Positions 1 to 64,000 are shown, numbered from the stretch's first letter. The stretch is 64,000 nucleotides of DNA from Blasia pusilla (GCA_050084515.1 CM114271.1:11036001-11100000); one strand, 5' to 3'. Made by a program: numbers and translations. The notes: generated from the letters alone by a model not told the origin.

Positions 1-3000
1 GTGTGGTACTCGCTCCACCCAAGGATGTCTGTATCCGGAATGGACAACGCTCCACATCGGCTCTCGTCAAGCCGAATCCTCTGAATCACGCTTTCCCCAA
101 CATCAGGGGTTGCGCTCCTGAATTCAACAAGACGCGTTGCGGACTAAAATCTCTACCTTTGGGACTCACCGACTAGAAGACCTCTCCTCGGTTATCCAGC
201 AACACCACACCATGAGAGGCCATGGCACGCTCTATCTCGGGTCTAGCGGGCATCTCCGCCATCCTAGCATCCACAGCCTGCCATGAATCTGACGTGGACG
301 GCCCAAGCATCCGCTCCAAGGGCAGGTCCATCACCTCCTCTGCAATCACCTCTGAACGTGATGCAAGAACTCCAACTCCACTCTCACATAGCATAGCGGC
401 CAGCCAAAAAGCCTCGGCGTGCAAACCCCCCAACGTCATAACATCGGAAGCAGAAAATAAAGGAGCGCGGTACACAATGGTGGCCGCCCCCAACAACGTG
501 CTCGACACATGCCCCTATTGAGCATCAACAATAGGAGTCTTTGCACTGGCTTCTTCCATCGCCCTCCGTGCTTGCACACCAACAACATCACCAACTCTCC
601 AAGAACTATGATCAGGACCCATCGATGGGGTCCTCATCGCCTCGGACAACGTGAAAGAATGAGGAAGCCTAGTCTGTTTCTTGGCTTGCCCTCGCTGTGG
701 ATTCAACTCTACGGCTGCTCCACGCGTCACAACTGGAGGTGCCTCCATCTAGGCAACCCCGTACATCCAACCAGGATCCTCCATATCTCTGGCTGCTCCA
801 TATGATGTCGATGCCACAGATTCGGCATCGGGTAATCTCAATGCCATAGCGGCAATCTGCTCTTGTAGCTGATGTATCTGAGCAGCCATCCTAGCCTCAC
901 GCCCGGCATCTCACTCAAAGCGTCTAGGTGGTAGGACTCTACCTCCTCCACAGGCAGCTCCACCACCATGTCAGGAAACTTCAGCTCCTCGTCCCCCAAC
1001 GGAACCGCATGGTGCACGATCTCTAGGCCCACCCGGACCGGCTACTCGCTCTAGTGCCCTCTCTGGCCCTCAGTCTGGACGTAACTCAGGATGTAGACGG
1101 AAACACCTGGTGTGTGTATGACCATACCTCTGAAAATAGTCACACTGATAACCTCCTGGTATAGCATCATCTCCTCCTCCATGGTAAGGCACACGTCCAT
1201 GACCCTGACGAGTGCAATCGCGCTGATGATGGGCTCCACCACATGACCAACAAGTAATAGTAGGCGGCTGCTGCTAAGCCGCATATGAAGGTGCAGGTCT
1301 TTGTGGCACGGCCTCCTCGTATCCTCCCTGAGCTCATGGTGCCACAATCGACCTATCTCGGAGTCCACGTTGCTGCACAGGTAGTGCAGACAATCGTGAT
1401 TGCTCTTGCTCAGAACCCATGGTGGCTACGCTCTCCTCTACCATGTTGCGCTCAATGTTCTTGGCGGTCCTGAAAATATCTCTCAACGTAGGGGAGCTGT
1501 TCATAAGAAGCACCCCCTCTCGCATCCGTGTTCGCAGGGTCCGGTCCAGCATCGCATACCATGACTGGATAGCGTGAGCCTCTGTCACCCCCTGAGTGAC
1601 GTTGATCAACCGGCACAAGCGAGTGTAAGCCTCATGCAAACTCTCACTCGGGCGCCTCTGGAAGTCGTGGATGCTCCGCAACTTCTCCGTCCGTACCCCC
1701 TGGTAGCTCGTCTTCATCTCAGCAAAGAACTCAACCACAAGGTTGAACCTAGGATGAACCCGACTAGACGGTGCAACTGCTCCCGTGCGAGTGACCCCTC
1801 CTAAAACATCACTAGTGGAAGAGGAAGTTTCCTCTCTTGACTCCTCCTCCTCCTCATCTGGGAATGGCTCCGTCCACGACACATAATATGGGTCATAGTA
1901 GAGCCTCCACACCTCAATCTCACGTGCATATCTCTGAGAAACTCATGGTAATCGTCCATGGACGCCCCTCTAATTGCTGGAATATACCGTTCCATGCTGT
2001 AAACAGTTTGAACTCTCTAGAGTTCGTGGCCCGCTGGGAGTCACACCAACTGCTAAACTCTAATATGAAATCGTGCAACTCAATCGTGCGTACTGCACCT
2101 GAAAACCTACGCGGTCCTCTACCCCAATCGTCCATCTCGTACGCCCAACTGGTAGGACCACTCACAATGTGTGGCGATGTGCTCATAAACTCCTCTACAT
2201 GCTCCCCCTCGTCTGAAGATGACACAGAAGGAGATTGAGGTGGTCTCTCACGTGGAGACCCTCAAAACCTCGCACCACTCCGGGTAAACCCTCCAGAGCT
2301 ACTCTCAGGTCCACTACCTTGCCTCTCAAAATCCTGAAAGGACACCATGATGGCCCTCGTGCGCCTAGCACACGATCACTCTCAACCTTGTGAGTAATCC
2401 TTCAATCACTCATCCCAAACATGCGGCACTCAATCTACACTCTCCCTTCCCGAGTTGTGTAACGTGCGGCAACAAGCAGCGTGGTGCGGCAAATCGACCA
2501 TGCTATCATCTCATCGACAATCTAACCTTAACTCTAGATATCCCACATAGGTCTATGTCCCCTAAACACATACATAAATGATGCTCTCAGCATCCACACA
2601 CCCAATATCCCCAAATAAACTACCCAAATCTCATAATCCCCCACACGTGCAAGGTAAAGGACCAGAATGGGTAACCTGAACACATGTCGATGTCGCTCCT
2701 CAGCAACTGTAGATCTCGACCCCAACTTGATGGTGGAGACAACTCCTCCAATCAGCAAGTCATACTCCTCCCAACCTGACGCTGCTTAAAACTCCTTGAT
2801 GGACAGTGCGGTTCCAGCGGAATGGTGCGGAGTTACAAGCGGCACAGAACGGCTAGGAACGGCACGACCCTCCATGGTGGGATGTAGCACTCGGCGGCAT
2901 ACCCTCCTCAATCACCAATAAACCCACACTCTGCTCCACAATGACGATGCAGCTTCGTGATCGAGATGGTGTGGTGCGGCCATGAGTGGCACGGCGCGGC

Positions 3001-4459
3001 AATCGGTGGCGCGTTGCGGCTACGGGCGTCATGGCACAGTACTCGATCGTCGTCGAGCGGCTACCAATCACAACATAGCAGCATGAAATCAAAACTCAAA
3101 CACCATAACCGGAGGTCATCTACCATCACTGGTTGATGACGAAACTGTGATGATGGTGGCGGCCAAATCAAAGTACATGGTGGCGGCGCAAGTCAGAGAA
3201 TCAATGAACGTCGTGGAAGATCCTCCACTTCGTAATGGCGGCAATGGAAACCAAAGGGTGGACAACGGCTGAATGCATCTCTGAGCAACGCTGGGAAACG
3301 GCAACGGCCGACGGTGGACGATGGACGGTTGACCATCGATGGTGACGGTTGACCGGTGATAGTGACTATGACAGTGACGGCCGCCGCCGGCGTGGCGACT
3401 GGTTTAGGGTTTGAACAATTTAACCCTAAAAATCGCCTAGCAATGGCAATTTTGCAAGATTGACCATAACTTTTTACTCAAAACTCCAAATTGCACACCA
3501 TTTGTTGCACAACGTGCATAGCTTCACGATCTACAAAGCGTCAAAAACTATTTGGAATTGGACATTTCAATAAAAATTGACGGGGACTGCTATAAAGCCC
3601 AATGTCTCTTACACAAAATTTGGCAGCGCTTTCGCGTTGATTTCTCCCAACCAAAATGTAAAACCTGAAAAATAAAAATCAGCAAGCTACATGGTGCTCC
3701 CAAGAGCATCGGCACGGGGCAACCCGCCCCCATGATCAATCCCTGTAAAAAATTGTGCAGCGCTTCCACGCGCCACTCTTCCACACAAAAAATCCGCAAA
3801 TGCAAAGAACATTCAAAGCAACCCTTGCTCTGGTGAGCACTCCCATGAGCCGCTAAGCGGGGAACACGATCCCAACCTGCAAAAACAGCGAGTGACCAGC
3901 GAGCTCCCCCATGAAGCTCTCTCACTCTCTCATTCTCTCTTTGTAAAGTAAGATCCAATATCTCTCTACACCATCTCACACCATAGCTCTCAAAGGTGTG
4001 CACTCTCTCTCATGTCAAACCAAACCCACTCTCCTAATGAGAGGCTTGGGTTACACTCACAAAGCAAGGGACCATAGCTCCGTCGCCTCATGCCAAAAGG
4101 TTCAACAAAGAGAGAATGAGCTCTCAAGCTCTCTCTCTCCTTGAGGTATACCCCTCCCCTCTCCCAAGCTCTCTCCATGGTAACCTATTCTCCCAAGTCA
4201 CCTCCTTGGCTCTTGACCTGATGTAGGAGGTCAAGGGCCACTTATCAAAAATAGATTTTCGATCATATACCCAAAATGGTATTTACCTAAAATAGTAAGT
4301 TCCTCAATATGGCTCCAAATGAGCCGAAACAAAGGGGAAACCTGCTCTCTCTGGTTTCCCGGGGCCTCAGCAGGTTATCCTCGATCTAGTGAGCGTTCCC
4401 TACACGACTCATGAAGGCGCTCTACTAGATCTCACTGATCTATTCTAAAAGACTTGACA
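1..4459 (-). mobile_element. Degenerate Ty3/gypsy element (relative of the PHD-integrase family), 5' part: terminal repeat A, leader, gag, protease
   Basis: Minus-strand gag fragments (1920-2225 GAVRTIELHDFILEFSSWCD; 1334-1912) resemble gag at 26880-27600. A protease-like RVLLNSGAQPLMLG reads on the minus strand at about 95-140. The terminal repeat at 3942-4459 starts TGTCA on the minus strand. Confidence 0.8.
3942..4459 (-). repeat. 5' terminal repeat (A part only) of the gypsy element at 1-4459
   Basis: Similar to 7836-8335. Bounded TGTCA...TTTACA on the minus strand and followed directly by internal sequence, without the B segment seen at 7707-7825. Confidence 0.75.
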
Positions 4460-5919
4460 GCCATTTGAGGTTCATGAACTGAGCAGAAAGTCTGTCCCAA
4501 GTCTTTCGAGACTCGCCTTTCTTGTAAACCACGAAACTCGGAAGGTTGAGCTTGATGAGAGGACAAGTCTAGAACTCAACAAGTTAGAACGGATGATTGA
4601 TCCAGACTCAACTAACGTGAGTGCGTGTTTAGATGCAGATCAACGTTGAGAGCGTGTCCTAATGAACGCACGCTTCTGCAACAACAAATATTAACGTTCA
4701 AGGAGAGTAGGCGCACGACACGTGGTATTAGAGCAAATCCTTGGTGAGCGCAAACTTGGGATCGTAGAAGATCTAGATGTTTGAGAAGAACTCAAGCAGG
4801 GAGACCTCGACGCTCAGGGAGGAACGCAAGAGACGAGGAGGAAATTTGAGAAAGTGAAGATTCGCAAATAGCGACCAAGGTCAAAGAACTAAGGAAGTCG
4901 CGAGTCAAGTCAAAAAATCCAAGAGATGAATCAATGACTGATCGAGAGCCGTAGGAGGAGATAACGACTCTCGAAGTGTTGAGGCCTAGACATGAGGATA
5001 TCCTAGACGCTAATTTTTTTGCAGGGCCTTTGGCTCCAAACTCAAATGACCCCACCTTTTATGTCCAAATGATGGATTTGATAAAGGTGATGACTAAGCA
5101 GATGGCCCAACGGAGCAAGTTGATCGTTAAGCTCAAGTTGAATGGAGGTTCTAGTTCCGGCAAGAAGCTTTGCAAGACAAATTTGCCAATGCCATTCACA
5201 AGAGTGGGGCGGTCTCAGAAAGTGAACGAGTTTCTAACGGAGCTCGAACTTTATTTCGAGGCTCAAAGGACAGAGGAACAAGACAAGGTGATTGCATTGG
5301 TCACGTTCCTTAAGGATCAGGCTCCCCACTAGTGGACTGTTCATCGCAAAGGACATTTGGGCTGAGGAACAACATGGAGTTGGGAAGAGTTCAAGGTATT
5401 GATTAGCGAAGGATTCACTCTGGAGTACCAAGAGTATCGCGATGCAATGGAGTTTGTACAGCTTTGGTAAAGTGGGTCCCTTAGTGCTTATGTGCAAGAG
5501 TTTAGTGCAAGCATAAACCCAATCCCGACGATGGACGAGTTTGGATTGAAGGTAATCTTTTTAAGTGGACTCAAGTTAAGCGCAGAGAAGGCCCTCTTCC
5601 GTATGCCTCAACTACCACAGATGTGCGCAAAGCTTCTGAGACTAGCGGAACGGATTGGAGATGATGAGGTCCAAAGCCAAAAACCCTTGGAGCATAAAAG
5701 TTTTTCAAAGTTACTAAAAAACAAAGGGATGTTCAAGAGGGTTTGGAGTGGGGGTGAGCGCAACCATGGAGGGTCTCTTATCCTAGCAATAAAATGAGTG
5801 GAACTCAATGCAAAGCCAAGAGGGTAGCCTCACCCGAAGTCAGCAAACGCCAAAGTGATTTGTTACAATTATGGTGAACGCGAGCATATGGCTAAGGAAT
5901 GTGCGAGGCCCAAGGTTAG

Positions 5920-7351
5920 TAAACCGTATCGGTCCTACACCAACTGGGGGTCCAACGACTTGTCATATTCCCATACCCCACTCTCTCGCTACCTCTCCTT
6001 GCTTGGGAGATCTTGTGATTCCCGGCATCGGTGCCAAATTTTCCTTACCTACTTCCTTATGTAATGTACAACTCAAGGAAAAAGGTACTCCTTTCATCGA
6101 AAAGTATTAAGTTCATTCCCAAGAGATCACCGTTTCCTGAGTTAAGAGAGGTTTTATAAGAAATATCAAGAATGAATCCTTCTTCACTAAGCACTTAACT
6201 AATTACAATAACCAAGTCTTCACTAGTAAAAAAGAACAAAACGGTTTTCTTCCCCCTTGGAAAAGACTCTTCTCGAGTTTAGACAACGACTCTTGCGAAT
6301 CTTGGATAACAAAGTTATAACGAAGACCTCAAAGAGACCTCAAGAATGAGCGACTCGTCCTACTTTCAGAACTGAATCTATCACGACAGGTTACTCACTG
6401 TCTTACAACTTTCCTACGCTCTTCTTGATTATTTTATGGAATTCCGAAATCACTAGACTCAACTCTCATCCCTACTACAGCCCATTAAGGTTTTACACTC
6501 AATTCTACACATCAAAAAGCATGAGAGAAGGCACTTCTAATGCATCAAAGAGTGGAAAGAACTAGAAAGTATTGCAAGCTTCAGAAAGTACAAGACTCTT
6601 CGGCTTGGATCGTCCCCATAAAACTCCTTACACAACCCACCAAGACTACTCATAAACTCAAGATACAAGGAATTGATTCTAACCAACACTACCGGGGAAT
6701 TCAAGACACAAGGAAATGATCCCTTCTTCTTCTGATTTATTCTTTAAATAGTCCCTTTGTATGATTCTTGGCTCTTCCTATTCTACTATAGAATTCTAAC
6801 TGATAATCCTAGCCTCCTTGGTTCAAATTATCCAACCCTCCATCTTCCTAAGGCGGTTGGTTGCCCTGGAGAGTCATTTTCGCTTCCTTTTGCACTGCTG
6901 CGCCGCTCCATTTCCGGCTTCCAAAACTGTCGTGACGATTCGGTCTTCATAGTCTTCACGCTCTTCGTAGTTCTATCTTCAGAGTCCTATCTTCGCGAAG
7001 ACTCTTTGATCTTCGTTCTTTGTTCTTTGGTCTTCGCTCTTTGTTTACAGTTTTTGCACAAAGACTCCTTTGGAACTTTGGCTGCAAAGAAGAAGTCTTT
7101 ACAGTCCTCCTTGACACTCTTTACAGTCATTTTCACTCCTCCAAAACACTTCCTTGATCTTCCAATCTTCTTTTCTTTTCAATGGAGTTTCACTAACTAC
7201 CCTTATCAAGTACTCTTCCAACTATTTCTCTTCCTCTATTCGTATTTACAATCTTCTACGAAATCTTCAATCTTCCTTCCTAAAGACTTTTACCTATTTC
7301 TATACAAAAAACATCCAAAATATAAAATTTTCACAAGAGTGGGTTATCACA
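5920..7351 (-). mobile_element. LTR (6060-7351) plus tRNA-Asp PBS and short leader of a non-chromovirus (Athila/Tat-like) gypsy family
   Basis: TGTAAT...GGGTTATCACA, similar to 48252-49536, 53867-55320 and 55595-57038. TTCCCGGCATCGGTGCCA at 6019-6036 approximates the 3' end of plant tRNA-Asp. Confidence 0.85.
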
Positions 7352-7706
7352 ACAGAATCAATGGAGTCTTGGAGAACACATTCTTGGATGTGTATAAGGT
7401 GGAACTGAGGCAAAGACCTTTGAGGTTTAGCGTCTTGGTAAACGGAAAACGGATGCAAGTCATATTGGTTCGTGAGGTTCTTAGAAAGACCGAGTTGGTG
7501 AGCGCCATCACGAGGACAAGTTTGACCGAGTTAAAGGAAAGATTAATTTGCTTTATGAGACAAGTCGAGGATGACGCAAGCGCAAGATGTAGAGATCATA
7601 ACTCAGCTTTAAGGGAAATTCCTGAAACACTCAAGAGAGTTGTGACAGAATTTGGAGATGTTTTGACTAAGGAGCTTCCGACCGAGTTGCCACCACATAG
7701 GGCAGT

Positions 7707-8335
7707 TTTTGTGCGCATACACATCGCTACACAACATACATCGCTATCACCAAGAACACACACAAACACGCACGATCCCATACTAACTCATGAGATCCAA
7801 ACAATGAGACAAGAAGTACCAAAATATCTCCAATAAAATAAGATCCAATCTCTCTCACAACACCATAGTTCTCACATGTCTCTCTCAATGTCAAAAAAAA
7901 TCCATTCTCCTAACAAGAGGATTGGGTTACACACACAAGGCAAACAAGACCATGGCTCCGCCGCCTCGTCCAAAGAGGTTCAACAAAGAAAGAATGAGCT
8001 CTCAAACTCTCTCTCCTTGAAGTATACCCTTCCCCTCTCCCAAGCTCTCTCCATGGTAATCTATGCTCCCAAGTCACTTCCTTGGCTCTTGACCTGATGT
8101 AGGATGTCAAGGGCCACCTACCAAAAATATAAAGTCAATCATATACTCAAAATGGTACTTACCTAAAATAATAAGTTCCTCAATATGGCTTCAAATGAGC
8201 CGAAACGAAGGGGAAACCTACTCTCTCAGGTTTCCCGAGGCCTCATCAAGTCATCCTCAACCTACTGAGCCTATCATCCACTACTCACAAAAGCGCTCTA
8301 CTAGATCTCACCGATCTATCCTAATAGATGTGACA
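7707..8335 (-). mobile_element. Solo terminal repeat (A+B) of the split-repeat gypsy group, inserted in the chromovirus pol
   Basis: It splits the host ELPPHRAV/DHKIEV. Flanks are CAGT/CATT (degenerate TSD). The A part matches 3950-4459; the B end (GCGATGTATGTTGT...GATGTG.AT.CGCAC on the minus strand) matches 32531-32567. Confidence 0.8.
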
Positions 8336-10209
8336 CATTTGATCATAAGATAGAGGTGATACACGGATTTGAACCACCTTCATAGGTGCCATATAGGTTG
8401 AATCAAGAAGAACTTGCAGAGTTGAAGAACCAATTGGATGAATTCCTAGAAAGAGGTTACATCCGAACTAGCAAGTCACCTTATGGAGCGCCCGTTCTCT
8501 TTATGAAGAAGATGGAAAGTCGAGACTCTATGTTGATTACCGGGCGCTGAATAAAGTGACGGTAAGGAACAACTATCCTCTTTCGAGGATGGATGACCTC
8601 TTTGATCGATTTTCAAGTGCGAAGTGTTTCAGTAGGATTGCCCCGAATCAGGATATTTTCAGATTTGGATTGCCGAAGCGGATGTAGAGAAGACTGCGTG
8701 TAGGATGAGATACCGTTTGTTTGAGTTTGTGGTAATGCCTTTCGGTCTATGTAATGCGCCTCCGACGTTCACCAATTTGATGAACTCCATCTTTTATAAG
8801 GATATGGATGAGTATGTGATAATCTAGATAGATGACATACACATCTATTCGAAAACACTAGAGGATCACGATCGACATTTGAAGACGGTGTTTGAGAAAC
8901 TCAATCTTCATATTAAGATGGTGTTTGGGCTGCACGACAATCCCTGTAAATTTTTTTGTGAAGATCAAATGAAGAAATCTATTAGATGTTGTTATAGATT
9001 AGGAAGTTTTGCATGTTTTGGAAGAAATGTTGCACGATTTCATTGTCTTAACATGAAGTTACGACAATTCTCGTGTGGCTGCCATGGCCACCGTTCCAAG
9101 GTGTGAGTGAAATTTCCAAAACCCTTGGGTAAAAATACTTGTTGATAGGTAGAAAAATAAACTCATGTTTCATCTCAATGGATAGGACAAGTGAAGGCTA
9201 CCACTTGGAGTTAGAAGTTGAGTGGGAAAATTTTTGGGGAGGGTTTGACCCACGTTGGGGGGTTTAAGCAAGCATCCAAAAGGAGTAAAATGAGGAGCAG
9301 ATCCGATTTCTCGGGGGTATTTTAGTAAGAAGGCAAAAAATAAGGGTGGGGGGGGATCGCATGCTGTTAGGCCGCCGACCCCGTGTGCTAGTAGCCTTGA
9401 CCGCCCCAGTGGCGTTACCCCGTGCGCGTCTGGCGCGCTGCTTGCTGTGCCGCTCCGCCATCTTCGGCCCTATTTCGACGTTGTCCATGGACCCCCGTCG
9501 CGACTTTCTGCGGCTGCTACGACTATTCGGTCGTGCCGCGACCCCGACAAAGCCCGGCCTGCCGTGACTACTGACCGTGTGAGGTCTGCCACCGTTACCC
9601 ACATGACCGCCATATCTGCACCTCTGGCCATTCCGACTTTCGGCCGCACGACCCGACTACTTCCGCGCAACGTCCGGGGAGAACCGGCAACATGAGTAAA
9701 GCTGGCCGGTTAAAATAAGGAATTGACGACGCCTGGGAAAATTAGCCGGCTAAGATTCCGACGACATCAGAGGATATTCTGGTTAATGGATGGCCGGCAT
9801 TTCTTAAGCCGGAAATGTGCCGTTTCCCGGGAGGACTACGCCGGAATGTTGCAGCTGCCGGTCACTTCCCCCGGATTCAGTCCGGAATGCATTTCACAGC
9901 GATCGGTATTTTTCTGGCCCACTTTCAAGTGGTCGGAAAGCCGGATAGTAGATGAGAACCGTTAGATTCTCATGCGGTGATCATGGCCGTCCGATGTAGG
10001 GCAGCCGTCAGGGCCGAAGGAACGTTAGGGAGCGAGACTGCGAGTGAGTGGGGCAGCGGGGCCCTGTGGGAGTGAGTCGGCGACTGTCGGCCCACTCGGG
10101 TGACCGAGCATTCGAGGTGCGAGTCGTGCGACTCCGTCCGAGAGTCCGAGAGTCCGAGACCGTTCGAGTCGGCCCGACTCGTCCGAGAGTCCGAGGGTTG
10201 GCTGCAATG

Positions 10210-11150
10210 CTGCATTCGTCGAAGGGGGTCCATTCGCTCACTGCGCAGCTCGAGCGGGATTTGCAATCTTGCACTTGCAATGTTGCACCTGTCTGTCGCC
10301 GAAGGAGGTCCATTCGCTCACTGCGCAGCTCGAGCAAGATTTGCAATCTTGCACTTGCAGTGTCGCACCTGTCTGTCGCCGAAGGGGGTCCATTCGCTCA
10401 TTGCGCAGCTCGAGCAGGATTTGCAATCTTGCAGTGTTGCACCTGTCTGTCGCCGAAGGGGGTCCATTCGCTCACTGCGCAGCTCGAGCGGGATTTACAA
10501 TCTTGCAGTGTTGCACCATGCTCGTCGCCGAAGGGTCCATTCGCTCACTGCGCGGATTTCGGCGGGATTTGCAATCTTGCGGTGTTGCACCTGTCATTGC
10601 GAAAGGGTCCATTCGCTCACCGGTATTGCACACCATCGCCGAAGAAGGGTGGGTCCATTCGCTCATCTGCTGCAGCGGCTCGAGCGGGATTTGCAATCTT
10701 GCAGTGTTGCACCTATCTGTCGCCGAAGGGGGTCCATTCGCTCACTCGTGTTGCACCTGTCTGTCGCCGAAGGGGGTCCATTCGCTCACTGCGCAGCTCG
10801 AGCGGGATTTGCAATCTTGCATTGTTGCACCTGTCTGTCGCCGAAGGGGGTCCATTCGCTCACTGGTGTTGCATCTGTCTGTCGCCGAAGGGGGTGGGTC
10901 CATTCGCTCACTGCGCAGCTCGAGCGGGATTTGCAATCTTGCACCTGTCTGTCTTGCTGCTCTTTCATTCGTCGAAGGGGGTCCATTCGCGAAGTTGCTA
11001 CCAAGCCAGACTGTGACACTCCGCAGCTCGAGCGGGATTTGCAATCTTGCAGTGACTTGCACCTGTCTGTCTTGCTGCTCTTTCATTCCAGAGTGTGTCA
11101 CGGCGCAGCTCGAGTGACTCGAGCGTGATTTGCAATCTTGCACTGTCTGT
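10210..11150. repeat. Imperfect tandem array (about 70-bp unit) in the hAT 5' region
   Basis: Recurrent unit GAAGGGGGTCCATTCGCTCACTGCGCAGCTCGAGCGGGATTTGCAATCTTGCAGTGTTGCACCTGTCTGTCGCC, in roughly a dozen full or partial copies. Confidence 0.95.
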
Positions 11151-11669
11151 CTTGCTGCTCTTGTATTGCTGCTCTTGCACTAGTGCTGCGAATCCTTATC
11201 ACTTTCTTCTTTGTTTGCATTACTCGGATGAGTCGGCTACTATCGGTGCTCCATCGTTAGCATCCGGAAGGAAAGACGCCACGGCAGCGCGGCGACCACC
11301 ACGGCCCCTGATTCTAAACTCGCGTGAGCTGTGACGAGGCTCTCTCGAGTGCATTTCTGTCAACGAGCATCCGCTCATTCCGCTCACTGCTCAGATTCAT
11401 TGTGACAGTGGCATGTTTACACTTTCGTGACAGGGTTTACGCTGTTTACACTTTGATGTTTAGACTTTCGTGACAGGGTTTAGGTTTAGGATTCGGGTCT
11501 GCTTTGCACGAAGGTTTGGCACCCTCGCGAGTCAGAGGCCCTATTTATCATTCTTTATCTTGATTCGGGGTCTGCTTTGCTCTCGGGTTTGGCAACAGAG
11601 AGTGAATTAGGTTCGAGTCTTGGGTTTTCTGACTTCAGCCTTCTGCTCCGAGCCTTCATTGTCTGAGAT

Positions 11670-13928
11670 ATGGCTAAGAGACAGCGAACCATGAGCGAAA
11701 TGTTGGCCAAAGACGTAAGCCAAGACTTTACAGAGAACTCGAGCCGGTCATGGTCCTCGGATGGGAGGGAAAATGGGAATTCTGGTACTCCTTCCAATAG
11801 TCTAATTGAGAAGAATCAACTGGCTTGGAAGGATGTCTGGTATAGCTTATTTGACTAGATAGAGTTTCATGCGGAATCTGGTAGAATATTTTGTAAGGTT
11901 TGTAGACAAGGAAAGGGTAAGAATTCCTTTGCAAGGGATGGTGCCATAAACTGTAAGGTTTCAACCTTTACAGATCATGGCAAATCGATTGAGCATATGA
12001 AACTTTCTTGGGCTGCTAATATAGGACACAGGTCGATGGCCAAGGCCATTGCCACTACTAATCGGACTTGTGACGAAGCCTTGTTAACATTGTTCAAGTG
12101 TGCATACTTCATCGCCAAGGAATCATTGGCTTTTGCCAAATTCCCGAATCTGTGTAAGTTGTTACTCTCAATGAATGCACCAATCACCCGAGATTTATAC
12201 CAAGATGAGAAGACTTATGCTGATATGTGTTATTATATCAGTCAGGTAGTGCATAGAAGGACACTTTCAAAAGTTCAACAATCTCCTTTCTTTGGGATCA
12301 TGATTGACGAGTCCATTGATATTTCAGTAACGGGCCATCTCGTTGTATTTGCAACTTACTTGTTAGAAGGGCAGGTTGAGAATTCGTTCTTAGGATTGTT
12401 GCAATGTCCAAAGAAGTGTTCAAATGCCATTACTAACAATCTTTTGGAGTTGATTGAGGACTCAGGACTAGACAGTTCAAATATGGTGGCTTTTGGATCA
12501 GACGGAGCCTCAACTATGGTAGGTAGTCAGAATGGAGTAGCATCTCAGTTGAAGTTGAAAGCAAACCCATTTTTGCTCTCTGTACATTGTGTTGCACATC
12601 GGACCAATCTTGCTTCTTTGACAACAGCCAAAAGATCAGGTTGTAAAGATGTATCTATAGAGATTGATTCCATCTTGAATTCTGTAGCTGGATACTTTAG
12701 AAGGTCCTCAAAGAGGAAGTGTGCTCTTGCAACTTTGCAAGAGAAGTTTAATGACTCTCAGAAGGTCATGAGGAGATATCATAAAATTCGTTGGTTGTCT
12801 CGATGGCAAGCCGTGACTAGTTTGTGTGACTCCCTCGAATCTGTTCTCACCTATTTCAGGGACATTCCCCGCTCTGAAGATGATGGTAATGCTACTAACA
12901 TGTACAACAAGCTTAGATCATTTGAAATGATCTATGAGTTGTACTTTTTGGCAGACATATTGTTTATCCTTGGTAATTTGAGTAAGGTTTTCCAATACAA
13001 ATTTGTAGATGTTAGTACTATTGGTAGTATTGTGAATTCTGATATAGCCTCTATTACAATGACCTTTGTAATGGAGAATCATGACTTGAATGCTTCTACA
13101 TTCTCTGAAGAAACAGGTTATCATCTCTTACCTGATTTTGGACCTCCTGGAGGATACCTGAAACGACTGCAATATGAGATTAGGGGAAGAAAGTTCCATA
13201 GCATTGAAATGTCGAGAGATCGTACGGGAAAGGATTTACAGGGTGCTCTAACTTTCCAGAAGAACTTTGCTGAGAATGTATGTGTAGCCTTACATGATAG
13301 ATTTAGGGATAATAGTTTGATAGGTGCAATGAAAATTCTGAATCCTCTTCATGTGCCCTCAAGGTTAGTAGGGTTGAATAGTTGGGGTTGCAAGGAAGTG
13401 GATGATCTTTGTGCACATTTTTGAAGGGAAACGCCTTGTAGGGGTCACTTGCAACCACCTCTTGTGAATTCAGCAAGTGTGAAGTCTGAGTTCCAATCCT
13501 TTAAGCTCATGGCCACCACAGAATGGAAAGATAGAAACTTTCGAGATTTGTGGGCAATGGTAAGTTGGAGCCCATCTCTGCAATGTAAGTTCTCTAATTT
13601 GCTTGTATTAGTTAACATTGCTAGGGTACAATGTGTGAGTACTGCAATTTGTGAGAGAGCTTTCTCTGTGCAAAATTTGATCAAAACAAAAAGTCGGAAT
13701 CGATTGACGACTAAGCATTTAGATGCTGTTCTCAGGATAGCTTTAGAGGGTAAGATACTTGATTACGAGGATTTGTTGGTAGAATCAGTAATTCTTTGGA
13801 AAAATTCTGCTAACTTCAGATATGTGTATTCTAATCCAGAGAAATATGTGAAAGGTAAGGATGATACTCCATTGGAAGTTGCAAATGTAGAAGAGGATTC
13901 TCCAAGTGCCCCAATTTCAAATGTTTAG
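11670..13928 (+). pseudogene. hAT transposase (ZNF862/ZMYM-like) with premature stops
   Basis: N-terminal CKVC zinc-finger remnant, MIDESIDIS, GSDGASTMVG, HCVAHRTNL and RWLSR motifs, and C-terminal STAICERAFS dimerisation motif. Stops at 11858 and 13424. Confidence 0.92.
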
Positions 13929-15259
13929 TTGGTGGGAAAAGAGAGATGTGAGAGGTCCCTTTCATAATACATTGAAGTTTTGTTCTAAATCTTCAATGTA
14001 TTATGAAGGGGTAGGATCCTTGGCTCCCGGTTGGATGGAGGCCAGGCCAGGTTCAATTCCTGCCAAGGATATTACATGTGGGGTTTAGGGAGGAAAGAGT
14101 TTAGGGACCCAAGGAGATGGAACCAGGAATTAGAAGAAATCATGGAGTGAGTGTAAGAAGTGCTTGAGCAAGAAATCTGAATGGGGAAAATGTACAGAGG
14201 GCCAAAAAAGTTTTTAGCCGGTTCATATTCTAGCTACCGGAAAGTTTCCGAGGTTGTCTGAAAAGTTTTTGAAATCTGCCGGGAAAGTTTTTTAAAAGAA
14301 GGATAATCATTGGGAAAAAAATAATATATCAGATATTTGCCGGCTGAAAATTTTGCTGCCTTTTTTTGCCGATTAACATTTCCCTAGAACCGTCCTACTT
14401 TAAGGTTTTCCGGCAACCAGCGGGTTTCCGGAAAAAACCTCCCCGGACCCTGGTTCCGCGCCTAGTGCCTTGTCCATTATTAGGGCGCCTCACTCTAATA
14501 ATGGACAAGGCACTAGGAGGCCGTAAAATTTTAGACGTCCTTCAAGCTCTTGACTGTCAGCTCGTGGCCACCTACTTGTTGCGCCTTGTCGCAATCTTGC
14601 TGAGGACCTCTCCTCCCGACTACATTTCCAGGACATCCGGCTCGAGCATAGTAGGGCCACTCACTGTCGGAGTGGGGAGGCCTCCGGGAGTCGCGGCGAC
14701 GGCGAATGCCCGTTTGAAGAAACATGTACCTATACACGGCTCCCGTTTATGTGAACGACAATTTTTAAGGACGTCCGAAAGAGATTTTTGTCCTCAATTT
14801 TTTAAATTCTTGTTTATAAGAAGTTATTATTATTATTCAATAAAGTCCACTCGTGTGGACTAAACGGAAATTTCCTTTGTCCCCGTATTCCGTCAGGAGG
14901 AAAGGAGTGGCCCTAGTAGCCCGTGGGCTGCCGTAGGCCGCTGATTCCTACCGCCAAACGTCACTGTGCGGGTCCTTGTTGTGCCCAGACAGCCACAAAT
15001 TAGCATCAGACCTTCGTCAGACCCTTTTCTGCCTCTGTTCCTTCAAGGGCGCCGCGTCCCAACTACACGTGTTGCAAGTTGTTCTTGACTTCCACGTTAG
15101 GGCTATTGTCACTGTTAGACCTGGCCGTTACTCATTAGATGGCTATGATTAATGGCCATCAACTCACAAATTTTTTGTGATTTTGTTACACGTTGATAGT
15201 TAGTATCAACAGTGGTCATCGACGATGGTTGATTATTTTTTGATTTATGGGGTCCGAGT

Positions 15260-16544
15260 TTTATTTCCGCTTTGCTATGTTGTGATTGGTAGCCACTCGA
15301 CGACAATTGAGTACCATGCTGTGACGCCCATGGCCGCAACGCGCCACTGATTGTCGCGGCGTGTCGCTTGTGGCCGCTCCGCACCGTCTCGATTGCGGAC
15401 CCGCACCATCACTGGAGAGCAGAGCATGTGTTGCTATCGAGGAGGGTATGCCGATGAGTTCCGCATCCCATTTCTGAGTGCCATGCCCTTTGTAGCCGTT
15501 CCGTGCCGCAAGTGCCGCTCTATACCGCTAGATCCACACTGCACATTGAGAAGATTTGAGCATCGTCAGTCTCACAGGAGTACAACTTGCTTATTGGAGG
15601 AGTTTGTCTTCACGACCGAGTTGGGGTCGAGATTTACAGTTGCTAAGGAACGACATCGACATTTTTTCATGTTCCCCCACGTGTAGGGCTGATCTTTTGC
15701 CCTAAATGTGACGGAATTCCGGGTGTTGGGTAGTTATTTGGGGATATTGGGTTTCACATGGATGCTTAGAGCATCATTGATGTATGGGTTTAGGGGACAT
15801 ACATGTGTGTGGGATGTCTAAAGTTGAGGATGGTCTGTCGATGGGAGGATAGATTAGTCGATTTGCCGCACCACGCCGCTTGTTCCCACACATTACACAT
15901 CTTGGTGAGAGGGAATTTAGATTGAGTATCGCATGTTTAGTTCGGGTGATTGAAGGATTGAGAGTGATCGCGTAAGAGGGGCACGAGGGTCATTATAGCA
16001 TCCTTTCGAGACTTTGAGAGGCGAGGTGGTGGACATGAGAGTAGCTCTAGAGGTTTATCGCGGAGTGGCGCGAGGTTTTGAGGGTCTCCACGTGAGGGAC
16101 CACCTCGATCTTAGATGTTTTCATACAAGGGGGAGAGCGTAGAGGAGTTTGTTAGTGCATCACTGCACACATTGAGTGGTCCTACAGCTTGGAATTACGA
16201 GATGGACGACCGGGGTAGAGGATCACGTAGATTTTTGGGTGTTATAGGCACTATAGAGTTACATAACTTCATTGTGGAGTTTAGGAATTGGTGTGAGTCA
16301 CAGCGGGCTAGGAACTGCAGAGAGTTCAACCCGTTCAGAGCATGGAACGACATGTTCCGACATTTAGAGATAGACTAAGCCATTTCCAGATGAGGAGGAG
16401 GAATCAAGAGAGGCTACTTCCTCTTCCTCCTGTGATGTGTTAGGAGGGGTAACTCAAATTAGAGCAGTTGCATCATCTAGCCGGGTTTGTCCTAAGTTCA
16501 ACCCCGTGGTTGAGTTCTTTGCGGAGTTGTGGACAAGCTACCGG
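15260..16544 (+). mobile_element. Gypsy leader and gag fragment, same family as 1-3400, cut by the CACTA end
   Basis: Reverse-complement similarity to about 1700-3040. ORF 16115-16378 parallels ORF 1920-2225. Confidence 0.85.
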
Positions 16545-17899
16545 CACTAGAAAAAATCCCTGGTTTTATGCTTAGGTTATATTACTCATATGAGTCACAA
16601 ATTACACACCACGACTAACACTGACTAACGACTACTTTAGAAACAAAAGCCAAGTCATATTTATCCGGCAAGTGGGGTAACTAGGATGGTCGGCTCATGT
16701 GGACGCTCGTACATGACTAGGGGATGTAGTCATAAGTCCATGAGTGACACGTCACCTTGATGATGTGGAATAATGACACGTCAACGTATGACATGGAGTA
16801 ATGGGTGTGACTTGTCACTGATGACATGGACTATAAAATACAACTCGTGTAGTCATATATTGGGTATCTAGCTAGTTATCACCAATGACTATATGAGGCA
16901 TGTTTAGTCAAGTAAAAGTACACAATACCCAATGACAATGTGATAGGTGTATCCCATGGACTTGGAATCCACTCGGCGGTAATAGTCATGTCTCCACCAG
17001 TCATTAAATTTTTGGATTCAGTTGTAGTTGGCAACTCATGTAGTCATTTCAATTTTTTTTGATGCCGCGAGTACTCATGTAGACACGTTTAGTCACTCGC
17101 CGAGTAGTAACACATGACTAGAGTAGAAGGCCCTATAACTAGTATAACGATACTACCATGGAAGATGCGAGCAGGACCCAATGATTTATATGGTCATTGC
17201 AATATGACTGAATGAGTCATTTTTAGTGACTAGGTAGGAATGGAAGCTCACTGTGCCAATAATATTGATATCACTGGTAGTGAATGTAGATTTCCGTTTT
17301 GGAGTTTTTGATGAGTTTATAAATGTCTTTTGGAAGATATTTCAGTTATAATTGGATCTTAATTACTTAAATCTCGGTGTCCATTGTTGTTTCGAAATGC
17401 AACACAAAAGTTCATAAGTGTCTTAAGCGCTATATCCTTTTGTGTTATGAATTGGATTACTTAAATCATTGGAACATAAGAGACTTACAGTTTTTAAACC
17501 AAATGCATAATAACATGTTGACATCGATTGGATCTTGGCACTTCAACTACAAGCATATAATGCATGGACACTAGTAGTGACATCACGGAATGTTGTTAAG
17601 CCAAGGCATGCATTTTTTTCAGAATTCAGATGAGATACCGTAGGAACATCATGGTACAAATGGAACAAATGCAGTAAACCAAACATGCAACAGAACTAAG
17701 GAAACTCCTGAGATTGGAATGGAAAGGATGGACTCTCACCAAGGAAGAGTATGCAGATAATACAAATCTGCCACAATAGGAAAGATTTGAAGACAAACAA
17801 AACAACATATGGATTGCTTTAATTTAAGATAAAAAATCAGATCCGCTATTTTTATTGATACTCATTATCAGCGTGCTAGATAGATGTCTTATGCCCATT

Positions 17900-18247
17900 G
17901 AAGTCACCCACAAGAAATAAAAAACCAAAGTGCACCTTTAAGGAGTTAGGTGGCAAGAGGAGTGATTACTCTAATGTATCACCTTCCTCATATGCATCTC
18001 TGGCCAGAGCATGCTTGAACCTAGAGCATCACCAAACATTTCTTACGCATGTTCGTCTGCCAAAATTGGGCATCCATAGTGCATGTTCTGGATTGAACAC
18101 TTCAGTAAGATCGACCCTTATCATGCCTAGGGGAATATCTTTAGCATGAAACTTGTCCCTGCCACCAAAACCTGAAATGACCCCCGACCTTAGTACCATT
18201 CTACTCAACTTTGGTTTGGTGAGTAGTATGTGATGCCCAATTCGCAA
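17900..18247 (-). pseudogene. Possible fragment of a CACTA accessory (TnpA-like) gene
   Basis: GVISGFGGRDKFHAKDIPLGMIRVDLTEVFNPEHALWMPN lies on the transposase strand near the downstream TIR. Weak recognition only. Confidence 0.4.
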
Positions 18248-18479
18248 CTACAAGAATACAAAGGAAGGGCACATAGTTAGTACACATTCAAAGCATGCCT
18301 ACAAGTAGATGCACTAGCAACCTAAATGCTCTAAATTACCTCTTTGAAAGACCATTCCCATTTGAGAAGAACATGCAAAAAGTTCACAAGTCTTTGTCAT
18401 GGTAGATGAGGCGTAGGGCGAGATAGTATCAAGGCCTTAGAGGGGTCTTGTATTTCCCTATTTTGAGAGGTCATATGTG

Positions 18480-18910
18480 ACCTGCTTTTAGGAGGTGATG
18501 TATAAGTGTAGGTCATCCTTCCCTTTATGAGAAGTGGCAACGTGGGAGAGGTTGACCTTCAAAGCCATGTCGTCTACCGAGACGAGTGAGACATTGGCTG
18601 GGGGCGCGATGGTGATGGAGAGGCATCCATGGACTTCATTGGACATGTCACGAGAGCACAAAGAGATGGGAGTTCATTTCACTGATGCAAGATATAGTGG
18701 AGTGCCTAGAGAGTTGGTGTCTGAGTTGGGAGCGCATATTGCTGCTCCAAAGGTTGCTAGTTAGCAACCACCACCCTCCTCTTCTCCAGAGGTCATGAGA
18801 GAGACTTAGGAGCCAGTCATTGGTCCTAGATTGGCATGAACGAAGAGGAGACGAGTGTTGCAGTTATTGTGGAGATTCAGGGATTGTTTTGCCTATAGTA
18901 TGCATGATTC
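18480..18910 (+). mobile_element. Gypsy pol fragment (pre-RT region) of the PHD-integrase group
   Basis: EPVIGPRLA...FRDCFAYSM parallels EPLLGPQLT...YRSCFAFSM at about 28090-28185. Confidence 0.6.
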
Positions 18911-18979
18911 GGATATTGAAGATTGAGTTACAGTCAAGCTCATGAGATACCTAAACTGCTGCATTTGGTTCTCACACGA

Positions 18980-21900
18980 AGTAGGGAAGCTTAATCTTGG
19001 TTAGTCAGTTAAGCGTGATTATCTTAACTAGGGTTAGTTAATCACAATAAGTCTAACTCGAGACTATGGTTAAGGTTAGGGTTAGGGTTAGGGTTGCTTG
19101 TACATACCCTATATAATTGAGAAGGGGACCAACCTCCACTCATTTTCTCATTGCAAATTTCATTCTCCATGATGGTGTGTGAGTGTGAGAGTTATTTCGT
19201 ACCAATTATGTTTCTTTAGCAGTTTTCCATATGATATCACAGCGATAGGAGAACATCATTTGAAATTCTTGTTGTTTGAGAAGAGAAGAGAGGCAAGAGA
19301 AGGCACAATTTCAGTTTGGGAGAAGGAAAATTTATTCAGAGCTTAGTGGGTGCAGATTTCAAGTGGAGCTTTGACGGCGATAAAACTTTGGAGGCGTTTT
19401 TTAAGGCTTTCCCGGTCAATATAGCCATATGGGTCCGTAGTTTCTAGAACGATGCTAGAGGATGGTACTAACCGTCTTGAAAAGCTTGTTGAGAGCTTTC
19501 CAATGCATCCAAAATTGCTCAATTTTTACATTCGGAGCTCATGTAGTAGCAATTTTAGTGTAGGAAAGTGCAATTAGTGAAGAAAAGTGTGCAACTTGCT
19601 CTCTACAAGCCAATTTCGACTAGTTCTTTCATACAATTGATCAATTTTGGCAAATTTCATGTCCATTTCTATGTATGAGTGATCTATGCTTCAATTGGAG
19701 CCATAGAGAGCATGAAATTATATTTTTTGTGAGTAAAATCATTTTTCATGGAGTATTCCTCAACATAAATCATAGGGCAGAAGCTAAGATAGATAAGTAG
19801 AATTACAATTTCGTGAAGTTTCGCATGATATAAAGACAAGTAATCCACTACATTTCAATAACGATTAGTTCGCCGATGATATGTCACGTTCAAGATTTTG
19901 ATATTCCGAAGGAGGCCTCGGATGTTTGGAAAAGCTATTCGAGACATCTACAAAGGCCAAAAAGCGTCAATTGAAACACCAATTGAACAAAGTGAGGAAA
20001 GGATCGCAGAGCATCAATCATTATATTTTGAGTATCAGACATATTTTTGATCAGTTGAATAGCATTGGATTGACAGTAGAAGATAATGATATGATTTTGT
20101 TCACTCTTCAAGGCCTTCCCAAGGATTATAATTCCCTTAAGACCTCTATCTCTATGAGAGAGAAGTATCCAAACTTTCAAGAGTTAGTCTCACCGTTAAT
20201 CAATGAAGAGATGCGACTAGTAGGCAACGGTAGCTTGTCTAGTCTACAAGAGAGTGCGCTATTCGCAGATTATGGATCAAACAAAGGCAGGTGTCGTGGC
20301 AGAAGTTTCCGTGGTCGTGGTGGATATCAAGCATATGGAGGAAGAGACACTCAATATAACGTCACTCAATCAACTACGAAGCAGTTTCAGACACAATCAC
20401 AAGGTGGTGATGGTGAAAACCGTGGGGATCGAGGTCAACAACATTGGGTCCCTAAATCTTGCAATTATTATGGGATAAAGGGTCACTATGCAAAGTTTTG
20501 CTTCAAGAAGAATATAGATATGAGAACATGAGCCTTACAACAACCAAACTATGTGGAGCAACAACACCAAGAGCAATACCAAGAACAAAAACATTTACAA
20601 ACGGATCATCTCTTGGTTATGACTCATCATATGGGAGCAATGGTCAAGAAAGACTCGACAGCAGATTGGTACATTGACTCTAGTGCATCAAATCACGTGA
20701 CCTCACAAGCTAAATGGTTCAATAGTTGGGAGCCGGTGAAAGATCCTGCAATTGTGCTCATAGGAGATGATACTCAATATCATATCACACATACCGGTAA
20801 AGTTCCAATGACATCTAATGGTCTTTGTGCTCTTGGAAATATTCTCTATGTTCCCACCAATGTAAGAAACCAGATCTGTGTAGGACAGATAGTAGAACAG
20901 AGTTATCAAGTGAAGTTTAACGCAGACGGTTATTTTATTGAAACAATGGATGACTAGACTACGATAGCCAAAGGAACTAGATATGGCAGAATGTTCAAAT
21001 TAGATGTTTCTATGCTAGAGATTAAAACAAAAATCTATGGTCAAACCGGCCAACAAGTCACAGATCTAAATGTGTGGCATAAAAGAATTGGACATATGAA
21101 TCTTTAAAGATTATAGAGTCTTTCATCATCTAATACAGTAATAGGACTCCCTAAATTAGCGAGTCCTGCTACATTAGAGGTATGTTCTGCTTGCTAATTT
21201 GGAAAACAAGCTAGATTTCCTATAAAAGCAGGATAGAAGAGCATCTTGGATATTGGAGTTGATCTAGAGTGATGTGTGGACAACATCACAACATAGCCTT
21301 AGTGGTTGCCAGTAATTTATTTCAATTATTAATGACTTCTCTAGGTATATATGGATATACTTTTTGAAATCCAAGTCAGAGGTATTCTCAAGGTTCCAAA
21401 CATTCAGAGTTCTAGTAAAGAAGCAATCTAGATAACACATTCTGAAATTACGTTATGATGGAGGAGGAAAGTATCTTTCAACAGAGTTTGATGACTATTT
21501 ACCTTAGAATGGCATCCAACGTCAAGTGACTTGCCGTTTCTCTCCACAAAAAATGGAGTGGTAAAGAGGAAGAATCGACATATTGCTAAAGTGGCACGAG
21601 CTATGCTGAATCAGAAGAACATGTCTAAGGTGTATTAGGTAGAGGCTGTAGCATGTGCAGTCTTCTTAATCAACCGAACACCAACATCAGGAGTTCATGA
21701 TAAAACCTTATTCAAAGTCTTCATAGGAAGAACACTTGATTTCTCCTTCTTGAAAGTATTTGGCTATATTTGTTATGCTCATGTTCCATTTGACAGACGT
21801 CATAAATTAGACCCCAAGTCTGAAAGATGTATCTTCATTGCCTATGTTGATGGAACTAAGGGGTATAAGTGCTACATTCCATCATGTAGGCAACTTGTTA

Positions 21901-24659
21901 TTAGTCGCGATGTTGTCTTTGAAGAGCTAAAGTCATGGTATGCCCCATCAGAGCCTATTCCATCTCTAAACTTGTCTGTTGAGGGGGTGAATATGATTGT
22001 AAACCAACATACATTATCTTCAACTTCCTCAAGTACTAGTGCAGGATTAGGAGAGGTCTTAGATTCACCAGTTAAATCTGTGAGTCCATGGACGGGAATA
22101 GTACGCAAACAATTAGTTGACATCAGTCAGAGCTCAAGTCAGGTGTTAGAGGCATCCTGTTATGCGCCTACTCTCCTTGAACGTCAATCTCTAGTATTGC
22201 GGAATCGTACGTTCAGTAGGACACGCTCTCATCGCCGATCTGCACCCAAACACTCGTAAGTCGTAAGTCGGGTCTAGGCCAATCGTTCATCCAACCCACC
22301 GAGTCTTCTACTCGCCGTCTCAACAAGCTCACCCTTCCCTACTTCCTAGTTTACAATCATGGCAAGTCCTTCAAGACTTGGAACAAAATTTTTGGTTAGT
22401 CCATGAACCTAAAACGGCACTTGCGCGCCTAGCGGTCCCAACTATTCAACGAACCTCATGCGAGTTCCTAACCGGGACCCAAGTAATTGAGTCCCGGGTT
22501 GGAATCCAAGAGGGATCTCTAAAATTCACCTCAATAGACTTGGTTCAGGTTTTCAAGCCCAACTCCAAACTCCCGATGCGTTCCATGCCCTTGAGCCGCC
22601 CTGTGGCGCCCAAAGTGGGGTTCGAGTCCCAAGCACCCTTAGAGACCTCCCCCTTACTAGTACTTGTGGGGATCTCCACCCTCCCCCTATCTTTGGGAAA
22701 GGATGGTTGGGCCCTTCATTTTGGCCTTCAACCCGATTATACTTACAGTCGTTTTGGGGCCTTTCTCAGCCGCTACTTGTGCGTTTACGGATATCTCTAG
22801 TGCATCTCAATCGGATTTTCATAAGCTTTCCAACGCATTCTTATTTGTCCCAAATAAATCTCCTCACTAAACATTATGGCCAAAAATATAGTCAGAAACT
22901 CCCAAACGCCAGTGGCGTCACAAATTCGGATCACCTTCTTTGGCAACCCACTTCCTAGACTTGAATCCTCTCAAGTCCTGATCCGCGTTTGGTTTAGGTT
23001 TCTCAATCGTGACCACAACACATGAAACGCGAAGCGTCGCTTGCGTTTGAACTCTTGTCTCTTCTCGGAGACCACTCCAACGCGCAAACCATCTTAGCGT
23101 GAGCCCGCTAGTGTTCCGATGTTATGCTTTGGCACTTGTTTGGTCATGAGGGTCACGACACATCTACCTGTGAACAACAACTTTATAGATCAAGAAGATT
23201 TATACATCTAGTTCATAGATTGATAAATGAAGGGTTCCTTGCAACACATAATGCATATATGATGACTACCCTTCAAGAATAGGAGCCGGGTTGTTTTGAA
23301 GAAGTTGCAAGTAAAGTCGAATGGATTGAAGCTATGGAGGAAGAGCTTGTTGCATTAAGACATCAACAGACATGGGAGCTGGTTAATATACCTTCCGATA
23401 AGGAGGATATTGGTTGCAAATGGGTTTACAAAATCAAACGCAATCAAGATGGTACAAGTTACAAATACAAAGCAAGATTGGTGGCTAAAGGCTATGCACA
23501 ACAATATGCCGTCGATTATGAGGAAACGTTTAGCCCTGTTGCAAAGATGGCGACTACGAGAACACTGGTTGCACTTGCAGTAAGTAAGAAGTGCACATTA
23601 TATCACATGGACGTCAAGAATACTTTCTTGAATGGAGATCTATACGATGAGGTATATATGACTCAATCACCTGGATACGAGCATCCAAAGTTTCCATTTT
23701 GCGTATGCAGGTTGAAGAAAGCTTTATACGGGCTCAAACAAGATCCAAGAGTTTGGTATGATAAGATTACATACCTCCTACAAGAGTTGGGTTTTAGGGT
23801 ATGTGATTCTGACTTCTCTATATATGTCTTGAGATGACAAGATCATAAGGTTCTCATTGTGTTGTATGTTGACGATCTCCTGATTACTAGGAATACTGAA
23901 GAAATGGTACAACAAGTCAAGCTTTAGTTACAAACAGAGTTTGATATGAAGGACTTTAAGGAACTCAAGTACTTCCTTGGTATTGAGTTTATCAAGGTTG
24001 GAGAAAGCATGTGGTTATTACAACGATAATATGCTCTTCATATGCTTTCAAAATATGGTATGACGGCTTGTAAGCCAATCTCTACACCGTTGGATCAGAG
24101 TATGAAGCTAAGAGTGGATGAAGGAGAGTTGCTTGCAGATTCTAATATATACAAGAGCATGGTTGGAAGCTTGGTCTATCTAACTATAACCAGGCCAGAT
24201 TTGAGCTATATTGCTGGCCTAGTGAGCCAATTTATGCAAGCACCTCAAAAATCTCACCTTGATGTTGTGAGGAGGATTATGCGGTATGTGAAATTCTCTA
24301 TTCGATTCGGACTTCAATTTGAACCTTCTCTGAGTTTTGAATTATAGGGATTTATGAATGCTGATTGGGCAAGAAGCGTGTCTGATCAACACTCCATATG
24401 TGGTTATTCATTTACTTTGGGAAGTGCAGCTATAAGTAGGGCTTCAAATAAGCAACCTATAGTAGCTTTATCTTCAACACAGGCTGAGTGGAGAGGAGCA
24501 ACCAATAGAGCATGTGAGGCAATGTCGCTTCATCGATTACTTGTTGAGATTGGTGTTAGTAACTTAGGACCTAGTGTAACATATATAGACAATATTAGTG
24601 ACATCAAGCTTGGTAATAACCTTATGTTTCATGCTTGTATAAAGCATGTTAAGGTGCAT
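18980..24659 (+). mobile_element. Degenerate Ty1/copia element (5' LTR about 18980-19229, PBS, gag, PR, INT, RT, RNase H; no 3' LTR)
   Basis: The LTR matches 34539-34778. Motifs: WYIDSSASNH protease, KVFGYICYAH...KLDPKS, GCKWVYKIK...YKARLVAKGY, LYVDD, and ADWA...SSTQAE RNase H. Many stops. Confidence 0.93.
22158..23160 (-). mobile_element. Solo LTR of the chromovirus family seen at 4460-4720
   Basis: TG...CA, 1003 bp, flanks CATCC/CATCT. Its start is the reverse complement of the LTR end at 4695-4720. Confidence 0.88.
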
Positions 24660-26879
24660 TGTAGGACGTATGTAATCTTATCATATCAAGCTCTTGGAGC
24701 TCGTTTCAGCCCGTATAAAGCTTTCTGCAACCTGCACACGCGAAATGGGAAATTTGGATGCTCGTATCCAAGTGGTCATATAAACCTCCTCCTATAGATC
24801 TCCATTCAAGAAGGTATTCTTGACCTCCACGTGATATAATCTGCACTTCTTACTTATTGCAAGTGCAACCAGTGTTCTCGTAGTCGCCATCTTTGCAACA
24901 TGGCTAAATGTTTCCTCATAATCGATGCCATATTGTTGTGCATAGCCTTTAGCCACCAATCTCGCTATATATCTGTTAATTTTACCATCTTGATTGCGCT
25001 TGCTTTTGTAAACTCATTTGCAACCAATAGCTTCCTTGTCATGACCATACAAATTATGTCGTAGAGTATAGTGTGCTAGTAGAGGCCGTACCTTATGTAG
25101 GGCCGTAGTGTCTAGGTAGAGATGCGGTTTCATACATAGGGTTGGGGGTTACTCCATTGAGGGTGACTTTTCTAGTAGGGCCCGCTCTTAGGTTGGAGGA
25201 TATAGTGCAGAGTGCACTCAAAGAACAGTTAGTTCTTTGAGTTGAGCCTGTTGCGTTGGGAGTTAGCCTTGGTAGTGAGTAGAGCTCTTGGCTATGGTGG
25301 TTTCCGCAAGCTTCAACCTGGATTCTCCCATCATGGAGTGGGTTTGGCTCGATTGTATGTGATCTTATACATGTTTTATGATAGAAGGTCTTTCACCGAT
25401 TGCACTCAAAGAACATGAATAGATCGATGGTAGCTTCGATCGTGGATCAAAGGATATAGTTAGGTCTGATTATGTACTCAGTCGTGGATGTTTGTGGCTT
25501 GTGGCCTATGTTGGAGGTGGGAATCTGGTTCGTGGTTGGTTGGAAAAGAAGGGCCTTGTTGAGAGCTTTCTAGCGCCCTTTAGATCACCGGATTTTGTCA
25601 AGGGTGTTGGAAGTTATCAAGGATTGAAGATTCTGGTTCGTGATCGACAGTTTTTTGATGTGGAGAGCTTGGAGCGCGGAAGCTCTGTTGAAGTTCATCC
25701 AGATCGGGTGAGAGGTTCCTGTTGCTACTTGTATTGTGATCTCACGTGAAGCTATCTGCTTGAGTGTGTGGAGCGTTGCGGATTTTTGTGTGCATGAATC
25801 TGGGGGGAAGCGCTGTCAGATTTGCGATTCTGGAGGTGATTGAACAGCAAGTTTGTCTGATTTTTAGCTTGGAGTACAGAGCTCAGTTAAGGCTTCGAGG
25901 TAACTCGTGGTAGCTCGGGGCGAGTGGGCATGAGAGGCGGAGTAAAAGCAAGGAGCAAGCAATCAAGCTTCCTTGCTTGGGCGTGAGGCAATTTTTGCAG
26001 GATTTGTGAGTTGAGTGTTGCATAACTGGTCACCCATCTTTGGGCTATTCTGCTTGGAAGACGCTTAACTGTTGAGTTCTTAACTATGCCAGTAAACACA
26101 CAGGTGTAGCTCATTTGGTGATGTTCGGAGATGTGTTAGGCGCTTTATGCATCTCCGGTTTTTTGTTGATGGACCTCTAGCGCATAATACGCTGTAGCCT
26201 CTTCATGCAGGTGATATTTTTCAGGTGCTGCGAGTGCGACTAGCATGTCATCGACCTCCGGCGGAGTAGCTATTGCATTAGAATTGTGTGGTGGGTTATG
26301 TGGATTTAGGGGGTGCCACGTTTGGTGGATTGTGTTACCTTGATTTCCATTTGCAATTGAAGGATTGACGTTGGACTTCTAGTCCAATGACAACCCTCCA
26401 ATCGTTGCTTCTTTCTTGCGCGCCCATTGTTAGGGTTGACGCTGATTTCCAGAGTAGTTTTACTCTTGTGTGCTACCAGTAGTGAGGCTGGAGTGATGAC
26501 CAGTAGACCGTAGGAGGCTTCCTGTGGTGATGAGAGATTAGGTTGCCTACATCCATAGCTAGCAGAGCTAGAATAGTACAGCGACATCGACGTCACTTGG
26601 TTACTTAGTGGTGGTGATTTGGTGGTGGTGCGGCATCGGCGTTGGTCATCACGGAGCCGACTCGTGGTCTTGTTGGGGACCGTGGTGCGGACAGTGGTGG
26701 TTTTACATGGAGTGGATTGAGGTATCGGCTACCTTTTCCACTTACGACGGTTGATGAAGAGGAGGACGATGGTGTTCCAAACATAGAGTCTTCTACCTTG
26801 TTATCAAGTGTTGCAGCTCCATTCATTTGGGACATGGACGGGATATATGGGGCCATGAAGGGCCCATGATGATACTCGG

Positions 26880-27600
26880 GTGCAGTGGGCACCATTGAGT
26901 GGAGGACTTCATTCAGGAGTTTGATACGTGGTGTGATATGCAGATGTTGCAGAACGCCACGTTGTTTACATCCTTCTTCACTTGGAAGGGGTTGTTTGAG
27001 CATTTGGAGGGACCATCCATGGACGAACACCGTGAGTTTAGGAAGGACCATGTTGTTGAGATTGAGGCGTGGAGACAATATTGGTCTCCGTCCTATGTGT
27101 CTATCATCCATGGTGGTATTGGTAGTAGTGCTCCTACTATGCCCGGACCTGAGCGTTGAGTGAATGCAGTATGAACCGGAGTGGGGGTACCAGTGGAGGT
27201 ACCCATGGAGGTACCAGAGGTAGTACTAGTGGAGGTACTAGTGCCCCACCATCGTTTAGCCCGGTTGCAGAGTTCTTCAAGAGGTCGAAGAAGAACTATC
27301 AGGGAGTGTGAAGATAGAGAAGTTGAGGAGTCTTCAGGAATTTGAGCAAAAGATTGGTGAGAGTCGTTGTGAGGCATACACTCATATGCGACGCTTGATT
27401 TCAGTTACCCAAGATGTGACTGAGGCTCAGGAAGTCCACTTTTGATATAGGATCTTGGACAGAGAGTTACGTGATGCTTCTCTTATGAGTGATGATTCAC
27501 CCACATTAACCCATGTGTTTGCTCTATGTGAGAAGATTGAACTTAACAGGGTGGAGGAGAGAGTGGTGATATCCGCATTCATTAGGGATACAACTACTAC
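26880..27600 (+). pseudogene. gag of the PHD gypsy element (frameshifted)
   Basis: EDFIQEFDTWCDMQ...LFEHLEGP, homologous to gag pieces at 1920-2225, 16115-16378 and 57645-58007. Confidence 0.75.
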
Positions 27601-28137
27601 TTCTCGTGTTCAGTAGTCCACATGACAGTCTCATAGTAATGGTGGTGGTAGTAGTAGTGGGAGTCGTGGGGGGTACACACGACCTCAATCAGGCCCTAGA
27701 GGGACACTTGCGCAGAGACCATTGCCTTCATTTTCTACCCCGCAGCAAGGACAGTCATGTTGGACCTGAATTGTTTTACCTGGATTTTGAGTCTTGGTAT
27801 GGCCGAGCAGCATCAACATTGGACTATGTCTGTGGGTCTTCCATCCCTTGTGATGAGCTCGATGGCTACCGGGACGGTAGAGGCATCGGGTGGGGGCGAG
27901 GAGAGTAGTATTTTGCATCCTTGGAGTAAATGGGATGTAATAGTTGGGCATGTGGAGTTGGTTGCTCATGCTGATGGAGGAGTTATTTGCTCAGATGATG
28001 GTGTAGCTAAGGGTGTACCATCTTGTGAGGGGGTTGCGTAGCAGCCAATGGCGTCGTCCTCTCCCTCAAGTGTGCGAGTGGAGGAAATTTGGGAGCCATT
28101 ACTTGGGCCCCAACTTACAGAAGGTGAGAAATGACGC

Positions 28138-31100
28138 TTGACACAGTTCCTATGTGCTTATAGGAGTTGTTTTGCCTTTAGCATGAAGGAGTTGGGTGCT
28201 TTGGTAGAACACGGTATACGGATTGATTTGGCTTGTGATATGCCAATCTTTCGTCATCCCTACCGATATAGTGATATGGAGAGGGACCTGATTCAGAGTA
28301 GGACATTGGACCTTTTGGAGGCTGGATTAGTGGAGTTGTCGCATGGAGAGTATGCATCAGCCACTATCATGCCTGCTAAAAAGGATGTGCATGGCAACTA
28401 CACGGATAGGTGGACGTGTGGAGATTACCGTCCTATCAATCGGTAGACCAAGGCGGATAGTTATGCCATGCCTACACCTAAGGAGATCTTTGATGTGGTG
28501 GGACATGCAAAGATTTTTAGTAGTTTGGATCTTCGGGCAGGATTCCATCAGTTGCCGATTCGAGAGAGTGACAAGGCCAAGACAACATTTTGGGGTGTCA
28601 ACTCTCATGGCAAGGACTGTTTGTACCAGTGGAAATTCTTACCCTTTGGGTTGAAGAATGCACATGCCGAGTTTCAGAGAGTGATGGACAAGATCCTAGC
28701 AGGGTTAGATTTTGTTCGGTGTTACATTGATGATATCTTGGTTTTCAGTAACACAGTGGAGGAGCATCAGATACATTTGCAGATTGTGTTTGAGCGGTTG
28801 AAAGCTCATGGTCTACGTTTGCATCGAGGAAACTATAAGTTCTTCCATGAGGATGTTGAGTACTTGGGTCATGTGATCTATCCAGGTGGTTTGGGAGTTC
28901 AGCAAGCAAAGGTGGAGGCTAGTGCACTTATTCCTCATCCATTAGATGTGAGTAGAGTTCAAGCATTCATGGGATTGGAAAACTACTATCGGAGGTATGT
29001 GAAGGAATTTAGTGCTATGGCAAAGCCTTTGAACCAATTGCTGAAATCACATCAGGAGTGGCACTGGGGAGATGATCACGAGAGAGCTTTTGTGGAGCTT
29101 AAGGCCCAATTGGTGACGGTGCCTATCTTGAGGAGACCTATTAGAGGGCGCCCATTTTAGTTACACACTGATTGGAGTAGGTTGGGACTTGGAGCGGTAT
29201 TGACACAACATGATGATGAGCACATGGAGTTTGTGGTGGCCTATGCAAGTCGTTTGAACAATGCAGCAGAGTCCCACTATAGTTCATATGAGGGAGAGTG
29301 CTTCGCAGTAGTGTGGGCTGTGGCACACTTTAGGTGTTACTTGTTTGGCACACAGTTTATCCTTGTTACTGATAACCAGCCGCTCAAATGGTTGATGGAG
29401 TCTGACAAGCTTACATGGAAGTTTGCACGGTGGGCTCTTATCTTACAGGAGTATGACTTCTAGGTGGTACATAGACCTGGAGTTGCTAACCTTGATGCTG
29501 ATGGGTTGAGTAGGAACCCATGTACTAGCCAAGAGGATGCAACTGGAGCTAGATGGCATGACGAGGTTGATGAGGAGATGGTGCTAGGTTGGCATGCATC
29601 CGCCTTTTTATGTTGGTTAGGGGTGGACTCTAGTATGGAGGACCACATGACATCTTACTCTACTTAGAGGGTAGATGGCCAACCTTCAAATCCTGAGGTT
29701 GGAGATGGTGGTACGGATCAGCGTGCTATTCATGATGATGCGTTGGTGTTGGAGTTCCTACGTACCAGTAGGGTTCCAGGCATAGTGAGTGCCAAGGAGC
29801 GAGACCGTGTTCTTCAATGTGCTAAGAGGTATCGATTGGAGGGAACACATATTCTCCGTGTGTGGGAGGATGGTAGATCACAAGTAGTGCCGCATTTGGC
29901 TCAGAGAGAGCGCATTGTGCGACATGCCCATGAGGAGTTGGGATATTTTGGGGTAAAGCGTACGTATAGCTTACTCCTTGGTCAGTATTGGTGGCGTGGC
30001 ATGCATACTCAGGTGCATCAATTGGTGTCACGTTGTATGGTTTGTGACAGGGTGAGGGCATCATTCAATGCCCCTACACCACAGTGAGAGGAGCGGTAAG
30101 AGGAGACGAAGAGAGGAGAAAGGAGAGAGGAAGATATTGGCAACCCCTAGGCCTCTTTTGATTTGAAGAGAGTTTCCGACACGTTGAAGAGAGTTTCTGA
30201 CAGTTTGGAGAGAGGAAAGTTTTGACAAGTTGAAAAGGCAAAATTTTTCCAACAAAATTTGGTGGTGAAAAAAAAAATTGAAATTGGTTTTTTTCTCTCT
30301 TTTTTTAACCTTTTCAAGCCGTTAGAAATCCGACGGGTTGAAACTTTTTTTGGTTTTTTTTATGGTTAAGGAAAAAAAATAATTTTTGGGGTTTTTTTAA
30401 CGTTTGCAACCCGTCGGAGTCTGACAGGTCACCATGATGCCTAGAAAGCAACCCGTCGGACTCCGTCGGGTTGCAAATATTTTAAAAAACCCCAAAAAAT
30501 GAAAAATTTTCCTTAACCCCAAAAAAAAAAACCAAAAAATTGCAACCCGTTGGATCCTGACGGGCTGCACTAAGTTTCCTCTCTTCAAAAAAAATCTCCA
30601 AAAAATTTACTCACTTATTATCCATAATCTTCATATTTTTTGAAGAGAGTTTCAGTTTTTGTTTCCCTTTTGTGCCTTTTTTGAAGAGAGACTCTCCTCT
30701 CTTCTGCCTGAATACCAGCCCCCACCACATTGACACCCCTTGCCTATTATGGGGTTGGATTACCGTTGGAGTGTGGATTTTGCGGGACCGTTACCGTTGA
30801 GTGTACGACATCATCGATATATGTTGGTGATGGTGGAGCACTTCTCCAAGTGGATTGAGTTGGTGCCATTACCTGACAAGGCAAGTGAGGGAACGACGTA
30901 TGCGTTTCTTCAAAGAGTGCTTAGTCAGTTTGGTGCACCAGCTGAATTGCTGACCGACAGACAGTCTGAGTTTCAGTGGTGAGTTTTGGTCTTGTGTGAC
31001 AAGGCGTTGATTGATCATCGGACCACGTCTCGAGATCATCCAGAGGCGGATGGTTTGGCTGAGCGTGTGATTGAGACGGTGAAGAGGGCATTACGCAAGT

Positions 31101-31821
31101 ATGGCCTACACAAAGGGCATCTTGGAGACTGGGATATTCAGTAGCCATGGTTAGCCATGGGGTATAGGTTCAGTCGCAAAGCATCCTTGGCTTCCTTCTC
31201 ACCTTATTTTCTATTATACGGCCAAGATCCAGACTTGCCAGCATCAATTCTTCGGGAGTCTAGTGAGGTGGTGAACCTTGATGATCCAGAGATGTGGATG
31301 AGAGTGTGTTCTCAGCGGGCAGAGCTCTTTCGGAGAGTTATGCCAACAGCCTTTGAGAATCTTGCCATTACTCAACACAGGGATATGTTGCGGTATGCAA
31401 CCATTCGGGGTGGAGGTTATCGACCATCGATTCGTAGGTTCCATGCGGGGGACTATGTCTATTTGCAGCAAATTGCCCAACAACGTTGGATGTGACGGCA
31501 AGCGACATTATTTTACGAGTGCGCGAGGTGTTAGCTTTTGGAGTTCTCATGTTGGAGGGTCGTGATGGAGTTGTTTGGAAGGACCATGTGCGTAATTGTG
31601 CGCCATGTCGTCTTCCAAATATGGATGTTACTGTTGACCCAAGCTTAGCCATGATACGTGCTAGCTTGAGGTGTATATTGTGTGGGTTTGCTGATAACGC
31701 AACCCGTATGTTGGTGTGTGATCAATGTTTTAGGGGTTGGCACATGATATGTTTGACTCCACGTATCTATGTTGTTCCTACTGGAAGGTGGGTTTGTCCT
31801 CGATGTACTTCGGAGAGGTAG
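28138..31821 (+). pseudogene. pol: reverse transcriptase, RNase H, integrase, C-terminal PHD finger
   Basis: CGDYRPIN, LDLRAGFHQ, LPFGLKNA and YIDD; RNase H SSYEGEC...LVTDNQPLKW; integrase H..H/C..C region then SVDFAGP, MVEHFSKW, LTD and GLAER; PHD CILC...CDQC...H..C...W.CPRC at about 31672-31806. Confidence 0.95.
30087..30723. mobile_element. Short non-autonomous DNA element inserted in the integrase gene
   Basis: It splits FNAPTPQ/HPLPIMGL. Flanks ACCACAGTG/ACCACATTG (about 9-11 bp duplication, one mismatch). The right end is the reverse complement of the terminus at 59523-59590, and it carries CAACCCGTCGGACTCCG palindromic motifs. Confidence 0.8.
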
Positions 31822-32659
31822 ATGACTTGATCTTTGCATGATATGGTTTACAGATGTGCGACTAACGATGGGGCAACCTAGCACCCGGCCTTCTGATTCG
31901 TGCACCCACAAAGGTGTATAGCATGTAGTAGATGTATAGGGCTACCTGGAAGTTAGAGGGACCTAACCGCCAATTAGGGGGGCCAGTTGTGATACACTTG
32001 TGTTTGTGGATGCTCTCGTCTATGTTATGCATGTAGGTGAGTATGGTATGTCAGCGATGTATGTTGTATGACGATGTGGATTCGCACGACAGCTGTCATG
32101 ACCATGCAGATTATGTCGTAGAGTATAGTGTGCTAGTAGAGGCCGTACCTTATGTAGGGCCGTAGTATGTAGGTAGAGATGCGGTTTCATAAATAGGGTT
32201 GGGGGTTATTCCATTGAGTGTGACTTTTCCAGTAGGGCCCGCTCTTAGGTTGGAGGATATAGTCTGGAGTGCACTCAAAGAACAGTTAGTTCTTTGAGTT
32301 GAGCCTGTTGCGTTGGGAGTTAGCCTTGGTAGTGAGTAGAGCTCTTGGCTATGGTAATTTCCGCAAGCTTTGACGTGGATTCTCCCATCTTGGAGTGGGT
32401 TTGGCTCGATTGTGTTTGATTCTATACGTGTTTTATGAGAGTAGGTCTTTCATGGATTTCAGTTGTGGTACACTTGTGTTTGTGGATGCTCTCGTCTATA
32501 TTATGCATTTAGATGAGTATGGTATGTCAGCGATGTATGTTGTATGATGATGTGGATTCGCACGACATCCTTATCGGAAGGTATTTCAACCAACTCCCAT
32601 GTATGTTGATGTCTTAATGCAGCAAGCTCTTCCTCCACAGCTTCAATCAATAAGAGAGA

Positions 32660-34240
32660 GAACCACTCACTTAGAAGAGGAAGGTTATAACCTGATTAGG
32701 ATTTTTGACTTTTCAACCCACTCTGATAACTCTGAAAACTGTGAAATTGGTGAATTTGAGTGTTGGGACCTTGTGGATAAGGATCCTTATGTTGAATTTC
32801 CAATTGATGATGAACGGGAACGAAAGATAAGGCAAAACAAAAGATTTGCAACCCGCATACTTCGTGACATTCCTGCAAAGTAAGGAGTTTTCCCTCTTGA
32901 GTAATGAATATGTGGGCTTATGAGAGGTTTGTTTAAGCATATTGATGGATTCTATGTATTTCATGCTCTTACATGGTTTGTAGAAATGGATGCTTGCATT
33001 ATTTCTCAAGTATGATTGATAGTAAAATGATTGTTTGGAAAGGCTAAGAGCAACAAAGCCACCCAGGAAAATCCAATCTTCTAGAGCAGTAGTGCCAAAG
33101 GTTGTGCAATTGCGATGAAGTTCAAGGTTGACATCAAAACACAATAATCCTTTAACGCTTGAAATCATACAGGATAATAGAGTGACTGGTCCAAATTATA
33201 TGCCATTTGAAACTATGGATTATCATATTGGTGATGAGCAACCAGATCAGAAACCGGATCGTGGGCCTACAAACCACCCTAAGTAGATTGAGAGGGTAAC
33301 TACATCTTTTCTAAACCAGCATTATCATGATTCCTTGTGGGCTGGTCGTGATTCAAAGTAGGATGATTCATTGCATCCATGTTTTCATCCTGGTTTCAAC
33401 CACACTAACTCTTAAATATATTTTATAGGCCCAAGTAATTGGAGGAAAAGAGCAAATGGATATACCAAGGGAGACAATAAATGGGATGGAAATATGCAAC
33501 ATGCCCTAATCCCACATGGACACAAAGTGAGAGTCAGTATTGGAGTACTCAGAAGGGCCCAAGGTGGTACGGTTCCAAACATGATTCATCAATGGTGAAT
33601 CGTGGACATGTTGGCTCTTACAATGTGATGCAAGCCCCTCCCCCTCCACCACAATGAAGAGCACAAACTCATGTTCCTCAAATGACCACCCAACAACCAT
33701 GGGTTGGTGGAATGCCTTGGTCACAACCAAGACCAGTAGATCATCAATGGATGTGGAATACCCAATCTGGTTTACAAACAAGCACTCAAGAATGTTGGCC
33801 TCCTCGTACACAATCTTCCTAACCAATGGGAAGCCAAGAACAATGGGATGCCCCCCTTCATGGGCAACCATGGGCAAGGCAAAGTGTAAAATCTGGTACC
33901 TTGGACAATTCTTGCATTGAATATTTTGATTATAGGTTTCCAGATATCATCGAATTAATACGGGTGCTTGAGTGGAATGAGTACACTCATAGTTGAGCTA
34001 GTATAACTTATAGCAATGGATTTCCGTGTATAAATATATAAGTGAGTTCTGATTTATGGTTTCTTTCTTATAATAGGACGGAGGACCATGCCCACCCCCT
34101 TCATATCCAGCAGTTGGAGAAGGTTCTGACTCAACATTTTCTGATGGGTCATCGGGATTTGTTGGGACAAGTGTACATTTGTAGCAAAGTGACCCTCAGT
34201 CTTTCATGGCCCCTAGTCTCTCCAAATCCATAATCAATAG
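32660..34240 (+). pseudogene. Possible decayed multi-exon gene fragment of unknown function
   Basis: Short coding-like blocks bounded by AG/GT next to AT-rich tracts (for example GTAAGG at 32880; TTTTATAG at 33421-33428; ATAG near 33936 and 34076). No recognised domain. Confidence 0.3.
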
Positions 34241-34538
34241 TTGGATATATAATGTCTACATATAGTCACTTCATATGGATGGCATAAGTGCCAATTCAGC
34301 GTGGTTAGGATGTTATAATGTGAGACGCTAGTAATTGTCTTGTCATGGTGGTTGCAAAAAGATTTATTTGTTGCTCTTCTCTTTTCATGTGATAGGGCGA
34401 GTGCACGGAGAAGTAGAACCAAGAGAGACTTATTGAATCGAGACGTTCCTTAACGCAAGGAGCAAAACCTTCTCCCTATATGCTAATTGATGCCTAATGG
34501 TGTCCCTAAGACGAAGGTGTCTGGTTATGAACTATGGT

Positions 34539-36880
34539 TGAAGGGAAGCTTAATCTTGGTAGTCAGTTAAGCGCGATTATCTTAACTAGGGTTAGTTAAT
34601 CACAGTAAGTCTAACTCGAGACTATGGTTAAGGTTGGGATTAGGGTTTCTTGTACGTATCCTATATAATTGAGAAGGGGACCATCCTCCACCCGTTCTCT
34701 CATTGCCCATTTCGTTCTCCATGGTGGTGTATGAGTAAAGTTGTTTCCCACCAGTTATGCTTCTTTAGCAGTTTTCCACATGGTATCAGAGCGATAGGAA
34801 AACATTACTTGAAATTCTTGATGTTCGAGGAGAGAAGAAAGGCAAGAGAAGGCACAATTTCAATTTGGAAGAAGAAAATATTATTTCGAGCTTAAAGGGT
34901 GCAGATTTCAGGTGGAGCTTTGACACTAATAAAACTTTGGAGGCATTTTAAAAGGCTTTCGCGGGCGATTTAGCCATCTGGGTCCGAAATGACTAGAAGG
35001 ATTCCAAAGGCTTATTTGGCTTGTTCTAGCCCTCTTGTAGAAATCATCAAGAGCTTTCCAACGCACCTAAAATCGCTTGATTCTGACATTATGAGCTTGT
35101 AGATGTTGAAACTCCTTCGGAGGAGAGGATTCTGATATTCTGAGCTTATACCAAGAATAACAACATTCACAAACGGAGCATCTCTTGGTTATGACTCATC
35201 ATTTGAGAGAAATGGTCAAGAAAGACTCGACAACAGATTGGTACATTGAATCTGGTGCATCAAATCACATGACCTCACAAGCTAAACGGTTCAGTAGTTT
35301 GGAGCCAGTGAAAGATCCTGCAATTGTGCTGAAAAGATATCACACTCAACATCATATCCCGCATATCTGTAAATTTCCAATAGCATCTAATGGTCTTTTT
35401 GCTCTTGGAAATATTCTCTATGTTCCTACCATTGCAAGAAACTTGATCTCTGTAGGACAGCTAGTAGAACAGGGTTATCAAGTGAAGTTTAACGCAGATG
35501 GTTGTTTCATTGAAACAATAGATGACCACACTATGATAGCCAAAGGAACTAGATATGGTAGAATGTTCAAATTAGATGTTTCTGTGCCAGAGATTCAAAC
35601 AACAATCTATGGTCAAACCGGCCAACAAGTCAAAGATCTAAATGTATGACATAAAAGAATTAGACATATGAATCTTCAAAGATTACAAAGTCTTCCATCA
35701 TCTTATATAGTAATAGGACTTCCTAAATTAGCGAGTCCTGCTAGAGGTATATCATGCTTGCCAATTTGGTAAACAAGCTAGATTTCCTTTTCCAAAGCAA
35801 GGTAGAAGAGCATCCAGGATATTGGAGTTGATCCACAGTGATGTATGAACGGCATCACAACATAGCCTTAGTGGTTGCCAATACTTTATTTCATTTATGA
35901 ATGACTTCTCTAGGTATATATGGGTATACTTTCTGAAAGCCAAGTCTGAGGTATTCTCAATATTCCAACCATTTAGAATTCTAGTAGAGAAGCAAACTAG
36001 ATAACACATTCTGAAATTTCGTTGTGACAAAGGAGGAGAGTATCTTTCAACAGAGTTTGATGACTATTTACGTAAGAATAGCATCCAATGTCAAGTGACT
36101 TGTCGTTGCACTCCACAACAAAATGGAGTGGTTGAGAGGAAGAATCGACATATTTATGAAGCAACACGAGCTATGCTGAATGAGAAGAACATGCCTAAGA
36201 TGTATGGGAAGAGACTGTAGCATGTGTAGTCTTCTTAATCAACCAAACTCCAACAGCAAGAGTTCATGATAAAACCTTATTCAAAGTCTTCATAGGAAGT
36301 ACACGTGATTTCTCCTTCTTGAAAGTATTTGGCTGTATTTGTTATGCCCATTTTCCTTTTGAGAGACGTCATAAATTAGACCCCAAGTCTGAAAGAAGTA
36401 TCTTCATTGGCTATGCTGATGGAATTAAGGGGTATAAGTGCTATATTCCATCCTGTAGGCAACTTATTATTAGTCGCGATGTTGTCTTTAATGAGCGAAA
36501 GTCATGGTATGCTCCATCAGAGCCTATTCCATCTCTAAACTCGTATGTTGAGGGAAAGAATATGACTGTAAACCAACAGACATTGTCTTCAACTTCCCCA
36601 AGTACTAGTGCAGGCTTTGGAGAGATCCTCAATTCATTAGTTAAATCTGTGAGTCCATGGACGAGAAGAGTACGTATTCAATCTGTTGACACTAGTTAGA
36701 GCTTGAGTCAGGTGTCTGAGGCAACTTCCTCTGATGAACAACTTCGTGGATCAAGTAGAGTTACACATCCAGTTCATAGATTCATAAATGAAGGTTTTTT
36801 TTTACACATCATGCATATATGATGACTATCCTTCAAGAACACGAGACGAGTTGTTTTGAAGAAGCTGGAAGTAAAGTCGC
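34539..36880 (+). mobile_element. Second, internally deleted copia copy (LTR, PBS, PR, INT)
   Basis: LTR 34539-34778 and PBS TGGTATCAGAGC at 34781-34792. ORFs 35185-35649 and 36319-36699 parallel 20553-20957 and 21750-22150. gag is missing. Confidence 0.92.
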
Positions 36881-37708
36881 TGTGATCAAGGTCATCCTTG
36901 GAGGTACTTGTATGTGGAATAGCTACTAGGATAATTTCTCTTTGTACACTTGAACAACTATTTTGGTTTATAATCATCATTGACTCACAGCCTTCCATAG
37001 TTTTCCCCATACTACCATGAGTGTTTTCCATAATGTGCTATGAAGTTTCTCACAACTTCTTAGAGGTACAAGAGAGTCTACACTCCTATCTTGAACCAAA
37101 AATGCAGATATGATACTCTCATCATTCTCTCCACTCATTTTCTTGGCTAATTCAAGCTCCCTGTCAACCCTCTCTCAACCTCTTCTCCATTCGCATCTCC
37201 AACTCCATGGAGCTCCTCAGAATTAATGCACACATTGGGATTCATTATATCCACATGACATGCACTCTCCTCTACTGCGCTTGGATAGGGTTCCCAACTC
37301 TCATCATGTATATCATCAGGTAGGTACATGCGACAAACATGTATCTCACTCTTGCTTTTCTGACGTCTCCATTTCACCAACCAAACCTGATGGTTCTTCC
37401 CATGAGGAAGTTCCCCTTTGCTATCACACAAGCCTTCAAAAGCAAGAATGGCCTCAAGGTTTGATCGAGCCTCCCCTTGACCACCTAATGTGCTATCGAG
37501 GATGGCTTGGAATGCCATTCAAAATGTTTCTGCTTGAAAATATTTGTCAAGAAGCTCAATTAGGGCTCAGTACAAGGTAGATACTCAGATGCAAAAATTT
37601 GATACTCTAAATAGTCCAGACTTGATATACCATAGCTTATACTTCAAACTCACTACTTAAAGCAAGATATATAGGCCAACTTACAATATGTTATACATTA
37701 CACCGTAA

Positions 37709-40700
37709 TCAAAGATCTACATCGCCTTCCATAATTTCATCTTCAGAAACCACTTTCATGGAAACATGGATGATAGGGACATTATTAACATCTCTATTTG
37801 CAATCACTAGCTTCTCATTTGTGAGCTCTATAGCACCGATAGTGTTTTCTAGTGGTATCCTATGGGGGATGGTGTCTAGGCGATTGAGGCCAATGGAATG
37901 GACCTCATCCGGGTTTCCACCATCATAGATATCAGAAATCACTGGACGAGATCTAGCCTCTTTCCTCGAAACTACATTCCATCCACTTCCCTCATTTGCA
38001 TCTCCAACGAAAACTTGTTCCACTTGAGGTGGGAACACAAAGGGTTGGTGGTCCATTGGCTCACAACATTGAAGATTGACGAGTAGGAAGCCTTCACGAT
38101 TTCTCTTCATTGAGGGTATGCGAGAGTCCCAATATGCCCTCACCCACCTCCCTCTCATTAATATTAGAGGTCTATCTGAAATCCTGTAATCAAATGCAAG
38201 AGCATAAATGTAATGTTTAAGAATTATAAGAATTGATCTTTTGAAGGTAATTTGATGAGTTCCAACCCCAAGAGGATCACGATTATCTGAAAATAGAGTT
38301 TAAATTGGTGGTTATCTTGCAATAGTTGTAGTTAAGTGTATGCACTTTGGATTCAATCAGTTATTATTGTATTCTTCTCTCCATTACTACCAAGATTTAT
38401 TTCCTTTATTCTCTCCAATGGAATTGAATTCACGCTCAGACAGATCTTCACTCAATACCAAAGAATTTCACAGAGATCTCAACAAGAAGATGGCTCTTCC
38501 ATCTTTCGGAACTCAATCCGTCTTGGCAGGCTACTCTATGTCAAACTGATTTCTGACAACTTGCTGTTGATTATTCTAATGGTGAAAGTGCTCTCCCGAT
38601 CCACTCCACACTCTACAGACCCAATTAGATGATTCATGAATGCAAGCTTGAGAGGGTACTACTCTCTTGCTCATACCATTCCTCCAACAGAAGGACTTCG
38701 TAAGAGAATGATGAAAGTAACTGCATTGATGGTCTTTAAATATTCTTCCAAACAGTAGTAGTCCTAAAGATCTGGAGCGCTTCTAGTGAAGCTAGTACCT
38801 ATTGGGATTTTGTAACTACTTTGATCTACGGTTCTCTAAACTCTTACTGTGATCCCTGTGAATCCGCTGGTTGTAACTGTCCTAACTTCCTATCTGGTCC
38901 AAAAAGTAACGCCTCTTCCTAGCATAACTACTCTAACGGTGTGCCGCTTGAAATCGCGACCAGTCTTATCTTCGCTGTGAAGTCATAACTTCTTCTTCTT
39001 CCTTCGAAGACAAAGCTCTTCCTCTTATTCTGAAGATGAACCGCATCATTATTCGCGCTTGTTCCAAGTGCTTCGTTCTTCCCCCTTTGTTCTTCCGTGA
39101 AGCATTGCTGCTTCGTCTTGGTGTTTCGTTGAAGAGCGAAGTACTTATGCTTCTTCTTCTTCATCGTGTTTCGTTCAAGAGTGAAGCACTTCATAAACAG
39201 GTTCTTTATTAGGCTTCGTCGTCTTTTCCAAACTTTGCTCTTGGTCTTTAGACTTCGTGAATTCATTTCCCTCTCCTCCAAGGTAAATCCTTGATGTTCC
39301 ACCTCTCTGCCTTATCCTAGGAGCTTCATACTCTACTGCAATACTTCTCATAATATCCAATACTCAAAAATAATATTGATATAGTCTTTACTTCAAATAG
39401 TCTTCGTCCTTTAAGAGATCTATACTCAAGTTGAATGAAAATGTATTAATTCACAAATTTACAAAATGGTGGGTATCACAATCAACTAGGACTCCTGCAT
39501 ATGAATAGGCACAATTTTGGTCCTCCTTCTCTTCATCCAAAAATATAGCTCCAATTCCACTATCATAAGTTGAATATGCATTCCGTCCACCCTCTCCATC
39601 TACTCTGAAGTGATTTCCATAAGCCTTCATAGACTTGTATGATTCTACTTTTGGTTGTGGAGGGGTTGACAAGGCCAATGCCTCTTCATCCACCTTCCCA
39701 TCATTTTCCCTAGCATCTTGAAGGATGGCTGGTCAAATCCACTTTTGGAAAGGAATTGATGCCCTCTCCCTTTATTATTTCTTGAAAGGAAGAAAATAAC
39801 ATCACCAATAAATAGGGTGGCCTTAAAGATTAGAAAAAATAGCATGATTTATGATAAAAGTTGATTATACTCGGAGAATGAGGTGACTGATTGAAAATGT
39901 ACATGTGCCATACAACCATGGCCTCGGTATTATGTAAGACATAGTGGTGTGCCAAGAGCAGCATCTCTCGAGATAATCGGACTTTCTGTCCTACACCTTC
40001 TAACTCCTCACCTGCAACTCGTTCTTCTTCACCGTCATCCCAAATACGCGTCCTCACATGCTCAAATCTCTTCATATACTCAGTCAAAAATCCCAATGCC
40101 TCATCTTTGACATACCCCTCGGCCATGAAACCCTCATGACAAGCTTTAGATCTCACATATGTTTTCAAAGTATCCATGTATCTTTCCATCGGATAGATCC
40201 ATCGGCAAGCTAAACCCACATATATCCAATTCTTCGATTACATGGATTAAGAGATGTGTCATCAAATCAAAAAAGGATGGTGGAAAATGCATCCTTTGAG
40301 ACATAGGGTTATGGTTGCATCTTGATGTAATTGTTGATTAGATGTAGGATCATACACTTTATAACATTATGACCTAAATATCTTGCTAAAGTGGATGACG
40401 GTAGAGCGGACTGACTCCTTCATAAGGCCGCAAAGGGAAAAAGGAAGGAATTTTTGAATGAGCACATGATAATCATGTGACTTCATGTTACCCAATTTTC
40501 GTTTCACCGCATGTTTCCTTAACTCCCCAATATACCCCGTCGGCACTTTCAAAGACTCAATCCTAGACAGGAATATGCTCAGATCTTGAGGTGATAAAAC
40601 ATAATCACATTGAGGTTTCACTAGTCCATGAGCCCAACTTGGATGTGGTTGTAGCCACAAGTGAGGTCGAATTCCACGTGCCTCCATATCTCTTCTACAC

Positions 40701-42687
40701 TTCACTATATCCTTCATACCAAGTAGAGTCTTCACCATATTTTCACATATGTTTTTTTCCACATGCATAAAATCTAATTTATGTTCAATAAGAAGATGCT
40801 AATCTTATGGTAAGGAAAATAAATTCCAGCATGAGAACTAAACTTCACATAACACATAATATGAATTTTTGCAAATATAAATGGATCAAGTCGATACTCT
40901 GAAATATGGAAAATCAAACAAAAGACTTCGCCTCTTCACCCCTGTTCTCTTGTAAGGATCATTACGAGCATGATCTCGTCCTCATATATTCTTTTTTCCT
41001 CGGCCCATCTTAGAATGTCATCAGTTGTAACCCTCTAACATGATACTCTAGATTCCCCTAAGCCATTGAATTGGGAGCCATAAGCTCTTCCTCTCCAAAC
41101 ATGATCTAATGGAAGGTGTCTACGATAACAACCAAAAATAGGCGTCTCGCATTGTTTGGAGAAGTCTGAATCCACATAAGGTCCACATTTTGTACATGCA
41201 AGTTTCCCACCATGGCTTTTCCCTCAGATTGTGCCATATGCTAGATAATCATTTACATTCCACAAGATCATGGCTCTAAACTTGAACTCCATCTCTCCCA
41301 AAGGTCTTCGGACATCAATGAAATCTACCCCATTCCACAACTTCTTAAACTCATCCACTAAGGGAGCTAGGTATGTGTTGATATTCTCTCCATTCACACT
41401 CTCTTTGCCAGGAATGATTAAAGCCAACATGACAAAGAAATTCTTTGTTTGAATCCAAGGTGGAAGGTTATAGTTCACTAATAGGACTGGCCATGCCGAC
41501 CATAAACTGGCCTTATCGGAATATGGATTCACACCATCAAGTGCTAAACCAAACCTACAATTTCTACTCTCCATTGCAAAATCAGGATACAAATGATCGA
41601 TATGATCCCAAGCCTTGTTGTCGCTTGCATGTATAACCATGCCATCTTTGCTTTTGTTATCAAAAGACCAAGTCAATAACTCATACAAAGCCTTGCATCT
41701 ATACATACGCTGCATCCTAGGGATAATAGGGAAGTGTCTTAAGACCTTGTTTGGTACCAAAGACCTTCCTACTTGCTTAAACCTAGAATTCCCACACTTT
41801 GGGCATGTATCCACCTCTTCCAAGTCCCCACGAAAGAGAACACATCCTCTAGGACATGCATGGATAGAAGAGTTGAAGCTCATACCAAGCTTACTGATAA
41901 GTTTATTTGTTGCATATTATGATGGCGGCACAAGATTATCAGATGGGAGTACCATCTTACGTAAAAGTTTCAAAATCTCATCAATTCCAATGTTAGGAAC
42001 GTTGTGAGTAGCACCAATATCGAAAATGAGCATGACAAAAGCAAGTAAGGGTGTCTTAGCTCCCGTGAAGAGAGTTTTGCATGTTGTTGTAAGGTCATGG
42101 AAATTAGACTCCATACTAGGATCAGATGTGGCATTAGGATTAAGATTCTCAACCCTTTCCTCTTCAATGATGCCATCCTCATCATGGATCTCATCATACT
42201 CTCTGAATATATCATGGAGCATTTGAGGAACATCAATGTCAACATCCAAACTGGGATTTTCATGTTGAGAGAAAGTAGGAACCTGCTTCGATTTTATGAT
42301 GTGTTCACGTTGCTCCTTCTCATTGCTCTTCTCATATGCCAACCACTCCTCGTCTGATGAGTCCCTATCTTCCCTAATTTTTGGGACTCTACATAGATGA
42401 GATCTCCCATTTATCCTCAAATGCTCTTTCACCTTGCCTAATCCCAAGGAAGTCCCACCCTTCCACTCGGTACAAGGGCATCCAGCCCTCTTCCTTCCCA
42501 ATGTACGACACTTTGCACGTTCCCTTTGCCACAACTTATAGTCGTGTGCATGGATTCTATCAGGATGACTAATATCCATTCGTATGCAAGTAGTTCTTTG
42601 TGGTATCACGGCCCCTACGTCAAGTTGATAAGAGAATAAATAAATAAATGAAACAAACCTACTTTGGATATTAATTTTGTAGATCAC
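37709..42687 (-). pseudogene. CACTA transposase (TnpD-like), disrupted
   Basis: CPC...HL associated domain; HACPRGCVLF, CPKCG and LALDGVNPY...WPVLLVNYNLPPW core; MHVEKNICE; KSHDYH; WIYPMERYM..LK.YVR; C-terminal QPFVFPPQVEQVF. Confidence 0.93.
38185..39480. mobile_element. Solo-LTR-like insertion in the CACTA transposase
   Basis: TGTAAT...GTGGGTATCACA, about 1.3 kb, with termini like the 6060-7351 family. It interrupts the YAGVLVD/ISDRPLILMRGRWV region. No clean TSD. Confidence 0.7.
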
Positions 42688-45600
42688 ACCCTCACATAAG
42701 CATACATAGTACTCTGATTCTTGCTGAATGATTATTTCATTGCAAATAAAAAAATGTCGTGTAGATATGAGCGTACCTTCTTATATCAAGATTCTATCTT
42801 CTTTTGAGAATTAAGCCTCCCCTTGATCCATTTTACCTATCTGATATAGGCTAAACGCAAACATACGGCTCACATATCCCACCTTCATAACATTAAAAGG
42901 CACACATTGATTATTATTCTTATATTTTTTTATCCTACCCACTATAGTTGCTTCTTAAGATCTCACATAATTATGAACGAACATAAATCAATGTGAGCGT
43001 ACAAATAATCTAGGATTCCATTTATCTTTGTAAAATGTGAACATACTTAATTCATTGGTATAACATAATTCATATCATATACACAAAGGTTCTATCTGAA
43101 CCTATGAAAGGTCAAATGGAATGAGTGGTGATTAATTTGTTTTTCCTTGCTGAGGCTTTTTAGGTTGTTCAACAATGGGTATGATGTATGATGCATAATG
43201 GTAATTTTTGTAATTATATTTCTAAAGGTTCACACTATCTTTTTAATGGATATGAATGTATGTTATTAAACTACTTTGGCTCTTACACCCTTCGATTAAT
43301 ATCTATACCATGTGAAATGATGTGATTGCATGCTATTTGTACATTGTTAATATTACTGTTCCATGAAATCAACAATTTTTAACACGAAAATACACTTGAC
43401 CTGCTATAACATCGAACAACTACAATTTGTACATGCATTCATACCCATTGAATTAATCTTGTAGGTTAGAAGTTCTTTACAATGATTTAAAAAATGTTAT
43501 ATTAAAGATCATAGCCTCACTAGTCTGAAAAAACCTAGTTTAGAAAAGAGCTCAGAGGTCCAAAATTCCAACCTTATGTTAACAATATGGTCTAGCTCAC
43601 TTATAATTCTTTGACAAAAAACCTAGATGCAAAATTAAAAAACACCTGGTTGGCCTAAATACTGTCACCAGTGTCAAGTCCCACTTCAAATCACAAATTT
43701 GGCTTTAAGCGAGCAGACCTACCAAGCTGCTCTACTCCAACGGCGCCAAATAGGGCCACAAAAAAAATGAGCACAACAAGGGCAAAGTCTACCACTCAGG
43801 TTCTCCCTAAGAAAGCCTGTCGCCATGCATATCCTCTCGCCAAGTAGTCTCCCTATCCTCACAGATGAGTACTCAAATATGACACTACATGCTTTTCTAG
43901 AATATGCCATAGCAGCATGGATAAGAGACAATGCCTTCCTTAGACTTGGTGAGGAATCCTCACCAAGAACTATACCATCTGAATCATGGCAAAGATGAAC
44001 GATAATGATGTCTGCAACATCCATCATGAGCCAGAGAATGATGGAATAGCGATCCTCATGCCTACATACAAAATTGGAGAAGATAACATATAGATGTCGC
44101 ACCTTCGTATGAAAGCCCCAATTCTCTACTCTTTCGTGCCAAGTCCAGTACCAATAGTGGCATGTATGTAAGCTACATATCATGACTTGCACTTCTATAG
44201 GGAGACATTGGATATGGTTGACCAACATGCACACTCTTTGGTTACCACGGAAGTACTCGTGGAGTTTAATACCTATATGAGGTGTTGGCTAGCCATGTGG
44301 GTTCATCCTTCACACAAAAAGCAAAGCCCTTTGAATTAAATCTTTACTCCTTAGGAAATTTGGATGGCCAAATGACTTGTCCACTTCACAGCAATCACTC
44401 TAGATCTTCTCTCCTTCAATAACTTGTTAGATAGCGTACAATCAATGGTTAAGGATCTTCTTTTTATGGTTATGTTTGAACATTGTGAATTGCAACCAAG
44501 TAGCACCAAAGTTATAGCGTGGCTTGTCAACCTGCTCTACTTCATCGAAGCCCTAGTGAATAGGGAGACAAAAAAGATCCAAAGTCACCCATCTACTTTG
44601 GATGCCAACATTCTTAACAAAGAAGATAAGTCACAATTATCTAAGACTTGACTTTCCAGATCTCTTTGCTCAATCGGACCTAAAGGTATGTGAATTCATG
44701 GCTAGGCAAAATCAGGTTTCAGATTGCTAAGTTTCAACAATTTTGTGTGAAGACTAGGTAAAATCATATGGCACTAAGACCTCGCAGACCCTTGCTGCTG
44801 CTGTACTTATTTTCAAACTACAGGGGGAAAGTCTTCTACCTTGCGGTAAAATGATGACTGGTTGGAAGCAAACACTCCAGCAAATGACATACCCAATTTC
44901 TACTCAAGATACAAATTGTTAGTGACAAAGCTTTCTATCGGCTTAAGAGCTATAGCTTACATTTAGTTGCATCATATGTGGGCACATTTCAGGTCACCGC
45001 GGAGGGTTATAAGTCAGTCGCACATTACCAAATGACTACGTGCCAAGTTGTATCACATTCCTATGCTTCACCTAGAAAGAGAAGTATTGAAGAAGCAATG
45101 CAAAAAATGGAAAGAAAAAATGATGGACAGTCGAATGCTAATGATGGCTGCTTAGAACCATCCACACCATCTCCCCTACGATCTAACCCTTGTAAGGCAG
45201 AGATGCACACAATCTTTGATGTCAAGACTGGGTGTGAGATGATCCTTGAAACATAATGTTAGCCAAAATGGTCCAGAATCAGTGTTTCCTCTAAGGAAGT
45301 TGAAGGGAAACTAATGAGTCTGTCAACACACGTCCCAACTCGAAGACATCTCAAAAAGAACACAAAGATCGATTGACCCTCGGGCTCTCGCATCAAAATA
45401 AGTTGGAATAGTATGAAGTCAAGTGCAAACATACTAGCAGCATTAAACCAAGGGCTGGTATTCAAGAAAAGAAAAGCCCAACGAACAATGTAGTACCATC
45501 CGGAGACTATTCCAATTCACCAATGCTTATGTCTAAGGCTCCATGTATCAAGGAATCAAGCAGATGCAGAGATTTGAAAACCTCTGGTGGTGTGAAATAT

Positions 45601-47290
45601 GAAGTCAATGTAGGTAGTCTTGCTCTGGTTTTGGTGATATCTGACTCCGAATCAAATAGTAAAGGAACAGCAAAAGAGAATGGGAAAAGGAGGCGACCCG
45701 TCCTAGTCGGGAATCTGCACAATTAAGAGTTCATCTTGACTAGACTACAATGTAGCCAACAAAAGGCTTGATTGATCTGCTCATCTACTCATGCAATTCG
45801 GTTTATGCACAAGGTCTTTTGATCTACCCACGATAATCATTTTGTAAAATGAGTGGTCACTGTCGAACAATGTGATAGAGACAGGGATTTCAATAGACGA
45901 ATAGCTCCTATTCATGAAGGGAATCCATCAAATGCATTTGAGCAAAAACTCTCAATCGAATGTCGTAAATAAGAGAAACTAACCTGTAAGTGCACTTGTC
46001 ATGCCAAAAACCCGCAGCCAGGGCTAGAGCTCGACCCTAGATCCTTGATCTCAATATTCTGCAATGTAATGTTGTGGTGTGCTCCACATTCACAACCCTA
46101 TCTCTCCGCCTTAGCACTCTCTCTTTGGATCTGCCTCAACACTCTCTATCTTCCTCGGGAATTAACTCTCTCTATGCCTCGAACTAACTCACGCACTCTC
46201 TCCTCCTCGAGCTCACTCGATCATGCTCTCATGCGTTAGATCTCACTATTCCTCGGGTTTACTCACGCTAGCTAGCTCTCCCCCGTTTGCTCTCTTTGCC
46301 TTCGGCTCTACAGATGAGCTTGATCCCGCCCTCGTTGTTAGCCTTCTATGCCTTAAGCTAACTTGCGCACTCTCGCGTTAAGTCTCTCTCCTCCTCGGTC
46401 TCACTCAATCAAGCTCTCATGCGTTAACTCTCACTCTGCCTTAGACTCTCTCACCCTAGCTAGCTCTCTCGCGTTTGCTCTCTTTGCCTTTGACTCTACA
46501 TATGAGCTCGATCCTGCCCTCGTCATTTTCCACGAGCTAATTCTTCCTTAGGTATTGGTCGTCTTCGTTAGGAAAGCCTTCTTGTGAGTGAAACTACTCT
46601 TGCCTCATGTAGCTAAGATCCATCGCTGTTCATAAGGTAAGTGCTTCAAGGAATTTTTCCCAACCCATCTACGAGAGAATTTTGGTTTTTGAATGATGAT
46701 TAATTCCATCGAAGTAGGAGTATTTTTTCATTTGGTTCAAAATATAAGTAAAGTTGAAATAATTATTCTATTGAATTTATTATTAGTATTAATAACATGA
46801 AATTTATAGCATTTTAATTTATGATTAATTTATAAATATACCTCATTTGATACAAAACGACTCAACATTTTGTGAGGCATTTCATGATATAACTAAGAAG
46901 AAATCCAAAGTTATTCAATGACTTACTCATGTTCTTAGAAGACTGAAATATTACATGTTAGAGTTTTTAAATAACTCAATTCTTAGCAAGTCATTTTGGG
47001 ACATGATAGAGCCATATCCCGAAATTCTACAATGACTTAGTCATATTTTGTTATGACTAAGATGTTAGTATTTTATGGAAAGATATGACTACCATATGAC
47101 TAAGGGACATTCTAGTCATACGTTTGAGTCATGAAACATATCAGTCATTTTTTATATGACTAAAATGTTAGTATTTGATGTAGAGATATGACTACCATAT
47201 GATTGAGGGACATTCTAGTTATACGTTCAAGTCATGAAAGACATCAATCATTTTAGTCGTAGTCATAAAAGCCATGTTTTTCTTCTAGTG

Positions 47291-50200
47291 CTTGCACTCT
47301 CTTCACTTCATCCATTGTATAAGCAAACACATCAAGGTATTCTACAAGTAAGGTCTTATATTGTGAAAGTTCAGAAGTAGACAAATTTGTGGATAGATGC
47401 AAAGCCTTGGTGTCAGTGATAGAGACTTCTTGGTGGTCTTTTTCGTGCATTAAACTGATATGTAGTGAGCCCGACATGCTCTTCTCCGGGTAAGGACTTA
47501 CTCTGCTCTAGGTGTAAGAACTCCTCATCTATCTCATAACATTCCAGATAGCACACATAGGACAGGGACTCTATGTCGACTACCGAGCCTTGATCCAAAG
47601 TGTACCCCTCGTCCGTGGTAGGTGTCTCACCTTGCAAAGGCCGAGACTTCCAAGAAAACTTCACGAGCTTCTTTGGAATATTGTATGGTGCTTGGAAGAT
47701 GAATCTTCGTCTCTTCCAATCCGTGTTGACTTGCGCTCCATAGAGCCAAAGTCTTCTGATGAGCAGGGGATAACCTATGACAGTCAATGGCTGGAGGATG
47801 AGGTACTCCAATAAGAATAGCACTCCTCCTATCATGGTGGGGATCTGGGTAAGTTGCCCCAATGGTCGCTTCCAAGAGGGGTCGGCGAAGCGCAAGTAAT
47901 TATCCGTGGGCTCATAATTAGTATAACCCAAACCCATAGTGGTTTGCTGTGTCATTCTGTTGATCCCCCTGCCGGAATCAATGGGGACCTTCTTAATGGT
48001 ATGCCCCTCAATTTCCACTTCCACCTCCGGGGCTCTAAGGTGTTTGACTTTCTATGCGGAATACATCCACCACTTGAAGCTTCTTTGCTCCTATCTTCTT
48101 CTTGCATCCCACTTTCCATTGTTGCAGAATCTTCCCATAAATAGGATTATCCATAAGTAGTTGCAATAGGGAGATATTCGATGGATTGGTTGCCAAATCC
48201 TTCAACAAGATATAGGCCTCCATCACTAGGGGGGAAGCAACCGAGGTCTCCTGTAATGTCCAACTCAAGGAAAAAGGAACTCCTTTGATTGAAAAGTATT
48301 AAGTTTGTTCCCAAGAGATCACCGTTTCCTGAGTAAAAAAAGGTTTTATAAGAAATATCAAGAACACATCCTTCTTCACTAAGCACTTAACTAATTACAA
48401 TAACTAAGTCTTCACTAGTACAAAAGAACAAAATGGTTTTCTTCCCTCTTGGAAAAGACTCTTCTCAAGTGCAGACATAGATTCTTGCGAATCTTGGATA
48501 AACAAGTTTTAACAAAGACCTAAGAGAGACCTCAAGAACGAACGACTCTTCCTACTTTCAGAATTAAATTTTTCACAACAAGTTACTCATTGTTTAACAG
48601 CTTTCTTGCGCTCTTCCAGATTATCTTCTGGAAGTCCGAAATCACAAGACTCAACTCTCATCCCTACTGTAGCCCAATAAGGTTTTACACTCAACTCCAC
48701 ACATCAAGAAGTATGAGAGAAGACACTTCTACTGCATCAAAGAGTGGAAAGAACTAGAAAGTTTTGCAAGCTTCAGAAAGTACAAGACTCTTCGGCTTTG
48801 ATCATCCCCACAAAACTCCTTACACAACCCACAAAGACAACTGGTAAACTCAAGATCCAAGGGACTAATTCTAACCAAAATTACTAGGGAATTCAAGACA
48901 CAAGGGAATGATCCCTTCTTTTTCTATTTTATTCTTTAAATAGTCCCCTTGTACAATTCCTGGCTCTTCCTATTATACTCTAGAATTATAACCGATAATC
49001 CTACCCTCCTCTGTTCAAATTATCCAACCCTCCATCTTTCTGAGGCGGTTGGTTGCCTTGGCAAGTCATTTCCGCTTCCTTCTGCACCGCTCCATTTATG
49101 GCTTCCAAAACCGCCGCGACGGTTCGGTCTTCACATTCTTCGTGCTCTTCTCAGTCTTCGCAGTCCTATCTCAGAGAAGACTCTTTGATCTTTGGTCTTT
49201 GGTCTTCGCTCTTTGGTCTTTGTTTATAGTCTGTGCACAAAGACTCCTTTGGAACTTTGGGTGCAAAGAAGAAGTCTTTACAATCTTCCTTGCTAGTCTT
49301 TACAGTCGTTTTCACTCCTCCAAGAGACTTCCCTGATCTTCCGATCTCCTTGTCTTCTCAATGGAGTTTCACTAACTAGCCTTATCAAGTACTCTTCCAA
49401 CTATTTCTCTTCCTCTATTCATATTTACAATCTTCTACAAAATCTTCAATCTACAATCTTCCTTCCTAAAGACTTTTACTTATTTTTGTACAAAAACATC
49501 CAAAAGACAAAATTCTCACAAGAGTGGGTTATCATATCTCCACCCTTGGTTCTTCTTGCTTGGTCAAGGATTCTTTAGGTAAGGCTCCACTTTTTTGCTC
49601 CTCATGGACTTGGTTGAAGACCCGCTCCTCTACCTCATGATGCAAATACTTTGGATAATTCCGATCAAATGTTGGATCCAGGTCGCCTTTCAAAATAGCC
49701 TTCCCTGCTCAAAATGTTCTGGCTGCCATCTTCATAGCCGGTCTGCTTTGTGAAGACCAACACTCTTGGGTCTTCGCACTTGTGGTCTTCTTAGTCTTTG
49801 ACTGCATGTCCACCGTGAAGACTTCGATGAGGATGTCTTCGGGCCAATTTGAGGACTATTCATCGATCTTTGTCTCAGGTCGCTCTTGCTTAATGGTCAC
49901 CTTCTTAATCTCCTTTGGTGACGTGACATCTTATACTCTTACTAACTGCACATTAACCTCATTTTTGGCTTTTGTCGATGCGGGTGGAGTAGTTACATAT
50001 TTGACCAAGAGCCTTGGAACTTGAGGCTTCGGGAATTCCACCATAGTGTGTCCTCCTTTCTTACAATTGCCACATAGGGGGTTCAGCCCAACAGGTCTCT
50101 TTGGATTTGGACAATTATTCGCCCAATGATCAGCTGCCCAAAAATTATAGTAACAGTTTCTTTTGATAGGTGGGGTGAACGCGAATGGTCCCATAATATA

Positions 50201-53200
50201 TCTAAGGAGCCTATGCTCTCCATACTTGGGTGATACATATGGGAGAATCTAGCTTCAAGGAGTTCTAGTCCATGGAATTTCCTGGAGTGCATACCATCCC
50301 TCCCACTGATCTGCTTGATACCATCCCTCCTCCATAGATGGGTCTTCTTGTACCCAACGTAAATCTCGTTGAAGCGGGCACTCTGGCACTATATGCCCTT
50401 GAGTCCCACACAAACTACACCATATATTAGGCCGCATATATCTTGCCTTCTTCTAGGATCCTTCTAGGCCGCCAGGTGTACCTTCAGTTTGGCCATTTGC
50501 TTCGTAAATTCACAAATGGTGGACTTCTCCCCATCCTTCTTGGTCTTGCGGGCGAGACTCACAGACTTGCAGCTCTCCGTATTCACGCTCTTGTCCTTAC
50601 GCCCTTTCCCTAAGGAAGAAGACCATTTTGGGCGTCTTACTCTCTTCTTTCTTTTGCCCTTGGAGTCTTCCTCAGAATGCGAGTCTTCGCTAAAACTGCC
50701 TGACGAGGTATCTAAAGAGTTGGACAAAGACAAAGAACTAGTCCTCTTCCTTTGGTGTCTTTTCTTCCGAGTCCTCCTGGACTTCTCCGAGGCCTCGTAG
50801 GCTTCTGCAAATGCAATGAAAGTTGCTAAGGAGTCTCGTTGCCCTCTGCGACAATAGCGATCCATCTCCTTGGATAGACCAAACACATACCAATCCACTA
50901 GTTGTGACACAATGGTGTGCTCCAACTTTCCGACCAAGTTGTGAAATCTTGGAGTGTGTTATTTGGTGATTGGAAAGTTAATCTTTGTCTCTTCCAATCC
51001 GTGTTAACCTGAGCTCCATAGAGCCATGGTCTTCCAATGAGCAGGGGATGATCGGTGACTGTCAAAGGCTGAAGGAGAAGATAGTCCAATAGAAATAGCA
51101 CTCCCCCTATCATGGTGGGGATCTGAGTAAGTTGCCCCAAAGGTCGCTTGCGAGGCTGGTCTGTAAAGCGTAAGTACTTATCGGTGGGTTCATATTTAGT
51201 GTAACCCAAAGCTTGAGTGGTTTGCTCTATCATGATGTTGATCCTGATTCTGGAATCTATAGGGACTTTCCTTATGGTCTATCCTTCAATCTCTACTTCC
51301 ACTTCCGGTGCACCCAAGTCTTCAACTTCGATGCGGAATAGATCTACCACGGGGAGCTTCTTTGCACGCTCCTTCTTCTTACATCCAACCTTCCACCCAT
51401 GGAGTATTCTCCCATAAATGGGGTTATCCATGAATCACTGCAATAAGGATACATTTTCGGGATTGGTAGCCAAATCCTTCAGTAAGTTGTAAGCTTCCAT
51501 CACCAGGGGCGTTGCCACCAAGGTCTCTACTTTTCCTTCTTTGTGATGGGGTAAGACGCTATGCCCAAAATCTCCACTTGCTTTTTCTTCATGAACTTGG
51601 TTATGGACATGCTTCTCAACTTCTAGGTAGAAGTACTTTGAATGATTGGGAATAAAGCCGGGACCTCCTCGCCTTTCAGAATAGCTTTCCTTGCTCGAAA
51701 TGTCTCACCCACTTTCTTCGTCGACATATTCCTTCCAAATGATGATTATGGGATCTCTGCCCTCACACTTTTCTTCTTAGACTTGGACCTGGTATCCACT
51801 AAGAAGACCTCATTGAGGAAGTATTTGGGCCAATCGGAGCACTCTTCTTCAATCTTCATTTTCAAGGTTTCTTCTATAATTGTCACCTTCCTTGCCTTCT
51901 TGGGTGAGGTGACATCTTCCACACGTACTAGCTGCACATTAACGTCATTCTTGGCTTTGGTTGGTGCCGGTGGGATGGTGACATATTTGACCAAGAGCCG
52001 GGGCACTTGAGGCTCTAGACATTCTAATGCAGTATGTCCTCCCTTCTTACAATTACCACATAGGGGATTCAAACCCACGGGTCTTTTTGGGTTGGGACAA
52101 TTGTTTGCCCAGTGATTTGCTACCCCGCAATTATAACATTAATTCCTCTTAATAGTGGGGTGAACGTTGAGGGTCCCATGATGTGTTGTAGAGGCCTTTG
52201 CTCTCCAAATTATGGCGGCAGTATCTTGAGATCCAGCTACGAGAAGTACTAGCCCCATAAACTGCTTAAACCGCATAACATCCTTCCCACTGGTTGGCTT
52301 CATACCATCCCTCCTCCTTTGAGGGTTCTTCTTGTATCCAATGTAAATCGCATTGCAATGGGCACTCTGGCACTGTATGCCCCTGAGTCCCACAAGAACT
52401 ACACCATATATTAGGCCGCATAAGACCCGACCTTCTTCCAGGGTCTTTCTGAGCCGCCAAATGTACCTTTAACTCGGCCATTTGCTTTGTCAACTTACTT
52501 ATGGTAGACTTCTCCCCATCGTTCTTTGTCTTACGAGCGGGACTCACCAACTTGTGACGCTCGTTCTTCGCATTCTGATTCATACGTCCTTTTCCCTCAG
52601 TTGAGGACTTTCTTGGGCGTCATGCTTTCTTCTTCTTCTTGCTCTTGGAGTCTTCCTCAAACTTTGAGTCTTCAGCGCTTGTGCTTCCTGATGAGGTATA
52701 TGAGGAGTCAGACGAAGACGAAGACCCCTCTCATCAAGAGTTTGTCCGCTTTCGATGATGTCTCTTCTTACGCATTATCTTGGATTTTTCTGAGGCCTCG
52801 TAAGCTTTGGCAAAGGCAATGACTGTTGCTAATGAGTACCCATGCCCACTACGACAGTAACGATCCATCTCCTTTGATAACCCTAACACATACCAATCCA
52901 CCAACTATGGCACAGTGGTGTGCTCCAACTTAAAAGCCAAACTGCAAAACCTCACAGTGTACTCTCTCAAAGTCTCTTTCTTCCTTCTTTTAAGATCACG
53001 AAGCTTTGTAAGCAGACGATCGTCAAATTCTAGGTCCTGAAACTCATGAAGGAATGCCTTAAGCAGGGTCTTCCAAGTTTCCAAGAGCTCTACGTCTAAC
53101 CCCTCATACCACTAACTAGCACGCTTCTTTAAGAGTCCAGGAAAGACTCTAAAAAATCCTCCTTGGATCCTTCTCCATTTGCTTTTGCCACATGGGTAAA

Positions 53201-53866
53201 CTCTAGAATAAAGTCATCCGCATCATCTCTCTTGCTTCTTGCAAAGGTGGGGTACCTCAGCAGCCACTTGCGTGGTTGTGCCATTGGCGCTTTGTTATCT
53301 TCGCGACTGTGAGGACTTCCGCCACTTGATGGGGAAGGCACGTCCCCTGTAGTACCGTTATCCTTTTCTTCGCCCAAGCTATTGTGGTCAGATTGATCCC
53401 ACTCCTCTTATGGGTCTGGCCTCGGTGGTGATCAGGAGGTGAAGGCGACTTCCTCCTTTCTCGTCTTTGCCTAGTAGGCTTTGGACAAAAAGGGGAACGG
53501 TTCTTTGCATGTGTTCTTGGCATTCTCCAGGCACTTTGCTCTTCTCTTTCTCTTCTTTGTTGCTCAGATCTTTGCTCGCGCGTTTCAATGCTTCTTTCCC
53601 CATCCATCCAAAACTTCACAAGATTTTAAACGCCTCACCCCACACACAAGGCTCCACTCCATGGGAATGAAGACTCTTCAGATGAGCTTCTTAGTTCCAC
53701 GGTACTCTCTGCGCAGGAGGATCCTCTGTCAGCAGTACCCGTCTTACACCAAGTGGGGGTCCTACAAATTGTCCTACCGTACCCCACTCTCTTGCCTATC
53801 TCTCCTTGGTTGGGAGATCTAGTGATCCCCGGCAGCGGCGCCAAAATTTCCTTACCAAATTCCTTA
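47291..53866 (-). mobile_element. Two tandem decayed gag-protease regions of the tRNA-Asp-primed gypsy family
   Basis: Duplicated CCHC knuckles (WCSLCGTQGHIVPEC / WCSSCGTQGHTVPEC; LCGNCKKGGH), protease IDSG...LLIGRPWL, and pre-RT EYLDVFAY cut by the CACTA end. PBS at 53826-53843. Confidence 0.88.
48252..49536 (-). mobile_element. Solo LTR with perfect 5-bp TSD, inserted in its own family's gag-pol
   Basis: TCTCC|TGTAAT...GGGTTATCATA|TCTCC. Confidence 0.92.
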
Positions 53867-55320
53867 TGTAATGTACAACCCAAGGAAAAGATACCCTTTC
53901 TATCGAAAAGTATTAAGTTCATTCCCAAGAGACCACTATTTCTTGAGTAAAGAGAGGCCTTATTAGAAATAACAAGAATTAACTCTATCTTCACTTAAAA
54001 CGCTTCACTGACTCCAATAACTCTAACTTCACAAAGGTAAAGAAAATATAAGATGGTCTTCTTTCCTCATAGAAAATACTCTTCTCAAGTGTAGAGAAAA
54101 ACTCTCGTGAATCTGCAATAACAAAGCTCCACGAAGACCTCAAAAGAGACCTCAAGAATGGCGGCTCACCCTACTTTCATAACTAAATCTGTCATGGCAG
54201 GGTACTCATTGTCTAACAGCTTTCCTACGCTTTTTCCTCAACTCTCATCTCTACTGCATCCCAATAAGATCCACGTTCAATTTCGCATATCAGAATGAAT
54301 GAGAGAAGACTCTTCTTTACATCAAAGAGTGGAAAGAACTCAGAAGTAGTACAAGCTTTAGACAAAGCCCCCAACAAAACTCCTTACACACTCACCAAGA
54401 CTGCTGGTAAATTTAAGAGACACGGAACAGTATTGAGGAGTTCAAGATACAAGGGAAAATGATGATCCCTTTTTCTACTAATTTCTCTTTAAATAGTATT
54501 TACAATTCTGATTGATCTTCCTATTCTAATCTAGATTTCTAACTACTAATCCTAACTCTTTGATTCAAATTCTCCAACCCTCCATCTTCCTAAGACTGTT
54601 CATTGTCTTGGCGTTTCCTTTCTGCTTCCTTTTAAACTGTTGTAACCGCCGTGACTCTCCCTTTTTGGCTTCCGAAATTTCCGCGACGGTTGAGTCCTTG
54701 CAGTTCTTCGCAAAGACTCTTCCTAGTCTTTGTAGTCTTTATCTTTGCTATCCTATCTCCGCGCGAAGACTCTTATCCTTTTGCTGTTGTGAAGAGTCTT
54801 TATCCTCTTTCCTTAAGCTTTCTTCCAAGTATTCTCTATCTTTCTATTCCTCTTTGTAATATATCTCTCCACTTTTGTGAAGACTCTTTGACCTCTTCCG
54901 CTTCTTCCTCTTCCTTCTTTGAGTTCTTAGTCTTTGCTCTTGAGTCTTTGCTATTCTTTTCCAGTCTTCGTACAAAGACTATCTTCCATCTTCTTTACAA
55001 TGAAGCTTCCCCTCAATCTTTGTTGACACTCCTTTACATTGTTCTTTCTACGGTCTTCCTTGCGAAGCACCCAAGCTTTCTGTTCTAACTTCTATTCCTA
55101 TTTTTATACACCTCTCACTCTTCCAAGACAATCCTTAATCTTCTAACATCTCTTGTCCTCTCATCATTGTTCAACCAATTACTTCTCCCACACAATTTTA
55201 GTAAAGTAAGACCCTTTACCTCCAGTAGTGAGTCTTTAGTCTTCACTTCATAAAGACTTTACTATAACTCAGTACAAAAACCTAAAAATTTCAAAATTCT
55301 CATAAGAGTAGGTTATCACA
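53867..55320 (-). repeat. 5' LTR of the tRNA-Asp-primed gypsy family
   Basis: TGTAAT...GGTTATCACA, adjacent to the PBS and gag on the minus strand. Confidence 0.88.
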
Positions 55321-57038
55321 CGCTCCATCCAAAACTTCCAAAGATCTTCGTGCCAAGCGCCTCACCCATCACGCAAGGCTCCACTCCATGGGAATGAAGA
55401 CTCTTTGGATACTCTTCTTATTTCCATGGTACCCTTTGCGTAGGATGATCCTCCGCCACCAGTCCGGTCTTACACCAAGTGGGGATCCGACGACGTATTC
55501 TACTCCCATATCCCACTCTCACGCTACCTCTCCTTGCTTGGGAGATTTGGTGATCCCCGGTAACGGCGCAAAATTTTTCTTACCTACTTCCTTATGTAAT
55601 GTACAACTCAAGGAAAAAGGCACTCTTTTAATCACAAAGTATTAAGTTCGTTCCCAAGAGATCATCATTTTGTGAGGAAAGAGAGGTTTTATAAGAAATA
55701 TTAAGAAGAACTCCTTCTTCACTAAGTGCTTCACTAATTACAATAACTAAGTCTTCACTAGTATTAAGGAACAAAATGGTTTTCTTCCCTCTTGAAAAAG
55801 ACTCTTCTCAAGTGCAGACAAAGACTCTTTCGAATCTTGAATAACAAAGTTCTAACAAAGACCTCAAAGAGACCTCAAGAAGGAGTGGCTCATCCTACTT
55901 TCAGAACTAAATCCGTTAGGGTAGGTTACTCATTGTCTAATGGCTTTCCTACGCTCTTCCTGATTATCTTCTAGAATTCCAAAATCACAAGACTCAACTC
56001 TCATTCCTACTGCAGCCCTATAAGGTTTTACACTCAACTTTGCACATCACAAAGCACGAGAGAAGACACTTCAACTGCATCCAAGAGTGGAAAGAACTAT
56101 AACGTATTGCAAGCTTCCAAGGGTATAAGACTCTTTGGGTTGTATCATCCCCAAAGAACTCCTTATACAACCCACCAAGACTACTGGTAATATCAAGATA
56201 CAAGGGAATGACCCCTTACTCTTCTTCTCTATTCTTTAAATAGTCTCTTTCAATTCCTGATTGATCTTGCTATTCTACTCTAAATTTCTAACTGATGATC
56301 CTACCCTCCTTGGTTCAGATTCTCCAACCCTTCACCTTCCTTAGTCGATTGGTTACCTTGGAAATTCAGTTCCGCTCCCTTTTAAACCGATGCCCCTCTT
56401 CATTTCCGACTTCCAAAACTGCCGCGACAGTTTGGTCTTCACAGTCTCCGCGCTCTTCGTAGTCTTATCTTCACGATCCTACCTTCGCAAAGACTCTTAT
56501 CCTAATGCCGTTGCAAAGAGTCCTCCTTCGACTTTCTTTCTTTCCGCTTTCTTCCAAAATATTATTTCTCTTTCTCTTTCTATACTTCCTACACCTTTCT
56601 GCTTTTTTTGTGAAGACTCTTTCATTCCTCTTCCTTCTTAGAGTTTAGTCTTTGATCTTGGATCTTGGTTCTTTGTACCCAATATTTGCACAAAGACTAC
56701 CTTCAGTCTTTTTTTACAAAGAAGCTTTTTCCAGCCTTTGTTGACAGTCTTCACCATTATTCCTATTGCGGTCTTCCTTGCAAAGTACCCGCGCTTCTTA
56801 TTCCAACTTCTGTTCCCATACTTTCCTACTTTTACAAAATTCTCACTCTTCCAAGATAGTCCTTAATCTCTAACTATCTCTTGTCCTTTCATCAGATTTC
56901 TGTCAGTCAATGTTTTCACACAATTTTGTTTAAGTATACGTCTTTACTTATGGTATTGAGTCTTTAGTCTTCACTCAAGGAAGACTTATGTACAAAAAAT
57001 GATCTTTCTGTCAAAATTTTAAAAACGTGGGCACTACA
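55321..57038 (-). mobile_element. Further LTR (55595-57038) with PBS and truncated leader
   Basis: TGTAAT...GTGGGCACTACA. The leader at 55321-55594 duplicates about 53600-53866. Confidence 0.85.
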
Positions 57039-59522
57039 AGATCTGATACTATCAACCTCGATTGGTGATGAGATTGTGATACGTATTGAGAGTTTGCAGA
57101 GTGCAAGAGATTGAGACGCATCTGCTGATGCCGACAGGTAGTCCGCATCTATTGATTGGAGGTTTTGACGTGATGTACGAGGAGATGGTTGTGTTGTTGA
57201 GGTTACCATATCCCGTGGAGGAGTTGGCGTTGATGATGCAATAGATTGGCGAGCGTATTCAGGTTACCCATTCGAGTCCCTTTTCTCGCACTTGTTTCGT
57301 GTCCTTTAGGGTGTTAGGTATCCGGTAGAGCTAGTTCTAGATGGGTATAGTCATGGTGACAAGTGTAGACTTCTTTCATGTGTAGCATGTTTGTACAGCG
57401 GTTGCAGAGAAGGGGTCAAGTGTATGACCTGAGCATATGTTGGTGATTAGGTGAGATAGTTGGGAGGCTTAGGGTGAGCCCAAGTGTTGAGTGTGCGTGA
57501 GGCCGGGTGTGTCATCACGGGATTACCACTAGCATAGATGAGCTAGTGAGGAGTGTGGGAGACTCTTGGTGAGTGTGAGTGTTTGAGTGGGTGAGACAAG
57601 GTGATCATCACGACGTTCTTCCAAGGTTGGGAAGAACGGGGTAGTTGAGCAGTAGTGGTGGTGGTGTGACACGGAGTGGAGTGAGATATCGAGAGGTTTT
57701 TAGTGAGGAGCCACCTCGACTTCCATTTGTGGCTCGATCATCATCACTAGACAACGATTATGGTAACGAGATGACACACGGAGGCAGTGTCACTTGGCAG
57801 GAGATGGACGACATGAGCCATTCTGGCATATGTCATTTTTCAGGTGCAGTGGGCACCATCGACTTGAATGACTTCATCCAAGAGTTCGACACGTGGTGCA
57901 ATTTCCAAGAGATACGGACTATGATACGGTTCAACCCTTTTATGGCAAGGAGGAGGTTGTTCCATCACTTGGAGGGTACGCCAATGAATGATTATATGGA
58001 GTTATGATCTTTACACTCTATAGAGATCGATGGGTGGAGCATATATTGGGCTCTCGTATATGTGTCAACTAGTGGTTGTGAGGCATATGATGGGCTCGTG
58101 AGAGGAGAGAGACTCACACCATCAGCCCGGAGACTAGATGGAGAGGAGGGCAATGACTCAGGAAATATGGCAGAGACCTCTAGTGGTTGAGGACCACCCA
58201 GCTTCAATCCCATAGTGGAGTTTTTCCAAGAGCTGGGGAAGAGCTACCAAGGCGTACGCATTGACAAGCTAAAAAGTCTACAGGATTTTTGAGCGACGAT
58301 CGGGTGAGAGTCTGAGATAGGTATTCACGTGCATGAGGAGGATGATCATTGCTACTTATGGAGTGACTGAGGCGCAATCATTCTAGTATTGGTATGGGGT
58401 TCTAGACCGAGAACTATGGAGGAGAGTCCGAGATGCGGTGCTCATTCATACGGCAAAGCCCACATTGAAGGTGGTCTTCGAGTTGTCTGAGCGTATTGAG
58501 CTCAACATGAGTGAGGAGCAAGTAGTGACTATTGGATTTTCTCTAGAGTCAACGGGTCCACAAGAGATGGTAACCCCACATGTGCCACAACGAGCACGAG
58601 TACGACAGGAGCAAGCCACTTTGCCTAGAGAGGAGGGCGTATGCACTACTTGTGCAGCAACGTGGACTCCAAGATAGGTCAACTGTGGCACCACGACCTC
58701 AGGGAGGATACCGGGGGGCCGTGCCACAGAGACATGCGCCTTCGTATGCAACTTAGTAGCAGCCGCCTAGTATTACTTGTTGGTCATATGGTGAAGCCCA
58801 TCATCAGCGCGATTGCACTCGTCAAGGTCACAAACGTGTGCCTCAGCATGGAGGAGGAGATGATGCTGCACCAGGAGGTTATCAATGTGACTATTGTTAC
58901 AGGTATGGTCATACACGCGCCACGTATTTCAGGTTTACATCCTAAGTTACGTCCGGACCGAGGGCCAAAGTAGGCGGTCCAGGTGGGCGTAGAGATCATG
59001 CACCAGGTGGCCCCGTTGGGGGATGAGGAGCTCGACTTGCTCAACAGGGTGGTGGAGCTGCCTGTGGAGGAGGTAGAGTACCACCACCTAGACGTGTTGA
59101 GGGAGACGCCAGACGTGAGGCTAGGATGGCTGCTCAGATACACCAACAAAATGAGCAGATTGCCGTTATGGCATTGAGGTTACCCAATGCCGGATCCGTG
59201 GCATCGACATCATATGGAGCAGCTTGGGATGTGGAGGATCCTGGTTGGATGTGCGGGGTTGCCCTGATGGAGGCAGCCGCAGTTGTGACATGTGGAGCAG
59301 CCGGAGAGTTGGATCCACAGCGAGGGGAAGCTTGGAAAAAGACTAGGCTTCCTCAGTCTTTCACGTTGTCCGAGGCGATGAAGACCCCATCCATGGGTCC
59401 TGATCAAAGTTCTTGGAGAGTTGGTGATGTTGTGGGTGTGCAAGCATTGAGGGCGATGGGAGAAGCAAGTATGACAACTCCTATTGTTGATGCTCAAGAG
59501 GGGCATGTGTCGAGCACGTTGT
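57039..59522 (+). mobile_element. Gypsy leader, gag and downstream ORF fragment (PHD-integrase group), cut by the DNA element at 59523
   Basis: GAVGTIDLNDFIQEFDTWC gag. 58640-59520 is a close reverse-complement match to about 495-1390. Confidence 0.88.
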
Positions 59523-59748
59523 GGGGGCTGGTATTCTGGCAAGAGAGAGGAAGAGAGGAAGAGAGGAGAGTCTCTCTTAAAAAAAAAGGGCCAAATCCGC
59601 CTCCTCTCTTCAAAACTTGTCCTTTATTACATCCGAAAGAAGCTCGGAACTGTACATTTGATCTATTCTATGAATTATTTTGCCTCGTCATCAAATAAAT
59701 CCCTACTCCAAACGCTGAAGTCAAGCTGGGTCCTTGAGTTCTTTGAAC

Positions 59749-62700
59749 TCACTCGTCATCGTCTGAGAGCTCTTCCAGAATTACTCTCGGCCTTGCCCTC
59801 CCAATTTTTGGAATCGTGGGAAGTGACGATGGTGTCACTACCAATGGTGGGTGTGGAACCGGAGCTCTTGGCTTTGGAGGAGAGTTGTACGCCCCAACTA
59901 GCCTGTCGTAATCTGCCTTTGCCTCTTTGCAAAGGTCAAACAGTTGATACCTTCCCTCAAGGTAGAGAATGTTCCTGCCACTTTGCGAGGCGCCTCTAAT
60001 ACGGGTTGCATTTACCCAATGGAGACTTACAATAAATTTGCAACCCGTCGCTTTTAGACGGATTGCACCACCAAAGTCTCCAGCTCAAACAATCCGACGA
60101 GTTGCATGCAGAGATGCAACCCGTCGGAGAAAGACAATTTGGATACGGATTTAGAGCCCTTACCCGAATTTGACTCATCGCGGATCGGAGTGGGTACTCG
60201 TTCTTGATGACCCACAATTGCATTGTCCTCCACTTCAATGACCTCTTGACGCACTGGAGGATGAAGAGCTCGTTCTGGCTCCCTCTAGTCAAAACTAAGA
60301 GACATCCCCTGTCACTGAGATAGGCGTCTGCAAAGGAAAATAGGAGCGTGATCTGATCATGAGAAAGAGGGACATTCCAATATGGGACCCCGTTGGACGG
60401 ATTCTCGTCCCACAAGCGCAACCCCGAGGGAAAATCAGCGACGAGGAGATCCACCGCCACATCTTTGACCTCCCCATGGACCGTCCAGGGAGCGTGCCCA
60501 TTTTGTTGAAGCTTCCGTCCCAGCGTTGCCAATTTCTCGATGGCGGGTGTCGACACTTGTGAACTGAAACTTTTCAGCTCATCCAGAAGATTACTGCACT
60601 GAATGATGACGCTTGTCCGGGTCATTGTTTCTCTATGTCTTCCCAAGGATGATGGAGTGTATTCCACATCCTGGTCTGCTCCCTAGGACAACCCTGGGGC
60701 CTCTCGCTTCCGCTTCTCCCGAGTCTGCGGTCGGCTTGTTGGGGTCTCTATTACCACAGACTCTGATGGAGTTTTTTTTGCGGAGGACCTGGTCCGACCC
60801 TCTCTCCCTGCTCGCCCGGACGATTCTGCCTCTCGGCTTGAATTCTCAGCCTCTCTTTGGGAAGACTCGGCCTCGGAATTCTTCGATCCCCTCACCTTGG
60901 CTTTGAGACCCGGTGTAGATTTGTCCTTGGCAGTGACGACCTTGGACACCAACTCCGCTGTCTTGAGGGCTTGCTCCTCCGCATCTCCTTCAAAAAAGTC
61001 TTCATCCTGCACAAAATTGGGGATGTCATCCCTACTTGCGGTCACTGCATCATAGAGCAGGCGTAGATTTTCTCGGTTATGTCCTCAGGGTCGTTAAAGT
61101 CCAGCCAGATCGGGCAATTCTCCACCTCTGAGTCGGACATGCTTTGAGCCATTTCCATGTCGTACATGGAAAATGTCTCTCCATCAGGCGGAGAAGTCCA
61201 CAGTTTGCAGGCTGCCAATATTTTTCGCCATGTACCTACATTCTTACAATGGATGAGATACCTGAACACCATCCGTTGGGCAACTCTTAGTCGAGATGCA
61301 TCGGCCGCCTGCTCCTGAAGATCTCGCTTCTTCTTTTCGAAATCCCTTTTCTTCGCCTCTATTTCTTCATCAATGTCTGCCTGAGGGAGGATGCGATCCT
61401 TGAACATTGTCATGAAGCCTAGGTTTTTTATGGGCTTGTCTCGCATGTCATCAAGCCAAAGTTCAAAATCTTCAGCACTCTCCAGGTTTACTTCCTCCGG
61501 AACTGGCTCTATTCTTTTCAACTCCGCTTGGAGACCCACGAGCATGGACTTCCCAAGAAGCTGCAACGCGTCCCACCATGACCATTCACGGAGCCAGTGG
61601 GAGATCACTGGATCAGAGACACCCGGAGGATGGCGTGCCGCCCTCTTTTGGGCCTCTATGCCCTCCAGACTGATTTTCATCGGTCGGATTCTCCTAAATT
61701 CTGAAATTTAGGACAAGGCAAATCGATGGACGCGGTCAAGAGACACTTTCTCCCCAATCCGACCCTGCGGATCTTCATCCCTCTTCCACTGGCGCTTGAT
61801 TATTGCCTTCAGCTCCTTGTAGAAATCGAGGCCAAGTTCTGGGTTGAGAATGGCGATGTAGCACTGCATCTTGCTTGCCGTGTACTTCGTAGCTGCAGAT
61901 ACTGCAGCTTGGATGAATTTAGCACGCCGGATTACGACACTTTCTCCCTCCGCTCCAGCTCCAATGCAACGCTCTTCTTGGTGGCCTGTATCTTCGACCA
62001 ACAAAGGATTGTCACGGCTGCATCTTGGGAAATAAATGTATTTGCCCAAGTCTTTTTTTTTATTTGAGCACCCTTTGCCAGCATTTACAAGGACGTCGCC
62101 CAAGAATCCCTTGTACTCTGCCGGGTGCGTCGTTAGCACTTTCTTCATGCGATTGCAATCCTGGATCCAGTGGTGGGTGACATTCCCCTCCGATGCAATC
62201 CTGCACATCCAAACTCAATATCATAATTTTTGCAAGCTACATGGGTTCCTGCAACCCGTCAGACTCTGACAGGTTGTCACAGCTCATGGTCGGAATGGTT
62301 GCTACGAGCTAAATTTTGCAACCCATCGGAGTCCGACGGATTGCATTCAGATTTGTGATTTCCTGGTTTCAACCCGTCAGACTCCGACAGGTTGTCAGAT
62401 AGTTTGTATTAAGAGAGTTGTTTCCGCGAGAAAAGTGAACATATCAACCCGTCGGAGTCCGACAGGTTGCGCAATTTCAATTAAAGCTGCAATTCGATGC
62501 CAAAAATCAAACTCCCCTACTCCGATTACCTTCTTGTGTCGGTGAATGCAACCTTTCGGACTCCGACGAGTTGCTTTCAGCCAAAAACATCAAAAAATAA
62601 CGACCAGTCAAGCAACTCGTCGAACTCCGACGAGTTGCTTTCTTCCAAAAACATCCAAAAATAGCAGCCAGTCAAGCAACTCGTCGGACTCCAACGAGTT

Positions 62701-63968
62701 GCTTTCGGCCAAAAACATCCTATACCATTGGTCAGTCGAACAACTCGTCGGACTCCGACGAGTTGCTTTCGGCCAAAAACATCCAAAAACACCGGCCAGT
62801 CGAGCAACTCGTCAGACTTCGATGAGTTGCTTTCGGCCAAAAACATCCTAAAGCAGTGGTCAGTCGAACAACTCGTCGGACTCCGACGAGTTGCTTTCGG
62901 CCAAAAACATCCTAAAATAGCGGCCAGTCAAGCAACTTGTCGGACTCCGACGAGTTGCTTTTGGCCAAAAACATGCCAAAAATAGTGGAGAGTCAAACAA
63001 GTTGTCGGAGTCCGACGGTTTGCGGCAAGAGGAAACTTACGTGTTCATGGCATGCATTGCCATCTCCATCGTTGCCATGTGATGAGGGTATGGATGTAGC
63101 ACGACTGCCTTCATGCAAAAATGCGCCTCCAATGAGTTTGGGCGCTCCTCTCTAAACTGGGTCCACGCCATGAACCTGTGGTTTCCATCCCACATGAAGA
63201 AATACAAGTTCCGCATCCAACTGAATTCCGTCCCCTCAATCGCCCTTCTGAATTCCTGATCTCTCATCCTCCAGAATGTGTCGAGCGCTTCCAAGTCCTC
63301 CTCCGTAACCAGCGCTTAGGTTCCATGTTCATCGTAAGGCTGAACATAGAATAGAGTGAAGCTGTTGATGTAGGATGTTGTCGATGCCGATTGTTTCAGC
63401 TTCGCAATATCCTCGTTAGACTGAATTTTGCACACGTACTCCATTGTCCGCAATCGGCAAAGTGGAATTCTCAAGGCGTTCTGGCCCTCCATCAGGGACA
63501 AGTTCAATAAACTACATTGAATTGCCAATGAATTGCAACATGGCCCTTCACATAACTCAAAGATGCAAGATCGTTTCTTACCCACTCGAAGATTGGGTTG
63601 ATGTCTTGGCCAGCCAAGTGCTCTGGGACAGTAGTTGGCAAGTCCACTGGAAACTTGTCGATCCGATAGAGGTTGATTTCTTCCGCCAGGCTAAGAGACG
63701 AGGAAGACCGCTCTCCTGCTTCTTCAGCGATGTCCACCATCTCCACGCTGGGGGTCCTCATGACCTCATGGTCAGTCACTCGAACTTCGTCCGTTTCTGC
63801 TATATTGATTGTGTCCCCGGACTTCATCGGGGATATTTCCTGCATCTCAACACTTTTGGTTGGACGGGCCGCGCTTTCTTCAATGGCAATCGCTTTTTCC
63901 CTTCGAGCTTTTGCCAATTCTGCTCTCCTCACCGATGCGTCCATTCGCCTTCTTAACACGTTTTGCAA
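59749..63968 (-). pseudogene. Spliced gene: ParB-like domain plus amino-methyltransferase-like domain
   Basis: Collinear ORFs separated by single in-frame stops (63316, 61708, 60683) or frameshifts. An in-frame GT-AG intron spans about 63038-62201. Motifs: FFMWDGNHRFMAW; VDLLVADFPSG...VPYWN...FADAYLSDRGCLLV; last exon IRGASQSGRNILYLEG. Confidence 0.65.
62548..63023. repeat. Intronic tandem array, 64-bp unit, about 7.5 copies, each with a 27-bp palindrome
   Basis: GCAACTCGTCGGACTCCGACGAGTTGC followed by TTTCGGCCAAAAACATC and a more variable 20 bp. Unit starts at 62548, 62612, 62676 and onward. Confidence 0.95.
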
Positions 63969-64000
63969 GAAGCTCCTGCTTGTGCATCTCCGCTGCCCTT

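Follow-up and report, generated by a model that had tools for sequence, protein, structure and literature searches.

Element Structure, Termini, and Target Site

The 64,000-nucleotide stretch of Blasia pusilla DNA analysed here (the window) holds a gypsy-type element whose terminal repeats, A and B, are split and permuted, and which has interrupted a copia reverse transcriptase. The features defining its limits are as follows:

23321-23783, minus strand: copia paralogue in inverted orientation, matching the interrupted segment and serving as an empty site, with one uninterrupted TCCTT
24795-25013, minus strand: host copia reverse transcriptase (RVT_2, Pfam E 3.5e-16), broken by the insertion
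25033-25036, plus strand: TCCT, target site duplication of 4 bp, left copy (its limit backed by the empty-site joints of X1, X3 and X6)
25037-32567: whole element, layout A1...B1-gc-A2-B2
25037-25401, plus strand: repeat A1, beginning TGTCATG; supplies the 3' portion of the reverse-transcription LTR (putative promoter, R and U5) and shares about 93% identity with A2 (BLAST alignment reaching 368 bp)
31984-32091, plus strand: repeat B1, ending CACGACA; 5' part of the reverse-transcription LTR; 95% identical to B2 across 108 bp
32088-32097: palindrome GACA-gc-TGTC at the B1/A2 junction, conserved in relatives; proposed integrase recognition and cleavage site
32094-32458, plus strand: repeat A2, beginning TGTCATG
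32459-32460, plus strand: A2/B2 joint, where a primer-defined LTR end meets a primer-defined LTR start (T at 32459 ambiguous); same kind of joint in relatives
32460-32567, plus strand: repeat B2, ending CACGACA; right terminus of the element
32568-32571, plus strand: TCCT, right copy of the duplication

No further copies of A or B were found within the 64-kb window, and the A and B pairs are similarly diverged (93% and 95% identity). The spacer gc (32092-32093) separates the CACGACA end of B1 from the TGTCATG start of A2, GACAGCTGTC at 32088-32097 being a perfect 10-bp palindrome, and the termini of the element as a whole are TGTC...GACA. Contigs of public runs join 25032 directly to 32568 (one in X1, four in X3, two in X6), and these, together with the copia paralogue carrying a single TCCTT, mean that the limits of the insertion are real; the uninterrupted form of the copia reverse transcriptase is present both elsewhere in the window and in the public runs. 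The fifth base (T) of the window duplication is ambiguous, and it is the relatives that set its length at 4 bp. An earlier interpretation made without any database searches (the sequence-only reading) had proposed the A...B-A-B order, the outer ends and the TCCT duplication within the copia reverse transcriptase, all of which the repeats and empty sites bear out, as well as the B/A junction palindrome, which is indeed perfect over its 10 bp. Its repeat B is real, but the homology begins 4 nt earlier than indicated (at CAGT...), and the "gt" spacer it placed between A2 and B2 has to be abandoned, as both bases are part of B, which leaves no more than a single ambiguous T (32459) in between.

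Coding Region and Lineage Assignment

Between the repeats, the following can be recognized:

28447-29463, plus strand: RVT_1 and RT_RNaseH, in two ORF pieces (E 2.2e-26 and 1.7e-32)
29668-30083, plus strand: Integrase_H2C2, integrase N-terminal zinc-binding domain (E 3.6e-15)
30084-30731: nested insert (about 650 bp, containing inverted repeats), foreign to the element proper and missing from other copies
30734-31150, plus strand: rve, integrase catalytic core, with D, D-35-E and one in-frame stop (E 2.2e-11)
31438-31821, plus strand: integrase C-terminal region with a PHD finger (about 31672-31806, E 7.8e-10), then a stop codon

The ORF pieces follow the reverse transcriptase-RNase H-integrase order, as do the relatives P0005, P0027, P0041 and P0021. 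The window copy itself is dead, carrying frameshifts and stops, and its nested insert, which contains three inverted repeats (I1-I3), is bypassed by joints of 30077-30084 to 30731-30738 in runs X1, X3, X6 and X12; the earlier designation as a DDE-integrase gypsy element thus holds for the domains (RVT_1 to PHD), with the qualification that this particular copy is broken. In the relative P0005, DD35E is intact, and its best match among solved structures is Ty3 Gag-Pol (7q5b, E 2e-94), with further matches to Ty3 reverse transcriptase (4ol8, E 1.5e-72) and PFV integrase (E 6e-18). A tyrosine recombinase (Phage_integrase) had no match in the 20 ORFs of the window element (at least 80 aa, both strands) and none in the polyproteins of five relatives. 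The chromodomain is absent from the integrase C-terminus of the window element and its relatives, a PHD finger standing in its place, and the PHD-finger piece (31438-31821) is matched by 630 protein clusters at E<=1e-10. Many of the relatives additionally encode a C5 DNA methylase domain (recognized by Pfam in L040 and L037, and also present in P0013 and P0041), for which 27 of the 80 related loci give tblastn matches and the window copy gives none. Judging by these matches, we are dealing with a decayed copy from a Ty3/gypsy-type lineage that has reverse transcriptase, RNase H, a DD35E integrase and, at the C-terminus, a PHD finger.

Priming Sites and the Reverse-Transcription LTR

Candidate priming sites adjoin A1 and B1:

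25216-25242, plus strand: hairpin in A, an inverted repeat with arm ACTCAAAGAAC, loop AGTTA and arm GTTCTTTGAGT
25232-25242, plus strand: second hairpin arm, putative self-primer, i.e., putative transcript 5' end, complementary to the priming site
25404-25414, plus strand: putative self-priming primer binding site ACTCAAAGAAC, 2 nt past the A1 end, complementary to 25232-25242
31976-31983, plus strand: polypurine tract AGGGGGG (31976-31982) plus 1 nt, adjoining B1, conserved in relatives

The polypurine tract adjoins B and the priming site adjoins A, and the LTR of reverse transcription is, therefore, B-NN-A. This agrees with the B-gc-A previously read from the window alone: of 30 related loci, 28 have the G-run before B1 and none has it before B2, and in six of eight copies the site after A1 has a perfect 9-14 nt complement in a segment 158-195 nt inside A. 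The 11-nt complement of the window copy was reached by 1 of 300 shuffles, and the MFE fold pairs its priming site with the self-primer arm. At the priming site and its complement inside A, distant families have a different sequence pair (ACTCAAAGAAC/GTTCTTTGAGT versus AATCACCAAAAGT/ACTTTTGGTGATT). Of 35 A sequences, 24 form a hairpin at 149-204 nt from their start, its stem likewise differing in distant families yet staying complementary, i.e., covarying. By this pairing, the transcript would prime the minus strand with its own 5' end, as in Tf1, through a putative self-primer rather than a tRNA site. The self-priming match of Tf1 spans 11 nt. Self-priming is known from the Tf1/sushi and Tcn1 chromoviruses (Neumann et al. 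2019, PMC6317226), with which the present elements share a site past the LTR that is complementary to an LTR-internal stretch (a candidate transcript 5' end, 9-14 nt here), and from which they differ in having a PHD finger instead of a chromodomain and integrated ends inside the LTR. The latter had also been claimed from the window alone, and the ends are, in fact, the two halves of the palindrome.

Repeat Arrangement among the Relatives

The census covered 80 related metagenome loci, drawn from a small number of metagenomes and possibly from a small number of host species. A polypurine tract-B-NN-A-B arrangement follows the PHD finger in 30 of the 80 (17 independent insertions, judged by flank), B-A-insert-B is seen in 2 more, and a short form, A...B, in 25 (16 independent insertions); the full A...B-NN-A-B is seen in L026 and L035. 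Two complete identical terminal LTRs are absent: the 3' end is B-NN-A-B or B, and the 5' end is A alone in all eight independent copies (window, L010, L011/L012, L024, L026, L035, L047 and L077), none of these eight 5' ends showing B before A or an A-B-A start. Of the 18 loci that extend 9 kb or more upstream, 12 yielded no A1, the A queries having been drawn only from B-A-B loci. Perfect 4-bp duplications flank six of the eight complete copies (TCCT, TGTT, ACTA, ATTA, AAGG, CGTA), three of four bases match in L035, and the two flanks of L047 do not match; good 4-bp duplications are carried by short-form copies too. The palindrome is kept as [G/A]A[C/T]A-NN-T[G/A]T[C/T] as far as the L037/L040 family (51% aa identity), its 2-nt spacer varying (gc, at, ac, gt), and the A2/B2 joint of primer-defined ends is mostly precise, with one 16-nt filler (L018). 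The sequence-only reading had named a prevalence of copies with two complete LTRs as the outcome that would make the window copy a one-off, and had suggested tabulating the copies; the tabulation reveals a 5' end of A alone, 4-bp duplications and a variable 2-nt junction spacer, and the arrangement is lineage-wide.

The short form, which makes up about half of the related insertions, falls outside the scheme originally proposed. Its median divergence from the family majority is 8.9%, against 6.0% for the long form, a difference that is not significant (Mann-Whitney p 0.13). An aberrant copy, L003/L004, reads B-gc-A-PBS, then runs back through A in reverse complement as far as ...CATGACA, and then enters flank, which would be the expected product of a plus-strand strong-stop DNA snap-back; the copy shows an A-PBS product as well as a palindrome half-site serving as an end.

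Comparison with Known Elements

The DIRS order is typically found without target site duplication. Split direct repeats ordered A1...B1-A2-B2 are common to the window element and the PAT/Ngaro/DIRS-order elements, whereas the window element relies on a DDE integrase and not on a tyrosine recombinase, has TG...CA ends with a 4-bp target duplication, has repeats bordered by a polypurine tract and a priming site, and encodes a Ty3-type reverse transcriptase/RNase H; TOC1, to which the arrangement had also been likened, is termed a non-autonomous DIRS element (PMC9940879). With canonical Ty3/gypsy elements it shares the RT-RH-IN order, the best solved match (Ty3), TG...CA ends, a short duplication and a polypurine tract, but it lacks two complete terminal LTRs, having the 3' part of the LTR (A) alone at its 5' end and an LTR plus an extra B at its 3' end.

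The claim that such an arrangement was undescribed for Ty3/gypsy can be upheld in part. The Fig. 4c legend of de Mendoza et al. (2018, Nat Commun 9:1341, PMC5890265) gives KnitGypsy-Dnmt3 of Klebsormidium nitens gypsy domains with DIRS-like repeats, A-coding-B-A-B, which is a precedent for the repeats, the likeness drawn here being one of description; in section 9 and the Fig. 4 legend of that paper, neither a mechanism nor a palindrome, duplication, priming site or short form is described. The C5 methylase domain occurs in relatives of the window element and not in the window copy.

A retroviral-type integrase cutting the internal palindrome of two abutted LTR ends into integration-ready ends, as proposed below, has a parallel in the foamy virus and HIV-1 integrases, which cleave the palindromic 2-LTR circle junction (PMC1180852, PMC1905944). 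There, the palindrome arises by the joining of LTR ends, and the route is a side path, whereas in the present elements it is built into U3, copied each cycle, apparently the sole site used, and has 2 nt between CA and TG.

Proposed Integration Mechanism and Its Alternatives

The plus strand would be primed at the G-rich polypurine tract directly before B, and the minus strand just after A by the transcript 5' end in the Tf1-like manner, yielding a cDNA LTR of B-NN-A. The integrase would then ignore the LTR ends and use the palindrome GACA-NN-TGTC inside U3, cutting after each CA, which would give every integrated copy a TGTC (A) start, a GACA (B) end and a 4-bp duplication. A-internal-B-NN-A-B would come from head-to-tail joined LTRs (a 2-LTR circle or concatemer) opened at the palindrome, and A-internal-B from a 1-LTR circle, from the cutting of both palindromes in linear cDNA, or from a later B x B deletion. 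The window form contains the joint "LTR end | LTR start" and would, therefore, have to derive from cDNA with two LTRs joined; the sequence-only reading had seen in the A2/B2 joint what a 2-LTR circle junction would be, and the joint does equal the LTR end plus the LTR start. The long form keeps both the 5' promoter/R/U5 and a complete 3' LTR, and is, therefore, the form able to replicate. Cleavage at the palindrome and a joined or circular intermediate are both what we infer, and that the integrase cuts the conserved U3 palindrome of LTR-LTR-joined (circular or concatemeric) cDNA seems to us probable. Among the observations that count against it are two on the copy forms: if a 2-LTR circle were opened at random, A-B-NN-A...B should arise as frequently as A...B-NN-A-B, yet none of the eight independent 5' ends shows it (a small sample, only three of the eight being long-form), and 16 independent insertions are A...B, a form expected to be unable to replicate. 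Circle opening at the LTR junction by integrase was once proposed for retroviruses and later rejected. In IS3/IS911-type insertion sequences, a DDE enzyme acts on abutted inverted ends, a few bp apart, in a circular intermediate; the enzymes belong to the same DDE superfamily, but these are DNA transposons without reverse transcription, and their junction is formed anew each cycle.

Those same two observations fit a scheme dispensing with closed circles, in which the integrase acts on the two palindromes of linear B|A-internal-B|A cDNA and inserts the piece between them, A...B being the main product and A...B-NN-A-B arising only from over-long cDNA (an end-to-end template switch from the right LTR end onto the LTR start). 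The absence of A-B-A...B (0/8) is then explained, A...B with perfect 4-bp duplications is as common as the long form (16 versus 17-18 independent insertions), and L003/L004, which stems from aberrant and probably linear cDNA, shows that a palindrome half-site can provide the right end. We nevertheless find it unlikely, as its main product could not replicate (no 3' R), leaving a lineage as large as that of the 630 clusters (E<=1e-10) to rest on a rare side product; the A2/B2 joint, a clean union of primer-defined ends, fits ligation equally well as template switching, and we know of no integrase that cuts endonucleolytically about 110 and 365 bp inside linear ends. The A-B order might alternatively be the true LTR (TGTC...GACA), with A2-B2 complete and a 5' LTR that the coding region has divided into A1 and B1: in favour are the TG...CA ends of A2-B2 and the resemblance of B1-gc-A2 to an LTR-LTR junction, yet this would put the polypurine tract before B, not A, and the priming site after A, not B, in every family, and reverse transcription would seem to have no route to regenerate such a structure, making the idea very improbable.

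Replication of the DIRS kind, with the split repeats bridging the cDNA ends in the role suggested for them in DIRS/PAT/Ngaro elements, B1-A2 as the internal complementary region and a DDE integrase having replaced the tyrosine recombinase, would account for the A1...B1-A2-B2 order of the PAT/Ngaro type, and the 2018 legend does call the repeats DIRS-like (PMC5890265). It is, however, quite doubtful in view of the LTR-element-style polypurine tract at B1 and self-priming site at A1, the A-PBS of L003/L004 (a plus-strand strong-stop product), the Ty3 best match of the reverse transcriptase/RNase H, the lack of a tyrosine recombinase in the 20 window-element ORFs and five relatives' polyproteins, and the 4-bp duplications. 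Elements with a tyrosine recombinase are, to our knowledge, not expected to make target site duplications. For the single, old and broken copy in the window, one might suspect an isolated rearrangement, or a misassembly, of an ordinary two-LTR gypsy element, but the same order recurs in 17 independent related insertions and two further complete copies, the duplication and empty site fit the A1 start and B2 end exactly, and no related copy has B ahead of the 5' A; the census of relatives refutes it, and its likelihood is close to nil.

Implications

Returning to palindrome cleavage in joined cDNA, the broader proposition is that a large DDE-integrase gypsy lineage integrates obligatorily from circular or LTR-LTR-joined cDNA, its U3 palindrome serving as the attachment site at which a 2-nt staggered cut opens the molecule, and that the DIRS-like split repeats are a convergent by-product; this we put forward tentatively, as a possibility somewhat short of an even chance. 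If it is true, only insertions longer than one genome length (A...B-A-B) would make terminally redundant RNA, much like over-length pararetrovirus clones.

Repeat Arrangement and Insertion Site

The gypsy element occupying 25037-32567 of the window consists of repeat A1, ~6.6 kb of internal sequence, repeat B1, the dinucleotide gc, A2 and B2, so that both repeat pairs and their order are recovered as the sequence-only reading had described them, with no extra copies of A or B being found in the 64-kb window.

Direct repeats of the element (coordinates, strand, identity)
25037-25401, + strand, repeat A1, ~93% identity to A2
32094-32458, + strand, repeat A2, ~93% identity to A1
31984-32091, + strand, repeat B1, 95% identity to B2
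32460-32567, + strand, repeat B2, 95% identity to B1

As B terminates in CACGACA and A begins with TGTCATG, the B1/A2 junction (32088-32097) forms a perfect palindrome, GACAGCTGTC, which is indeed, as had been claimed, the two outer ends of the element combined. The element is flanked by TCCT on both sides and lies within a minus-strand copia reverse transcriptase (RVT_2); that TCCT is a 4-bp target site duplication interrupting this gene, as initially proposed, is backed by an inverted paralogue of the flank at 23321-23783, in which the uninterrupted site is kept, and by contigs from public sequencing runs joining 25032 directly to 32568 (one in X1, four in X3 and two in X6). The surroundings consist of nested, rearranged elements, with the inverted copia segment copy at 23321-23783 accompanied by long direct repeats (18983-23319 versus 34542-36879, three blocks, 81-88% identity) that bracket the region containing both this gypsy element and the copia fragment; two tandem-repeat arrays (10216-11088 and 62548-63023) are also seen in the self-comparison of the window.

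Coding Capacity and Protein Kinship

The internal domains comprise RVT_1, RT_RNaseH, Integrase_H2C2, rve and a C-terminal PHD finger, and the integrase retains its D, D-35-E residues but contains one in-frame stop, the reading frame of the element being disrupted at several places. Since no tyrosine recombinase domain was found among the 20 ORFs on both strands of the element either, its sequence identifies it as a gypsy-type retrotransposon with a DDE integrase, of which this copy is dead. A MITE-like nested insert of ~650 bp (30084-30731), bounded by short inverted repeats (GAGAGGAG...CTCCTCTC) and with further inverted repeats inside, resides in the integrase region; four runs show other copies of the family without it.

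An intact relative, the protein P0005, has DD35E and matches the solved structures of Ty3 Gag-Pol (E 2e-94) and PFV integrase (E 6e-18), and the lineage is thus Ty3/gypsy-like by protein similarity. The nearest solved relative of its PHD finger (residues 1019-1070) is the PHD domain of ATXR5 (E 2.6e-13), which reads the tail of histone H3, and, by analogy with the chromodomains of chromoviruses, the finger may steer target choice. A C5 DNA methylase domain was recognized by Pfam in the relatives L040, L037, P0013 and P0041, and tblastn matches to it occur in 27 of 80 related metagenome loci, with no such match in the window copy. The methylase lies upstream of the reverse transcriptase in L040 (3850-4749) and L037 (3419-4327), and between RNase H and integrase in the pol of P0041 and P0013, which suggests domain shuffling or separate captures.

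Census of Relatives

Relatives were sought using a 127-aa integrase C-terminus including the PHD finger, which 630 protein clusters among 1.8 billion representatives match at E<=1e-10. A 5-sequence alignment of the PHD piece (a 21-sequence one being too diverse as a query) yielded 80 loci from metagenome contigs, 48-73% identical to the corresponding integrase piece of the window, all relatives coming from a handful of metagenome sources. No relatives of the PHD piece were found among viral contigs, and a search of the metagenome contigs for the 21-nt hairpin motif gave 0 matches. The A and B sequences were mapped onto the 80 loci, and the independence of insertions was judged by eye from the 3' flank.

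Forms of the 3' region among the 80 loci (form, loci, independent insertions)
B-NN-A-B directly after the polypurine tract (NN, 2-nt spacer): 30 loci, 17 independent insertions
B-A, ~835 bp, B: 2 loci, 1 independent insertion
B-A followed by other sequence or the contig end: 3 loci, no independent count
Single B followed by unrelated sequence: 25 loci, 16 independent insertions
Partial B: 5 loci, no independent count
No match to the A/B queries (other families or short contigs): 15 loci, no independent count

The A...B-A-B order is therefore no peculiarity of a single copy: besides the 17 independent related insertions, loci L026 and L035 contain the whole A1...B1-NN-A2-B2 (the long form), and the arrangement is confirmed as lineage-wide. 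A complete short form, A...B, is contained in L010, L011, L024, L047 and L077. The 5' end is A alone in all eight independent copies, the window one included, with B-A or A-B-A seen there in none of the eight. Among 18 loci having at least 9 kb upstream, A was not found in 12, which is partly accounted for by the A queries having been derived only from B-A-B loci. The contigs of L040 and L037, which belong to an intact DNMT-bearing family, stop inside or soon after A2 and thus stand outside the form classes. The ~835-bp stretch between A2 and B2 in L008 (1577-2411; the same in L013, with tandem repeats after B2) may represent either an insertion or an extended variant of A. In at least one large genome the family reaches very high abundance, as 145,753 contigs of run X1 attest, although bin depths do not translate into copy numbers; small shares also turn up in runs from air metagenomes and from organisms B and C.

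Termini and Target Site Duplications

All of the mapped copies begin with TGTC (decayed variant TATC) and end with GACA (variants AACA and GATA), and six of the eight complete ones are surrounded by a perfect 4-bp duplication.

Target site duplications of the complete copies
Window: TCCT
L010: TGTT
L011: ACTA
L024: ATTA
L026: AAGG
L077: CGTA
L035: match at 3 of 4 bases
L047: no match

A 5-bp duplication (TCCTT) was also considered for the window copy and rejected, as 4 bp suits the window and six relatives alike and 5 bp is ruled out by L026. The palindrome at the B|NN|A junction is conserved, with the 2-nt spacer being free (gc, at, ac or gt), and is retained even by the L037/L040 family at ~51% identity (...CACGACA gt/gc TGTCACG...).

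Priming and the Reverse-Transcription LTR

A run of at least four G within 15 nt upstream of B1 is present in 28 of 30 loci and ahead of B2 in none of the 30, so that plus-strand priming makes the LTR begin where B begins. At the other end, six of eight copies have, directly 3' of A1, a sequence complementary to a segment that lies 158-195 nt into A: by 11 nt in the window (ACTCAAAGAAC at 25404-25414 versus GTTCTTTGAGT at 25232-25242), by 9-14 nt in L010, L011, L024 and L026, and through a different 13-nt pair in the distant L047 (AATCACCAAAAGT versus ACTTTTGGTGATT), the complement being absent in L035 and L077, both decayed at that spot. A hairpin whose second arm is this internal segment recurs at that position in 24 of 35 A sequences (stem CAAAGAAC/GTTCTTTG in near families and CAAATCAC/GTGATTTG in far ones), and, when the arm-to-site segment is folded, this arm pairs with the priming site. 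Self-priming is an established feature of Tf1 and has been predicted for plant Tcn1, according to a survey of LTR retrotransposons (PMC6317226), and the complementarity seen here is its signature, making such priming putative in this lineage. With a polypurine tract before B and a priming site after A, the LTR of reverse transcription is B-NN-A, just as the sequence-only reading had it.

Aberrant and Imprecise Copies

Locus L003 (3246-3880; L004 is the same locus) reads B-gc-A, priming site and then the reverse complement of A from position 1 to ~195, ending ...GGTCATGACA|flank, the reversed A running back to ...CATGACA before the flank begins. This looks like plus-strand strong-stop DNA that snapped back on the primer hairpin and was then integrated, and it shows a palindrome half-site in use as an end irrespective of its location. 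The A2|B2 joint of L018 (2640-2700) carries a 16-nt filler repeating a nearby piece of A and 4 extra nt on the B (polypurine) side, and resembles imprecise end joints.

Proposed Integration Mechanism

Linear cDNA is what all of the well-studied retroviral-type integrases insert, after trimming both of its ends, and circles are considered dead ends. Here, the integrated ends being halves of the palindrome and accompanied by a 4-bp duplication argues for integrase action at the palindrome GACA-NN-TGTC, which agrees with the integration site originally suggested. Cutting after each CA would leave two recessed CA-3'OH ends with 2-nt 5' overhangs, recessed CA-3'OH ends being the usual substrate for strand transfer; the circle junctions of IS3-type elements offer a parallel to such a site. 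Palindromic 2-LTR junctions have been described as cut by the foamy virus and HIV-1 integrases (PMC1180852, PMC1905944).

The A2|B2 joint, mostly precise among the copies, unites a primer-defined LTR end with a primer-defined LTR start exactly to the nucleotide, which seems to be beyond ordinary reverse transcription and would need two LTRs head to tail, e.g., in a 2-LTR circle or a concatemer. Opening of the joined molecule at one palindrome would yield A...B-NN-A|B, and, as a 5' promoter/R/U5 together with a 3' U3/R would exist only in that product, the long form would be the replicating one. The short A...B might be the product of a 1-LTR circle, of linear cDNA cut at both palindromes or of a later B1/B2 deletion; the near family shows a median divergence from the family majority of 8.9% for A...B (10 copies) versus 6.0% for the long form (9 copies), a gap that is not significant (p 0.13).

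The long form could instead have arisen from over-long linear cDNA, with no closed circle involved, and what separates these two models is the presence of A|B-NN-A...B: a 2-LTR circle has two identical palindromes, the opening of the other of which would yield precisely this product. The circle route proposed from the sequence is thus matched by the A2|B2 joint, which has the structure of joined LTR ends, but its predicted counterpart is seen at none of the eight independent 5' ends, which is weak evidence given that only three of these are long-form. A circular intermediate is what we infer, with this one prediction still standing against it.

Relation to Known Elements and Implications

Two complete terminal LTRs, one of the defining features of LTR retrotransposons, are lacking in this lineage, whereas its repeat order is that of PAT, Ngaro and DIRS elements, from which it differs in that no tyrosine recombinase was found and target duplications are made. 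The arrangement had been thought undescribed for Ty3/gypsy elements; it is, however, already noted once in print, as the legend to Fig. 4c of de Mendoza et al. mentions DIRS-like repeats with gypsy domains for KnitGypsy-Dnmt3 of Klebsormidium (PMC5890265), the legend itself giving no mechanism, termini or priming sites, and the methylase domain in many of the relatives links the lineage to this precedent. Literature on PHD-bearing gypsy integrases and on split repeats in integrase-bearing elements, surveyed mostly at the level of titles and the beginnings of abstracts, yielded nothing beyond it. What is new, within the reach of the searches, comprises the conserved palindromic site with its 4-bp duplications, the putative self-priming, the existence of two integrated forms and the snap-back copy, which together make the mechanism directly testable at the bench, using oligonucleotides and the sequencing of extrachromosomal DNA.

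LTR finders that, as in the survey, demand a pair of LTRs ending in TG/CA plus a duplication on either side (PMC6317226) should overlook or mis-bound these elements despite their abundance in at least one large genome. A natural, species-rich lineage with all of its insertions ending at an internal palindrome would, if true, be a counter-example to the integration of linear cDNA, and DIRS-like split repeats would be explained without a tyrosine recombinase.
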